From contig CAXHJY010000894.1 in the NCBI GenBank assembly GCA_964016885.1, positions 21,102-85,101 of the forward strand: a stretch of DNA of 64,000 nt. Reading direction: 5' to 3'. The notes beneath the pieces are model-generated. The model had not been told where the DNA came from and did not search any database. It saw only the letters and a program-made list of their open reading frames with translations. Both the position numbers and the translations under genes were made by a program. This document shows positions 1 through 64,000 of this stretch, piece after piece (positions within the stretch are counted from its first letter, which is position 1; each line of letters opens with the position of its first letter). This DNA is from Eledone cirrhosa (taxonomy: Eukaryota).

Positions 1-12
1 TTGGAAATGGCA

Positions 13-845
13 AGTATTGAGAGAGTACTTAGTTGGGTTGTTATTCAGCACTACAGCTAAATGCAATGGTACAGGCAGATTTTTTCAAGATGCAGAAGCA
101 CGTGAAGGCACACAAAAGCAAAAAATATAAACAATAGTTAAAATATATAATAATAACGTAAAAGGAAAATAATATAAAGAGATAAAAAAGTTTGGCCTGT
201 ATTTATTAATGTGGTGCATGTATATATACAGGTATAGCACCCATGGTCCACATAATTCCGTAACCTACTAGTATACCTTGATTATGTATACTATGGGGAG
301 GAATAAAATCCCAATTGGGATTTCTGAAGGTACCTTGGGAGCCTTTTAGTATTTCTATAACTATAAGTTATGGAGAACTAAATCACCTGTTATATATAGT
401 GACCAACGCATATCTTGTTTTTTGTGTGCCTTAAAAAACTGTTTCTTTTTTCTTTTTTAAATTTTTTTTATCTCTTTATATTATTATTTTCCTTTTACTT
501 TATTATAATATATTTTAACTATTGTTTATATTTTTTGCTTTTGTGAGCCCTCAGGTGCTTCTGCATCTTGAAAGAATCTGCCTATACCATTGCATTTAGC
601 TGTAGTGCTGGATAACAACCACACTATGCACTCTCTCAATACTCATCCTTTCTGATCTCTCTCTGGTTGCCCTCTATTGTATTTCTAATGTTCATGTGAC
701 GAAGCTCGATAGAGCCTATACTCAGCATTGTAATTTTATTTTTAAAGCTCTGATGATTCCTTCCCAATGGTATGGATGAAACATTGTTAGCAAATAAACA
801 TTGTATGAGTATGTAGGCGTTCTTTGATTTCTTTTACACACACTC
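13..845 (+). mobile_element. Fold-back PLE 3'-end remnant (inverted arms ~13-189 and ~464-643) ending in a degenerate hammerhead and a tail before (TA)n
   Basis: AGTATTGAGAGAGT...CAGCACTACAGCTAAATGCAATGGTA at the window start is the reverse complement of TACCATTGCATTTAGCTGTAGTGCTG...ACTCTCTCAATACT (~585-643). Hammerhead-like core at 747-791. The left arm may continue outside the window. Confidence 0.55.
747..791 (+). ncRNA. Degenerate minimal type-I hammerhead ribozyme
   Basis: gct-CTGATGA-(tcc...gga stem II)-GAAAC-att-GTT-agc; 3-bp stem I, followed by AATAAA. Confidence 0.5.
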
Positions 846-1027
846 ATATAATATATATATATATATATATATATTTTCATATTTGTGTATTTATATATAT
901 ATATTCATATGTGTATTTATATATATATTCATATGTGTATTTATATATATATATATATATTTATATTTGTGTATTTATATATATATATATTTATATTTGT
1001 GTATTTATATATATATATATTTATATT

Positions 1028-1058
<31 letters not shown>

Positions 1059-1059
1059 T

Positions 1060-1094
<35 letters not shown>

Positions 1095-1121
1095 GTATTT
1101 ATATATATATATATTTATATT

Positions 1122-1156
<35 letters not shown>

Positions 1157-1487
1157 GTATTTATATATATATATATTTATATTTGTGTATTTATATATAT
1201 ATATATATATATTTGTGTATTTATATATATATATATTTATATTTGTGTATTTATATATATATATATTTATATTTGTGTATTTATATATATATATTTATAT
1301 TTGTGTATATATATATATATATATATATATTTGTGTATTTATATATATATATATTTATATTTGTGTAGTTATATATATATATATTTATATTTGTGTAGCT
1401 ATATATATATTTATATATATATATATATATAGTGTTTGTTTCTGTGTATTTATATATATGTGTGTGTGAGAGCGAGAGAGAGAGAGA
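846..1487. repeat. Compound (TA)n microsatellite with TATTTGTG interruptions
   Basis: Visible directly; source of spurious ORFs 824..1432, 883..1368 and 885..1469. Confidence 0.95.
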
Positions 1488-1894
1488 CGACATTATACGA
1501 TACGCCCTTCCCCTTTTTTTTCTTTAGATGAGTAGATGCGGAAGGTGTTTTTTGCAAATCGAGCAAAACGTAGGGTTCTCTTCTGTGATTGACTGGCAAT
1601 GTCATTGTCAATATTTAATGTGAAGGGGACTGCTCTCCAACTGAGTAGCAGTCTATATGTTATGGTTTTATGAATGGAATTGCATTAAAACAAAATAAAA
1701 AAAGTGTTGTAAAAACTGCAATTCAACACGTCTACTTTTCTTCGTGTCACGATTGAAAGTTTCCTTTCCGATTCTTGAATACCGCAGAAACAACCGCTCG
1801 TCATCTGAAGTGGACACTATACCAATTGTTATACACACATATGTATATATATGTATATATATATATATATACATACATATATTTATATATTTAC

Positions 1895-1994
<100 letters not shown>

Positions 1995-2202
1995 GGTGTG
2001 TATATATAATCTTCGTCCATTTCCCCATCTTTATATTAATATACAGATATGTGTGAATGTATGGATGGGTGTGAATATATATATTTTTCAAAGGCGGTGC
2101 CCCAACATGGCTATGGTTTAATGGATAAAAACAGTAACTCTGTATGTCTGCATAAATGCATATATAAATGTAAGCTTATATATATATATATATACATACA
2201 TA

Positions 2203-2249
<47 letters not shown>

Positions 2250-3603
2250 GTGTGTATATTTATATATACATACATACATGAATATTGAGTAGTGTCAGTT
2301 GTGAGATAGAATAGACCAATTTTACGCAATATATAACTTCTATTACTATCATTATACGATGGTTAAATCTTGATTTTGTGTGACATTTCAATTGAAAGCT
2401 ACTAGAATTATTCATTAGTTTTCTTTTGTGGGCTAAGAAAAGGCCTATAGTTAATTGAATCGAACATCGTGTATTACTTGTGATTATTTTATGAACCGCC
2501 CAGCGATAAAAGGCAAAATTTGACGTACTGTAACAGTAGATTCTTACTATACTATCCATCATAATACACCATGTGTGTTTCTATCTATATTTGTCCCCTT
2601 CTTTTGTGCCCCTGTGGCTAATAAAGAAACATCTCTCTCTCTCTCTCTCTCTTCACACACACACATATATATATCCGTCTGTCGCGCTTTAAAATTTACA
2701 CACAATGCATTTCCTATCTCAGTCATGTTGCTACAATAAGAAGTTCATTTTCCAATCACAAGGTCCTGGGTTCCAACCCAACCCAACATTTGTCCCTGTA
2801 AATAGTTATGAGTAATTTTTAATAGCTATTATTTCTCCAAAGTTACTCATAGATTTAATCCTGTTTGTCATTTATAGATCTATGCTGAACATTTTCGTAA
2901 TTATATCTTAGAAATAAATTATTAAAATCCTATCTTCTCTTTAATCTCTTCCACATGTCAGTAATCAACAAAAACTATGGGGTTTCTCTTATGCAAACTA
3001 TTAATTTATGAATATGGAAATTTGTATTATTCATATATATCCAGTAATCATGGTATATATGGCATCACATAGCAATCCTGGAGTCCAGAAATTAAATACA
3101 TTTAACGCTATTGCTGTCATTATTGACGACAAGGGGTCCACTACTATTAATGATTGAGAAGGCGATGCAACTGAGGTTTTATACATCCGCACCCAGAATC
3201 CGTCCAACACGAGTTAGTTTAACATAGAACACACCGTCTGATAAGAAGTATCTTCTAATCATATAAGATATTATCGAAAACAACCACTCAGACAGTTCTG
3301 GTTTATTCAGTATGCTGATAGATTCTTGTTTTCATTTTGTTTCAGATTTTAATTTTGTTTTAATTTTGTAATTTTTTTCTCGTTATTTTTTTTTGTTTCA
3401 TTTATTGTTTTTTAATTATGTAAATATTATATAGAAATATTATTTTAATTCCGGTGTTTTGAACAAGTAGCGCGTAGAATAGCATTATTACAATAGACCA
3501 ATGAGATTCTCGTTTTGGGATATTCTGCTGAAATGTTATGCCAAATTTATTCTGCTATTGCTGATGTTTTATTATTGCTACTGTTGTTATTTTTTATTGT
3601 ATT

Positions 3604-3821
3604 ATGGAACTTGGAGTCAGTCGCATGTCTGATGATCAAAAATCGCTTGAACGATACGCCAGGGGAGAGGCTGTCGTCGAAGATATTGCCTCGCCTTTGT
3701 TGGCCTGCCAAATGGCAGATCTGTTCAACGACAGAAGACTCAGTGACATATTCAAGGACCGTGACAGTTTGGTACAGGTTCTCGAAGCAGGCGAACCCGG
3801 CAGCATCAGCTTTGTGATCAG
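3604..3821 (+). CDS. Probable coding exon (likely first coding exon) of an unidentified host gene: MELGVSRMSDDQKSLERYARGEAVVEDIASPLLACQMADLFNDRRLSDIFKDRDSLVQVLEAGEPGSISFVI-R
   Basis: Non-repetitive island with higher GC and CpG than its flanks; protein-like composition; ends at CAG|GTATAT donor (phase 2) where the sequence returns to microsatellite. Possible acceptor TTTTCATTTTGTTTCAG at 3346. Confidence 0.6.
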
Positions 3822-3998
3822 GTATATAATACATATATGCATCAATACTTAAACACACACACACACAATATGTATATATGAATGTGTGTGTGTGTGTTTC
3901 ATCCTCGTTTAATGTCCCCTTTAAATATATTCACACAGACATAAATATACATTATATATATATATATATACGCACACACACATATGTATATATGAGTG

Positions 3999-4073
<75 letters not shown>

Positions 4074-4325
4074 ACATATGTATATTTATATATATATATA
4101 TACACACACACTCACATATATACACATATATTGCAATCACATCGTGGAAGAAGAATTTTAGCCGTTCAAAAGCACAAAAAAACTGTTAACTTCATTATAC
4201 ATTCCTCATTATTTCTTGATGTCAACATTTTCGTCACACTGTTTGCGCCCTGGTCAATGACACAGTTCCACGGCACATGATTTGAAACTTAGTTATTAGC
4301 TAGTTTTTATGGGCCTCAGGGGTTT

Positions 4326-4329
<4 letters not shown>

Positions 4330-4400
<71 letters not shown>
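4330..4400. repeat. (CT)n microsatellite
   Basis: Visible directly. Confidence 0.95.
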
Positions 4401-4402
<2 letters not shown>

Positions 4403-4427
4403 GATATTAATAAATGGAAACCATAAT

Positions 4428-4488
4428 TATTCTATTATATATATTTCAAGGGTACCAAAACTTTGACACGCTCTCATCAGATAAAATA
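4428..4488 (-). ncRNA. Type-I hammerhead ribozyme (minus-strand copy)
   Basis: Reverse complement of 4589-4649 with the core intact (TCATCAG at 4474-4480; TTTC at 4444-4447). Confidence 0.75.
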
Positions 4489-4588
4489 CAAAATTTGTTT
4501 TATAAATAGTGACATACCCAGGAATCAGACCTTAATAGTTCAGGTTCTCTGATTCCTGGGTATGTCACTATTTATAAAACAAATTTTG

Positions 4589-4649
4589 TATTTTATCTGA
4601 TGAGAGCATGCCAAAGTTTTGGTACCCTTGAAATATATATAATAGAATA
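4589..4649 (+). ncRNA. Type-I hammerhead ribozyme
   Basis: tattttat-CTGATGA-gag...ctt-GAAA-t-atat-a-TA-atagaata: 8-bp stem I (one G-U), palindromic stem III, AUA triplet, predicted cut after 4641. Confidence 0.8.
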
Positions 4650-5193
4650 AATATGGTTTTATAAATATAGTTTCCATTTATTAATATCATTGATATTACA
4701 ATCCAGAAAACTGTCGAGTGCTTCGAATCTGTTATAAATATATTTTTGGAATTACCAACAAATTAAATATCTCTTTGCTTATATATATATATACACACAC
4801 ACACACACGAGTGTGATCATCCATTTTACGTTCGTTTTTGTATGTACGTGTACATATGTGTGTTTATACATACGCACACACAACCATCTATTTGTGAAGG
4901 GGCATAATCTACTGGTGAGAGTGTTGGTCTCAACAATAAGGCTGTAGGTTCGCTCTCTGGATGGGGCAGTACATTATTTCACGATGTTCTAACCCATTCA
5001 GCTGAAAATATAAGTTCATATAAGCAACATATCTATCTGTCTACATACATATATGTTTGTATGTATGTATGTATATATATATATATATGTATGTATGTAT
5101 ATATATATATATGTATGTATGTATATATATATGTATATGTATGTATATATATATGTATATGTATGTATATATATATGTATATATATATATATA

Positions 5194-5517
5194 CACATGG
5201 CTTAGTGGTTAGAGCATTGGCCTTGCAATCAAAAGGTTGTGAGTTCAATCCTCAGACCGGGTGATGTATTGTTTCCTTGGGCAAGACACTTTATTTCACA
5301 TTGCTCCAGTTTACTCAGCTGTAGAAATGAGATGATAGGGACTGAGGTCCATATCATTCCACTGCAAAGTGGTCGTGGAGGTGCCACGGCAAAAAAGCAC
5401 CCAGCACTCACTGTAAATGAGGTTGGTGTTAGGAAGGGCATCCAGCTGTAGAAATCAAGCCAGAATCAGTTCCCGTCCCACCCTTGCAAGCAGGGAAAAG
5501 CGGACGTAAAAATTATG
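5194..5517 (+). mobile_element. tRNA-derived SINE family A (CORE-like centre, RTE-derived 3' tail)
   Basis: A box TGGCTTAGTGG, B box GTTCAATCC, CCTTGGGCAAGACACTT CORE-like motif; tail matches the 3' end of the RTE at ~46590-46636; six copies in the window. Confidence 0.9.
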
Positions 5518-5640
5518 AAAAAAAAAATATATATATTTATTTATTATAATGTTAAATATATTGCCGTATTTTACTAAAAATTATTCAACATAAAAAGCTG
5601 ACTTATCTACCAAATCGTGTTTGAAATATTAAATTATTAA

Positions 5641-5755
5641 ATAATTGTTTCTACTTTTGGCACAAGGCCAGCAATTATACAGTACATTACTGGTACTTTA
5701 TTTTATCGACCCCGTAAGGATGAAAGGCAAAGTTAACCTTGGCGGGATTCGAACT
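5641..5755 (-). mobile_element. SINE family B fragment (Meta-domain-like centre)
   Basis: Reverse complement of GTTCGAATCCCGCCAAGGTTAACTTTGCCTTTCATCCTTACGGGGTCGATAAAATAAAGTACCAG. Confidence 0.8.
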
Positions 5756-6494
5756 TTTAATTAAACTTTTAATTAAATTATTAAATAATTAAGCTGAAAT
5801 ATAATCAGTGAGAGAGAGAGGTGGGACTTATCTGTTGCAATATATATATATAAATCAAGGAAGCAAAAAACGAACAAACAAGAGGATACAATAACATGAA
5901 GTGTATTAGTTTTATGCTTGGAGGAAGAAGAATAACACACAAATGCACACAAGTACATATTTCTGTTTTATATGGATATTTATGTATGAGTATTTATGAT
6001 ATACAAATGGCAATATATACATATTGTAAAGGCCACCAGCTGTGCTTTTTCATTTAAAAGGTAGCTAATAGCACGTGTGTTTGTTTGACATCAAAGGTGG
6101 TATTTAGATTCTGCACAAACATATCCTATTGCTTGCTGGTTAGATGTGTGAAAATCTATGCTTTACATAAAAAGACAAAACAAATGCAGATTGGCATCAA
6201 GAAGGGCATCTAGCTATAGAATTCTGTTCCAAAAAATCTTATCTGGGCCCCTGTCAGCATGGAAAAAGGGTTGTAAAACTGATGATGACTATGTTGATAT
6301 ATATATATCTGATGAACAGGCTGGGCATTTCTGTAGAGATCATCTAGTTTCTTGAAATCTTTGGTAATGGAATAATTATATTGTGTTGTTTATTATGTAA
6401 TTAAATAGCTCTCATAGAGCACTCTTCTTTCCTTTACCTTTTCTATGAAAATACTTAACACATAAAAACACACACATATGTATGTATATATGTA

Positions 6495-6536
<42 letters not shown>

Positions 6537-7389
6537 TAGATAGATTCTATAATACTGAGCTGTTTATTTTAAAGGGTTTATCATCATCATTTAACACCCA
6601 CTGTCTGTGTTAGTAATGGTTGGATGGATCATCATAAATCAAGTCTGTTGTTAGAGTTATTGATCTCTCAGATGGGCCGGGAAGTCATCATTTACAACTT
6701 TCCTGCACTCTAGAGTGCACCATTCATTTTATTGTGTCACCAGCGCTAGAGAGGTCATCATGTCCTTGACATAACTAAAGAGTCCTTGCTATCCTTTATT
6801 TGACAAGTTTTCTATGGCTGTAATTATTTCCTGTCATCAAAACTAGAGAGGTTGTTGTACCATTGATACTACTGTAGTCTTCTCAGCCCTCATTTGGCAT
6901 GGTCTCTACAATTAGATGCCTTCTTATCACCAACCACCTTATAGAATACTGTGTTTTATCTTGGCACCAGCACTAAGGAGGTCGTTGGTCATTCACTCAA
7001 CTGAATTGCCTTCTCTACTCGATACGGTGGTAGGTAGGTTTGATGATAAGTAAGATGTCATGAGTAAGTGACAATAGGTGGGGCAGGGACAGTATAATGT
7101 CAGCAGTGCATTTTTTGTGGCACCAGCACTATTACTTTACAGGGTCTACTGAGGGTATTTTATCAAAGCACCAGCTCTAAAGAGGTTGTCGTGTTTCTCC
7201 AGAGTGAAGAGTCCTCTCAAACATTACAGTGTCTCTGGTAACTAACAGTGTAGCTTCTGGTCTCTTACAAAAGGTGGGAAAGTGGACGTAAAAACGATGA
7301 CGATGATGATATGAGTGTACTTAGGAAATGAGTATATATAGTGCTCATTCAGAAGAAGTACTAACCAAATTAGATTAAAGTTTCAATAT

Positions 7390-9585
7390 AATACTTAACC
7401 TCCCCACGGCCAAATGGCCCGAAGGCCACCTCTTCTCAGGAATGACAGCACATGAACAAAGACAGACAGAATTCTTGCTGGACCTTGAAAACAGACTTCA
7501 TGGAACAGTGGTACTACACCCAACAAGAGGTGAGAATGACTTGGATCTCTCCTTCACAAATAACACAGCACTCATCCACAATGTAAATGATTTTCCCAGT
7601 TCATAACATAGTAGAACTAACAATATATAGTCTGAGGAAGACTAGATATCCAGCCAGCAGTAATCACCCAATTTCTATCCAGCCTAAACTTCCACAAAGC
7701 TAACTGGAAAAGGATTCAGGAGGAGATTCTGAAACAAAAGTCAACTGACACTCTCTCAATACAAGATGTTAATATTCAACTTGAGCATTTCCCCTGGAAA
7801 GAAAGGCCAACAGATACAAAAAGAATTATTCCCAGAAACAGACAAATCCTTATAAGATGGAGAACAAAGATCTCAAACTGGCTAAATGTACAACTAAAAA
7901 ACAAGAAGGAATTCTATTTGAAGCAGGTACTGTTTGAAATGAAACTGAACTTAGACTCTCCCTTGAAAAGAAAAGGGCAGGAAGAAAAGCCAGTGTTATA
8001 GAAAATATAAAAAGAAACTTAAGGCCTTCTTTAATTTCACAAAAGAGATTGCTTTGGTAGACTACAGGCTAGGGCTACTTTTCCATAAAAATGGCTCACT
8101 GATCGCAGACCCCAACAATATAGAACAAGAAATATAAAAGTTTTTTCACACCCCCAATAAGACAGATGAGTTCTTTACCACTACTGTGTTACATGGAGAA
8201 ATGGCAACTATCAACTAGATAGGTATAAAGGAAGAAGATATAACATCAGCCATAGATAAAATGAGACCAAATTCAGCTGCTGGACCTGATGGTTTCGCAA
8301 CAATCCTCCTAAAAACGTGCAAATGAACCTTAGTAAAACCATTGCAGATCCTCTTCCCAAACAGACCTGTCTTCCTGACCTCACATATGAGCAAAGTCAT
8401 AGAATGAATCATCAGAAGGAAACTAATTACAGTCCTAAAGGAAAAGGGCCAAGAAGACGCTGCCTTATACAGCTCTTACAGTATTATGACTAGATACTGG
8501 AACAGCTACTGGGCTGTTCAAGCTTGGATGTGATGTGTCCCAACTTTGCGAAGTCCTTTGATAAGGTTGATCATAGAAGGATATATCACAAATGGCATAG
8601 TTGGAAAATTAGGTGAATGCCTTCATGACTTCTCAAAAGACAGAAGTGAAACTGTTGCAACCAACGGGGTCCTCTCAAGGAAACATTAATAACAAGTGGT
8701 GTGATCCAGTGAACTGTCTCTTGGGACCACTATTATTTGTGGTGGCTCTCTCTGACATGTCCTCTGTAATACAGACAGCCTCCCTTACAACCTATGCTGA
8801 TGACACAAAAGTAGCATAGGCAATCAAGAAACCGGCTTTTGTTACTCTCTTACAACAAGATTCGGATGCCATATGAGGACAACAATATGCAGTTTAATGC
8901 TGGAAAATTTCAAGCCATCGCCAATCAGCCCACAAACACAAGGCCACTACAAGAACGCTAAACTAGATGAAGGGGAATCAAAATCCCTGAGTTGAAATTA
9001 ATACGGGACCTGGATATTGATATGAGCAATGAGGCATTGTTTCATGCACACACACACACATCACTAACATAGCAGTAATGTGCAGATGACTGACTGGTTG
9101 GATTCTGAAGATTTTCAGGACAAGAAGCCAGGAAACCATGTTGGTCCTTTGGGTGATATTTGTCTTCAGCCGACTGGACTATTGCTCACGGCTATGGTTG
9201 TTCCACAGTGTCAACCTAACCACAGAACTTGAAGCAATCCAACAAAGCTACACCGAGAAGATTGCCTCAATGAAGATGATGATGTACTGAGAGAGCCTGA
9301 AAGGATTAAATATCTATTTTCTGGAATGAAGATAGAACAGATATGCAGTGATATACATATGAAAGTTCCTGGAAGGATTAACCCCAAACTTTGGCATTGA
9401 GAGCTAGACCAACCCTAGAAAATGGTGCCACTGTGTAGTGCCAAAGGTCCCATCCTTCATATCCAGAGTAAGGACCAGATACTCCAATAGTTTTGGGTTC
9501 AAATGCCCCCAGCTGTTTAATAAGCTGCAAAAACCTGAGAGGTCTACACATGGAGGACGTAGGTGTTTTAAAGAATCATCTTGAT
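7390..9585 (+). pseudogene. Decayed CR1/L2-group LINE ORF2 (APE endonuclease + RT)
   Basis: Broken-frame motifs PTRGENDLDLSFTN, LNFHKANW, SAAGPDGF, RPVxLTSHMSKVIE, FAKSFDKVDH, LGPLLF, YADDTK; many stops and frameshifts. Confidence 0.8.
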
Positions 9586-10254
9586 GTGTGTGTATATATA
9601 TATATATATACACACACAGACAGTCAGGTCGTTCTCAAGTTCTATGGGTACAATGTAACCCAGTACAACCTGTTGCATATCCGGATTGTTGAGGATCCCC
9701 CATTAAGCTTGCTTGATAAAGGAGGGTGATATGAGACACTGCGGGATGAAAAACAAAACCCGACAAAGGACAACGGAACTGATGATAGTCAATGGCCATC
9801 CAAAAGTATGTATGTATATACATATATTATGTGCAAGGACATAGAAATAGTCAGGTTGATCTCAGTGTGCAGCAAGTCTACTTAGAGAGACCCCAGATGC
9901 TTGTTAGGATATCTCTCTGGGACAAGGAAACTGATCTAAAACCTGATGCTCAATAGGAACTGATGGTGTTGGTCTGTTCTTCTTTTCAGATTATGGCTAT
10001 TGTTGCTCAGTGAGTAGGATTGGTCACAGCTATCTTGGCATCGAAGGGAGAGAATCTGATGGCACTGTTTCTGGATTATAATCAATAAATTTTAACTCTT
10101 GATACAATGGAACCTCACCTAAATACACACACACCACACAACAACAAAATGCAATCTAAGGAACTTTCTATTTAAATCAATAGACTTTTCTAGTAAATCA
10201 ATTGAATCTGACTTGTTGAACCCCATTTCCACACCACCTTCATAAAGAATATAT

Positions 10255-11015
10255 ACAAGAAGAGATTTTGAGAGAAAAGACATATGACTGCATTCCATGA
10301 GACCAGTTGTGGAAGGTTCTGTAAATGTATGGGATCAATGGAAAGTTTCTCATTACCCTGATGTCTCTATGTGAATGCCCTAGTATTTGTGTTCGGATAA
10401 ATGGTGCTAATCGAAACCATTCAATGTGGGTATTGGACTCTGCCAAGGGTGCATATTGTCAGTTCTCTTGTTGATAATCTTCTTGGACAGGATTGCTATA
10501 TGCAGATGGGTTGGAAGTGGTATCAAGACTGGCAGGTGTAGGATCAGTTGGCCAAAATTTGCAAGATTGAAAATTAGTATTGCAAAGACTGAGACACTCA
10601 TCCTCACAAGGAAGCCTGCTTAGTGCAAACTACATGTGAGTAGAGTTTCACTGAAGCAAGTGGAGAAATTCAAGTACCCTTGAGAGCGTGTTCACATGTG
10701 ATAGAAGGCAGGAGGCTGAATTAAGTGAAAGAATGCAGGAGCTGCTGCAGTAATGCACCAGTTTCAGCATTCGGTAATCAGAAGAAGGGTGGTAGGTGTA
10801 AAAGTCAAACTCACTATCTTCAATTTGTTATTCGTACCAACCCTTATCTGTGGTCATGAATCTTGGGTAATGACCAAAAGAATATGATCGTGAATACAAG
10901 TGGCCAAAATGGGGTTCCTCCAAAGGGTCTTTGGAGTAATGTGACTTGAGAGTGTGTAGCTCAGAGATCAGAGAGTTGCTCCAGTTAGAGCCCCTACTTC
11001 TCTGAATTGAGAGAT
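10255..11015 (+). pseudogene. Decayed RTE (Expander/Rex3-like) RT 3' fragment
   Basis: GLCQGCILSVLLLIIFLDRI, LKQVEKFKY and PTLICGHESWVMT motifs; related fragments at 11905-12105 and 47390-47862. Confidence 0.7.
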
Positions 11016-12274
11016 CACCATCATCATCATTTAATGTCCATTTCTCCACTCTAGCATGGGTTAGATGAGTTGTCCCATTGTGAGACAAGTCAGATCAGAT
11101 GTCCATATCTTGATCAGACAGAACTGTTTCTGGCTTGGTTTCTATGCTTGGATGCTCTTCCTAACGCCGACTATATTTGCAATGTGGACTGGGTGCTTTT
11201 ATCATGGCACTAATACGACCACTTTACAGTGTGGACTGGTCGCTTTTTGTCTTGACACCAATACGACCACCTTACAGTGTAGACTAGGTGCTTTTTATTG
11301 TCACTAACACAACCACTTTACTGTGTGGTGTGGGAGAGGTGCATGTGTGTGGTGTGGGAGAGGTGCGTGTGTGTAGTGTGGTGTGGGGGAGGTGCATGTG
11401 TGTAGTGTGGTGATTGGAAAGGTAGGTATAGAGTGGGGGTGTAATGACGTGGGTGAAGAGTGGCGTATTAGGAAATGGTGTATAGGATGGATTGTTAGGA
11501 TGTGGTATGTGTATGAAAGTGGGGAGAAGGGGAAGTGGTATATACTAGATGTATGACTCAATCCATGCTCCTGGAAAGGCAGGTCTTCTGCATAACTGTT
11601 ACAGACATGTGGTTAGAATGTTTCAGGAAAGAATTGCAGGTCAGATTTTATGGCAAGAGACCCAGGGGGTAGACCCCCAAGCAAAATGATCTCAGCTTTT
11701 TTTTTGGGGCAAGTATTTCAAGTATTGAATGGAGGGTTCTGAGACTTATCTTGATGGTTTGAAATGGATGGACCAGACATGTTTGATTGGAAATTTATAT
11801 ATCAGATATATAAATTTCAATGCCAATATGAAAGTTGTAAACTTCATGACCAAAATTGTTACATTAGTCACACAAGTTCAACTCTTTCCTGTCAATTAAT
11901 ACAATTGCGAATACAAGTGGTTGAAATGAGGTTCCTCCGAAGGGTCTTTGGAGTAATGTTACTCGACAGAGTGCATAGCTTTTAAATCAGAGAGTCACTC
12001 CAGGTAGAGTTGTTACTTCTCCGAATTGAGAGATCACAGCTCTGTTATTACAGGCATGTGGTTAGAATGTTTCAAGAAAGAATTGCTGGACAGATTTTAC
12101 GGACAACAAGGTACAATCACAACACATTTCCATACAGTACATGCAAAAAAATTAGATAGGACTACATTAGTCACTAACATTACAATTCTATACAGAATTC
12201 CACTCAAAACATGAAAAATACTTTTAAAAAGTGATCAAACTAGAGCTTTTCAGTATATATGTGTGTATATATAT

Positions 12275-12605
12275 GGAGGCACATGGCTTAGTGGTTAGAG
12301 CATTGGCCTTGCAATCGAAAGGTTGTGAGTTCAATTCTCAGACCGGGTGATGTGTTGTGTCCTTGAGCAAGACACTTTATTTCACATTGCTCCAGTTTAC
12401 TCAGCTGTAGAAATGAGATGATAGGGACTGGGGTCCCTATCATTCCACTGGAAAGTGGTCGTGGAGGTGCCACGGCAAAAAAGCACCCAGCACTCACTGT
12501 AAATGAGGTTGGTGTTAGGAAGGGCATCCAGCTGTAGAAATCAAGCCAGAATCAGTTCCCGTCCCACCCTTGCAAGCAGGGAAAAGCGGACGTAAAATGA
12601 AATGA

Positions 12606-12608
<3 letters not shown>
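12275..12608 (+). mobile_element. SINE family A, full length
   Basis: GGAGGCACATGGCTTAGTGG head through GGAAAAGCGGACGTAAAATGAAATGATGA tail, flanked by (TA)n. Confidence 0.92.
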
Positions 12609-12640
<32 letters not shown>

Positions 12641-12789
12641 CCTCATTTAAAGTCTAATGCTAGCAAGGATTGTTGTGTTGTGATTCAAGAGTCCTTTCTA
12701 ACTGACAGTGAGGTATGATTGAGATACATATGTGTTTGTGTGTGTAATTATTTACATCAAAGTTGTAATTGCACTGTAGCGACATAAGT

Positions 12790-13100
12790 TACATATATAT
12801 ATCTGTAATGTGGTTGTGTAGGAATCGCAATAAAAAGTACCCAGTCCATGCTGTAAAGTAGTCATGTCAGCGACACGACAAAACGTGCCCAGTCCAAGCT
12901 GTAAAGTGTTTGTGTAAGTTACATGACAAAAAGTACCCAGCACACACTGTAAATGTGGTTGATGTTAGGAAGGGCATCCAGATGTAGAAACCAAGCCAAA
13001 ATCAGCCCCGGGTGAGTGAAGCACAGTCCTCTGACCTGATTCTCTCCTAAAGGGTCAGCCCGTCCTACCCATGCTAGCATGGAAAATGGACTTTAAATGA
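12790..13100 (+). mobile_element. RTE 3'-UTR-derived non-autonomous repeat with ~45-bp subrepeats
   Basis: Repeated AAAAGTACCCAG...CTGTAAAG units, then GTTAGGAAGGGCATCCAG and CCCATGCTAGCATGGAAAATGGAC. Relatives at ~11015-11320 (-), 18945-19345 (+) and 32130-32300 (-). Confidence 0.7.
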
Positions 13101-13213
13101 AAAAGTTTAAAAAAAAAACTCTACATATTTAATAATTTCCTGTGAAGAGCTCTGGTGGTCCCAATTGGTTAAATTAATGTATCTTAAATTATTAGATCGC
13201 ATAAAAGTGTTGC

Positions 13214-13835
13214 TTAACCCTTTCATGATTGTATTTCTAATGAAATACACTTATTTTAATTCATTAAAGAAGAATTTTGAGTAATTTACTAAGATTTTTA
13301 ACTTAACTTATGATTCATCATCACCATTTTAACGTCCACTTTTCGTACGAGCAAGCGTTGGATGGGTCTACATAGACCAAGTCAGTACTAAAGCGGGGCT
13401 TTATATATATATATTTATATAGTGTGTGTGTCTGTATTGAACACAAGTCAGAGATAGAAGGTTAATTAGTACAGTGTTTTACGATCGTTTCAGAGGGTTG
13501 ATTGATCATGGTAGATCAATATATCAACTAACAGGTAGCTGTTCTATTGCTACCTGTTTCTAATCTTGAAATTTGTTATTAAGCCCACCGTCTTCTTCAG
13601 AAACAATATATATATATATAATTGTGTTGAAAATTTTTAATTTCTTTAAAATGGGTGGTTTTGTTCCATAGGATGACAGCCAGCTTTGACAAGGTTACTA
13701 CTTAAAGTAGTAAAAGGATTACAAGGTTAAAATTATGTTGAAAGATTTTAATTTCAATAGGAACCTTATAAAATGGGCAGTTTTCTTTTATAAGTTGCAA
13801 GCCAATTTTGGCCAGGTTAGTAATAAAAGGGTTAC
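13214..13835. mobile_element. piggyBac-like MITE interrupted by nested insertions
   Basis: TTAACCCTTT left end and AAAAGGGTTA right end; related ends at ~19645, 24425-24685 and 47316-48046. Confidence 0.5.
13475..13605 (-). ncRNA. Type-I hammerhead ribozyme with long stem/loop II, in a solo PLE-end remnant (13422-13605)
   Basis: Minus strand: tgttt-CTGAAGA-agacggtgg...caaccctct-GAAAC-gatc-GTA-aaaca; perfect 5-bp stem I, palindromic ACGATCGT stem III; (TA)n on both sides. Confidence 0.7.
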
Positions 13836-13924
13836 ATATCATATGGCAGGGTTGTAAGGTTTAATGCATTAATTTCAAGAGTCTTCCAAAATCTCTTTTA
13901 TTCCTTCCAGTTTTGCCTTCATCA

Positions 13925-14625
13925 TTATCATCATCATTATCATTTTTACGTCTGTTTTTCCCCTTTTGCGTGGGTTGGATGGGACCTTTTTGGCATTGTT
14001 TCAGCGATTTGAGGTCAGCTCTCACCTCCTCTGCCCAGGTCTTTCTTGGTCTACCTCCACTGCAGCTTCCTTCCATTGGAATTTCTTGGCACTTCTTCAC
14101 CCAGTGATCATCATCCATTCACATCACATGTCCATGCCGATGCAGTCTTCTCTCCTGCAACCACCTCAGATTCTTCTTAAACCCAGTTTTACCTTCAGCT
14201 CATCGAAGCTCTGCGATTCTCTCACACTTACATTGTATATCCAACAAAGCATGGTTGCTTCATTTTTCCCCAGCCTATCCATGTCCTCTGCAGTCACAGC
14301 TGATATTTCACTACCATACAGCATCACACTTCGCACACAGTCATCCTTTTGTGCATAGGGAGAAACCTTTTGTTAACAGTGGGAGTAGCTGTCTAAACTT
14401 TTTCCATCCTATCCTTATTCTAGCTATTATGCACCCTCCTCCTCTGCTAATTAAGGCACCTAAATAGCAGAAGCTATCAACCACTTCTGTGGATCTTTCA
14501 TGTGATTGGAAAAGGTTTATATCACTGACACTCTTCCCCTCGATTACCCCTGTGCATCTTCTACATACAAAGTCTTCCCATGTCGTTTGTCTATCCATTA
14601 TCCCTGTACATTTCTTGTGTACCTA
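13925..14625 (-). pseudogene. Decayed RTE 3' fragment (family of 43499-46636)
   Basis: FVCRRCTG, EVVDSFCYLG, RIGWKKFRQLLPLLTKGFSL, WVKKCQEIPMEG, GRPRKTWAEEV. Confidence 0.85.
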
Positions 14626-14891
14626 AGATTTACATTGTCTTATATATGTATATATATATGTATATATATATTTGTATATGTGTAATTCTGTTACTATCAA
14701 CCTGGATGTCCTGCTTACCATTCACCTGCGCTTCCATGAAATTTCTTTGTTTGGTTCACTGCAGTGCAGCAGCAGCAGCAACAGCAGCTGTTTGACTATA
14801 AGTACGGCCCTCTGCTGTTGTGGAAATTGCTAGCTCTACAGTAGCTGTTGCTAAACTGCAGCAACAATCAAAATGATCGTTAAGTCGTCAC

Positions 14892-14892
14892 T

Positions 14893-14931
<39 letters not shown>

Positions 14932-15030
14932 CACCACTATCACTACTACTACTATCACGACTACTACTACCACCACTATTACCATCACCACTATCACTAC
15001 CACCACTACTACTATCACCACTACTACTAT

Positions 15031-15075
<45 letters not shown>

Positions 15076-15175
15076 CACTATCACTACTACTATTATCACT
15101 GCCACTACTACTACTGCTACCACTACCACCACCACCACTACTGCTGCTACCACCACTACCACAACAACAACAACC
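14892..15175. repeat. (ACT/ACC)n trinucleotide repeat
   Basis: Visible directly; source of the poly-T, poly-V and poly-S ORFs. Confidence 0.95.
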
Positions 15176-15266
15176 CATAGTTTTAAGAAAAATAAATATT
15201 TGGTTTCACCATATTTATTTCTTCACCAAACTCTAAAAACTGCATGCATACATATATATATATATA

Positions 15267-15459
15267 ACGAAGGAAATGTGGTAAGGAACCAGGTGGACCA
15301 TAACGCACCAAAGTACTCAATACTTAGGGTAGTAGAGTGGGTAATAGGAACAAGTAAGACCCCGACGGCTGAGCTCAAGCCGTTTCGACGGCTAATTCTG
15401 TACAGAATTAGCCGTCGAAACGGCTTGAGCTCAGCCGTCGGGGTCTTACTTGTTCCTAT
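15267..15459 (-). mobile_element. Fold-back half-hammerhead element, copy 1 (perfect 116-bp palindrome at 15344-15459 plus tail)
   Basis: 58-bp arms are exactly complementary around TGT|ACA; contains GAAAC-GGC-ttgagctca-GCC-GTC-ggggtc; flanked by (TA)n; homologous to 33138-33330. Confidence 0.8.
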
Positions 15460-15679
15460 ATATATATATACATGTTGTTATGCTTTGGGAGGGTCATATT
15501 GCCAATAAGAAACAAACGCACCAGTTGCTTTCACTCCAATTTATTATAAATTAAATTTATAAATTTCCGGTTATCGGTTTCAACACACGTTTTCAGATAA
15601 AGAATCTTGCTAAACAAATTCAGAAACGAAATATATATACATGATTTCTTACAAATCAAATAGTTCTAGTCAGAATAAA

Positions 15680-15862
15680 ATAATTGTTTCTACTTTTGGC
15701 ACAAGGCCAGCAACTATCCCAGTACATTACTGGTACTTTATTTTATCGACCCCATAAGGATAAAAGGCAAAGTTAACCTCGGCGGGATTTGAACTCAGAC
15801 CATAAAGGGCTGAAACTCTTTGCTGCAAAGCATGGCATCCGACTCTCTACCGATACTGCCAA
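15680..15862 (-). mobile_element. SINE family B, near full length
   Basis: Matches the reverse complement of 24003-24202. Confidence 0.85.
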
Positions 15863-15954
15863 ATAATGATGCCTGCACTCTACCAATGTATTGAGTACCT
15901 TTTTAAACTGTGGTCACCTCTCAATCCCCATCAGGAAACTACCCATAATTATAT

Positions 15955-16294
15955 CATCATTCATCATCATCATTTCATTTTACGTCCACTTTTTCCCTGC
16001 TTGCAAGGGTGGGACGGGAACTGATTCTGGCTTGATTTCTACAGCTGGATGCCCTTCCTAACACCAACCTCATTTACAGTGAGTGCTGGGTGTTTTTTTG
16101 CCGTGGCACCTCCACGACCACTTTGCAGTGGAATGATAGGGACCCCAGTTCCTATCATCTCATTTCTACAGCTGAGTAAACTGGAGCAATGTGAAATAAA
16201 GTGTCTTGAAACAACACATCACCCGGTCTGAGAATTGAACTCACAACCTTTCGATTGCAAGCCCAATGCTCTAACCACTAAGCTATGTGCCTCC
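15955..16294 (-). mobile_element. SINE family A, full length
   Basis: Reverse complement of 12275-12608 with a (TGA)n tail. Confidence 0.92.
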
Positions 16295-16569
16295 ATTATA
16301 TATATGGATATATATATATATGTGTGTGTGATCATCATCATCTTCGTTTTTATATTGACTTTTTCAAGCAATATTTTGCAGCTGGAAGCCTTTCCTAACA
16401 CTAAACCTTTTAACCATGTCTTACAATCCAGAGGAATACAGGGGATACAGTGTATCTATTTTAAACCAAATACACCTAGCCAATACAGTGACAAATTTAG
16501 AGTACTGGTAGGGGTTCACCAGGGCTCAGTCCTTAGCGCCGTCTGTTTATCATAATCTTCCATGTATTA

Positions 16570-17160
16570 AAATGTTGCTCTCTCAGCCATTACACTTCAG
16601 AATCCCCCTGAACTGTTGCAAGTCAACAGCTACAGGGGAAAAAAGGATGTCGACTCTGAAGGACAATGTCCAATCCCAGAGAGACAATGTCCAAAAGAGG
16701 AAGGCCTAGGTGTAGTGGTCAGCACAGTGACTAGTGGAGGTGAACACAATATATATAATGAGAGGAGAAAGTGGTGAACAAGTTGAGTGTCTGAGTGAAG
16801 GTGACTGACATAAGACCAACTAGCTTCAAGGAACAGAGGCATTTCTAGTAGCAGTAGAGATAGTAGATATAATGAGGGAGAGGAGACAGCATTTGGGTCA
16901 GACATTGTAGAATGCATGTGTGTGTACAATTTCATGACAATCAGTTGAGTTGCTTTTGTTTGGATGCAGTCTGGGATGTGTGTGCGTTTGTGGAGGAGGG
17001 GTGAGCATAACTCTATTGTGGGCCTCACACATGCTTTGTAGAGAGTTTGTAACTAGTTTTCAGTAAAATATTTTCTGGTTTTGAAGACGAAGGTCAGTCT
17101 TTGAAGCACAGTATTTGCTATATTGATGAAGGCTGTGCCAATAATATCTTTAAGAAAGAT
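16570..17160 (-). pseudogene. Highly decayed LINE (CR1/Jockey-group) 3' fragment
   Basis: VRPTIELCSPL resembles the VRPxLEYCSPVW motif; SFFP near its end. Weak support. Confidence 0.4.
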
Positions 17161-18468
17161 ATGAATATCACAACATCATCCTTACACTCCACCTCATTAT
17201 AAATGTGAAGCTTCTAGCTTATATATGAAATCAATAAAAGATCCAGTTTATCTGATTACTTATTTAACTGGGGAGTATTTTTGCCATTTCATTTTGTCTG
17301 ACACTCAAACAAATTTTGCCCAATCTACCTTCATTTTGACAGTGAATGCTTTTCATCAATTGGTCAAACCTTCTTTTGTTGTCAGAGCAACCCTGTTAAG
17401 AGCATAGCAATAATATTAAAGTCCTCCTCACCCAATAACCTGGATAAATGTGTCCTTTATTTTCTTCTCATTTTGTTTTCATCATCAATTGCCTTTCCTG
17501 CACGTGCTGACTCAGGCATCATCATCATCATATGTCTGTTTTCCCTACTCAAGCGGAGCCACCGACCTCTGTTGTCCAGGGGGAGTTTTTTACTTTTAGT
17601 TTTCTCCTGTAACTCCTGAGGAAATCATGTGTGAACCGTATTGATATACAGTGGTTCTAGGGCATTTTTTAAAACCTAATGTAACCCATCTCCTCTCCAG
17701 GTCTGAATACAGCAGGTTTCTTCTAGAGAAGGAAAGAAAGAGAGAGAATGGAAGCTTTACATGCAATCAAACGTTTTAACAAGTACATTTTATCATGGCA
17801 CTAACCCTAGGGAAGTTTGTCATATCTTTGGTTTAGCTGAAGAGCCTTACTGACCTTTTGTTTTCTATGAGTAAATGCCCTTCTTATCAGCAACCACTTT
17901 ATAGAATGTATTGGGTGGTCATTTATCATGTAGATCACCAACAGTAGGGAGGCAGTTTATGACAAATGCAATGAGTGGGTTAAGGGCCTGTTTTAAAATT
18001 GCTTTTATTTTCACTGTTAGCCAACCAACCGTTACTGCTCTTTACTGTAACACAGCCAAAGCTGTGTTTGCTGAATAAATCATTATTTCATTATACGATG
18101 CTTTAATCAGCTAGAAAGCATAACATTTACTTTCAGTGCCTTATGAGTGAGTGAATATGTGAGAGGGAGAGATTGTGTGTGTGTGTGTATGTGTGGAAAA
18201 TACTACTGCTATTAAAACAAATGACTCTATAGCTACATCCAAACACTATACTCATTTCAAGAAACAACTTTATCATATAGACCGTTTCATTTAGTGTATA
18301 TATGTGTTTGTACATGTATGTGTGCTTGTATGTATGTGTGTTTGTGTGTGTGCATGCACGTATGTGTGCATGGGTATATATGTGTGTGTGTATTTATGCA
18401 AATAGTAAATGAATAAACAACACAGTAAAATGATACAGTACAATAAAGAGATATATTAGTTTAATGCT

Positions 18469-18723
<255 letters not shown>

Positions 18724-19421
18724 TATATAATACAATGGAGTAGCGTCAGATCAATGTTGTTTGATTTACCTTGATCGGTCAGATCTGCCAATACTGTAAC
18801 AGGTAAGTGTTATACTATTGGCAGATATGTTTATTGATGAATTGAAATAATATTAATAATGATAGATAAATAAAATAAAATAAAATAAATGGAGCCTTTA
18901 GGCAAAAATTATTACATTTATCATATTTGATGACATATTCTACCCAGTGGTAGTGCTGGTACTACAACAGAAAGAACCCAGTTCACCCTGTAAGGTGGTA
19001 GTGTTGGTTTCATGACAAAAAACACAATCCACTCTCTATGGTGGTCGTGCTGGGGCTACAACAGAAAGAACCCAGTTCAGTCTGTATGGTGGTAGTTATG
19101 ATGCCATGGTCAAAAAGGACTTAGTCCATCCTGTAAGATGGTAGTGGCGGTGTCATGTAAAATGCTCCCAGTACACAATGTAAATTGGTTGGAGTTAGGA
19201 ATGGCATTCAGCCATAGAAACCGAGCCAAAAATGTAACATATGAGCATAATGTGGTCACCTGATCTGTCTCACCTCAGAATGTGACAACCTGTCTTGCCT
19301 ATGCAAGCTTGGAAAATAGATGTTTGGGGATGATGATGATGATGTTATTGATGATTTTCCATACTTAATTCTGGAATATTGTTGGAGCAATTCATTTTCT
19401 AGCTGGACACTTCTACATAAA

Positions 19422-19552
19422 TATGGGTGTATTAAAAAGTATCATCTGATTTCAAAAGACTATATTTTTTAAACAAATATAGCCTTTAGAAACCAGATGA
19501 TTGTTTTTCATACACTTTTGAAATCAGATGATTCTCTTTGATACCCCATGTA
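19422..19552. mobile_element. Mariner/Tc1-like MITE
   Basis: Terminal inverted repeats GGGTGTATTAAAAAGTATCATCTGATTTCAAAAG and CTTTTGAAATCAGATGATTCTCTTTGATACCCC, flanked by TA. Confidence 0.55.
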
Positions 19553-19742
19553 TATGAAAAGTAAATGAAGAAACATCATAATTACTAAGAGGAATCAGAA
19601 CTTCACTTTTCCCGCAACACAGTAATTGAAGCAAAATTTCAATTTAACCCTTTTGTTACTATGTTTCTAATGAAATGCACTCTATTTCAATTGATTAATG
19701 AATAACTTTGAGTGATTTACTAAAATTATTATTTCTTTACTA

Positions 19743-21640
19743 AAGGCGGTGGAAGAATGTTTAGAATGTTGGGCAAAATGCTTTGCAGCATTTAGTTACG
19801 CCCCTTTATGTTCTGAGTTCAAATCTCTCCAAGGTCAACTTTGCCTTTCATCCTTCCATGATTGATAAAATAAAGTACCAATCATGCACTGGGGCTGATG
19901 TAATAGACTTTCCTTCCTTGTACTTTTCAATAATGTCTTGCTAATGTGGTTCATGTGGTTTGTTAATTCATATGTTCATAGTATCTTTACTAGTGGACAG
20001 ATCATTGTGAACATTTTCAGTAAAGACTTTAATGTATAATGTGATGCAGTCACAGTGCTGTTTTGTTCTTTTTGAGAATGTCATGCTAATGAGGTTTCAT
20101 GTGATACAGGACGTTAAGAGTTAATGCTCTCCTCAATCTTTCTTTATTAGAATTGTATCACTCTGGAACCACTATTCCACCCATGGACACTCCCTTCCTT
20201 TCCTCTTGCAAATACCCTGCAAGAGTTGAAGCCAGAACTCCCCAGTTGTCCCTACATGGTAATCTGGAAAGGTCTAGAAGGATCTGTGCTTACTACGCTT
20301 TGTTTATTTCAGGAAAATAAGGTTCTATAGTTACTGCCTTTCTTATTTGTGAAAATAAGAATCTATAGTTACTGCCCTTCTTATTAAAAAAATTAAGGAT
20401 CTATGCTTCCTACTCTTCTTATTCAGGGCATCCAGCTGTAGAAACTTTGCAAAAAATGGATCATATGAACAAAATGTGGTTCCCTAACTGTGTGAACTTG
20501 TGCCAGCATGGAATAGACATAAAATGATGGTGGTGGGGTGGTAGTGTGATGATGATAATGATGATAAATGAGACATAGCATATTGATGTTAAGCAATCTA
20601 CAAAGAATGAAATAAGTTCTAATTTAGGCACAAAGCCAGCAATTTGTGGGAAGGGAAAGTTTTTTATTTCAGCCTCAGTACATGACTGGTGCTTTATTTT
20701 ATTGACCCTGAAAAAGATGAAGAGCAAAGTTGATCTCACTGGAATTTAAACTCAGAATGTAAAGATACAGAACAATAGCATTTTATTTGATGCTCTACCA
20801 TTTCTGCCAACCCTTTCTTTCATCTAATATTGATTTCTAATATAGGCACAAAGCCAGGGAATTTGGAGAAGTTGATTAAATTAACCCTGTATTTGACTGG
20901 TATTTCATGTTATCAACCCCAGAAGGATGAAAGGTAAAATTGATTTTGGTGGGATTTGAACTCAATGTAAAGAGACACAACTGAATGTTGCAAAGTATTT
21001 TGTTCAATCAGAAACAAGATAATAGTTTCTGATTTTATTTCAAAATACTCAAATATATTCCTAGAATAAAATTACATAAAAATAATAAAGAATTTAATAC
21101 TTAGTCAATCATACAGAAAAAGAAAGCAGTATTGGAAAGGACTATAAATGCCATAAATGAGAGGAAAATGAGGGAAAGACCAACAAAAGAAAGAAAGGGA
21201 AAGGACGACAGACTCTACACCTATGTTAGAGTGGTGTTTTGGCTTCAGACAATGGCCAGGGGAGGGGGGGGGGAAGTTGATTAAATCAATGTGTTACTGG
21301 TACTTTATTTTATCGCCCCCACGTAATGGTGAAAAGCAAAGTTAATCTCGGTGGGATTTAAACTCAGACCATAAAGTTCAAATCCCACCGAGGTTAACTT
21401 TGTCTTTCATGAGGTCAATAAAATAAAGCACCAGTAATGTACTGGGATAATTGCTAGCTGTGTGCCAAATCTAGAAACAATTATTTTGTTTGGACAGTGG
21501 AGAGTAGTGGATTGGCAGTATCAGTAGAAAGTTGGACAATATGTCCTATATAAAGGGACATAACTATAGTTACATCCCTTTACGTTCGGAGTTCAAATTC
21601 TGCAAGGTTAGCTTTGCTTTTCATCATTTTGGGTGTCAAT
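19743..21640. mobile_element. Cluster of older SINE family B copies (~19743-19910 +, 20610-20810 -, 20830-21000 -, 21275-21375 -, 21376-21483 +, 21495-21640 +)
   Basis: Recurrent GAGTTCAAAT...GGTCAACTTTGCCTTTCATCC...TAAAGTACCA motif on both strands. Confidence 0.75.
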
Positions 21641-23639
21641 GCCAAACAAAATACTGACATTCAGTTAGGACAGAAAGGCAAGGAGATCAGGTGTTAAGCA
21701 TGGGTTGTCTGTAACAAGATGCATGAAGCAATTCTCTGAAACAATGGCTGAGAAGAGAGGGGACAATGAAGTGTATAAGAAGGTTGTTAAATAGACCTAG
21801 GAAGAGATTAATTATGAGGAATTTGAGTAGGTAAAGCAAGAGTATAATTCTAGAAGATTCATAGAAAAGATTATTGAAACAAATCAAAGCTGAAAGTGGT
21901 AGATAATGGCGGTGGTAGTGGTGACGATGGTGGTAGTGCTAGTGGTAGCTGTGGTGGTGGCAGTAGTGAGTAGTGTTGTTGATGGTGATAATGTTGTTGT
22001 TGTGTGAAGTCTGAAGTATGTGAGCAGCTGGTGAGTTTTAAGAGATGTTGTGGTGAAAATATTAGATATATTACAGTCTGGATGAAGATGATCCTGTTTA
22101 ATCTAGTTATAGATCTTCACAGTGGGGGGGGGGGGGTCAGGTGAATAATGGTTTGTGTGTGTGTGTGTATATATATTATATATATATATATGTGTGCGTG
22201 TTTCTCTCTTCTTCACAGTCACTAGCATTTGGACAATGGTGCGTATGTCTCTCTCTATCTCATCTGGACAATGGTGTGTATGTATGTCTGTTTCTCTATC
22301 TCATCTAGAAAATGGTGTGTATGTATATACATATCTCTCTCTCATCTGGAAAATGGTGTGTATGCCTGTATGCTTCTGTCTGCCCCCTGCCCCCTCTAAT
22401 CTGCTGACTGTTTTTAAAGGGTGTTTAAAGATCAGATAGATACACATATATAGTTACATGCACTCACACACATGCAGTTACATACATGCAGTCACATACA
22501 TAAATATACATAGTCACACACACACACATACACTCAGACACATAGATGCTCATACTTAGGCACACACACAGAACACACATACATCCATAGACACACTTAT
22601 ACAGACGTGCACACAGGCATATGGATAGGCATATGTGCCAGCATACATACATACTTGCCCTCCCATGAAGATACTCGTAGTCACATATTTGCAGATATTC
22701 ACATAGGTGGATGTGAGCATATACACATTATCAGAGACATATATACACAGATATATACATTGCACCCACATACATGCGCATGTGCATTCACGGCCACTAT
22801 AAAATTACACTCAACCCACACCAGCAGTGCTGGTACCACTAAAAAAGCATCCAGTCCACCCTATTAGATAGTAGTAAGGGTAGGAAATGCTGGGAAGCAA
22901 TTGGCATTAGGAAGAGTATCTATCCATAGAAACCATTCCCAAAATGTATTGTAGGAGAAAGACACTGTTGTCTAGCCCATGCAAGCATGGAAAATAGACA
23001 TAAAACAGTGATGGTGATACATATACACACACAAATATGACAAATGGACTTCTACAGTTTCTACCAAATTTCACTGAGGCTATTGTAGAAAAACAGTTAC
23101 CCAAGGTGACATCTCTTGGTTGCGAAGTGAACTCCTTAACCACACAGCCATGCCTGCACGACACCTATGTTTATTTCATTTCATTGTCATTACAGTTATT
23201 TTGTGTAAACATAAAAATAAATGGCTGTTATCATGGAACAGTAACTGTTAGAGTTAAGATATTATAAGACCCTCTGGATGCAGTGAATTCAAATATTACT
23301 GCATCAATGTTCTTGTGCATGTGGTAATTATGTGTGAAATTTAAAATCATCAGGTATTAAAAACCAAGTGTTAGATAACAAGCAAGAAAACTGAGAATAA
23401 ATAAGAATCTCTTTATATTTACTCTACATAAGGTTAATGTAATTACTTTACGATGTAGACAGTCGTAAATGCAATAGTTCCAATAAAATAATGTAATGTG
23501 GTGTGTGCCTTTGTTTTGGTGTAAACATTAATGAATGCTCAGCGAAACCATAAATGCCTTTGTGAAAGCATGATTCTTATGTATCAAAAGGCATATAATA
23601 TTAGTGTGTTGAAAGAATCCATTATAGGCAAGAAAACAC

Positions 23640-24202
23640 GGTGGATTGGCAAAATCGTTAGAGCGTCAAATAAAAGGCTATGCACATTTGTTCTTGCTCT
23701 TTACATTTTGAATTTAAATCATGTCAAGGTCAACTTTGCCTTTTATCCTTCTGGGATTATCAAAGTACCTGTCACATCAATCGACTTTACCCTCCACACA
23801 AATTGTTGGCATTGTGCCTAAATTAGAAATCATTATTATAGGTCAGACATGCTTTCCAGCATAGTTACGTCCCTTTACGATCTGAGTTCAAATCCCGCCG
23901 AGGTTAACTTTGCCTTTCATCCTTACGGGGTCGATAAAATAAAGTACCAGTAATACACTGGATAATTGCTGGCCTTGTGCCAAAAGTACAAACAATTATT
24001 ATAGGTAAGAGTGGTGGATTGGCAGTATCGGTAGAGGGTCGGACGCCATGCTTTGCAGCATAGTTACGGTCCTGTATGGTCTGAGTTCAAATCCCGCCGA
24101 GGTTAACTTTGCCTTTCATCCTTACGGGGTCGATGAAATAAAGTACCAGTAATGCACTGGGATAATTGCTGGCCTTGTGCCAAAAGTAGAAACAATTATT
24201 AT
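23640..24202 (+). mobile_element. Three tandem SINE family B copies (one old, one 5'-truncated, one full length at 24003-24202)
   Basis: A-box-like TGGCAGTATCGG, B box GTTCAAATCC, Meta-like centre, 3' end GTGCCAAAAGTAGAAACAATTATT; each copy is followed by ATAGGT. Confidence 0.85.
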
Positions 24203-25340
24203 AGGTAAAAAAGGGGCTTGCAAAGATATAATTTTAATTGGGGTAGAACAGGAAAGATTTCTTAGATCACTTCTTGTCCTAAGGTTGGTTCAGTCCATTC
24301 TACATGATGTTTATCTTTGTTGTTTAGCATCAAATCACCCCTGATGAAGCTCACCTATGATCAAAAGCATTCCATTATTTTCCTGGCATAGTGCACTTAG
24401 GATCATATTATTCAGTGTGTCATTCAACTTTTAACATTTTTGTTATCATATTTCTAATAAAAGACACTATCTATGATTATCAAATCATTTTGAAAATAAT
24501 CAAGAATTTGGAGAGATTTAGTTAACTTTCTCATTAATAAATTAGTGTTTGGAAAATAATTTAACAAAATTTCTTACATAAAATTATGATGAAGGTTTTT
24601 AAATAAATACAAATACCCGAAAACTAACAGCTTAATATTATAATACCAGAGGCAATTTTAAGTGGTTTGGTCTGAAAAGGTTTAAGAAGACAGTAGGGTT
24701 TGCTTTGAGGGAGATTTTGGCTGTATTTTCTAACAGGCTGAATAACTATGTAGCGACTCTCTCATCAGTTCATATATGTTTAGGTAAGCCAGCTATCTGA
24801 AAAATAACTAACTACAAGCCAACAAGAAAACCTGTACATGGTTAGCCCTCCTGCTAGAAATAGTAGCTAAATCTCCCTCAAATAAGCAAAACAAAGTGAT
24901 GGTTATGGCATAGGACTGCTCAATCAGAGCTAGCATTTGTATAAACTGCATCAAGAGCTAGCCACCATTCTTTCATCATGGCAAAGTAGCTGACATTAAC
25001 CTTTTGATATTAAACTGCCTCTGATTCTACAAGCTGTTTATTTTAAAGTATTTCTCATTATCATCATCATCATTTAATAACCACTTTCCCTGCTAAGAAG
25101 AATTGAATGGGTCATCACAGACCAAATTAGTACTTAATCAGAGCTACCTTCCATCAGAATTTTATTTAAGAACCTTTAAGTTATGTTGTAGACACCAGAT
25201 TAATAATTGTAAAGTTAGTTATATCATCAAATCCTACCAAATTCTTGACTATCTAAACTATAATAAAGTAAGAAGTGTGGGACTGCGTACGGTTTATATT
25301 TTTTTATCCCCTTAGTAAAATAAGTTGGATTACTTTGAAT

Positions 25341-25516
25341 AAATAATTGTTTCTACTTTAGGCACAAGGCCAGCAATTACCCAGTACATTACTGGTACTT
25401 TATTTTATCGACCCTGTAAGGATGAAAAGCAAAGTTAACCTCGGCGGGATTTGAACTCAGACTGTAAAGAGACGTAACTATGCTAGAAAGCATGGCGTCC
25501 AACCCTCTACCGATAC
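25341..25516 (-). mobile_element. SINE family B with probable target-site duplication TACTTTGAATAAATAAT
   Basis: TACTTTGAATAAATAAT occurs at ~25331 and again at ~25514. Confidence 0.8.
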
Positions 25517-25876
25517 TTTGAATAAATAATGAATGAATATTACATAATTTATCCACTAAATTCCGTGGCTGTTCAATAAATATATGTTATTTATTTAAAG
25601 ATTCACTTCTTTAAAATTTTCAAATGTCAACACTTCCGGTTAGTGATCGTTTAAATAAATATTCATATATTTCTGTCACTAATTTTCTCCTAATGCAGTA
25701 TATATATAATATTGTCTTTTTTTAATGTATCATGGATTACGTTACTGATTACATAAGAGAGTGTAACACAGTTTTCGTTCAATTTCTGTGTATATTGTCT
25801 ATTACAATTTTATTTGATGTATCGTATCTACATGCATATATACTTGCATATAATATCAATATACGCACTACACATT

Positions 25877-25914
25877 AGCAGAAAACCACTCGAAGGGTGG
25901 TTTTTTCTGCTAGT
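25877..25914 (+). other. Possible Helitron-type 3' terminus (hairpin ending CTAG|T)
   Basis: AGCAGAAAACCAC-tcgaagg-GTGGTTTTTTCTGCTAG|T; no 5' end identified. Confidence 0.3.
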
Positions 25915-26080
25915 ATATGATAATGAAAGGGTTGAAATGGTGATTTCTTTGAAGAATAGACTTTCATAGTCATTAACAATATTCATAACCTTATGAAAAC
26001 TTTTTCATATCAAAACCAACAGAAAAATCTAAGGGGGAAAAAACAATGAAATTGATATATATTTGTTTTCATCATTTCTC

Positions 26081-26262
26081 ATTGGCAGCATCGGTAGAGG
26101 ATCGAACACCACGCTTTGCAGCATAGAATTACGGCTCTTTACGGTCAGAGTTCAAATCCTGCCGTGGTTAACTTTGGCTTTCATCCTTATGGGGTCTAAA
26201 AATAAAGCACCAGTAATGCACTGGGATAATTGCTGGCCTTGTGCCAAAAGTAGAAACAATTA
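26081..26262 (+). mobile_element. SINE family B
   Basis: Same head, B box and 3' end as 24003-24202. Confidence 0.85.
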
Positions 26263-26580
26263 TTTCTTTTTAAAATCAACATAGCTCTATTCAAAGTTGT
26301 TAAATGTGTAACCTAGAAAAAGGAAATAAATTTGATTAATTGCCTGTGTGTATAAACTTGTATGTGTATGTGTGAGTATACATGTGACTGTCTGTGTGTA
26401 TGAGTGTATATACGTACTACTATGCCTGTGTATACATGTGTATATGACCGTGTACATATGACTTTTTATGTGTGAGTATACATGTAACTGTGTGTGTATG
26501 TATATGTGCAACTGTCTGTATGTGCATCTGTGTGTATGTTAGTTAATGTATATGTGTGTTTGTGTATATATATATATATA

Positions 26581-26618
<38 letters not shown>

Positions 26619-26992
26619 CTGATATGCATGCTGAACTGAAAATTGCAATAGATATTTCAATTGCTAATCTATAGTATAATGAAAGTATAGCATTTTTTGT
26701 CCGTCTGTTGCACAAACAGTAAGCTCTGGTAAAAATACTTCTAAAATTAAAAGTAAGATGAGACATCCCACACAAACACTCCAATTGTTCTCTGCCAATG
26801 GTGTTATCTGACTGCCTCTCCCTTTTTCTATATATTTCTGTGTGTGTGTGTGTGTGTATGACATGGCTTTAAAAATGAAGCTTGTTTGCATAATTGCAAA
26901 CGAATCGAATGTTATTATTAATATTCGGAAAACTCAGATTACATTTCATCATGATTTTATGTCCGCGTTTCCCTGCTTGCAAGGGTGGGACG

Positions 26993-27056
<64 letters not shown>

Positions 27057-27122
27057 ATGATATATATATACATATAAAGTGAAGAATAACATGGTTGGCA
27101 GTACAAACAAGGATATTTATTT

Positions 27123-27233
27123 ACAGTCTTACAATTGTTTCCATGATAGAATTGTCTATAAATTGCTAAATACTGGAGACAGTATAACTCAATTTACAAT
27201 ACATCTAAGTTCAATCATTTCATCAGAAACTAT
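27123..27233 (-). ncRNA. Type-I hammerhead ribozyme with long stem/loop II
   Basis: Minus strand: atagttt-CTGATGA-aatgattgaa...ttctatcatg-GAAAC-aatt-GTA-agactgt, then AATAAA; palindromic ACAATTGT stem III. Confidence 0.72.
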
Positions 27234-27475
27234 TAAGAAATATAAAATATATGTGTAACGGTAAACTTAAAAATTCAAATTACTACATCAATAATAGTAT
27301 TAATGATAAATAAATAAAGGAAGGGGAACAGATAGAAATGAGAGAGAAAGAAAGAAAATGACAAAAGAAGGAACGAAGATATAGTTAAATGTATAACCGG
27401 CAAAGTTACGAAATCAAACTATCACATCAAATTAAATATAATATTAATAATAATAATAATAATAAAGATATATAT

Positions 27476-30400
27476 AGAAATCGTAGAAATGCTAGAGCGA
27501 AAGGAAGTTGATGTATGCTGTGTGCAAGAGACTAGATGGAGAGGAGGGTCTGCTAGAGTCCTTGTAGGAAAAAGCCAGTGCTACAAATTTTTCTGGGTGG
27601 GAAATGACGATGGGATGGGTGGTGTAGGTATACTATTAGCTGACAAGTGGGTAGATAAAGTAATCTCAGTGTACAGGGTAAATGCAAGAATCATTAAACT
27701 CAGACTAGTCCTGAATAAGACAATTACCACAATAATATCAGCTTACGCACCCCAATCGGGGCTGCCAGACGAACTTAAGGATAGGTTTTACGAGTCCCTA
27801 ATACACACTACTGCTCTAACAGACGACAAGGACTTCCTAATCATTGCAGGAGATTTTAACGGACACGTAGGTAAACACTGCGACGGCTTCAATAGAGTAC
27901 ATGGAGGCCATGGAGTTGGCACAAGGAATGAGGAAGGATTCAGACTTCTAGAATTCTGCGACGCCAATGACATGTCGATATGTAACACAAACTTTAAAAA
28001 ACCCGACAACCACCTGATCACCTATAGATCAGGGGAGCACTCTAGTCAGTTAGATTTTATCCTCATCAGAGGACGTGACAGATGGACGGTCGTAAACACA
28101 AAAGCCTTCCCTAGTGAGGAATGTACATCCCAACATAGCTTAGTTGTCAGCGACCTCACGGTCAGAACTAGACGAGCCCTGAAACAGAGGCCAACCTGGA
28201 GAAGAAAGATCTGGAAGCTGAAAGTCCCCTCAACCAGTAACAGATTTAAAGATATTTTACTCAACGCCTACGACAGTAAAGAAGAACAGATAGAGACATT
28301 TAACGTAGAAGAGAACTGGGAGTTCCTAAAAAATAACTTACTAGAGGCGACGGATGAGGTTTGTGGCTGGAGTAAGACCTCAAGCAGGAGGAGAGTGACT
28401 TGGTGGTGGAACAATAAGGTAGATGAAGCAGTCAAGGCCAAGAGACAGGCATGGAAAGAATGGAAGAACGGGGGGAGCAGGGTACATTACATAGAGACCA
28501 AGAGGGAAGCTAGGCGACAAGTATACTTAGCTAGGAGGGAAGCAGAGGATAGAAAATTCAAGCATGTTTTACAACGTGAGGACCAGAAACAGGAGGTATT
28601 CAAGATTGCGAGGCAGTGTGTCAGAGATAGTTGTGATGTCATTGGAGAGAAGTGTATCCGGAATGATAAAGGTGAGCTTGCCCTCACAAGTGCTGAGAAG
28701 AAAGATGCATGGAAGAGTCATTATGATAGATTACTAAATGAGGAGAATGCATGGGAAGAAGAGACCCTACCCCACGTAGACCCTATAGAGGGACCAGCAG
28801 TACAAGTCAGCGGCAGCGTAGTAAGTAAGGCAATCAGAGATATGAAGATAGGGAAGGCAACCGGTCCATCGGGTATAGCTGCCGAGATGCTGAAGGCATC
28901 TGGGTCTGTAGGTCACACTATAACCACACGTATCGTTAACCAGGTAATACTAGAGGGGGCCATACCAAAAGATTGGTGCAGTAGCATCATTGTCAACTGC
29001 TACAAAGGTAAAGGCGATGCACTAGATAGAGGAAACTATAGAGGTATAAAGTTGATGGACCAGGTCATGAAAGTAACAGAAAGAGTTATAGCACAGCTGA
29101 TTAGGGACCGGGTGAATATAGACGAGATGCAATTTGGGTTTGTTCCAGGGAAAGGCACCACTGATGCGCTCTTCCTTGTGAGGCAATTACAGGAAAAGTA
29201 CCTAGCTAAAAGTAAGCCACTCTACTTGGCATTTGTCGACCTTGAGAAAGCCTTTGACAGAGTTCCACGTGCAGTAATCTGGTGGGCTCTTAGAAAACTA
29301 GGAGTAGATGAATGGCTTGTGAAAGCGGTACAAGCCATGTATAGGGGAGCAGTCAGCAAAGTTAGGATTGGCAATGAGTATAGCGAGGAATTTAGCGTAC
29401 AGGTTGGGGTCCACCAGGGCTCTGTTCTTAGCCCTCTCCTGTTCATCATAGTCCTGCAGGCAATAACGGAGGAGTTTAAGACCGGATGCCCATGGGAACT
29501 CCTGTATGCTGATGACCTCGCACTCATAGCTGAATCTATGGTAGAACTAGAGAATAAATTCCAAACCTGGAAGCAGGGACTAGAGAGAAAGGGCCTCAAA
29601 GTCAACATGACAAAGACTAAGGTCCTTATAAGTAGACGAGAAAACAGAACCCAGATCCCCTCAGGGAAATGGCCTTGCTCAGTATGTAGGAAAGGTGTAG
29701 GTAGGAACTCCATTCTTTGCCCCAAATGCAAACAATGGGTACACAAGAGATGTAGCGGGATCTCAGGAAGCTTAATTAAGAATGTAGGATTCACATGCAG
29801 CAGCTGTGCTGAAACAGCAAGCAAACAGCCACAGGAAACAAGTACCACCAATCTCTGGGAGGGCCCTGTAGAAACAGTAGACAGCTTCTGCTACCTAGGT
29901 GACCGAATTAGCAACGGAGGTGGGTGCTCAGAAAGTACAATAACTAGGGTAAGAACGGGATGGAAGAAGTTTAGGGAACTACTACCACTGCTAGCTGCAA
30001 AAGGCTTCTCCCTCAGAATGAAAGGCAGACTGTATGATGCGTGTATCCGAACAGCGATGTTGCATGGTAGTGAGACCTGGGCGCTGAAGGTGGAAGACTT
30101 ACGTAGATTAGAGAGAAACGAAGCCTGCATGCTCCGATGGATGTGTAACAGTAATATACGTGAACGACAAAGCATAAATGAATTGAGAGAGAGACTGAGC
30201 ATAAGAGGAATCAAATGCTGCGTGCAGGAGAGGCGGTTACGCTGGTATGGACATGTGATGCGTATGAAGGATGACAGCTGCATAAAAAGGTGCAGAGCAC
30301 TAGAAGTTGATGGAAACCGCGGAGTGGGGAGACCCAAGATGACTTGGGATGAGGTGATAAAAGCCGACCTTACCCAACTACACCTCTCAAAGTCAATGAC

Positions 30401-30787
30401 ACACGACCGTGACTTCTGGCGTCACGCAGTAATACAGGGTACCCGACCTCCCATGGGTACATGCTGAAGCATATAAACAATATGCCCCCCCCCCCCCCCC
30501 CCCACCCCCCCACCGCAAGGTGGTCGTGGAGGTGCCACGGCAAAAAAGCACCCAGCCCACACTGTAAAGTGGACGTGTAGGCGCCACGAAAAAGCACCCA
30601 GCACTCACTGTAAATGAGGTTGGTGTTAGGAAGGGCATCCAGCTGTAGAAATCAAGCCAGGTCAGTTCCTGTATGAGCAAGGCATGGTCAGCCGACCAGA
30701 CACTGCCCACAACAGGACAACCCGTCTAACCCATGCTAGCGTGGAAGAACGGACGTAAAACGGTGATGATGATGATGATGATGATGA
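27476..30787 (+). mobile_element. RTE-clade LINE, family 1, slightly 5'-truncated, young
   Basis: Uninterrupted ORF, 3' UTR with a C-run and subrepeats, (GAT)n tail. Confidence 0.95.
27489..30467 (+). CDS. RTE ORF2: APE endonuclease + reverse transcriptase with internal PHD-type finger (992 aa; first endonuclease motif TxNV lost to truncation)
   Basis: VQETRW, SAYAPQ, GDFNGHVG, QFGF, FVDLEKAFDRV, GVHQGSVLSP, LYADD, CSVC..CPKCKQWVHKRC..CSSC, RLRWYGHV. Confidence 0.95.
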   Translation: MLERKEVDVCCVQETRWRGGSARVLVGKSQCYKFFWVGNDDGMGGVGILLADKWVDKVISVYRVNARIIKLRLVLNKTITTIISAYAPQSGLPDELKDRFYESLIHTTALTDDKDFLIIAGDFNGHVGKHCDGFNRVHGGHGVGTRNEEGFRLLEFCDANDMSICNTNFKKPDNHLITYRSGEHSSQLDFILIRGRDRWTVVNTKAFPSEECTSQHSLVVSDLTVRTRRALKQRPTWRRKIWKLKVPSTSNRFKDILLNAYDSKEEQIETFNVEENWEFLKNNLLEATDEVCGWSKTSSRRRVTWWWNNKVDEAVKAKRQAWKEWKNGGSRVHYIETKREARRQVYLARREAEDRKFKHVLQREDQKQEVFKIARQCVRDSCDVIGEKCIRNDKGELALTSAEKKDAWKSHYDRLLNEENAWEEETLPHVDPIEGPAVQVSGSVVSKAIRDMKIGKATGPSGIAAEMLKASGSVGHTITTRIVNQVILEGAIPKDWCSSIIVNCYKGKGDALDRGNYRGIKLMDQVMKVTERVIAQLIRDRVNIDEMQFGFVPGKGTTDALFLVRQLQEKYLAKSKPLYLAFVDLEKAFDRVPRAVIWWALRKLGVDEWLVKAVQAMYRGAVSKVRIGNEYSEEFSVQVGVHQGSVLSPLLFIIVLQAITEEFKTGCPWELLYADDLALIAESMVELENKFQTWKQGLERKGLKVNMTKTKVLISRRENRTQIPSGKWPCSVCRKGVGRNSILCPKCKQWVHKRCSGISGSLIKNVGFTCSSCAETASKQPQETSTTNLWEGPVETVDSFCYLGDRISNGGGCSESTITRVRTGWKKFRELLPLLAAKGFSLRMKGRLYDACIRTAMLHGSETWALKVEDLRRLERNEACMLRWMCNSNIRERQSINELRERLSIRGIKCCVQERRLRWYGHVMRMKDDSCIKRCRALEVDGNRGVGRPKMTWDEVIKADLTQLHLSKSMTHDRDFWRHAVIQGTRPPMGTC

Positions 30788-31486
30788 TAGAAAGAGAGAA
30801 GGGGGGGGGGATATAGCATAGGCTAGGCAAAGAGGAAGGATAAGTAAGGAAGATGAGAAAGAAATAGAGGAAGATTAAGAGGGATGAGGAAGCATAGGGG
30901 GATAGAAATTAATCATGAATATGGGGATATGAAGAAGAGAGAAAAGAAAATAAACATACGGACGAATATACATTACTATGTAAAATGGCTAGTTTGAGAT
31001 GTATTATAGGATAAAATGATCGAGATAAAATATGTTTAAGTGGAGAAATACAAAGACAAATGGTGAAAGGTGTATATATATATATAAGATAATAGATGAT
31101 GTAAATACAAATAAAAATAATGATGTTAATACAAATGTTTTTGGTTATTCTTACGTAATTATGAAGTTTGTGATAATTTGATATTGTGTAGGTGCTAAAA
31201 GTATAAAAAGGAATAAGGAGTAGAAAATGGAGTTAAGTTGGTCTAAAGTTCAGGAACTTAGTTGCTGATTTATGCTGGCAAAAGATAGTTCAATCAATTC
31301 TGCTGTTAAGAAGGGTTTTACTAAAATTAAGAATTTGGAAGAGCGAAGTCATAAAATCGTCACCAACGTAAACCTCTTGTTGAGTCACACAGCACCGTAT
31401 GCTTAAACTGTCCATGATATGTAGTTTTCACAGACTCTTATCAGATTACCTTTAACAATTTAATGTTATCCTACACACACACACAC

Positions 31487-31527
<41 letters not shown>

Positions 31528-33105
31528 AGTGTGTATATGTATATATATGTAAGCATTTATGTGTATGTATATATAGCTAGGAAAACTTGGGATAAGATTA
31601 CTTTCAAAGTTGACCTTGCCTAATTAAACCTTATAAAGGAGATGACACCGGATCAAGACATTGTTGTACTGCAGAAGACCCAACTCTTCCTCTTGTGTAC
31701 AAATCAGACATGCAGGTGATACATTAGCCTGCAGCACCCACCAACCTTAATATCCCGATTACACCTACATATCCTATGCACCTAGTTGATTTCGAACTCA
31801 TACCCCCCCCCCCCCCCCCCTCCCTCCCCCCCTCCAGCCCTGGTACACCTCACCTGCGCAGCCCATGAAAGCTAGGTATCTGACCTCCCACAATGATGTG
31901 CCATGACAAAAAGCACAAAGTCACCCTGTATGCTGATTTGGCACCACGCCAACAAAAGCACTTAAGTACCAGTCAACCAAAATACATAGAATACAGTTCT
32001 ACGACTTCTGGGGAGTCACCACATAAGTAAATCATCATCATCATGTTTATCATCATCATCATCATCATGTTTATCATCATCATCATCATCATCATCATGT
32101 TTATCATCATCATCATCATGTTTGTTATCATCATCATCATCATCATCATCATTGTTTAACATCCATTTTTCTACACTAGCATGGGTTAGAAGAGTTGTAC
32201 GATTGTGAGGCAAGTTAGGTCAGGTGATCATGTCTTGCTCTGTGACTGGCTTGGTTTCTATGGCTGATACCCTTCCTAATGCCAACCACATTTACAGTGT
32301 TTTATGTCTAACCGATGCTGGCGTGGAAAATGGACGTTAAATGATGATGATGATAATGATACCTATAACCCAATACACACACACATAATTTATGACCGTT
32401 ATAGAGTAGACACAAACAGAACCAGGTATTAAGCATGCATTTGGAACATAAATACACACACTCATACGTACATTATCCCCAAACATATCTTTGTTAAAGT
32501 TTACTGAAGAAACCAAATACAAATACAGACACACACACATATTATCCCCAAACATATCTTTGTTAATGTCTGCTGAAGGAACCAAATATGACTTATTCAA
32601 TCCATAATATAACAGTATTTATGTGTGTGTGTGTGTTTTCAGTTAACATTGATTTATCTAAGCATCCCAATTATTAATGTATGTGTGTGTTCTTGAATAA
32701 AGATAAATTTTCTGTTTTAGAGAATTTCCAATAGCTGTTAAAAACTGTAAGACTACTTACTTAGAATTTTTTTTTTTTAAATTCATTGAATTTTTTAAAT
32801 TCTTGTAATGTTTTCTTTTCTTCATTCCATACGATGATGATAATATATATATATAGCTAATTTTAGGTTTAATCAATACATATAAAATATATATTGATGA
32901 TGTTTCTCAATACAAAGCTCAATAAACATCAGTTCTTAGCATATTATAAGTATAAATGATATATCTATATGATAAGTATATATCTATATTATAAGTATAA
33001 ATGATATATCAATTGAGAAACAAACTAGTCTTTTGTACATATATATATATATAGAACAAATATATAAATTTAAATTTCATGCTGATAAAATGGCTTATAA
33101 TTGAA

Positions 33106-33137
<32 letters not shown>

Positions 33138-33140
<3 letters not shown>

Positions 33141-33330
33141 AAAATGTTCAAGACCCCGACGGCAGGGCTAGCCGTTCCGATGGCTATTTCTGGACTCAGA
33201 AATAGCAATTGAAATGGCTAGCTCTGCCGTCGGGGTCTTGAACATTTTCCTTTTACCCACTCTACTACCCTAAGTATTGAGGACTCTGGTGCATTATGGT
33301 CCATCTGGTCCCTTACCACACTTCCTTCGT
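33138..33330 (+). mobile_element. Fold-back half-hammerhead element, copy 2 (inverted repeat 33138-33251 plus tail)
   Basis: Arms around a GACT loop; GAAAT-GGC-tagctct-GCC-GTC-ggggtc; tail TTACCCACTCTACTACCCTAAGTATTGAG...TTCCTTCGT shared with copy 1. Confidence 0.8.
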
Positions 33331-33340
33331 TATATATATA

Positions 33341-34834
33341 TCATCATCATCATCATCATCATTCATCATTTCATTTTACGTCCGCTTTTCCCTACTTGCA
33401 AGGGTGGGACGGGAACTGATTCTGGCTTGATTTCTACAGCTAGATGCCCTTCCTAACACCAACCTCATTTACAGTGTGCTGGGTGCTTTTTTGCCATGGC
33501 ACCTCCACGAATGATAGGGACTGAGTAAACTGGAGCAATGTGAAATAAAGTGTCTCAAGGAAACAACACATCACCCGGTCTGGAATGATAGGGACTGAGT
33601 AAACTGGAGCAATGTGAAATAAAGTGTCTCAAGGAAACAACACATCACCCGGTCTGAGAATGATAGGGACTGAGTAAACTGGAGCAATGTGAAATAAAGT
33701 GTCTCAAGGAAACAACATATCACCCGGTCTGGAATGATAGGGACTGAGTAAACTGGAGCAATGTGAAATAAAGTGTCTCAAGGAAACAACACATCACCCG
33801 GTCTGGAATGATAGGGACTGAGTAAACTGGAGCAATGTGAAATAAAGTGTCTCAAGGAAACAACATATCACCCGGTCTGGAATGATAGGGACTGAGTAAA
33901 CTGGAGCAATGTGAAATAAAGTGTCTCAAGGAAACAACATATCACCCGGTCTGGAATGATAGGGACTGAGTAAACTGGAGCAATGTGAAATAAAGTGTCT
34001 CAAGGAAACAACACATCACCCGGTCTGGAATGATAGGGACTGAGTAAACTGGAGCAATGTGAAATAAAGTGTCTCAAGGAAACAACACATCACCCGGTCT
34101 GGAATGATAGGGACTGAGTAAACTGGAGCAATGTGAAATAAAGTGTCTCAAGGAAACAACATATCACCCGGTCTGGAATGATAGGGACTGAGTAAACTGG
34201 AGCAATGTGAAATAAAGTGTCTCAAGGAAACAACACATCACCCGGTCTGGAATGATAGGGACTGAGTAAACTGGAGCAATGTGAAATAAAGTGTCTCAAG
34301 GAAACAACACATCACCCGGTCTGAGAATGATAGGGACTGAGTAAACTGGAGCAATGTGAAATAAAGTGTCTCAAGGAAACAACATATCACCCGGTCTGGA
34401 ATGATAGGGACTGAGTAAACTGGAGCAATGTGAAATAAAGTGTCTCAAGGAAACAACACATCACCCGGTCTGAGAATGATAGGTACTGAGTAAACTGGAG
34501 CAATGTGAAATAAAGTGTCTCAAGGAAACAACATATCACCCGGTCTGGAATGATAGGTACTGAGTAAACTGGAGCAATGTGAAATAAAGTGTCTCAAGGA
34601 AACAACACATCACCCGGTCTGGAATGATAGGGACTGAGTAAACTGGAGCAATGTGAAATAAAGTGTCTCAAGGAAACAACATATCACCCGGTCTGAGAAT
34701 GATAGGGACTGAGTAAACTGGAGCAATGTGAAATAAAGTGTCTCAAGGAAACAACACATCACCCGGTCTGAGAATTGAACTCATAACCTTTCGATTGCAA
34801 GGCCAATGCTCTAAACACTAAGCCATGTGCCTCC
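33341..34834 (-). mobile_element. SINE family A expanded by an internal tandem array
   Basis: Intact tail (33341-33508) and tRNA head (34771-34834) bracket the array. Confidence 0.9.
33509..34770. repeat. Minisatellite, 17 x 74-75 bp, derived from the SINE A interior
   Basis: Unit GAATGATAGGGACTGAGTAAACTGGAGCAATGTGAAATAAAGTGTCTCAAGGAAACAACAYATCACCCGGTCTG(A); no spacers. Confidence 0.95.
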
Positions 34835-34935
34835 TATATATATATATTATATATATATATATATATAATATATATATTATATATATATTATATATATTAT
34901 ATATATATATATTATATATATATATATATTATATA

Positions 34936-35161
34936 TCATTCATCATCATCATCATTTCATTTTACGTCCGCTTTTCCCTGCTTGCAAGGGTGGGACGGGA
35001 ACTGATTCTGGCTTGATTTCTACAGCTGGATGCCCTTCCTAACACCAACCTCATTTACAGTGAGTGCTGGGTGCTTTTTTGCAGTGGAATGATAGGGTCC
35101 CCAGTCCCTATCATCTCATTTCTACAGCTGAGTAAACTGGAGCAATGTGAAATAAAGTGTT
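34936..35161 (-). mobile_element. SINE family A, 5'-truncated
   Basis: Tail and centre present, tRNA head absent. Confidence 0.85.
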
Positions 35162-35486
35162 TCGGTTATTTGTCGGAGATTTCTCCATAAGAGCCTTTCT
35201 TCTTATAGTTTGATCTAATTGATTTTTTGTATGGTTAATTATGCTAATTAGAAGAAGAAATAGTATATATTTTATCTGATGATTCTAAAGACATGATTTA
35301 CGATATATTGCTCTGATTTTTTAATTTATTAATTCTTCATAGAGCTTAAAAGTGACCAGTTGCAACATGTATATATCTATAACTTTATGTATATGTTAAC
35401 CTTTATATATATATATATTATATATATATTTATATATTTATATATATATATATATTTATATATTTATATATATATATATATATATA

Positions 35487-36750
35487 CTCCAGATACGTTG
35501 ATGACATACTGATACTCACTTCTTCCCGGGAGATGGCGAATGAAATTCACCAAATCTTTAACGACACTGACCATCACGTCGATTTCACCATCGAACACCC
35601 TGAAGAAGACGGGTCACTCGCCCTCCTCGACTTCCGTATCAACATCTCGGAAGAAGGAGACATAAACACCACCTTCTACCGCAAGGCAGCGTGCAAGGAC
35701 TTATTTGTGCATTACAACTCAGCCCTCCCCAACAACGCTAAGAGAGGCTATGTCCTAAATGAACTTACACGGATCACTAATAGATGCAGCGACCCGATGG
35801 GTGGTCTCACCCATACCACGCAATTCCGTAATCTACTCAAGTCTAATGGATATCCCAAGCGACTGATTAACGGAATTAGAGACCCCAGACCCAATAGACA
35901 GACACCCACTAGAAACTTAGATAAAAGCAGGTGCTTCTTTAAAATCCCCCACCTGAGTGAATATACCACGAACGCCATCCGCAGGGCCATACGGAGGGAG
36001 GGACTTGACATACATTTGGCCCACACAGGACCTTCGCTCCGAAGATGCCTCTCCACCAAACCCGACGAGTCAGATGGGACGTGTTCCCTCAGCAACTGCC
36101 CGATACGGGGGGGCAGATTGCCTACGCACCTATGTCGTATATAAGATTCAATGCGATAAATGTAACAAGTTTTACATAGGTAGCACCATCCGACCCCTAC
36201 ATGTTCGTATCAAGGAACATGTCAACACCAACGCATCTTCCTTCCGTAAACACATCCTTAAATGCGGAAACCCACAGGGCAGACCCTTGGTCACAGTCCT
36301 AGCGACTGAACGCAGCATCGGATCCTTATACACATATACACACACAGTTACACACACATATATATTTACACACACATATTTTACGGCTTTCACACGCTAG
36401 CGCACCCTATTGATTTAACCCAATTGATCAGTAGCTTTTGCCACAGCCTATCACGCGCACGCGCATTCTTTCCCTCGTTTGAATTTTCCCCATAACGGCA
36501 TTCCTATGTTTTAACGACAATACAACTTTCTCCGGCTTAGCCTGTTCCCCCCCCTTTTGGAACTTTCCCCCGTTGATGGGCGTGAGCCCGAAATAGTGGG
36601 ATTAAATCTCCACTACGGTAACCCTTCTACCTTTGTTTTGTTTTCCTTTTTCGTTTCTCTCAATTTTCACTTTTCTCCTATTTCTCACTCACTTCTTACC
36701 TCGAGATTTCCCATCTGCATTGTTGTGGCTTTCTAAACTACATATTTTAT
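35487..36750 (+). mobile_element. 5'-truncated PLE (RT C-terminus + GIY-YIG endonuclease), frameshifted at the G-run ~36107-36113
   Basis: RYVDD, FTIE, LALLD, FYRK, HYNSALP, NGYP; VVYKIQCDKCNKFYIGSTIRPLHVRIKEH (GIY-YIG); flanked by (TA)n. Confidence 0.9.
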
Positions 36751-36762
36751 ATATATATATAT

Positions 36763-36793
<31 letters not shown>

Positions 36794-36848
36794 ATATATT
36801 TATTTATATATATATTTATATATATATATATTTATATATATATATATA

Positions 36849-37069
36849 GGAAGACGATCGACTTTCGTCAAATCGGACCGAGGGAACACTGTTTCCGTTG
36901 GTCTTTCCAATTGCTAATACTATCTATCGGTCGCAACTCCAGGTAGAAGGAGCAACGTGAAATAAAGTGTCTTGCTCAAGGACATAACGCATGGCCTGGT
37001 CCAGGAATCGAACTCACAACCTTACGATTGCGAATCCAATTCTCTAACCACTGAGCCACACGCCTTCAC
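36849..37069 (-). mobile_element. tRNA-derived SINE family C (CORE-like centre, non-RTE structured tail)
   Basis: A box TGGCTCAGTGG, B box GTTCGATTCC, CCTTGAGCAAGACACTT; second copy at 50005-50223. Confidence 0.88.
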
Positions 37070-37071
37070 TT

Positions 37072-37087
37072 CATATATATATATATT

Positions 37088-37118
<31 letters not shown>

Positions 37119-38391
37119 TATATTTATATATTTATATATATATTTATATATATATTATTTAGTTTAGCGAGGTTTTTATTAATTCTGGCAATATTACGCA
37201 AATATGACCCTCCCCAATATATATATATTTATATATATATATATTATATATATATTTATTTATATATATATATATTATATATATATTTATTTATATATAT
37301 ATATATTATATATATATTTATATATATATATTATATATATATTATATATATATTTATATATATATATTATATATATATATATATTATATATATATATATT
37401 ATTTATATATATATATTATTTATATATATATTATATATATATATATTATTTATATATATATTATATATATATATATATTATTTATATATATATATATTAT
37501 TTATATATATATATATTATTTATATATATATATTATATGTATATATTATATTATATATTATATGTATATATTATATATTATATATTATATGTATATATTA
37601 TATATATATATTATATGTATATATTATATATATATATTATATATTATATGTATATATTATATATATATATTATATATTATATGTATATATTATATATATA
37701 TATTATATATTATATGTATATATTATATGTATATATTATATGTATATATTATATGTATATATTATATGTATATATTATATGTATATATTATATGTATATA
37801 TTATATATATGTATTATATGTATATATATATATTATATATTATATTATATTATATATTATATGTATATATTATATTATATTATATGTATATATTATATTA
37901 TATTATATTATATGTATATATTATATTATATTATATGTATATATTATATTATATTATATGTATATATTATATTATATATTATATGTATATATTATATTAT
38001 ATGTATATATTATATTATATTATATTATATGTATATATTATATTATATTATATGTATATATTATATTATATTATATTATATGTATATATTATATTATATT
38101 ATATATTATATGTATATATTATATTATATTATATATTATATGTATATATTATATTATATTATATTTTATTATATATTATATGTATATATTATATTATATT
38201 ATATGTATATATTATATTATATTATATTATATGTATATATTATATTATATATTATATTATATGTATATATTATATTATATATTATATGTATATATTATAT
38301 TATATTATATTATATATTATATGTATATATTATATTATATTATATGTATATATTATATTATATTATATGTATATATTATATTATATTATAT

Positions 38392-38432
<41 letters not shown>
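37072..38432. repeat. Long compound (TA)n/TATTA/TATGTA low-complexity tract
   Basis: Visible directly; source of spurious ORFs 36972..38522, 37204..38436 and 37562..38443. Confidence 0.95.
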
Positions 38433-38558
38433 GTAGGAGGTGATTTTTATTGTAGTACAATAAAGCAATGCAGATATTGGATAAGTAGCACTCTACAGTT
38501 TGTAGGACTGGAGTATAAATAATATATAAGATCAAAAGATGGCTAAAAGAGTTCCATG

Positions 38559-38626
38559 TATTTTATTATGCGCATTTCAAAAACAAATATCATGCGATAA
38601 CATTTGCGTTTTCGTCAGATAAAATA
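38559..38626 (-). ncRNA. Type-I hammerhead ribozyme in the inverted 5' arm
   Basis: Minus strand: tattttat-CTGACGA-aaacgcaaat...atttgttttt-GAAA-t-gcgc-a-TA-ataaaata. Confidence 0.8.
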
Positions 38627-38757
38627 GGGAGACATGATATGATATTAGAACTCCGAGGATAAATCTCAAGGATCACAAAAACAAATTTCGTACTGAACTA
38701 CCTGTTAGACTAATCGCCCTCTCTAAATCAGATCTGGGGGTTGTTAGCAAAGCCGTC

Positions 38758-40488
38758 TTGGATAGAATTATCCGACAGGTTCGTTCTAATTGCTCTTCTT
38801 TGAACTTAAATTTATGGTTTGGTACTTCTGAAGTGATTGGCTGGTTCAACAAATTGAATAAGAAAAACAAACAAAAATTTATTCAATTTGATAATGCCAG
38901 CTACTATTCTTCTATTTCGCCCTTACTTCTCAACAATGCTCTATCTTTTGCTTACAAATATTCAGACATCACCACAGATAAACTTCACATCATTCTCACT
39001 GCACGTAAAACCATCCTAGAGTTCAACAATGAATATTGGACCAGAGCTGATACCTCTAACAACTTTGACATCACAATGGGAGCATCCGATTCATCCCAAT
39101 TGACAGATTTAATTGGTATCTTTATTTTGAACTCTTTGAATCTGAAAATTCCTCAACTTCGCGGTGGAATTTATCGTGACGATGGACTCTTTACTATCTT
39201 AAATTGCAACATAGTTAACCTTAATATTATTAAGAACAATATACGTAATCTCTTTAACCGACATAACTTAAAAATTGAATTTGATAACAGCATCAAACTA
39301 GCTAATTTCTTGGATGTATCTCTTAATCTTGACACTGGCCTATATTACCCTTACCATAAAAACAATGAGAACCTAAATTATGTTAATTTTAAATCTAACC
39401 ACCCCACTAATATTAAGAATGCTATAGTTAGTAATATTGGAAAAAGAATATCCAACCTATCTTCTAATAAAAACATCTTTGATGCTAATGCCAATTACTA
39501 TAATAACGCGCTTTCTAAAGCCGGTTATCCTGATAAAATCAAATATAGTAAAGAAACAAATTCTAGATCTTACAGTAGAATAATTAATCATGATCATTCC
39601 AATAACTTTAATAAAAGACCTAGATACAAAAACATAATCTTTCTCCATCTCTATTAATAATATTATTCCTAAATTATTCTTTAGTGCCTTAAATAAATGC
39701 TTCCCTCCCTCACATATCTATAGTAAAATATTTAACAAACACACTATAAAATTTTCCTATTCGACCTCCTCCAACATCTCCAACATTATCTCTAAACACA
39801 ACAATAAAATACTAAATCTCTTCCTTCCAACACTGAATATCATAATAATAGTAATAGTACTCCCGACGTCATTGTTAACTCTAGGTTAATTTCTGCAAAC
39901 CCAAATACAACGTCAAACGCAACTTTGTTAAATGTTCTTAATCCCATTCTAAATCAAGAAACTATTATTCCTATCGTAAATAACTTCTCCAATCCAATTC
40001 ATTCTATAGATAACACTAGGTCACTTGTTAATAACTCTGTTAATTTCTCTAATCGCAATTGTAATTGCCCTGTTAAAAATAAATGTCCTCTCAACAACCA
40101 TTGTCTTGAAAAAAACTTAATCTACGAATGTAAAGTTATAACTGACACCAATTCCTTTACCTATTTTGGCTCCACTTCCACCTCCTTTAAAGCTCGTCTT
40201 TATAATCATCATTCGTCTTTTAAATACCAACTTAAAAGAACCAACACGGCACTCTCAGAACTCATATGGTCCTTGAAACACAAAAATATTAACTATAACA
40301 TCTCTTGGAAGAAGGTTTGTTCTGCTTCTCCATACTTGAATGGTTCTCTATCCAAGACATGCAATCTCTGTTTATGTGAAAAATTTACCATTATATCTAA
40401 TTTAGATTCTATAATAAATAGATGCACTGACTTGTTTTCTCTCTGCTTGCATAAATTCCACAGAACATTCCATAAAGTATACAGCTAA
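38758..40488 (+). pseudogene. PLE RT-endonuclease ORF, frameshifted (pieces 38758..39657 and 39925..40488)
   Basis: FIQFD..YYSSI, FDITMGASD, IYRDDG, NFLDVSLNL, SNHP; CNC..CPL..C, LIY..YFGST, CNLCLCEK, CLHK. Confidence 0.88.
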
Positions 40489-41446
40489 TATCTAATACTT
40501 TACCAATTTAAAATCCTTTTCTCAAAGGCACACATATATATATATACATATATATTTCTTTAAAAATATACCCATCTTTCTACCTTATTTCAATGTTATT
40601 TATTATACATTATATAATACTAGTTACTCATTCTATATCACTCCTATTTATCACTTCCCTTTCTTTCTTTTTTCCTTTTCTTTTTTTCTTTTTCTTTTAA
40701 TTTCTAACCTCTAATCTGTACCTTTTCTTCCTAGATACTTCTCAATTCTCATTATTACTCAGCACAATATATCCTTACTTTATGATATCACCTTGAAAAA
40801 TCCTTCGTAAACATAAACATTTTTTTGACGTTAGATTATTCATCCTCAATTCATTATTTTTCTCTCCCTTTCATGCTCATCTAACTTATACATAATACAC
40901 TTATTCATCCACTCTTCTACTTCTTTTCACAATATTACATTACTATTGTTATATTTTTATATTTTTTTAATAATACATATCAACAATTTCTTTCCATCGC
41001 ACATATTATTAAACCCTTAAATATTATTCTTAATACATATTAACAATTTCTTTTCATCGCACATATTATTATACCCTTCAATATACAAATCTTAATTTAA
41101 CATTATTCTAAATTTTTCTCTTCGTTAATTTTCAAATTCTTTAATTTATATATTATCTTCCAACGGTTTTTTAACCTCTCTATGTAAAACAATATATTTT
41201 TCTCAGTTGTAAAAGCTATCTCTCTCTCTCTATCACCCATCTCTCCTCGAATCTCATCCTTCCTCATTATACTCCTCCCCCTCCACTTTTTACTCATCTC
41301 CCTCTTTTTCATCCTTTCCACCCCCTCAATTTTTATTTTTTTAATTTTTTCCCAATATCACACATTAATCTAAAACTACTTTTCATATGTTGATTTAAAA
41401 CTGCACTATTCACAAGTGGTTTTTAACCTTCATATCATGTCTCCCG

Positions 41447-41515
41447 ATTTTATCTGACGAAAACGCAAATGTTATCGCATGATGATATTTGTTTTTGAAA
41501 TGCGCATAATAAAAT
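41447..41515 (+). ncRNA. Type-I hammerhead ribozyme at the PLE 3' end
   Basis: attttat-CTGACGA-stem II-GAAA-t-gcgc-a-TA-ataaaat; 7-bp stem I, palindromic ATGCGCAT, predicted cut after 41508. Confidence 0.82.
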
Positions 41516-41552
41516 ACATGGAACTCTTTTAACCATCTTTTGATCTTATATA

Positions 41553-41940
41553 TTATATATATATTATATATATATATTATATATTATATATATATATTAT
41601 ATATATATTATATATATATATTATATATATATAATATATATATATATTATATATATATATATATTATAATATATATAGATATATATATATTATATATATT
41701 ATATATTATATATATATATTATATATATATATATATTATATATATATATATATATTATATATATATATTATATATATATATTATATATATACATATATAT
41801 ATATTATATATATATATTATATTTATATATTATATTTATATATATATATTATATATATATATTATATATATATATATATATTATATATATATATTATATA
41901 TATATATTATATATATATATTATATTTATATATACATATA
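41553..41940. repeat. (TA)n-rich tract
   Basis: Visible directly. Confidence 0.95.
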
Positions 41941-42154
41941 GGGAGCAGCAGCTGTTAGGGCAAGACGTGTTTTCTTGGGCTCTGCTAGAGTCAGCAGCAA
42001 CACACAACCACGTGTTGCTACACACACACAAGAGGAAAGAGAAAATTTAAAATTTATGAGACCAATAGAGATATGTATATTTATATCTAGATATTGCTAT
42101 CATCATTTACAGTCCCTCTGTGTTTAATGTATGTTCATTAGTATATGTGTTGTT

Positions 42155-42456
42155 ATTTCTGCTTGCATTTTGCATATATACATATATATATCTATATATA
42201 TGCTTGCGTGGACCCCTCTCAAAATTCGTTGGATTTTCTAATTGGATACCCCAACACTGGATACCAACACTGAATACACCTGAACTTCTACCAGGAAATC
42301 TTTCGTTGTCATTTCTGCTTGCATTTTACATATATAGATATATATATCAATGGTTGCGTGGACCCCTCTTAAAGATTCGTTGGATTTTCTAATTGGATAC
42401 CCCGAAACTGGATACCAATCACTGAATACACCTGAACTTCTACCAGGAAATCTTTC
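42155..42456. repeat. Local tandem duplication (~155 bp x 2)
   Basis: ATTTCTGCTTGCATTTT...TTGCGTGGACCCCTCT...CTACCAGGAAATCTTTC occurs twice. Confidence 0.85.
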
Positions 42457-43140
42457 ATATCAGTGAAAATTTTCTTTTCTTTGCTTCATATATATTATAT
42501 ATACTTGGCCGCCATTGCAAAAGGCCATAAATTCAAAATTTTGAAGAGAGAGGAAAAGAGAGAAGTGATCTATGAACTTGTAACATCTCACTGACCCCCC
42601 CGTCACCACAATAACAATAACGCCTACACTCGCTCCCCACCATCACCACATTACTCTAAGGTCGCTGTCCTGTCCCCTGTTGACATACTGCTGACTATCT
42701 TTTGATGTATGTATGTGTATATACATATGTGTATGTGTGTGTATATGTGTATATCTCTGTGGATGCGACCAGATTTCAACACAGCAACAACTACAACAAC
42801 AACAGCAGCAACACCAACAACAACAACAACAGCAACAACACCATCGTCTGTGTTGAATGTGTGTGTATGTATTTGTATATATGCGACAGCAATAACAGCA
42901 TCAACACCATTGTCTGCAGCAACAGCAGCAGTGAAATGAAGGACAACAACAACAGTAACAACTACAGCACCAACAACTGTCACCACCATCACTGACCATC
43001 CACCACCACCACGCTGATACCATCCACCACCACCACACTGACACCATCCACCACTGCCATTACCAGCGTAAACAAACAATTATTATTGTTATTGTTATTA
43101 TATACAAGCCGAACTGGACTGGGAAAGGTCAACAGTTGAC

Positions 43141-43196
43141 ATGATAGTGATTTTGACGATTTTGACTTTGATTTTGATTTTGTATCAGAACTGTCG
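43141..43196 (+). CDS. Possible alternative first coding exon, hydrophobic N-terminus MIVILTILTLILILYQNC-R
   Basis: ATG at 43141 and CG|GTAATA donor-like site in phase 2, the same phase and split Arg codon as exon 3604-3821; preceded by UTR-like CAA/CAC-rich sequence. Short and partly repetitive. Confidence 0.3.
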
Positions 43197-43319
43197 GTAA
43201 TATATGTATATATATATATGTGTTTGTGAGTTGTGTGTGTGATTGTATGCATGAATGAGTGTTGGTATGTGTGGTTGTGGTTTGTATGCATGAGTATTAG
43301 TGTGTGAGTCGTGTCAATA

Positions 43320-43356
<37 letters not shown>

Positions 43357-43498
43357 ACCATGCTGTAAAATGGAGGGGTAGAGAGGGCCCTTGAGTCTAG
43401 TAAGACATCCTCTCTAGTGCTGGTGGCACAAATAAAAGCACCCAGTCCATGCTGTAAAGTGGCGCTGGTGTTAGGAAGGGCATCCAACCAGTGTATCA

Positions 43499-46400
43499 AT
43501 GCCAAAAAGCTTATCAGCACAGCAACAAAACAGCATAGAAAAAAATATGAAGACGTCGCATCTCAGAGTTGCAACACTTAATGTTGGCACTCTCAGAGGT
43601 AGATCTGCTGAAATAGCGGAGATGCTGGAGAGAAGGCAGGTGGATGTGTGCTGCGTGCAAGAGGTGAGATGGAGAGGTGCCTCTGCGAGACTAGTCGCAG
43701 GCAAGCGTCTTAGCTATAAGCTATTCTGGGTAGGTAAGGATGATGGGTTAGGGGGAGTAGGCATTTTCCTGGCTGAGAAATGGATCAATAAGACAATAGA
43801 GGTAGTTCGAGTTAGTAATCGAATAATTAAGCTTAGATTAGTTGTAGGTAGGAGACTACTGACAATCATCTCGGTCTATGCTCCCCAAGCAGGCCTAGGC
43901 AAAGATGAAAAAGACTGCTTTTATGAGCAACTTTTGCAAACAACCACAATGACAGAGGACGGAGACATCGTTATGCTAGCAGGAGACTTCAATGGTCATG
44001 TTGGACAGCTCCAGGATGGTTACACTGGGGTACATGGTGGGCATGGTTACGGTTCAAGAAATGAAGAAGGAGTGAGACTTCTTGAATTTTGTGATGCAAG
44101 TACATTGACTATTTGCAACACAAACTTCCAGAAACCTGCCAATCACCTAATAACCTACAAATCTGGTGAGCACATAAGCCAGATTGACTTCCTGCTAGTT
44201 AGGCAGCGGGACAGGCAGATAGTGTCTAATACCAAGGCATACCCTGGGGAAGAATGTACCCCACAGCATAGGTTAGTTGTTAGTGATATCTCAGTAAGCA
44301 AGAGATGGAATGAGCCATATAGGAAGGTGTGGAGAAGAAAGGTCTGGAAGCTAAAAGACCTTTCACTAAAATTCAAATTTAGGAAAGCCCTTCAAGATGT
44401 ATATGACGAAAAAGAAGACGATTTAGAGACGTATGACATAGATAATAACTGGAAGTTCTTACGTGACAACTTGCTGAAGGCTACTGATGAAACTTGTGGC
44501 TGGAGCAGAGCCCCAACCAGACAGAGAGTGACCTGGTGGTGGAACAGCAGTGTAGATAAGGCTATTAGAGACAAAAGACTAGCATGGAAGGCTTGGAATA
44601 AGGGTGGGAGTAGGGAAGAATATACAGCCACTAAGAGAGAAGCTAGACGTCAGGTGTACTTAGCACGCAGGGAGGCAGAGAGTAGGAGGTTTGCCAATGT
44701 GGTTTGCCAATGTTCTGCGACGGGAAGATCAGAGGCGTGCGGTGTTCCACATTGCAAGGCAGTGTGTCAATGCAAATCAGGATGTTGTTGGTGATAAATG
44801 TGTCCGGGATGATGCCGGTGTACTTAGTGTCACGAATGACCAGAAAAAGGAGGCCTAGAAATGCCATTATGAGAGACTGATGAATGTGGAGAACGAATGG
44901 GAGAGAGAGAAATTACCCTTGGTAGATCCGACAGAGGGACCAGCTATTGAGATTGACGAATATAGGGTCCAAGAGGCGATTAGGGAAATGAAAAATGGTA
45001 AGGCGGCCGGACCATCGGGAATAGTTGCTGAGATGCTGAAGGCATCAGGGGACGTAGGCACTAAACTGGTTGCACGCATAATCAATCAGGCTATATATGG
45101 TGGTGTCATACCCAAAAACTGGTGCAGCAGTATTCTCATAAATTGCTACAAAGGTAAAGGGGATGCTTTGGAGAGGAGCAATTATAGGGGTATAAAACTG
45201 ATAGATCAGGTTATGAAAGTGGCAGAAAGGATTTTAGCACAACTAATTAGAGAAAGGGTCAAACTAGATGAGATGCAGTTTGGTTTTGTGCCTGGGAAGA
45301 GTACAACAGATGCCCTCTTCTTGGTGAGACAAATGCAAGAGAGGTTCTTAGAGAAGAATAAGCCACTATACTTGGCCTTTGTTGACCTAGAGAAGGCCTT
45401 TGATAGGGTACCCCGATCTGTCATCTGGTGGTCCCTAAGGAAGCTGGGTGTTGAGGAATGGCTTGTAAGGACAGTGCAAACTTTGTACAGAGGTACACTC
45501 AGTAAAGTCAGGGTAGGAATGGAGTTTAGTGAGGAATTCCAGATACAAGTAGGAGTACATCAGGGTTCGGTCCTCAGCCCGCTCTTGTTCATTATAGTCC
45601 TCCAAGCCATAACAGAGGAGTTTAAGACTGGCTGTCCATGGGAACTTCTCTATGCTGACGATCTGGCTCTTATGGCAGAATCAGTAGAGGAGCTAGAGAA
45701 TAAATTCCGGCTATGGAAACAGCAGTTGGAAGCAAGAGGACTGAGAGTAAATCTAGCTAAGACAAAAGTGTTGATGAGTAGAAAAGAGGACAAAACCCTG
45801 ATTCCGTCAGGGAAATGGCCATGTTCGATATGCAGAAAAGGAACTGGCATAAATTCTATAAAATGCACACAATGTAGGTCCTGGGTACACAAGAGATGTA
45901 GCGGGATAGCAGGCAAACTAACAGGTAGGGAGAAATATGTATGCAGTAGATGTACAGGGAAATTAGACAGTAGAAGTCGCACCGATAGACACATTTTTCA
46001 AATGCGAGAGGGCGCTATAGAAGTGGTGGATAGCTTCCGGTACCTAGGAGATCAGATTAGCATGGGAGGAGGGTGTTCCGAGGCCATAGTATCTAGAATA
46101 AGGACGGGTTGGAAGAAGTTTAGGGAGCTGCTTCCTCTGTTGACGAAGAAGGGTTTCTCCCTGCGTACGAAAGGCCGGTTGTATGATGCCTGTGTGAGGG
46201 GCGCGATGCTGCATGGTAGTGAGACATGGGCAGCTACCGCAGAAGATATGCGACGGCTGGAGAGAAATGAGGCAAGCATGCTCCGTTGGATGTGCAGTGT
46301 AAATGTGCGTGAACGACCCAGCATAAATGTGTTGAGAGAGAAACTGTGTCTGAGAGGGATAGAATGTAGTGTACGGGAGAGGAGACTGAGGTGGTATGGA

Positions 46401-46636
46401 CATGTGATGCGCATGGAGGATGACCGATGGGTGAAGAAGTGCCAGGAAATGCCAGTTGAAGGAAGACGTAGTAGAGGTAGACCACGAAAAACATGGGCGG
46501 AGGTGGTGAGAACAGACCTCAGATCATTGAAGCTCACGGTGGAGATGACGAGGGACCGTGATGAGTGGAGAGATGCTGTGCTGAATAAGACCCGTCCCAC
46601 CCTTGCAAGCAGGGAAAAGCGGACGTAAAATGATGA
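43499..46636 (+). mobile_element. RTE-clade LINE, family 2, near full length; ORF broken by a 13-bp duplication (44688-44713) and a TAG at 44856
   Basis: RVATLNVGTL, VQEVRW, GDFNGHVG, FVDLEKAFD, LYADD, PHD-type CSIC..CTQCRSWVHKRC..CSRC; ends GGAAAAGCGGACGTAAAATGATGA. Confidence 0.95.
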
Positions 46637-46817
46637 TATTATATTTATATATATATATTATATATATATATTATATATATATATTATATATATATATTAT
46701 ATATATATATTATATATATATATTATATATATATATTATATATATATATTATATATATATATTATATATATATATTATATATATTATATATATATATTAT
46801 ATATATATTATATATAT

Positions 46818-46851
<34 letters not shown>

Positions 46852-46864
46852 ATATTATATATAT

Positions 46865-46896
<32 letters not shown>

Positions 46897-47057
46897 ATTA
46901 TATATATATATTATATATATATTATATATATATATATTATATATATATTATATATATATTATATATATATATATTATATATATATTATATTATATATATA
47001 TTATATATATATATATTATATATATATATATTATATATATTATATATATAATATATA

Positions 47058-47108
<51 letters not shown>

Positions 47109-47280
47109 ATATTATATATATATATATTATATATATATATTATATATATATATATTATATATATATATATTATATATATATATTATATATATATTATATA
47201 TTATATATATAATATATATATATATAATATATATATAATATATATATAATATATATATATATAATATATATATAATATAA
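46637..47280. repeat. (TA)n-rich tract
   Basis: Visible directly. Confidence 0.95.
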
Positions 47281-47315
47281 TGACTTTATTCTTTTAAAAA
47301 TATTTCTGTTGCATC

Positions 47316-48046
47316 TTAACCTTTTTGTTGCTCTATTTCTAATAAAACACACAATGTTTGTGTTTCAATTAATTTTGAAAATTATCAAAGCCAAAGTCAC
47401 TATCTTCAATTCAGTATTTGTGCCAACCTTTATCTATGGTCATGAATCTTGGGTAATGATTGAAAGAATACAATCGTAATATCAGTGGCCGAAATGGAGT
47501 TCTTTCAAAGAGTCTTTGGAGTAATGTTACTTGTTAGAGTACATAGCTCAGAGATCAGAGAGTCGCTCTAAGTAGAGCCACTACTTCTCTGATTTGAGAA
47601 ATCACAGCTCCGATACTATGGGTATGTGGTTAGAATGTCTCAGGACTGAATCGCTGGATAGATTTTGCGGGCAAAACCAACTGGCAGAAGACCCAGGGGT
47701 AGATCCCGAACAAGATAGTCGGATAACATCCATGAGTTTGGCTGGTCTCGCTTCGGGATCTAGCCAGATCAGTTGGAGACTGTTGCTTCTGACAGGACCC
47801 ACTGGAAGGAGTGTTTGCGGACTCTGCTCTTATGACCCTCTCAGGAACAAGTGGGCAAAGAAGATCAAATATTTGGAAGAATTTAATAATATAACTAAGT
47901 TTTTCGTTAGTAAGCTGATATTTAGCAAAAATTTCTTAAATAAAATTGTGATGAAATGTTTTAATATAACTATAAACATTTTAACATGATTAGTTTTGTA
48001 TCATAAATCCAGGGCAGTTTCAGGTAGTTGGTGTCAAAAGGGTTAA
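47316..48046. mobile_element. piggyBac-like MITE containing a nested RTE (Expander-like) 3' fragment at ~47390-47862
   Basis: TTAACCTTTT...AAAAGGGTTAA ends; the insert encodes PTFIYGHESWVM, LRYYG and RPRGR-like motifs. Confidence 0.6.
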
Positions 48047-48377
48047 AATACAAAAATATTGAACCTTGTTCAGGTATAATTTATTTCATTCTTTTTCCCT
48101 CCTTACACTTTTTCCATTTTTATAAATTTTATATTCCTATGTTTTACACTGATATTGAATGTGTTTACAGATTTAGGATCATCCATAAAATTATTCTGTT
48201 TGTCACAATCCCCATGTTTAACTGTTATGTTTTATATATTTTTATATCAAAATAATAACAAAATATTTTATAAACCATGAACTTTCCACAGATCCTGTTA
48301 TTGTTTTATCATTAAATTTTTACTCAATATGGATAAGAATAGGGTATCTCAGAATAGCATTCTGAATACTAAATACA

Positions 48378-48694
48378 TAATCTTGGGTCATAAATAATAG
48401 GGTTGGAATAAATGGGGCAGGGGTATCGGTAATTTTTCTAGGTTGTCTCCATTGATTTTCTTAAAACAACAGAATTAGTCGTTTAGTTTACATATTGAGA
48501 CCCCAACCCATCCTATTTATTTTATAACGTATGGTATTTCTAGCAATGTACTTGTTTTTAATGTCTGTCACAGGAATGCTACCACGTAAAATAAAATATC
48601 GTTAGCAAAATTTAATTGGAGTGGGGGTGGGGTGGGGTGTGGAAAATATCTGGAAAATTAATGAGCAGGGGAGGTTATTTGAGACCCGAGTGTA
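48378..48694. mobile_element. Possible decayed MITE
   Basis: Imperfect inverted ends TCTTGGGTCATAAATAA and TTATTTGAGACCCGAGTGTA. Confidence 0.3.
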
Positions 48695-48711
48695 CACAGT
48701 AGAGTGTCACA

Positions 48712-48880
48712 GTACAGTGAGTCGAAAAAACTGATTATTAGTAGACAAAAACTCCCTCTAAGGATGTTTAAAATCTAAAATTTAGATTTTAAACATTCTA
48801 GAGGAAGGTTTTCTCTATTGATTGCATGGATAATTTCTGTTAAAGTTTTTTTAAACTTTTTATATATGACTCCATGCCGT
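48712..48880. mobile_element. Possible Tc1-like MITE with an internal palindrome at 48742-48817
   Basis: TACAGTGAGTC start; ATGTTTAAAATCTAAA-A-TTTAGATTTTAAACAT hairpin. Confidence 0.35.
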
Positions 48881-48957
48881 ATGTATACTTTTGTACCTAA
48901 ACCAATTCAGCCATTTAAAAGGTCGAGTTAGTCCATTGTTTTTGGTTACTCAAAATT

Positions 48958-49050
48958 AGAGGTTCTCAAAGTGGGTGCTACTGCCCCCCTGGAGGCATTG
49001 AGATGGTCTTGAGGGGCACTGGGACCAGGGGAGGGGCGTAGAGATGATTA
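48958..49050 (+). mobile_element. hAT-like DNA transposon end fragment
   Basis: AGAGGTTCTCAAAGTGGG...CCCCCTGG resembles CAGTGGTTCTCAA termini. Confidence 0.35.
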
Positions 49051-49164
49051 TAATAGTATATTAAATATCAAATGAGACATATTATATATAAATATAGTAA
49101 AAAGAAAAATATATAATATTTATTTTTACATAGTATATATTATATTATTTATAGATAAATTAAC

Positions 49165-49950
49165 GATGATGCTTGTATATGAACAGCAATGCTACATGGC
49201 AGTGAGACATGGGCATTACATGCAGAGGACCTGCGCAGACTGAAAAGGAACGAAGCATGCATGCTCCGTTGGATGTGTAATAGTAATATACGTGAACGGC
49301 AAAGCATAAATGAACTAAGTGAGAAATTAGGAATAAGAGGGATCAGATGCTGTTTACTTGAGAGAAGACTACGTTGGTATGGCCACGTGATGCGCATGAA
49401 AGACGACAGCTGTATAAAAAAGTGCAAGGCGATCAAAATTGATGGTAGTTATGGAGTAGGAAGACCCAGAAAAACCTGATAAATTCCGACCTTACACACT
49501 TGCACCCCTCTAAGACAATGTCACTGGACCGAGATCTTTGGTGCTATGCAGTAATACAGAAGACCCGCCTTGCCTATGTACAAAGCGAAACCTACAGTCA
49601 GTAGGCACCTCTTAACCAAATATACACCCCTATCCTCCCACTCCCACCAAAACCACCCTCTCTCTATAAAGTTGGTACCACAACATCCAGTCCAAATAAA
49701 TGAGATCGAGATCGTGTAGGTGTCTCGAGAAAAAATACACAGTCCACGCTGTAATGTGGCCGTGTAGGTAACACGGTAAAAAGTTCCCAGTTCCACACTG
49801 TAAATGTGGTTGGTGTTAGGAAGGGCATCCAGCCGTAGAAAACCTGCCAGATAGTCCTATATGAGCGAGACACGGTCACCTGACCAACCTTGCCTCAAAT
49901 GGGACAACTCCCGTCTAACTCATGCTAGCGTGGAAAATGGACGTTAAACA
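49165..49950 (+). pseudogene. RTE family 1-like 3' fragment with 3' UTR
   Basis: MLHGSETWAL..RLRWYGHVMRM..GRPRKT; UTR ends GCTAGCGTGGAAAATGGACGTTAAAC. Confidence 0.88.
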
Positions 49951-50004
49951 AAGATATATATTATATATATATATTATATATATATATATTATATATATAT
50001 ATAT

Positions 50005-50223
50005 GTGAAGGCGTGTGGCTGAGTGGTTAGAGAATTGGATTCACAATCTTGAGATCGTGAGTTCGATTCCTGGACCGGGCGATGCGTTATGTCCTTGAGC
50101 AAGACACTTTATTTCACGTTGCTCCTTCTACCTGGAGTTGCGACCGATAGATAGTATTAGCAACTGGAAAGACCGACGAAAACATTGTTTCCTCGGTCCG
50201 ATTTGACGAAAGTCGATCGATCC
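50005..50223 (+). mobile_element. SINE family C
   Basis: Close match to the reverse complement of 36849-37069. Confidence 0.88.
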
Positions 50224-50229
50224 GAAAAA

Positions 50230-50364
50230 ATATTATATATATATTATATATTATATATATATTATATATTATATATAATATATATATATTATATATAATA
50301 TATATATATATTATATATATATTATATATTATATATAATATATATTATATATATATTATATATA

Positions 50365-50415
<51 letters not shown>

Positions 50416-50472
50416 ATATATTATATATATATATATAATATATATATATATTATATACTTATATATATATAT

Positions 50473-50503
<31 letters not shown>

Positions 50504-50862
50504 ATATATATTATATATATATTATATATATATAATATATATATATATTATATACATATATATTATATATATATATATATTATATATATATATATATTTA
50601 TATATATATTATATATTATATATATATATATTATATACATATATATATATATATATTATATATATATTATATATATATTATATATATATATTATATATAT
50701 ATATATATTATATATATATTATATATATATATTATATATATATTATATATATATATATTATATATATATATATATTATATATATATTATATTATATATAT
50801 ATTATATATATATATGTATTATATATATATATATTATATATATATATATTATATATATATAT

Positions 50863-50894
<32 letters not shown>

Positions 50895-51159
50895 ATGTAT
50901 TATATATATATATATATATTATATATATATATGTATTATATATATATATATATTATATATATATATTATATATATATATATATTATATATATATATATAT
51001 TATATATATATATATATTATATATATATTATATATTATATATATATATATATTATATATATATATATTATATATATATATATATATTATATATATATATA
51101 TTATATATTATATATATAGATATATTATATATATAGATATATTATATATATATATATAT

Positions 51160-51191
<32 letters not shown>

Positions 51192-51256
51192 ATATTATAT
51201 ATATATATATTATATATATATTATATATATATTATATATATATTATATATTATATA

Positions 51257-51298
<42 letters not shown>

Positions 51299-51769
51299 AT
51301 ATTATATATATATATATTATATATATATTATATATATATTATATATATATATATATTATATATATTTATATATATTATATATATATTATATATATATTAT
51401 ATATTATATATATATATATATTATGTATATATTATATATATTTATATATATATATATTATATATATATTATATATATTTATATATACATATATTATATAT
51501 ATATTATATATATTTATATATATATATATTATATATATATTATATATATTTATATATATATATATTATATATATATTATATATATATTATATATTATATA
51601 TATATATATTATATATTATATATATTTATATATATATATATTATATATATATTATATATATATTATATATATATATTATATATTATATATATATATATAT
51701 TATATATATATATATTATATATATATATTATATATATATATATATTATATATATATATTATATATATAT

Positions 51770-51801
<32 letters not shown>

Positions 51802-51971
51802 ATATTATATATATATATATTATATATATATATATTAAATATATATTATATATATATATATATATATTAAATATATATTATATATATATATATATATATT
51901 AAATATATATTATATATATATATATATATATATTAAATATATATTATATATATATATATATATATATTAAA

Positions 51972-52003
<32 letters not shown>

Positions 52004-52034
52004 TAAATATATATTATATAATATATATATATAT

Positions 52035-52071
<37 letters not shown>

Positions 52072-52838
52072 TATATATTATATATATATATATATATATT
52101 AAATATATATTATATAATATATATATATATATATTAAATATATATTATATAATATATATATATATTAAATATATATATATATATTATATATATATATATA
52201 TTAAATATATATATATATATTATATATATATATATATTAAATATATATTATATATATATATATATTAAATATATATATATATATTATATATATATATATA
52301 TTAAATATATATATATATATTATATATATATATATATTAAATATATATATATATATTATATATATATATATATTAAATATATATATATATATTATATATA
52401 TATATATATTAAATATATATATATATATTATATATATATATATATATTAAATATATATTATATATATTATATATATATATATTAAATATATATTATATAT
52501 ATTATATATATATATATTAAATATATATTATATATATATATATATTAAATATATATTATATATATTATATATATATATATTAAATATATATTATATATAT
52601 ATATATATATATTAAATATATATATATATATTATATATATATATATTAAATATATATATATATATTATATATATATATATTAAATATATATATATATATT
52701 ATATATATATATATTAAATATATATTATATATATATATATTAAATATATATTATATATTATATATATATATATTATATATATATATATTAAATATATATT
52801 ATATATTATATATATATATATTATATATATATATATAT

Positions 52839-52882
<44 letters not shown>

Positions 52883-52999
52883 TTCGATATTATATCTATT
52901 ATAGGCTGAATTCGATCAAGCTAATTTTTACTTGTAATATCATCTAAATCTATCTACTAATTTTACTATATATATATATAATATATATATATATATTAT

Positions 53000-53043
<44 letters not shown>

Positions 53044-53199
53044 TATATATATATATATATATTATATATTATATATATATATATATATTATATATTATAT
53101 ATATATTACATATTATATATATATTATATATATTATACAATTCGAAAGTGTTTTTTCGTTATTTCATAGGCTGAAATTCGATTCTCGCTAATTTTTACT

Positions 53200-53260
<61 letters not shown>

Positions 53261-53735
53261 TATATATATATTATATATATTATATATATATTATATATAT
53301 TATATATATTATATATATATATATTATATATATTATATATATATATATTATATATATATATATTATATATATATATATTATATATATTATATATATATAT
53401 ATTATATATATATTATATTTATATATATTATATATATATATTATATATATTATATATTATATATATATTATATATATATTATATATATATTATATATATA
53501 TAGATATATTATATATATTTTATATATATATATATTATATATATATTATATATATTATATATATATTATATATATATTATATATATATTATATATATTAT
53601 ATATATATTATATATATATTATATATATATTATATATATATTATATATATATTATATATATATATAGATATATTATATATATTATATAGATATATATACT
53701 ATATAGATATATTATATATATTATATATATTATAT
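50230..53735. repeat. ~3.5-kb compound (TA)n tract with TATTA and TTAAATA variants and two short related islands (~52878-52965, ~53138-53200)
   Basis: Visible directly. Confidence 0.95.
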
Positions 53736-56700
53736 ATCATCATCATCATCATCACCGTTTTACGTCCGTTCTTCCACGCTAGCATGGGTTAGACGGGGTG
53801 TCCTGTTGTGGGCAGTGTCTGGTCGGCTGACCATGCCTTGCTCATACAGGAACTGATTTGGCTTGATTTCTACAGCTGGATGCCCTTCCTAACACCAACC
53901 TCATTTACAGTGAGTACTGGGTGCTTTTTCGTGGCGCCTACACGTCCACTTTACAGTGTGGGCTGGGTGCTTTTTTGCTGTGGCACCTCCACGACCACCT
54001 TGCAGTGGGGTGAGTGGGGGCATATTGTCTATATGCTTCAGCTTGTACCCATGGGAGGTCTGGTACTCTGTATTAATGCGTGACGCCAGAGGTCATGGTC
54101 GTGTGTCATCGCCTTCGGGAGGGGTAATTGGGTAAGGTCGGCTTTTATCACCTCATCCCAAGTCATCTTGGGTCTCCTCACTCCGCGGTTTCCATCAACT
54201 TCTAGTGCTCTGCACCTTTTTATGCAGCTGTCATCCTTCATACGCATCACCTGTCCATACCAGCGCAACCGCCTCTCCTGCACACAGCATTTGATTCCTC
54301 TTATGCTCAGTCTCTCTCTCAATTCATTTATGCTTTGTTGTTCGCGTATATTACTGTTACATATCCATCGGAGTATGCAGGCTTCGTTTCTCTCTAATCT
54401 ACGTAAGTCTTCCACCTTCAGCGCCCAGGTCTCGCTTCCATGCAGCATCGCTGTTCGGATACACGCATCATACAGTCTGCCTTTCATTTTGAGGGAGAAG
54501 CCTTTTGCAGCTAGCAGTGGTAGTAGTTCCCTACACTTCTTCCATCCCGTTCTTACCCTAGTTATTGTACTTTCTGAACACCCACCTCCGCTGCTAATTC
54601 GGTCACCTAGGTAGCAGAAGCTGTCTACTGTTTCTACAGAGCCCTTTCAGAGATTGTTGGTACTTGTTTCCTGTGGCTGTTTGCTGTTTGCTGTCCCAGC
54701 ACAGCTGCTGCAAGTGAAGCCTACATTCTTAATTAAGCTTCCTGAGATCCCGCTACATCTCTTGTGTACCCATTGTTTGCATTTGGGGCAGAGAATGGAG
54801 TTCCTACCTACACCTTTCCTACATACTGAGCAAGGCCATTTCCCTGAGGGGATCTGGGTTCTGTTTTCTCGTCTACTTACAAGGACCTTAGTCTTTGTCA
54901 TGTTGACTTTGAGACCCTTTCTTTCTAGTCCCTGCTTCCAAGTTTGGAATTTCTTCTCTAGTTCTACCATAGATTCAGCTATAAGTGCGAAGTTATCAGC
55001 GTACAGGAGTTCCCATGGGCATCCGGTCTTAAACTTCTCTGTTATTGCCTGCAGGACTATGATGAAAAGGAGGGGGCTAAGAACAGAGCCCTGGTGGACA
55101 CCAACCTGTACACTAAATTCCTCGCTATACTCATTGCTAATTCTAACTTTGCTGACTGCTCCTCTATACATGGCTTGTACAGCTTTCACAAGCCATTCAT
55201 CTACTCCTAGTTTTCTAAGAGCCCACCAGATTACAGCACATGGAGCTCTGTCAAAAGCTTTCTCAAGGTCAACAAATGGCAGGTAGAGTGGCTTACTTTT
55301 AGCTAGGTACTTTTGCTGTAACTGCCTCACAAGGAAGAGGGCATCAGTGGAGCCTCTTCCTGGTACAAACCCAAATTGCATCTCATCTAGTTTCACCCGG
55401 TCCCTAATCAACTGTGCTATAACTCTTTCTGTTACTTTCATGACCTGGTCCATCAGCTTTATACCTCTATAGTTTCCTCTATCTAGTGCATCACCTTTAC
55501 CTTTGTAGCAGTTGACAATGATGCTACTGCACCAATCTTTTGGTATGACACCTTCTAGTATTACCTGGTTAACAATACGTGTGGTTATAGTGTGACCTAC
55601 AGACCCAGATGCCTTCAGCATCTCGGCAGCTATACCCGATGGACCGGTTGCCTTCCCCATCTTCATACCTTTGATTGCCTTACTTACTACGTTGCTGCTG
55701 ATTTGTACTGCTGGCCCCTCTATAGGGTCTACTTGGGGTTGGGTCTCTTCTTCCCATGCATTCTCCTCATTTAGTAATCTATCATAATGACTCTTCCATG
55801 CATCTTTCTTCTCAGCACTTGTGATGGCAAGCTCACCTTTATCATTCTGGATACACTTCTCCCCAATGACATCACAATTCTCTCTGACACACTGCCTCGC
55901 AATCTTGAACACCTCCTGTTTCTGGTCCTCAAGTTGCAAAACATGCTTGAATTTTCTATCCTCTGCTTCCCTCCTAGCTAAGTATACTTGTCGCCTAGCT
56001 TCCCTCTTGGTCTCTATGTAATGTACCCTGCTCCCCCCGTTCTTCCATTCTTTCCATGCCTGTCTCTTGGCCTTAACTGCCTCATCTACCTTATTGTTCC
56101 ACCACCAAGTCACACTCCTCCTGCTTGAGGTCTTACACCAGCCACAGACCTCATCCGTCGCCTCTAGCAAGTTATTTTTTAGGAACTCCCAGTTTTCTTC
56201 TACATTGAATGTCTCTATCTGTTCTTCTTTACTGTCGTAGGCGTTGAGTAAAATATCTTTAAATCTGTTACTGGTTGAGGGGTCTTTCAGCTTCCAGATC
56301 TTTCTTCTCCAGGTTGGCCTCTGTTTCCAGGTTCATCTAGTTCAGACTGTGAGGTCGTTGTCAACTAAGCTATGTTGGGATGTACATTCCTCACTAGGGA
56401 AGGCTTTTGTGTTTACGACCGTCCATCTGTCACGTCCTCTGATGAGGATAAAATCTATCTGACTAGAGTGCTCCCCTGATCTATAGGTGATCAGGTGGTT
56501 GTCGAGTTTTTTAAAGTTTGTATTACATATCGACATGTCATTGGCGTTGCAGAATTTTAGAAGTCTGAATCCTTCCTCATTTCTTGTGCCAACCCCATGG
56601 CCTCCATGTACTCTATTGAAGCCGTCGCAGTGGTTACCTACGTGTCCGTTAAAATCTCCTGCGATGATTAGGAAGTCATTGTCGTCTGTTAGAGCAGTAG

Positions 56701-56886
56701 TGTGCATTAGAGACTCGTAAAACCTATCCTTAAGTTCGTCTGGCAGCCCCGATTGGGGTGCGTAAGCTGATATTATTGTGCCATCGTCATTTCCCACCCA
56801 GAAAAATGTGTAGCACCGACTTTTTCCTACAAGGACTCTAGCAGACTCTCCTCTCCATCTAGTCTCTTGCACACAGCATACATCAA
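53736..56886 (-). mobile_element. RTE family 1 copy, 5'-truncated, with an in-frame endonuclease deletion and frameshifts
   Basis: ORF pieces 56342..56992, 54647..56170 and 54038..54487 closely match 27489..30467. GNDDG joins directly to TIISAYAPQ; YADD has become YADN; (TGA)n tail. Confidence 0.95.
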
Positions 56887-56932
56887 TATATATTATATAT
56901 ATATTATATATTATATATATATTATATATATC

Positions 56933-57253
56933 GGAGGCACATGGCTTAGTGGTTAGAGCATTGGCCTTGCAATCGAAAGGTTGTGAGTTCAATTCTCAGA
57001 CCGGGTGATGTGTTGTTTCCTTGAGCAAGACACTTTATTTCACATTGCTCCAGTTTACTCAGCTGTAGAAATGAGATGATAGGGACAGGGTTCCCTATCA
57101 TTCCACTGCAAAGTGGTCGTGGAGGTGCCACGGCAAAAAAATGAGGTTGGTGTTAGGAAGGGCATCCAGCTGTAGAAATCAAGCCAGCATCATTTCTCGT
57201 CCCACCCTTGCAAGCAGGGAAAAAGCGGACATAAAATGAAATGATGATGATGA
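56933..57253 (+). mobile_element. SINE family A
   Basis: Head, CORE-like centre and RTE tail present; small internal deletion. Confidence 0.9.
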
Positions 57254-57295
57254 TATATATATATATTATATATATATTATATATATAATATATAT

Positions 57296-57330
<35 letters not shown>

Positions 57331-57748
57331 ATATATATATTATATATATTATATATATATTATATATATATATATATTATATATATATTATATATATATA
57401 TATATTATATATATATTATATATATATGTATTATATATATATTATATATATATGTATTATATATATATTATATATATATGTATTATATATATATTATATA
57501 TATATGTATTATATATATATTATATATATATATTATATATATATGTATTATATATATATATATTATATATATATATATTATATATATATATATTATATAT
57601 ATATATATTATATATATATATATTATATATTATATATATTATATATTATATATATATATATTATATATATATATATTATATATATATGTATTATATATAT
57701 ATATATTATATATATATATATTATATATATTATATAATATATATATAA
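57254..57748. repeat. (TA)n-rich tract
   Basis: Visible directly. Confidence 0.95.
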
Positions 57749-60175
57749 CATTATCTAGATATAACATTAAATCTCAACACATGTCTTCACTATCCATTTC
57801 ACAAGTTGAATGAAAACTTAAACTATGTCAGCTTTAACTCTAACCACCCCAAATCTGTTAAAAATACTATAGTAAACTCTGTTCAATCACGTATCTCTAG
57901 AATCTCATCTAATAAAAAGATTTTCGACGAAAAAGCCCATTATTACAATGAAGCGTTAGCTAGAGCAGGATATAGTGATAAAATTATGTACATAGATAAT
58001 GATAAACAAATTAAACAAAATAACAACTATTTTAATTATGGCCACAACCTTAACAACTATAATAGAAAGCATTACAATAATTCCAAAAGCCATAAAAGAA
58101 ATAGAACTAGGAATATAATATGGTTTGCCCCCCCTTTCTCACTAAACATTAAAACCCACATTGCTAAACTATTTTTTAAAGCTCTCGATAATCGCTTCCC
58201 TAGAACACATAGGTATCACTCAATTTTCAATAGACATACTATAAAACTAACCTACTCATCCACCAAAAATTTAGCGCAAAATATTAATAGAATAAATAAC
58301 AGGAACTTAAAACCTAGCGATAATAGCATAAATAATATCCAAGTTAACAAATGTAACTGTAGAGATAGATCTAAATGTCCCTTAAATAACAACTGCTTAG
58401 TTAAAAATATAATATACAACTGTAATGTTAAAACGGACGTTAATTCTTTTAACTACGTTGGTTCTACATCGACGGAATTTAAACTTCGCTATAACAACCA
58501 CAAGAATTCTTTCACAGATCCATCCAAAAAATCTTCAACAGCACTATCAGGCGTACTCTGGCAACTTAGGCATGATAACGTTAGATATTCGACGACTTGG
58601 AATATAGTTTCAAGGGGGATTCCTTTTAATTCATCCTCTGAGACATGTGACCTCTGTGCAGAGGAGATATTCTTTATACTAAAATCTAAAAATTCCCTTA
58701 ATCTACGGACAAATTTATTCAGTTGATGCAGACATAGATTGAACTCAACGTTTAAATATAAATTTAAATTTAAAATGTAATTATGTTTGTTTTGATTTGA
58801 TTTGTAATTATTTATGAAACTAGCCGATAAATCTTTCGATTTCTTCTTTTTATTAAACATTCTTTTTATTAAAACATTCTTCATGAATAATTAAACTACC
58901 CTAAAAGCTGATGCTCCAAATATATCGAATTAAATTTTAAACTAGATAAACTTCTATATTATATATAAGAACTTATGTAGACCAAATGGGTATCCTAAAC
59001 TTTTGGAATGATTTCTGCTAGACAGGATTTGGTAAACAATTTTTGTTTTATCTGTTTCGACTCTGATGCTTATGATGATCTTGGCAATATATTGTCAATT
59101 AACTTTGAAAGGCTGATCTCTGTGTTTTATTTGTATTATTTTTTAATATTTTTTAATATTTTGTAATATTTTTTATTTTTAATATTAAATGTTTTAGTTT
59201 TCTGTTTATTTATTTATTTATTTTCTTGTCTCTGATATTTTTATTTTTATTTTTATTTTTATTTTTATTAATATATTGAAATCTGTTCTCTATTTCTGCT
59301 TGATCGACAATCAGGTAGAATAAAGACAAGAATAATATTGTTAAAATTAATATAGACTCTATATATATATGTGTATATATACACACATATATGTATACTT
59401 GAATTTTTATAGCACAACGAGAATGTTTTCGTGTGAATTGGGAGTTTGTTTATAATTATGATATAAACATATGAATTTTTAAAAACTAGACATAAGATCA
59501 TTACTTTTCACACATTATAGATACATGTCTCATTCATGAATACTGGTACTTACATTATAATGCCTGTTTTATACGAACTAATATTTTCTACGGATAAAAC
59601 ATAGTGGTTTTAAATTCTGCATCGTTTATGTCTGGTTATGTTTCATTTTCTCCTTTTCATTCTCTCTTTTTTCTCTCTATATAACGGCTATTTTCTCTCT
59701 TAACTACATACATCTCTCTTTACATTAATACTAGAGCTAAATAAATAAATAAATAAATAAATAAATGTATCAACCGATACTCAACTTCCTAATTTCTCTA
59801 TCTATCTCTATCAATCTCTTTCTTTTTTCCTCTCTCTATATATATTTCTCTCTGTTTCTTTACATGAAGTTCTTCTCTTTATCTATCTTTCTATATCCCT
59901 CTATTTAGTCACATGCATTTCTTCTTTTTCTTCGTTTCTCTTTCTTTCTCTCTTTATCTCTTTCTTTTTACAACTGTCCACATTTTTTACTACCAAATCA
60001 ACCTCCCAAATGCAAGGTGATTGAAAGGTATGTCGTATCTATTTATTTATAAGACTGTTTATATTGTAATTTTGTCTGAAGATGGCATAACATATTGTTA
60101 ATATGATATCCCTGAAATATATATAACAAAATAAATATGGTTTTATAAATATAGTTTCCATTTATTTAATATCAT
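57749..60175 (+). mobile_element. 5'-truncated PLE (RT thumb + Cys linker + GIY-YIG, ORF 57806..58726), same broad group as 38523-41552
   Basis: SNHP, ALARAGY, IWFAPPFS, CNCRDRSKCPLNNNC, IIY..YVGST, CDLCAEE; long 3' UTR; terminal hammerhead. Confidence 0.9.
60069..60132 (+). ncRNA. Type-I hammerhead ribozyme at the PLE 3' end
   Basis: attttgt-CTGAAGA-tgg...cct-GAAA-t-atat-a-TA-acaaaat; perfect 7-bp stem I; predicted cut after 60125. Confidence 0.78.
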
Positions 60176-60344
60176 ATATTATATATATATATATTATATA
60201 TATATTATATATATTATATATATATATTATATATATTATATATATTATATATATTATATATATTATATATATATATTATATATATATATATATTATATAT
60301 ATTATATATATATATATTATATATATTATATATATTATATATAT

Positions 60345-61872
60345 GCTTTCGACAGTAAGGAAGAGCAATTAGAATCGTACAATATAGAGGAACAGTGGGA
60401 ATTCCTGAAAGCAAACCTGCTGATGCCGGCAGACGAAGTCTGTGGCTGGACCAGGCCTGTAGGTAGGAGGAGAGTAACATGGTGGTGGAATAGTAAGGTG
60501 GAGGGGTCAATTAAGGCCAAAAAGCAGGCTTGGAAAGTATGGCGGGATGGGGGAAGCAGAGAAGACTATCAAGTGGCCAGGAGGGAAGCTAGGAGACAAG
60601 TATACTTCGCAAGAAGGGAAGCTGAGGAAAGAAAGTTCAAGCATGTTCTACAACGCGATGACCAAAAACGTGAGGTGTTCAGGATTGCTAGGCAATGCGT
60701 CGAGGAAAACCGTGATATTGTCGGGGAGAAGTGTGTACTAAACGACGATGGCACACTTGCCATCACCGACGCTGATAAGAAGGTAGCTTGGAAGTGTCAC
60801 TATGAAAGGCTACTAAATGAGGAGAATAAATGGGAGAAAGACAGTCTCCCCCATATCGACCCAATAGAGGGACCAGCAGTGTTAGTCGAGGGGAGTATAA
60901 TAAGTAAGGCAATCAAGGATATGAAGACGAGTAAGGCGGCTGGGCCTTCGGAAATAGTTGCTGAGATGCTGAAGGCATCTGGCACGGTGGGACACACCAT
61001 GGTCACCCGCATAGTTAACCAAGTCGTACAGAATGGGGTTGTTCCGAAGGACTGGCATAGCAGCATCATCGTTAACTGTTATAAGGGTAAAGGAGACGCC
61101 CTAGATAGGAGTAACTATAGAGGCATTAAATTAATCGACCAGGTCATGAAGGTCACGGAAAAAGTAATAGCGCAACTAATCAGAGAGAGAATTGACCTAG
61201 ATGAAATGCAGTTCGGGTTTGTGTCAGGCAAAAGTACCACAGACGCTCTTTTCATAGTACGACAACTACAGGAGAAGTACCTAGCTAAAGGTAAACCCCT
61301 CTACTTAGCTTTTGTCGACTTGGAGAAAGCCTTTGACAGAGTCCCCCGCTCCATTATCTGGTGGGCTCTTAGAAAACTAGGCGTTGACGAATGGCTTGTG
61401 AGGGCTATACAAGCCATGTATAAAGAAACAGTCAGCAAGGTTAGAATTAACAACGAATATAGTGAAGAGTTTAGCGTAAAAGTTGGCGTCCATCAGGGCT
61501 CTGTTCTCAGCCCCCTACTATTTATTATTGCCCTTCAGGCTATCACAGAGGAGTTCAAGACAGGCTGCCCATGGGAACTCCTATACGCAGACGACCTGAC
61601 ACTCATAGCGGAATCATTGGACGAGCTAGAGAAGAAATTCCAAACATGGAAGCACGGCCTAGAGTCAAAAGGACTTAAAATTAACCTGGCTAAGACCAAA
61701 GTACTAGTTTGTAGGAAAGAAAACAAGGTGGCGGTCCCTTCTGGGAAATGGTCGTGCTCGGTGTGTAGGAAAGGCGTAGGTAGAAACTCCATTTTATGTC
61801 CTAAATGCAAAGTATGGGTGCATAAAAGATGTAGTGGGATCACAGGTAAGCTAACTAAGAACATAGATCTAT
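60345..61872 (+). pseudogene. Central segment of an RTE (linker + RT + partial PHD), inverted relative to its 5' part
   Basis: ORF 60423..61874: VTWWWN, QFGF, DLEKAFD, LYADD, CSVC..CPKCKVWVHKRC; stops at the ATAGATCTAT junction. Confidence 0.92.
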
Positions 61873-62760
61873 AGGTGATCAGGTGATTGTCACGTTTTTT
61901 GAAGTTAGTGTTACAGATAGTTAGGTTATTTGCATCACAGAATTCCAGGATTCTGGAGCCTTCCTCATTTCTAGTACCAAACCCATAGCCTCCATGGATT
62001 TCGTCGTAGCCGTCACAATGTTGTCCAACGTGACCATTTAGGTCGCCTGCAATAATTATATAGTCACTGTCGGATATTTGGGAGGTAGTTAGCATCAGTG
62101 TCTCATAGAATCTGTCTTTTATAGTGCCGGGCAGTCCGGATTGGGGTGCGTACGCAGATATTACTGTCACCGTAGTTCTATTGAGGACAAGTCGTATTTT
62201 AATTATTCTGTCGTTCACTCTATTTACGTCTATTATCTTATCTGCCCACTTTTCTGCTACCATGATTCCTACTCCACCCAGCCCATCGTCGTTTCCCACC
62301 CAGAAAAGCTTATAACATCGTTTTTTACCCTCAATGAACCTAGCAGACCCACCCCTCCACCTGGTCTCTTGAATACAACAAACATCGACCTCCTTACGTT
62401 CAAGCATTTCTACAACCTCGTTAGCGCGACCCTTTAGGGTGCCTACATTTATGGTACCAACTCTGATGTTTTGGATTGCGTTTGGGGGTGGGGGGCGGGG
62501 GGCTATGGGGTTATGTTAGCCGTCCGCGGTCGAAACAATGAGTGCTCGCATTCTCGTCCAAGAGGTGAATTTGTCTTTATCTTTGGCATTGTCGCTGAGC
62601 GTCCAGATTTTTCTCTCTCTCTCCTCCACTCTCCAGGATTCCGCAGTCCATCCATCCATCATATATCGAAAGGCAACCAGGCAAGCGATAGTATAGGCCT
62701 CTGGCTTCTGATTGGTCCGCGTAATAATACTGGTGATGCGTGGGGGCTCTGGCTTATGAA
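61863..62760 (-). pseudogene. 5' UTR + endonuclease segment of the same RTE lineage
   Basis: IRVGTINVGTLKGRANEVVEMLERK, IQETRW, SAYAPQ, GDLNGHVG, NHLITYRS; GC-rich leader containing CCAATCAG. Confidence 0.9.

Positions 62761-64000
<1,240 letters not shown>

Follow-up and report, generated by a model that had tools for sequence, protein, structure and literature searches.

The inverted-plus-tail architecture of Penelope-like element (PLE) insertions is already published (PMC8557442; PMC3846280; PMC11167929). EN+ PLEs carry an inverted, 5'-truncated copy placed head-to-head and a one-sided tail of 30–40 nt, form pLTRs from partial tandems and have palindromes at the inverted junction (PMC8557442; PMC3846280), for which self-priming on an antisense template has been proposed (PMC3846280). 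In the Poseidon element PAc of Anolis carolinensis the PLE protein extends both target strands in vitro, beginning at two internal start sites, one at either edge of the tail; the RNA runs 3' of the start sites towards the ORF, the target is AT-rich and cleavage by the ribozyme is unnecessary in vitro (PMC11167929). PLEs of the Hydra clade combine a C-terminal GIY-YIG domain without CCHH, a DKT motif, a CxCX5C linker, CxxC and CxH with a (TA)n target and a hammerhead at the end, and are generally shorter than 3 kb (PMC8557442). We analysed a stretch of 64,000 nt from Eledone cirrhosa (GCA_964016885.1, contig CAXHJY010000894.1, positions 21,102 to 85,101 of the forward strand; hereafter the window) containing a palindrome that is itself an ordinary PLE stub, the element being a Hydra-like Penelope-like retrotransposon that was inserted head-to-head in 5'-truncated form. 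It shares with the EN+ PLEs the inverted truncated copy, the one-sided tail, the pLTRs and the palindromic junction; it differs from them (PMC8557442; PMC3846280) in that its tail is 80 nt long instead of 30–40 nt and most copies of the family are stubs of ~190 bp ending at one hot spot.

The perfect 116-bp palindrome claimed by an earlier note on this DNA was recovered at 15344–15459, with two arms of 58 bp that are 100% complementary and have no spacer; the outermost 3 bp of each arm (TAT) are common to the target repeat or the tail. An asymmetric extension reaches 15267, and the whole stub is flanked on both sides by (TA)7 (15253–15266 and 15457–15470), in line with the (TA)n target that the note had named. 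It is the sole perfect palindrome of at least 24 bp in the window besides one TA/CA repeat, its DNA fold has a z score of -20, and the string GAAAC-GGC-ttgagctca-GCC-GTC-ggggtc, which the note had placed on each strand, matched twice, once per strand, against 0 matches in 100 shuffles. Arm positions are counted back from start site 1 (TTCC|TA). The one-sided 80-nt tail (15267–15346, minus strand) is bounded by start site 1 (TTCC|TAT) on one side and start site 2 (TTCGT|TAT) on the other, and is followed by the tailed arm, -1 to -57 from site 1, with the hammerhead 3' half (15347–15403, minus strand), and by the untailed arm, -57 to -1 (15400–15456, plus strand). Both arms end at -57, 57 nt upstream of site 1, and overlap without a loop by the shared GTAC (15400–15403), which in the parent reads TTCA-GTAC-AG. 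On the plus strand the untailed arm comprises the 3' strand of stem II (15409–15416), GAAA (15417–15420), stem III (15420–15438), C17 (15439, with the predicted cut at 15439|15440), the 3' strand of stem I (15440–15444) and the distal TTCC (15453–15456). The ribozyme 5' half and a TATA-like site are absent from the stub. The exact GTAC junction occurs at 305 loci and, among 20 sampled, in at least two subfamilies with different tails. A second stub of the same family (33139–33330, plus strand), 83% identical and from another subfamily, has the same ends, a different junction and its subfamily differences mirrored on both arms.

Genome counts were made by sequence-pattern matching against the 3.0-Gb genome. 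A 29-nt tail motif gave 24,509 exact matches, and 5' hammerhead halves gave 2,664. Thirty tail loci among the matches listed were mostly short head-to-head stubs with varied centres; in some of them the sense sequence continues upstream across ~1 kb of 3' UTR and reaches a GIY-YIG frame. One such long copy (L061) has a stop-to-stop frame of 710 residues, a single ORF with a reverse transcriptase (RT) and, at the C terminus, a GIY-YIG domain, in which the motifs RLRWR, HSDKT, YRDD, CNCPDRSIC, VIYQC/YIG, CNLC and CKH were found and a CxxC ahead of YIG is absent by inspection. The PLE origin proposed by the note was thereby upheld, and so was the existence of longer parents attached to a PLE ORF; the CTGANGA that it had placed next to the hairpin is not there. 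Nor do the termini match those of a DNA transposon or Helitron, the ends being ACGAAGG and GGAAC and the arms running into the PLE ORF. The tandem unit of L068, 3,057 bp in size, consists of hammerhead, site 1, 80-nt tail, site 2, 93 nt, ATG, ORF, UTR and hammerhead; TAT follows each site, and in read-through copies the tail continues for the same 93 nt to the ATG of the ORF, with only 53 exact matches reading through site 2. A pLTR formed by partial tandem is present in L068, L203 and others, and two loci (L020 and L025) have a non-duplicated, L1-like form of insertion. Homologues numbered 403, nearly all nameless and many with PF26215; a Pfam search of three PLE frames gave no match at E 0.01. 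L061 shares the domain organisation, the DKT motif and the cysteine motifs of the Hydra clade and has RWR (in RLRWR) where that clade has RWK (PMC8557442). The family also has the (TA)n target of the clade, and its unit of 3,057 bp exceeds the length general for it. Hydra-1_oBim was considered as the identity of the family and rejected, as its listed hammerhead differs (PMC8557442).

Several further arrangements were observed. At L075 and L201-L202 (C1:27009300-27011300) half hammerhead, tail and ORF start form a head-to-tail array of 257 bp, which resembles a retrozyme in its size but contains no complete ribozyme. At L017 (1-1500) the upstream side of a family arm is fused to the endonuclease end of another PLE family, which suggests a template jump between PLE families. 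The window itself contains a second Hydra-like PLE family, also head-to-head (38540–41545), whose hammerheads, at 38624 (minus strand) and 41448 (plus strand), have the canonical CTGACGA and a long stem II and whose ORF pieces are 38–51% identical to L061, a fragment of a third related PLE ORF (57749–58738; 39% identical to L061), and a 5'-truncated PLE of another clade after (TA)n (35484–36620) with an RT end and a GIY-YIG domain with CxxC, behind which lies a hammerhead-like motif with an apparently shortened core (~36570–36620). Other repeats include a tandem array (33509–34775) in which one 74-bp piece of a SINE-like repeat is present in 17 near-identical copies, the tRNA-like head of this repeat occurring at 16228–16285, and an uninterrupted LINE-like frame of 1,041 aa with endonuclease, RT and a cysteine-rich insert (27342–30467), with related pieces at 43475–46628, 54038–56995 and 60135–62515.

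Parent copies read ACCCC-YTGANAA-GYTCGGCTA-(about 38 nt)-TAGCCGTC-GAAAC-GGC-ttgagctc-W-GCC-GTC-GGGGT, and comparison with them bore out the assignment of the arms to the 3' half of a hammerhead, which by its sequence is a predicted type I hammerhead ribozyme with a 3-8 pair, GAAA and NUH in the predicted core. The hairpin GACGGCTAATTCTGTACAGAATTAGCCGTC, taken in the earlier note for stem II, is something else: in the parents stem II consists of GYTCGGCTA paired with TAGCCGTC around a loop of ~38 nt. As each arm in the window holds only the 3' strand of stem II and 9 nt of that loop, the central hairpin is the inversion junction and not a ribozyme helix. The arm ends do agree with the cDNA stop that had been placed shortly beyond the 3' strand of stem II, and the predicted parent with ACCCC-CTGANGA directly before the hairpin had 0 matches in the genome with one mismatch allowed. 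Among 56 distinct parent arms the core was U3-A8 (TTGANAA) in 39, a C3-A8 mismatch (CTGANAA) in 17 and CTGANGA in none. The three helices around this core had 89.7% of cells paired, compared with 25–51% when slid, and the minimum-energy fold of the parent is a three-way junction, with an unremarkable fold energy (z = -1.17). Stem I is invariant and its 8-nt internal loop varies; no double-sided change was seen among 11 close parent copies in a covariation analysis. Rfam returned no hammerhead match in the window at the gathering score and no hammerhead-family match for the parent at E 10. A U3-A8 core occurs in the Schistosoma (Cercyon) PLE (PMC4209133), and U3-A8 hammerhead variants are reported to be active in vitro (PMC3088659). 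The parent shares with these variants U3-A8 instead of C3-G8; it is not a minimal dimeric motif, since its stem III is full, its stem II loop is long and its stem I has an internal loop. The Hydra-clade hammerheads listed in file S2 of PMC8557442 are all ctgaNga, in contrast to the U3-A8 or C3-A8 core and 38-nt loop II found here.

The arrangement of the two arms bears on how the inversion was made. The earlier note held that a single cDNA folded back and primed its own second strand, with the ribozyme helix as primer. That arms nearly always match speaks for such an origin, 78 of 90 arm pairs differing at 0 or 1 diagnostic base, when random pairing of arms would give 78% differing at two or more, and so does the correlation of arm lengths, 48 of 100 full hammerheads among the matches listed being in head-to-head pairs with long arm against long arm. 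This likeness and length pairing fits one RNA, or RNAs of one source, copied from both target ends. In 56 short junctions at loci picked by tail only (a few double-counted or disturbed by indels), fold-back geometry allowed the tailed cDNA in 24, the untailed one only in 16 and neither in 16, the window stub included. Eight CCCC-GTC-GGGG junctions are compatible with a 3-nt loop. Fold-back needs a loop of at least 3 nt and a primed arm that is the longer one, however, whereas the junction in the window is a loop-free 4-nt overlap between equal arms, and blunt or 1-nt centres (CCCC|GGGG, CCCC-W-GGGG) are common. The untailed arm was as often the longer (tailed longer in 28 of the 56, untailed in 22, equal in 6), where stem III served as the join, 35 loci had the loop of the tailed arm and 29 that of the untailed arm (three loci in both lists), and at L063, L064 and L065 the long, ORF-bearing arm is the untailed one. 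Moreover, each arm can bear its own extra G with filler between, the arms of L086 come from different subfamilies, a clear exception to the general likeness, and the exact end of the copied arm at site 1 would go unexplained. Fold-back as a general rule is contradicted by the junction data, which also argue against the self-priming proposed in PMC3846280, and we regard it as quite unlikely; the symmetry of tailed and untailed arms favours two separately primed cDNAs.

Arm ends clustered at two positions. Of 162 ends, 98 fell between -52 and -63 (57 of 92 tailed and 41 of 70 untailed arms), with a mode at -58, and only 5 between -64 and -99; among 46 sites joined directly to (TA)n, none started upstream of about -62 (hand count, with a pattern reaching -66). 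The base at -58 is the A within TCAGT or TTAGT, a context that we take to be initiator-like, and a TATA-like TATTTAAA was read from the sequence 29 to 31 nt upstream of this A; a similar TATA/Inr pair is described for a rotifer pLTR (PMC3846280). Both arms reach -58 in 2,814 junctions. Reverse copying of a 5' cap is expected to leave an extra C on the cDNA, seen as G on the other strand. The first untemplated cDNA base past -58 was C in 21 cases and T in 4 (p = 0.0009 for 21/25; hand count of 100 arms in the first 50 listed of the 2,814 junctions), and an extra base on both arms, GACT-C-filler-G-AGTC, was counted by hand at 7 of 50 loci listed (p = 0.006). Genome-wide, raw G:A at -59 was 87:13, a ratio that overstates the cap signal since the opposite arm supplies part of the G (CTG|AGT stands in about 8 of 26 cases with G); the control at -57 (14 G, 35 C and 51 T of 100) is confounded by the opposite arm likewise, and the cap reading draws on neither value. 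Several of these tallies are hand counts from 100 matches listed, mostly from contig C1. Judged by sequence context and the added base, the ends at -58 likely represent the capped 5' start of the RNA, inside hammerhead loop II. Numerous arms stop elsewhere, either on templated bases at -59 to -63 or at -52 to -57, which would mean that the 5' end is spread over ~10 nt or that ends have been trimmed.

The second position, -17, immediately follows the predicted cut GUC|G. Very short palindromes number about 400; of the first 55 listed, 28 had both arms ending at -17 (hand count), 21 of them with diverse untemplated filler and 7 blunt, the blunt ones being ambiguous by one base. The first filler base at -17 ends had C:T = 6:17, unlike that at -58 (p = 1e-4). 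All 55 loci with 1-nt filler were sorted by subfamily: 47 belonged to two subfamilies with U3-A8 throughout, 7 to the C3-A8-rich subfamily and 1 stayed unassigned, compared with 37 and 58, respectively, in a background of 100 listed, an enrichment of -17/-17 junctions in the all-U3-A8 subfamilies of 47/54 against 37/95 (odds ratio 10.5, p = 6e-9). Nine independent head-to-tail rejoins were found at 30 read-through loci, starting at -17 (3), at -54 to -62 (5) and elsewhere (1), as expected if the enzyme jumps from RNA ends. The -17 class likely derives from RNA cut by the predicted ribozyme. The most abundant subfamily sampled (L031, L063-L065, L076 and others) has the C3-A8 mismatch in 13 of 21 parents and yet has been amplified most, so cleavage may be dispensable.

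The same pile-ups could arise if two cDNAs were primed and the RT halted at RNA structure or bound protein and not at RNA ends. The interval -52 to -63 belongs to a predicted stem II extension, in its 3' strand, -17 is the foot of stem III and the ends scatter over ~10 nt, all as halting would have it; RTs, furthermore, add untemplated C also without a cap. Yet C predominates only at -58 and not at -17, stem III is identical across the three subfamilies compared while the -17/-17 junctions come from all-U3-A8 subfamilies, which makes a plain stall at -17 unlikely, though read-through transcription may vary from one subfamily to another, and the head-to-tail rejoins start at the same two places. 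We consider halting unlikely as the explanation of both classes. That the stub is copied as a unit of its own, as a non-autonomous element of fold-back MITE, Helitron-like or retrozyme kind, draws on the recurrence of one exact junction at 305 loci and on the fixed ends. DNA transposons have terminal inverted repeats, and Helitrons have TC...CTRR ends and an A|T target. The ends of the stub are not mutual inverted repeats and TC...CTRR is absent; junctions are highly varied, the GTAC junction is shared by two subfamilies whose tails differ, the arms pass gradually into PLE ORFs, and the stub has neither the ribozyme 5' half nor the TATA-like site, all of which leaves unit copying highly improbable. 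A non-LTR retrozyme was rejected, the locus being a single stub with half ribozymes and not tandem units with complete hammerheads. Just as improbable is that long palindromic insertions lost their centres by later deletion. Long head-to-head copies do exist and some junctions have microhomology, but deletion would account neither for ends at one base (-58 or -17) nor for the added G nor for a dependence on the 3-8 pair, and the copy in the window has identical arms and an unmutated tail.

Twin-primed cDNAs on a capped PLE RNA, joined head-to-head, here via GTAC, are on balance the probable explanation as a whole. According to this scheme an endonuclease would cut (TA)n, and each target end would pair by TAT with site 1 or site 2, so that two cDNAs would be primed on the element RNA, the first at site 1 and the second 80 nt downstream of it, at site 2, the template being one RNA or RNAs of one source. 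Both cDNAs would run off the capped 5' end at the initiator-like A in hammerhead loop II, and their 3' ends would be joined by microhomology, in the window probably by annealing of the self-complementary GTAC after the loss of one base. We put forward more tentatively, and doubt rather than expect, a strong-stop variant of twin priming in which the PLE would replicate in a retrovirus-like manner without LTR synthesis. A promoter inside hammerhead loop II would start the capped mRNA at -58, so that the 5' copy of the ribozyme would be incomplete and could not cut, and the complete downstream ribozyme would cut at -18|-17, leaving a terminal redundancy of 41 nt. cDNAs from the two start sites would transfer to this redundancy and yield long copies, and the tens of thousands of mini-palindromes would be failed transfers that record cap and cut to the base. 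The frequent C3-A8 mismatch in the abundant subfamily counts against this variant.

In L1 twin priming, each of two target ends primes a cDNA, and the two cDNAs become joined through microhomology. The proposal made here shares both features; it differs from L1 in having a fixed second site, which the first cDNA usually passes, with duplication of the arm as the result. The PAc system corresponds to this family in its two internal start sites bounding the tail, its RNA running on towards the ORF and its AT-rich target; there, extension of both target strands was observed, while twin priming is what we infer here from genomic copies (PMC11167929). TAT follows both start sites in the present family and matches the (TA)n target, whereas the start sites of PAc have no such homology, and the ATG lies 93 nt beyond the tail, unlike in PAc (PMC11167929). 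Genomic copies of the present family often end at the ribozyme cut site, whereas the PAc study found no RNA reads ending there (PMC11167929). The literature searched, with thin coverage of subscription papers, held no account of cap or cut-site footprints in PLE insertions, and the accessible parts of bioRxiv 10.64898/2026.07.22.740005 and PMC2377424 contained nothing bearing on junctions. The family yields base-level genomic footprints of symmetric two-ended priming and of a probable capped start within the ribozyme, together with a class of insertions that ends exactly at the predicted cut site and tracks the 3-8 pair. Each footprint pins a single, testable base, and the evidence that the family offers on how PLEs insert and whether their ribozyme acts is unusually sharp and open to test.

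Follow-up and report, generated by a model that had tools for sequence, protein, structure and literature searches.

The locus at 33138-33330 of the 64-kb stretch of DNA analysed here (the window) raises the question of how a 193-base hairpin with a one-sided tail came to be embedded in (TA)n, and from which template its inverted arm was made. The target microsatellite is read directly from the sequence on the left (33107..33137) and on the right (33331..33341) of this copy, called c2. Between these flanks follow a short inverted arm on the minus strand, which runs from an AGGA end to the putative hammerhead loop II and carries no tail (33138..33192; sequence, alignment and recurrence in reads and contigs), a head-to-head junction composed of CTG, the loop GACT at 33193-33196 and CAG (33190..33199; sequence, loose-end consensus and depth step), a tail-bearing arm on the plus strand with the decayed 3' half of a type I hammerhead-like fold (33197..33251; sequence and motif shuffles), and a 79-nt tail, also on the plus strand, which occurs at this end only and lies between two putative start sites (33252..33330; sequence and depth in the read run X19). 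The arms pair at 50 of 55 positions, leaving five mismatches and the 4-nt loop, and the RNA fold reaches z = −13.4 with none of 200 shuffles equally good. At the junction a 3-nt microhomology, CAG/CTG, forms a 3-bp stem around the loop. The exact end of the short arm is blurred by three letters (TAT) common to arm and microsatellite, and a target-site duplication is unreadable within (TA)n; such duplications are variable in Penelope-like elements (PLEs). Since c2 lacks both the CUGANGA half of the ribozyme and any open reading frame (ORF), it is predicted to be a dead insertion.

A sister copy from another subfamily, c1, lies on the minus strand at 15267..15457 and is a perfect palindrome, as seen from sequence, alignment and fold. 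Its tail occupies 15267-15345, its tail-bearing arm 15346-15401 and its short arm 15402-15457; pairing is complete (55/55) without a loop, and the fold has z = −17.9. In accordance with the original prediction, c1 and c2 share one layout in opposite orientation, with two arms, a tail of 79 nt at one end, (TA)n at both ends and short arms that finish at AGGA beside (TA)n. The copies align over 199 columns at 83%, and the tail, which had been described as retained, differs at 7 of 79 positions. An alignment of the four arms contains 14 variable columns, nine of which follow the copy, none the side and five a single arm. The nine by-copy columns comprise five substitutions and two 2-base indels, that is seven events, and all seven of these shared differences are present in both arms. 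The mirrored substitutions claimed before are thereby borne out, and a grouping of left arms with left arms is seen in no column of this comparison, which covers the two copies c1 and c2. Every single-arm change falls in c2, two of them being CpG transitions, and the five arm mismatches of this copy are likely later decay. A profile of c1 and c2 run over the 64-kb window revealed no further clear copy. A weak, decayed likeness to their tail at 15876-15915, 400 bp from c1 (profile E = 1), may be an old tail-only copy.

The tail-bearing arms carry motifs resembling those of a hammerhead ribozyme. In c1 the order on this strand is GAAA, a 6-bp stem with palindromic loop, GUC and GGGGUC, which matches the part of a type I hammerhead around helix III. 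In c2, GAAA (33211-33214), a helix III with palindromic loop and the GUC site (33229-33231) are flanked by the putative 3' strands of helix II and helix I. The 6-bp helix III motif of c1 was equalled by 5 of 2000 dinucleotide shuffles and the 3-bp motif of c2 by 544 of 2000, which is not significant. The CUGANGA half is absent from c1 as well, and Rfam matched no hammerhead family at either copy. With helix II and loop II assigned from standard numbering, the fold point of both copies would fall where loop II is expected. For PLE hammerheads, a long helix II, a palindromic loop 3 and an occurrence as opposite-strand pairs 100-700 bp apart are on record (excerpt of PMC4209133); the c1/c2 family has a long helix III (5-6 bp), in contrast to minimal metazoan hammerheads. 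A microRNA precursor was considered and rejected, the generic hairpin matches staying below the Rfam gathering threshold (24.7 of 59 bits for c2, 40.1 of 69 for c1). An ORF of 44 codons through arm and tail of c1 was also rejected, as it is not kept in c2, and no reading frame is open in both copies.

The standard PLE layout comprises an inverted 5'-truncated copy beside a pseudo-LTR, a tail of 30-40 bp at one end only, and (TA)n (excerpts of PMC8557442 and PMC8969392). Junction palindromes and an inverted copy shorter than the direct one are also described, with self-priming on an antisense template as the proposed origin (excerpt of PMC3846280). The c1/c2 family very likely belongs to the PLEs, as judged by its architecture and by half a hammerhead motif, which reaches significance in c1 only; it is a new family with an already known PLE insertion architecture. 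Copy c2 itself is probably the 5'-truncated 3' end (pseudo-LTR) of such an element in (TA)n, its arms likely being two separate cDNAs made at insertion. The inverted arm is likely a known kind of insertion by-product and not a new element. Like the units of endonuclease-positive (EN+) PLEs (Penelope/Poseidon, Neptune, Nematis and Hydra, in the excerpts of PMC8557442, PMC3846280 and PMC8969392), the family exhibits a head-to-head inverted 5'-truncated copy, a junction palindrome or microhomology (CTG-GACT-CAG in c2, a loopless palindrome in c1), a tail at one end only, a (TA)n target and, in the repeat, a putative hammerhead motif. Unlike the units in these excerpts, c2 is complete with 193 nt, contains no ORF and is truncated inside the ribozyme. 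Its tail of 79 nt (~90 nt in neighbouring families) also exceeds the 30-40 nt reported for PLEs in the excerpts of PMC8557442 and PMC3846280.

A parent element of the family was found neither in the 64-kb window nor in viral, metagenome and prokaryote collections, and the two PLE ORFs of the window belong to other families. A 27-mer of the tail had 0 exact matches in viral and metagenome contigs, and a 23-letter arm motif had 0 in viral and prokaryote genomes. Two metagenome matches to the latter were dismissed as chance, the contigs having 71-72% G+C and neither the tail nor the helix III continuation. Non-LTR retrozymes are likewise non-coding, hammerhead-bearing and PLE-derived, but according to the part of the preprint considered (bioRxiv 10.64898/2026.07.22.740005) they consist of tandem units in head-to-tail order, every unit having a complete type I hammerhead, whereas c2 is a head-to-head pair with half a ribozyme; this assignment was rejected. 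So was a MITE or fold-back DNA transposon, since the 79-nt tail lies outside the inverted repeat and the inner junction varies between copies.

Other Penelope-like insertions accompany c1 and c2 in the window. A 5'-truncated PLE of another family with an ORF lies on the plus strand at 38433..41560, with (TA)n on both sides (motifs, clusters and alignment). Its ORF contains the reverse transcriptase (RT) motifs YYSSI, MGA and YRDD and a C-terminal cysteine-rich GIY-YIG-like domain; the reading is broken by stops, and an Asn-rich stretch between the RT and nuclease parts recalls the N-rich inserts described in the excerpt of PMC3846280. Pfam matched neither ORF. The nearest Atlas clusters are eukaryotic and RT-linked (0.95-0.96; RVT_1 on 13-17% of members) and GIY-YIG (0.94; 37% of members). 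At the 3' end a full minimal hammerhead at 41454 is followed by (TA)n without a tail; an inverted copy of the element with hammerhead and a tail of ~90 nt lies at 38433-38642 (95% over 132 nt). The thumb region aligns (E = 3e-05) to a second truncated PLE in (TA)n at 35488-36745, which starts at the RT motif YVDD, is frameshifted and has a Pfam GIY-YIG match; a decayed hammerhead with a long helix III was noted in it near 36573.

A third fold-back on the plus strand at 4400..4780 (alignment) is ORF-less and has a full minimal hammerhead in each arm. Its tail (4691-4780) stands at the right end only and is homologous to that of 38433-41560, the tail-to-tail score being reached in 0 of 1000 shuffles. 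This fold-back has an 18-nt spacer and a 14-nt deletion in the left arm, and its single relative at 60030-60176 ends without a tail. A solo fragment between TA runs on the minus strand (13430-13610), in which a CUGAAGA core and GAAA accompany a long helix III, is probably a further PLE end. In total, four insertions from at least two unrelated families have the same one-sided-tail asymmetry. Between the tails of the c1/c2 family and that of 38433-41560 no significant alignment was obtained (516 and 92 of 1000 shuffles as good), so that the likeness of c1 and c2 to this element is one of analogy, not of descent. A tail hairpin motif (ACTC, 3-bp stem, GAGT) occurs in c1, in the ORF-bearing element and at 15877, three times compared to 0.175 expected. 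It was kept as a lead only, as it was drawn from the same sequences, is absent from c2 and does not correspond to the minimum-energy fold of the c1 tail.

To the reference 33126-33345, four of 21 runs were aligned at 80% likeness, namely X1 (contigs of organism A, perhaps from the sequenced sample itself), X19 (raw RAD reads of organism A from an independent study, a read type that samples few loci), X4 (contigs of organism B, a second species) and X9. Matching records amounted to 8,409 contigs in X1, 17,286 reads in X19 and 160 contigs in X4; X9 gave 0 at this likeness, possibly a false blank. The c1/c2 family is abundant. At the tail end, 33326-33333 has an X19 depth of ~9,500 and the TA run that follows one of ~8,700; 7,741 reads continue past 33341 in TA repeats. 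On the other side, the depths are ~2,600 (33134-33141) and, over the (TA)n to the left (33126-33133), ~2,400. Several common alternative letters at 33143-33151 of the left arm, together with this flank depth, indicate that several subfamilies have the AGGA short-arm end beside (TA)n. The second species also reaches the left TA flank (depth 62 in X4, five contigs at 33145). Relative to the tail/(TA) junction, the short-arm/(TA) junction has a depth of 0.13 (X1) to 0.28 (X19), depths not being copy numbers. The claim of a reproducible process instead of chance is supported, with arms grouped by copy and an AGGA/(TA)n end that recurs in several subfamilies and a second species.

The inner junctions behave differently from the outer ends. 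They were read from the best 15 of 40 joints and from 12 of 53 rows with letters between the joined parts, and the usual support is 1-3 contigs or 1-4 read starts, at 80% likeness. Eight of these 15 joints leave the inverted arm at 33193-33196 and skip into 33245-33294, resuming at 33245, 33246, 33253, 33259, 33285, 33286 or 33294, six of the eight with 1-9 known letters between; their inverted arms consequently hold sequence that the direct arms lack. Two of the 15 fold after only ~11 nt (33147>33242 and 33148>33241), and in the 12 rows inverted arms from 33144 resume at 33220, 33232, 33255, 33256 and 33273. The form 33196>33253 has a contig depth of 105, compared to ~3-12 for single-locus contigs, and one letter between; by its letters it reads as an inverted arm plus bare tail without overlap, a candidate for the plain two-primer product. 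In 750 X19 reads AT-rich loose ends stand directly before 33253, that is before the tail alone, with a consensus agreement of only 0.52. The putative hammerhead loop II is a junction hotspot, not the sole fold point. The fold point postulated as common to both copies is matched within 2-4 nt in c1 and c2 and is not fixed across the family; likewise, of the arm endpoints, the outer ones recur beside (TA)n and the inner ones vary in reads and contigs.

Some features of the alignment bear on how these data are to be read. Among the aligned records listed, none covers the complete c2 stretch, and the X19 depth drops from ~1,260 to ~60 across 33197/33198, a step partly confounded by the private changes of c2 and by poor sequencing of hairpins. 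As the reference contains no sequence upstream of loop II, longer arms are under-counted, and neither the reference nor the 30-letter loose ends extend further upstream. Mirrored variants in aligned records were not counted as proof of pairing per copy, because a palindromic reference mirrors them anyway. The remaining five of the 15 joints, which start from 33170/33173 and appeared to connect opposite strands, were set aside as mapping artefacts, sense molecules fitting the left arm of c2 better than its decayed right arm. Long palindromes are prone to deletion, and the varied junctions could be post-insertion deletions.

The loose ends also identify the strand to which the loop of c2 belongs. 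Before 33220, 2,611 reads of X19 have the consensus AGTCC ahead of the arm (agreement 0.8), 81 contigs of X1 have AGTTC, and reads that bear the tail match the minus strand of 33170-33198. The loop letters of c2 agree with the family sequence on the strand of the short arm, not on the tail-bearing strand. This puts AGTCC on the strand of the short arm, so that of the two cDNAs the short-arm one reached furthest; its overlap with the tail-bearing arm is CAG/CTG. The original prediction had inferred a regeneration of the inverted arm from the sense arm. In this form the inference is not supported: some inverted arms exceed their direct arms, and the loop of c2 lies on the short arm's strand, which makes it improbable that the sense arm was the template of the inverted one. 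One kind of RNA template, used in two priming events, is the more likely source of both arms.

The two arms, the one-sided tail, the (TA)n ends, the grouping by copy, the recurrent outer ends and the variable inner junctions are direct observations. The GIY-YIG nuclease of the element would nick both (TA)n strands. One target 3' end would then prime at an outer RNA site, the tail end at 33330, whereas the second would use the AGGA end, an inner site located 79 nt further upstream. The lengths of the cDNAs would vary, with loop II of the hammerhead close to their most frequent stop, and the two ends would anneal via a few complementary bases (CAG/CTG in c2) and be filled in. We infer that the arms of c2 are likely two cDNAs made on opposite target strands from two fixed RNA sites and joined head-to-head by microhomology. 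In L1 twin priming, two target 3' ends prime one element and the inverted part is joined by microhomology, the inner primer site being variable and the two parts non-overlapping. Compared with this, the inner site of the c1/c2 family is fixed, and its parts range from non-overlapping to fully duplicated.

Biochemical precedent is provided by a purified PLE protein, PAc (Poseidon of Anolis). According to the excerpt of PMC11167929, this protein is predicted to be a dimer; it acts by preference on AT-rich DNA, where it nicks both strands and extends them, and it initiates reverse transcription at two sites on the RNA between which the tail lies. Later steps, among them those on the second strand, are left unvalidated there. 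Two-strand priming and two start sites are thus known from another PLE, and we infer their application to c2; the two fixed start sites of PAc fit the two fixed outer ends of the c1/c2 family. The part of that paper considered gives no account of the inverted copy, and in PAc the region after the hammerhead encodes the ORF start, which differs from the c1/c2 family, where no frame is open in both copies. The formation of inverted PLE units is named an open question in the excerpt of PMC8557442. In a search of titles and abstract openings, with most subscription papers and older PLE reviews outside its scope, neither two fixed primers as an explanation of PLE inversion nor a link of the PLE junction to helix II was found.

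Copy c2 bears a mirrored minority variant, T at 33181 and A at 33208, where the family majority is C (40,572 of 42,041 in X1 depth). This pair, which lies in a CpG, hints that both cDNAs were made from one RNA. A tentative generalization, which we regard as possible but by no means favoured, is that inverted PLE units arise by fixed-site twin priming of a single RNA. The subunits of an RT dimer would start at the tail end and at the inner site on opposite target strands, the outer cDNA would stop at the inner site or displace the inner cDNA and copy on, and helix II/loop II would be the usual stop and joining point. If true, the fold of the ribozyme would influence insertions quite apart from cleavage, and the length of the tail would mirror how far apart the two subunits sit (80-90 nt in this lineage). 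The loop II hotspot itself may reflect either a stop at the ribozyme fold or merely the 5' end of a non-autonomous master.

Two other origins have to be weighed against priming from two target ends. In the one, which retains the PLE, an antisense RNA or first cDNA ending at loop II folds back and primes the second arm, after which a nuclease resolves the hairpin and one end keeps the tail. Such self-priming has been proposed for inverted junction palindromes of PLEs (excerpt of PMC3846280), and the junction of c2, a 3-bp stem with a 4-nt loop, speaks for it. For the orientation of this loop the two versions diverge: an antisense template predicts it as found in c2, whereas a snap-back of the tail-bearing cDNA predicts the opposite, given the consensus AGTCC before the arm, and a snap-back starting from the short arm would yield no tail. 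The mirrored variant fits one arm templating the other but, situated at a CpG, equally fits one RNA read twice. Moreover, c1 has no loop at all, each of the 8 joints with a surplus of inverted arm among the best 15 of 40 would need an extra deletion, and the in vitro data favour priming on sense RNA at both target strands (excerpt of PMC11167929). We consider self-priming unlikely.

Quite unlikely, too, is that a small number of founder palindromes multiplied as intact units, non-autonomous like a SINE or MITE, their arms being matched by intra-palindrome conversion and the odd junctions arising from later deletions. The closeness of the fold points of c1 and c2, at least one X19 read that passes over this tip at a different locus (joint 33170>33220, side 64), loop II as the commonest inner end and the junction form with depth 105, hence in several near-identical copies, would suit such amplification. 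Few molecules that reach loop II continue like c2, however, as seen in the partly confounded depth step, and the short-arm/(TA) depth is only a minor fraction of tail/(TA). In addition, the tail outside the inverted repeat excludes terminal inverted repeats, and the same asymmetry, with the fold point elsewhere, is seen in three further insertions of unrelated sequence in the window. Fold-back chimeras arise in some libraries, c1 is a perfect palindrome and c2 is spanned whole by no listed record. Nevertheless, an assembly or library artefact or a chance palindrome has a practically negligible probability and is already refuted for the family: the c2 arms differ at 5 of 55 positions, both copies have common ends and fold region, the short-arm/(TA) junction is present in independent raw reads (X19) and in another species (X4), and the fold z of c2 argues against chance.

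With two-end priming as the preferred reading, c2 as an element is ordinary, a dead stub of published architecture, and its value is that of a test bed for PLE inversion. The family is very abundant, its unit fits one short read, and its outer ends are fixed while the inner junctions vary; junction counts in one assembly could separate the two-primer, self-priming and founder-amplification models. It represents a modest mechanistic lead. PLE stubs of this kind are mistakable for microRNA hairpins or MITEs.

Several repeats of other kinds were observed in the window. A tandem array (33509-34800), in which a 74-75 bp segment of a short interspersed repeat is present ~16 times, begins 180 bp right of c2, and the repeat end at 33340-33520 reappears at 34923-35082 (94%). 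LINE copies with AP endonuclease, RT and PHD finger by Pfam are located at 27342-30467, 43475-46628, 54007-56995 and 60135-62515, and the stretches 27728-30782 and 53736-56780 are ~95% identical in inverted orientation. A 28-bp fold-back with a 10-nt loop lies within a short interspersed repeat at 21337-21402. On the minus strand at 16228-16285, a tRNA-like match barely above the Rfam threshold is probably the head of a tRNA-derived SINE.
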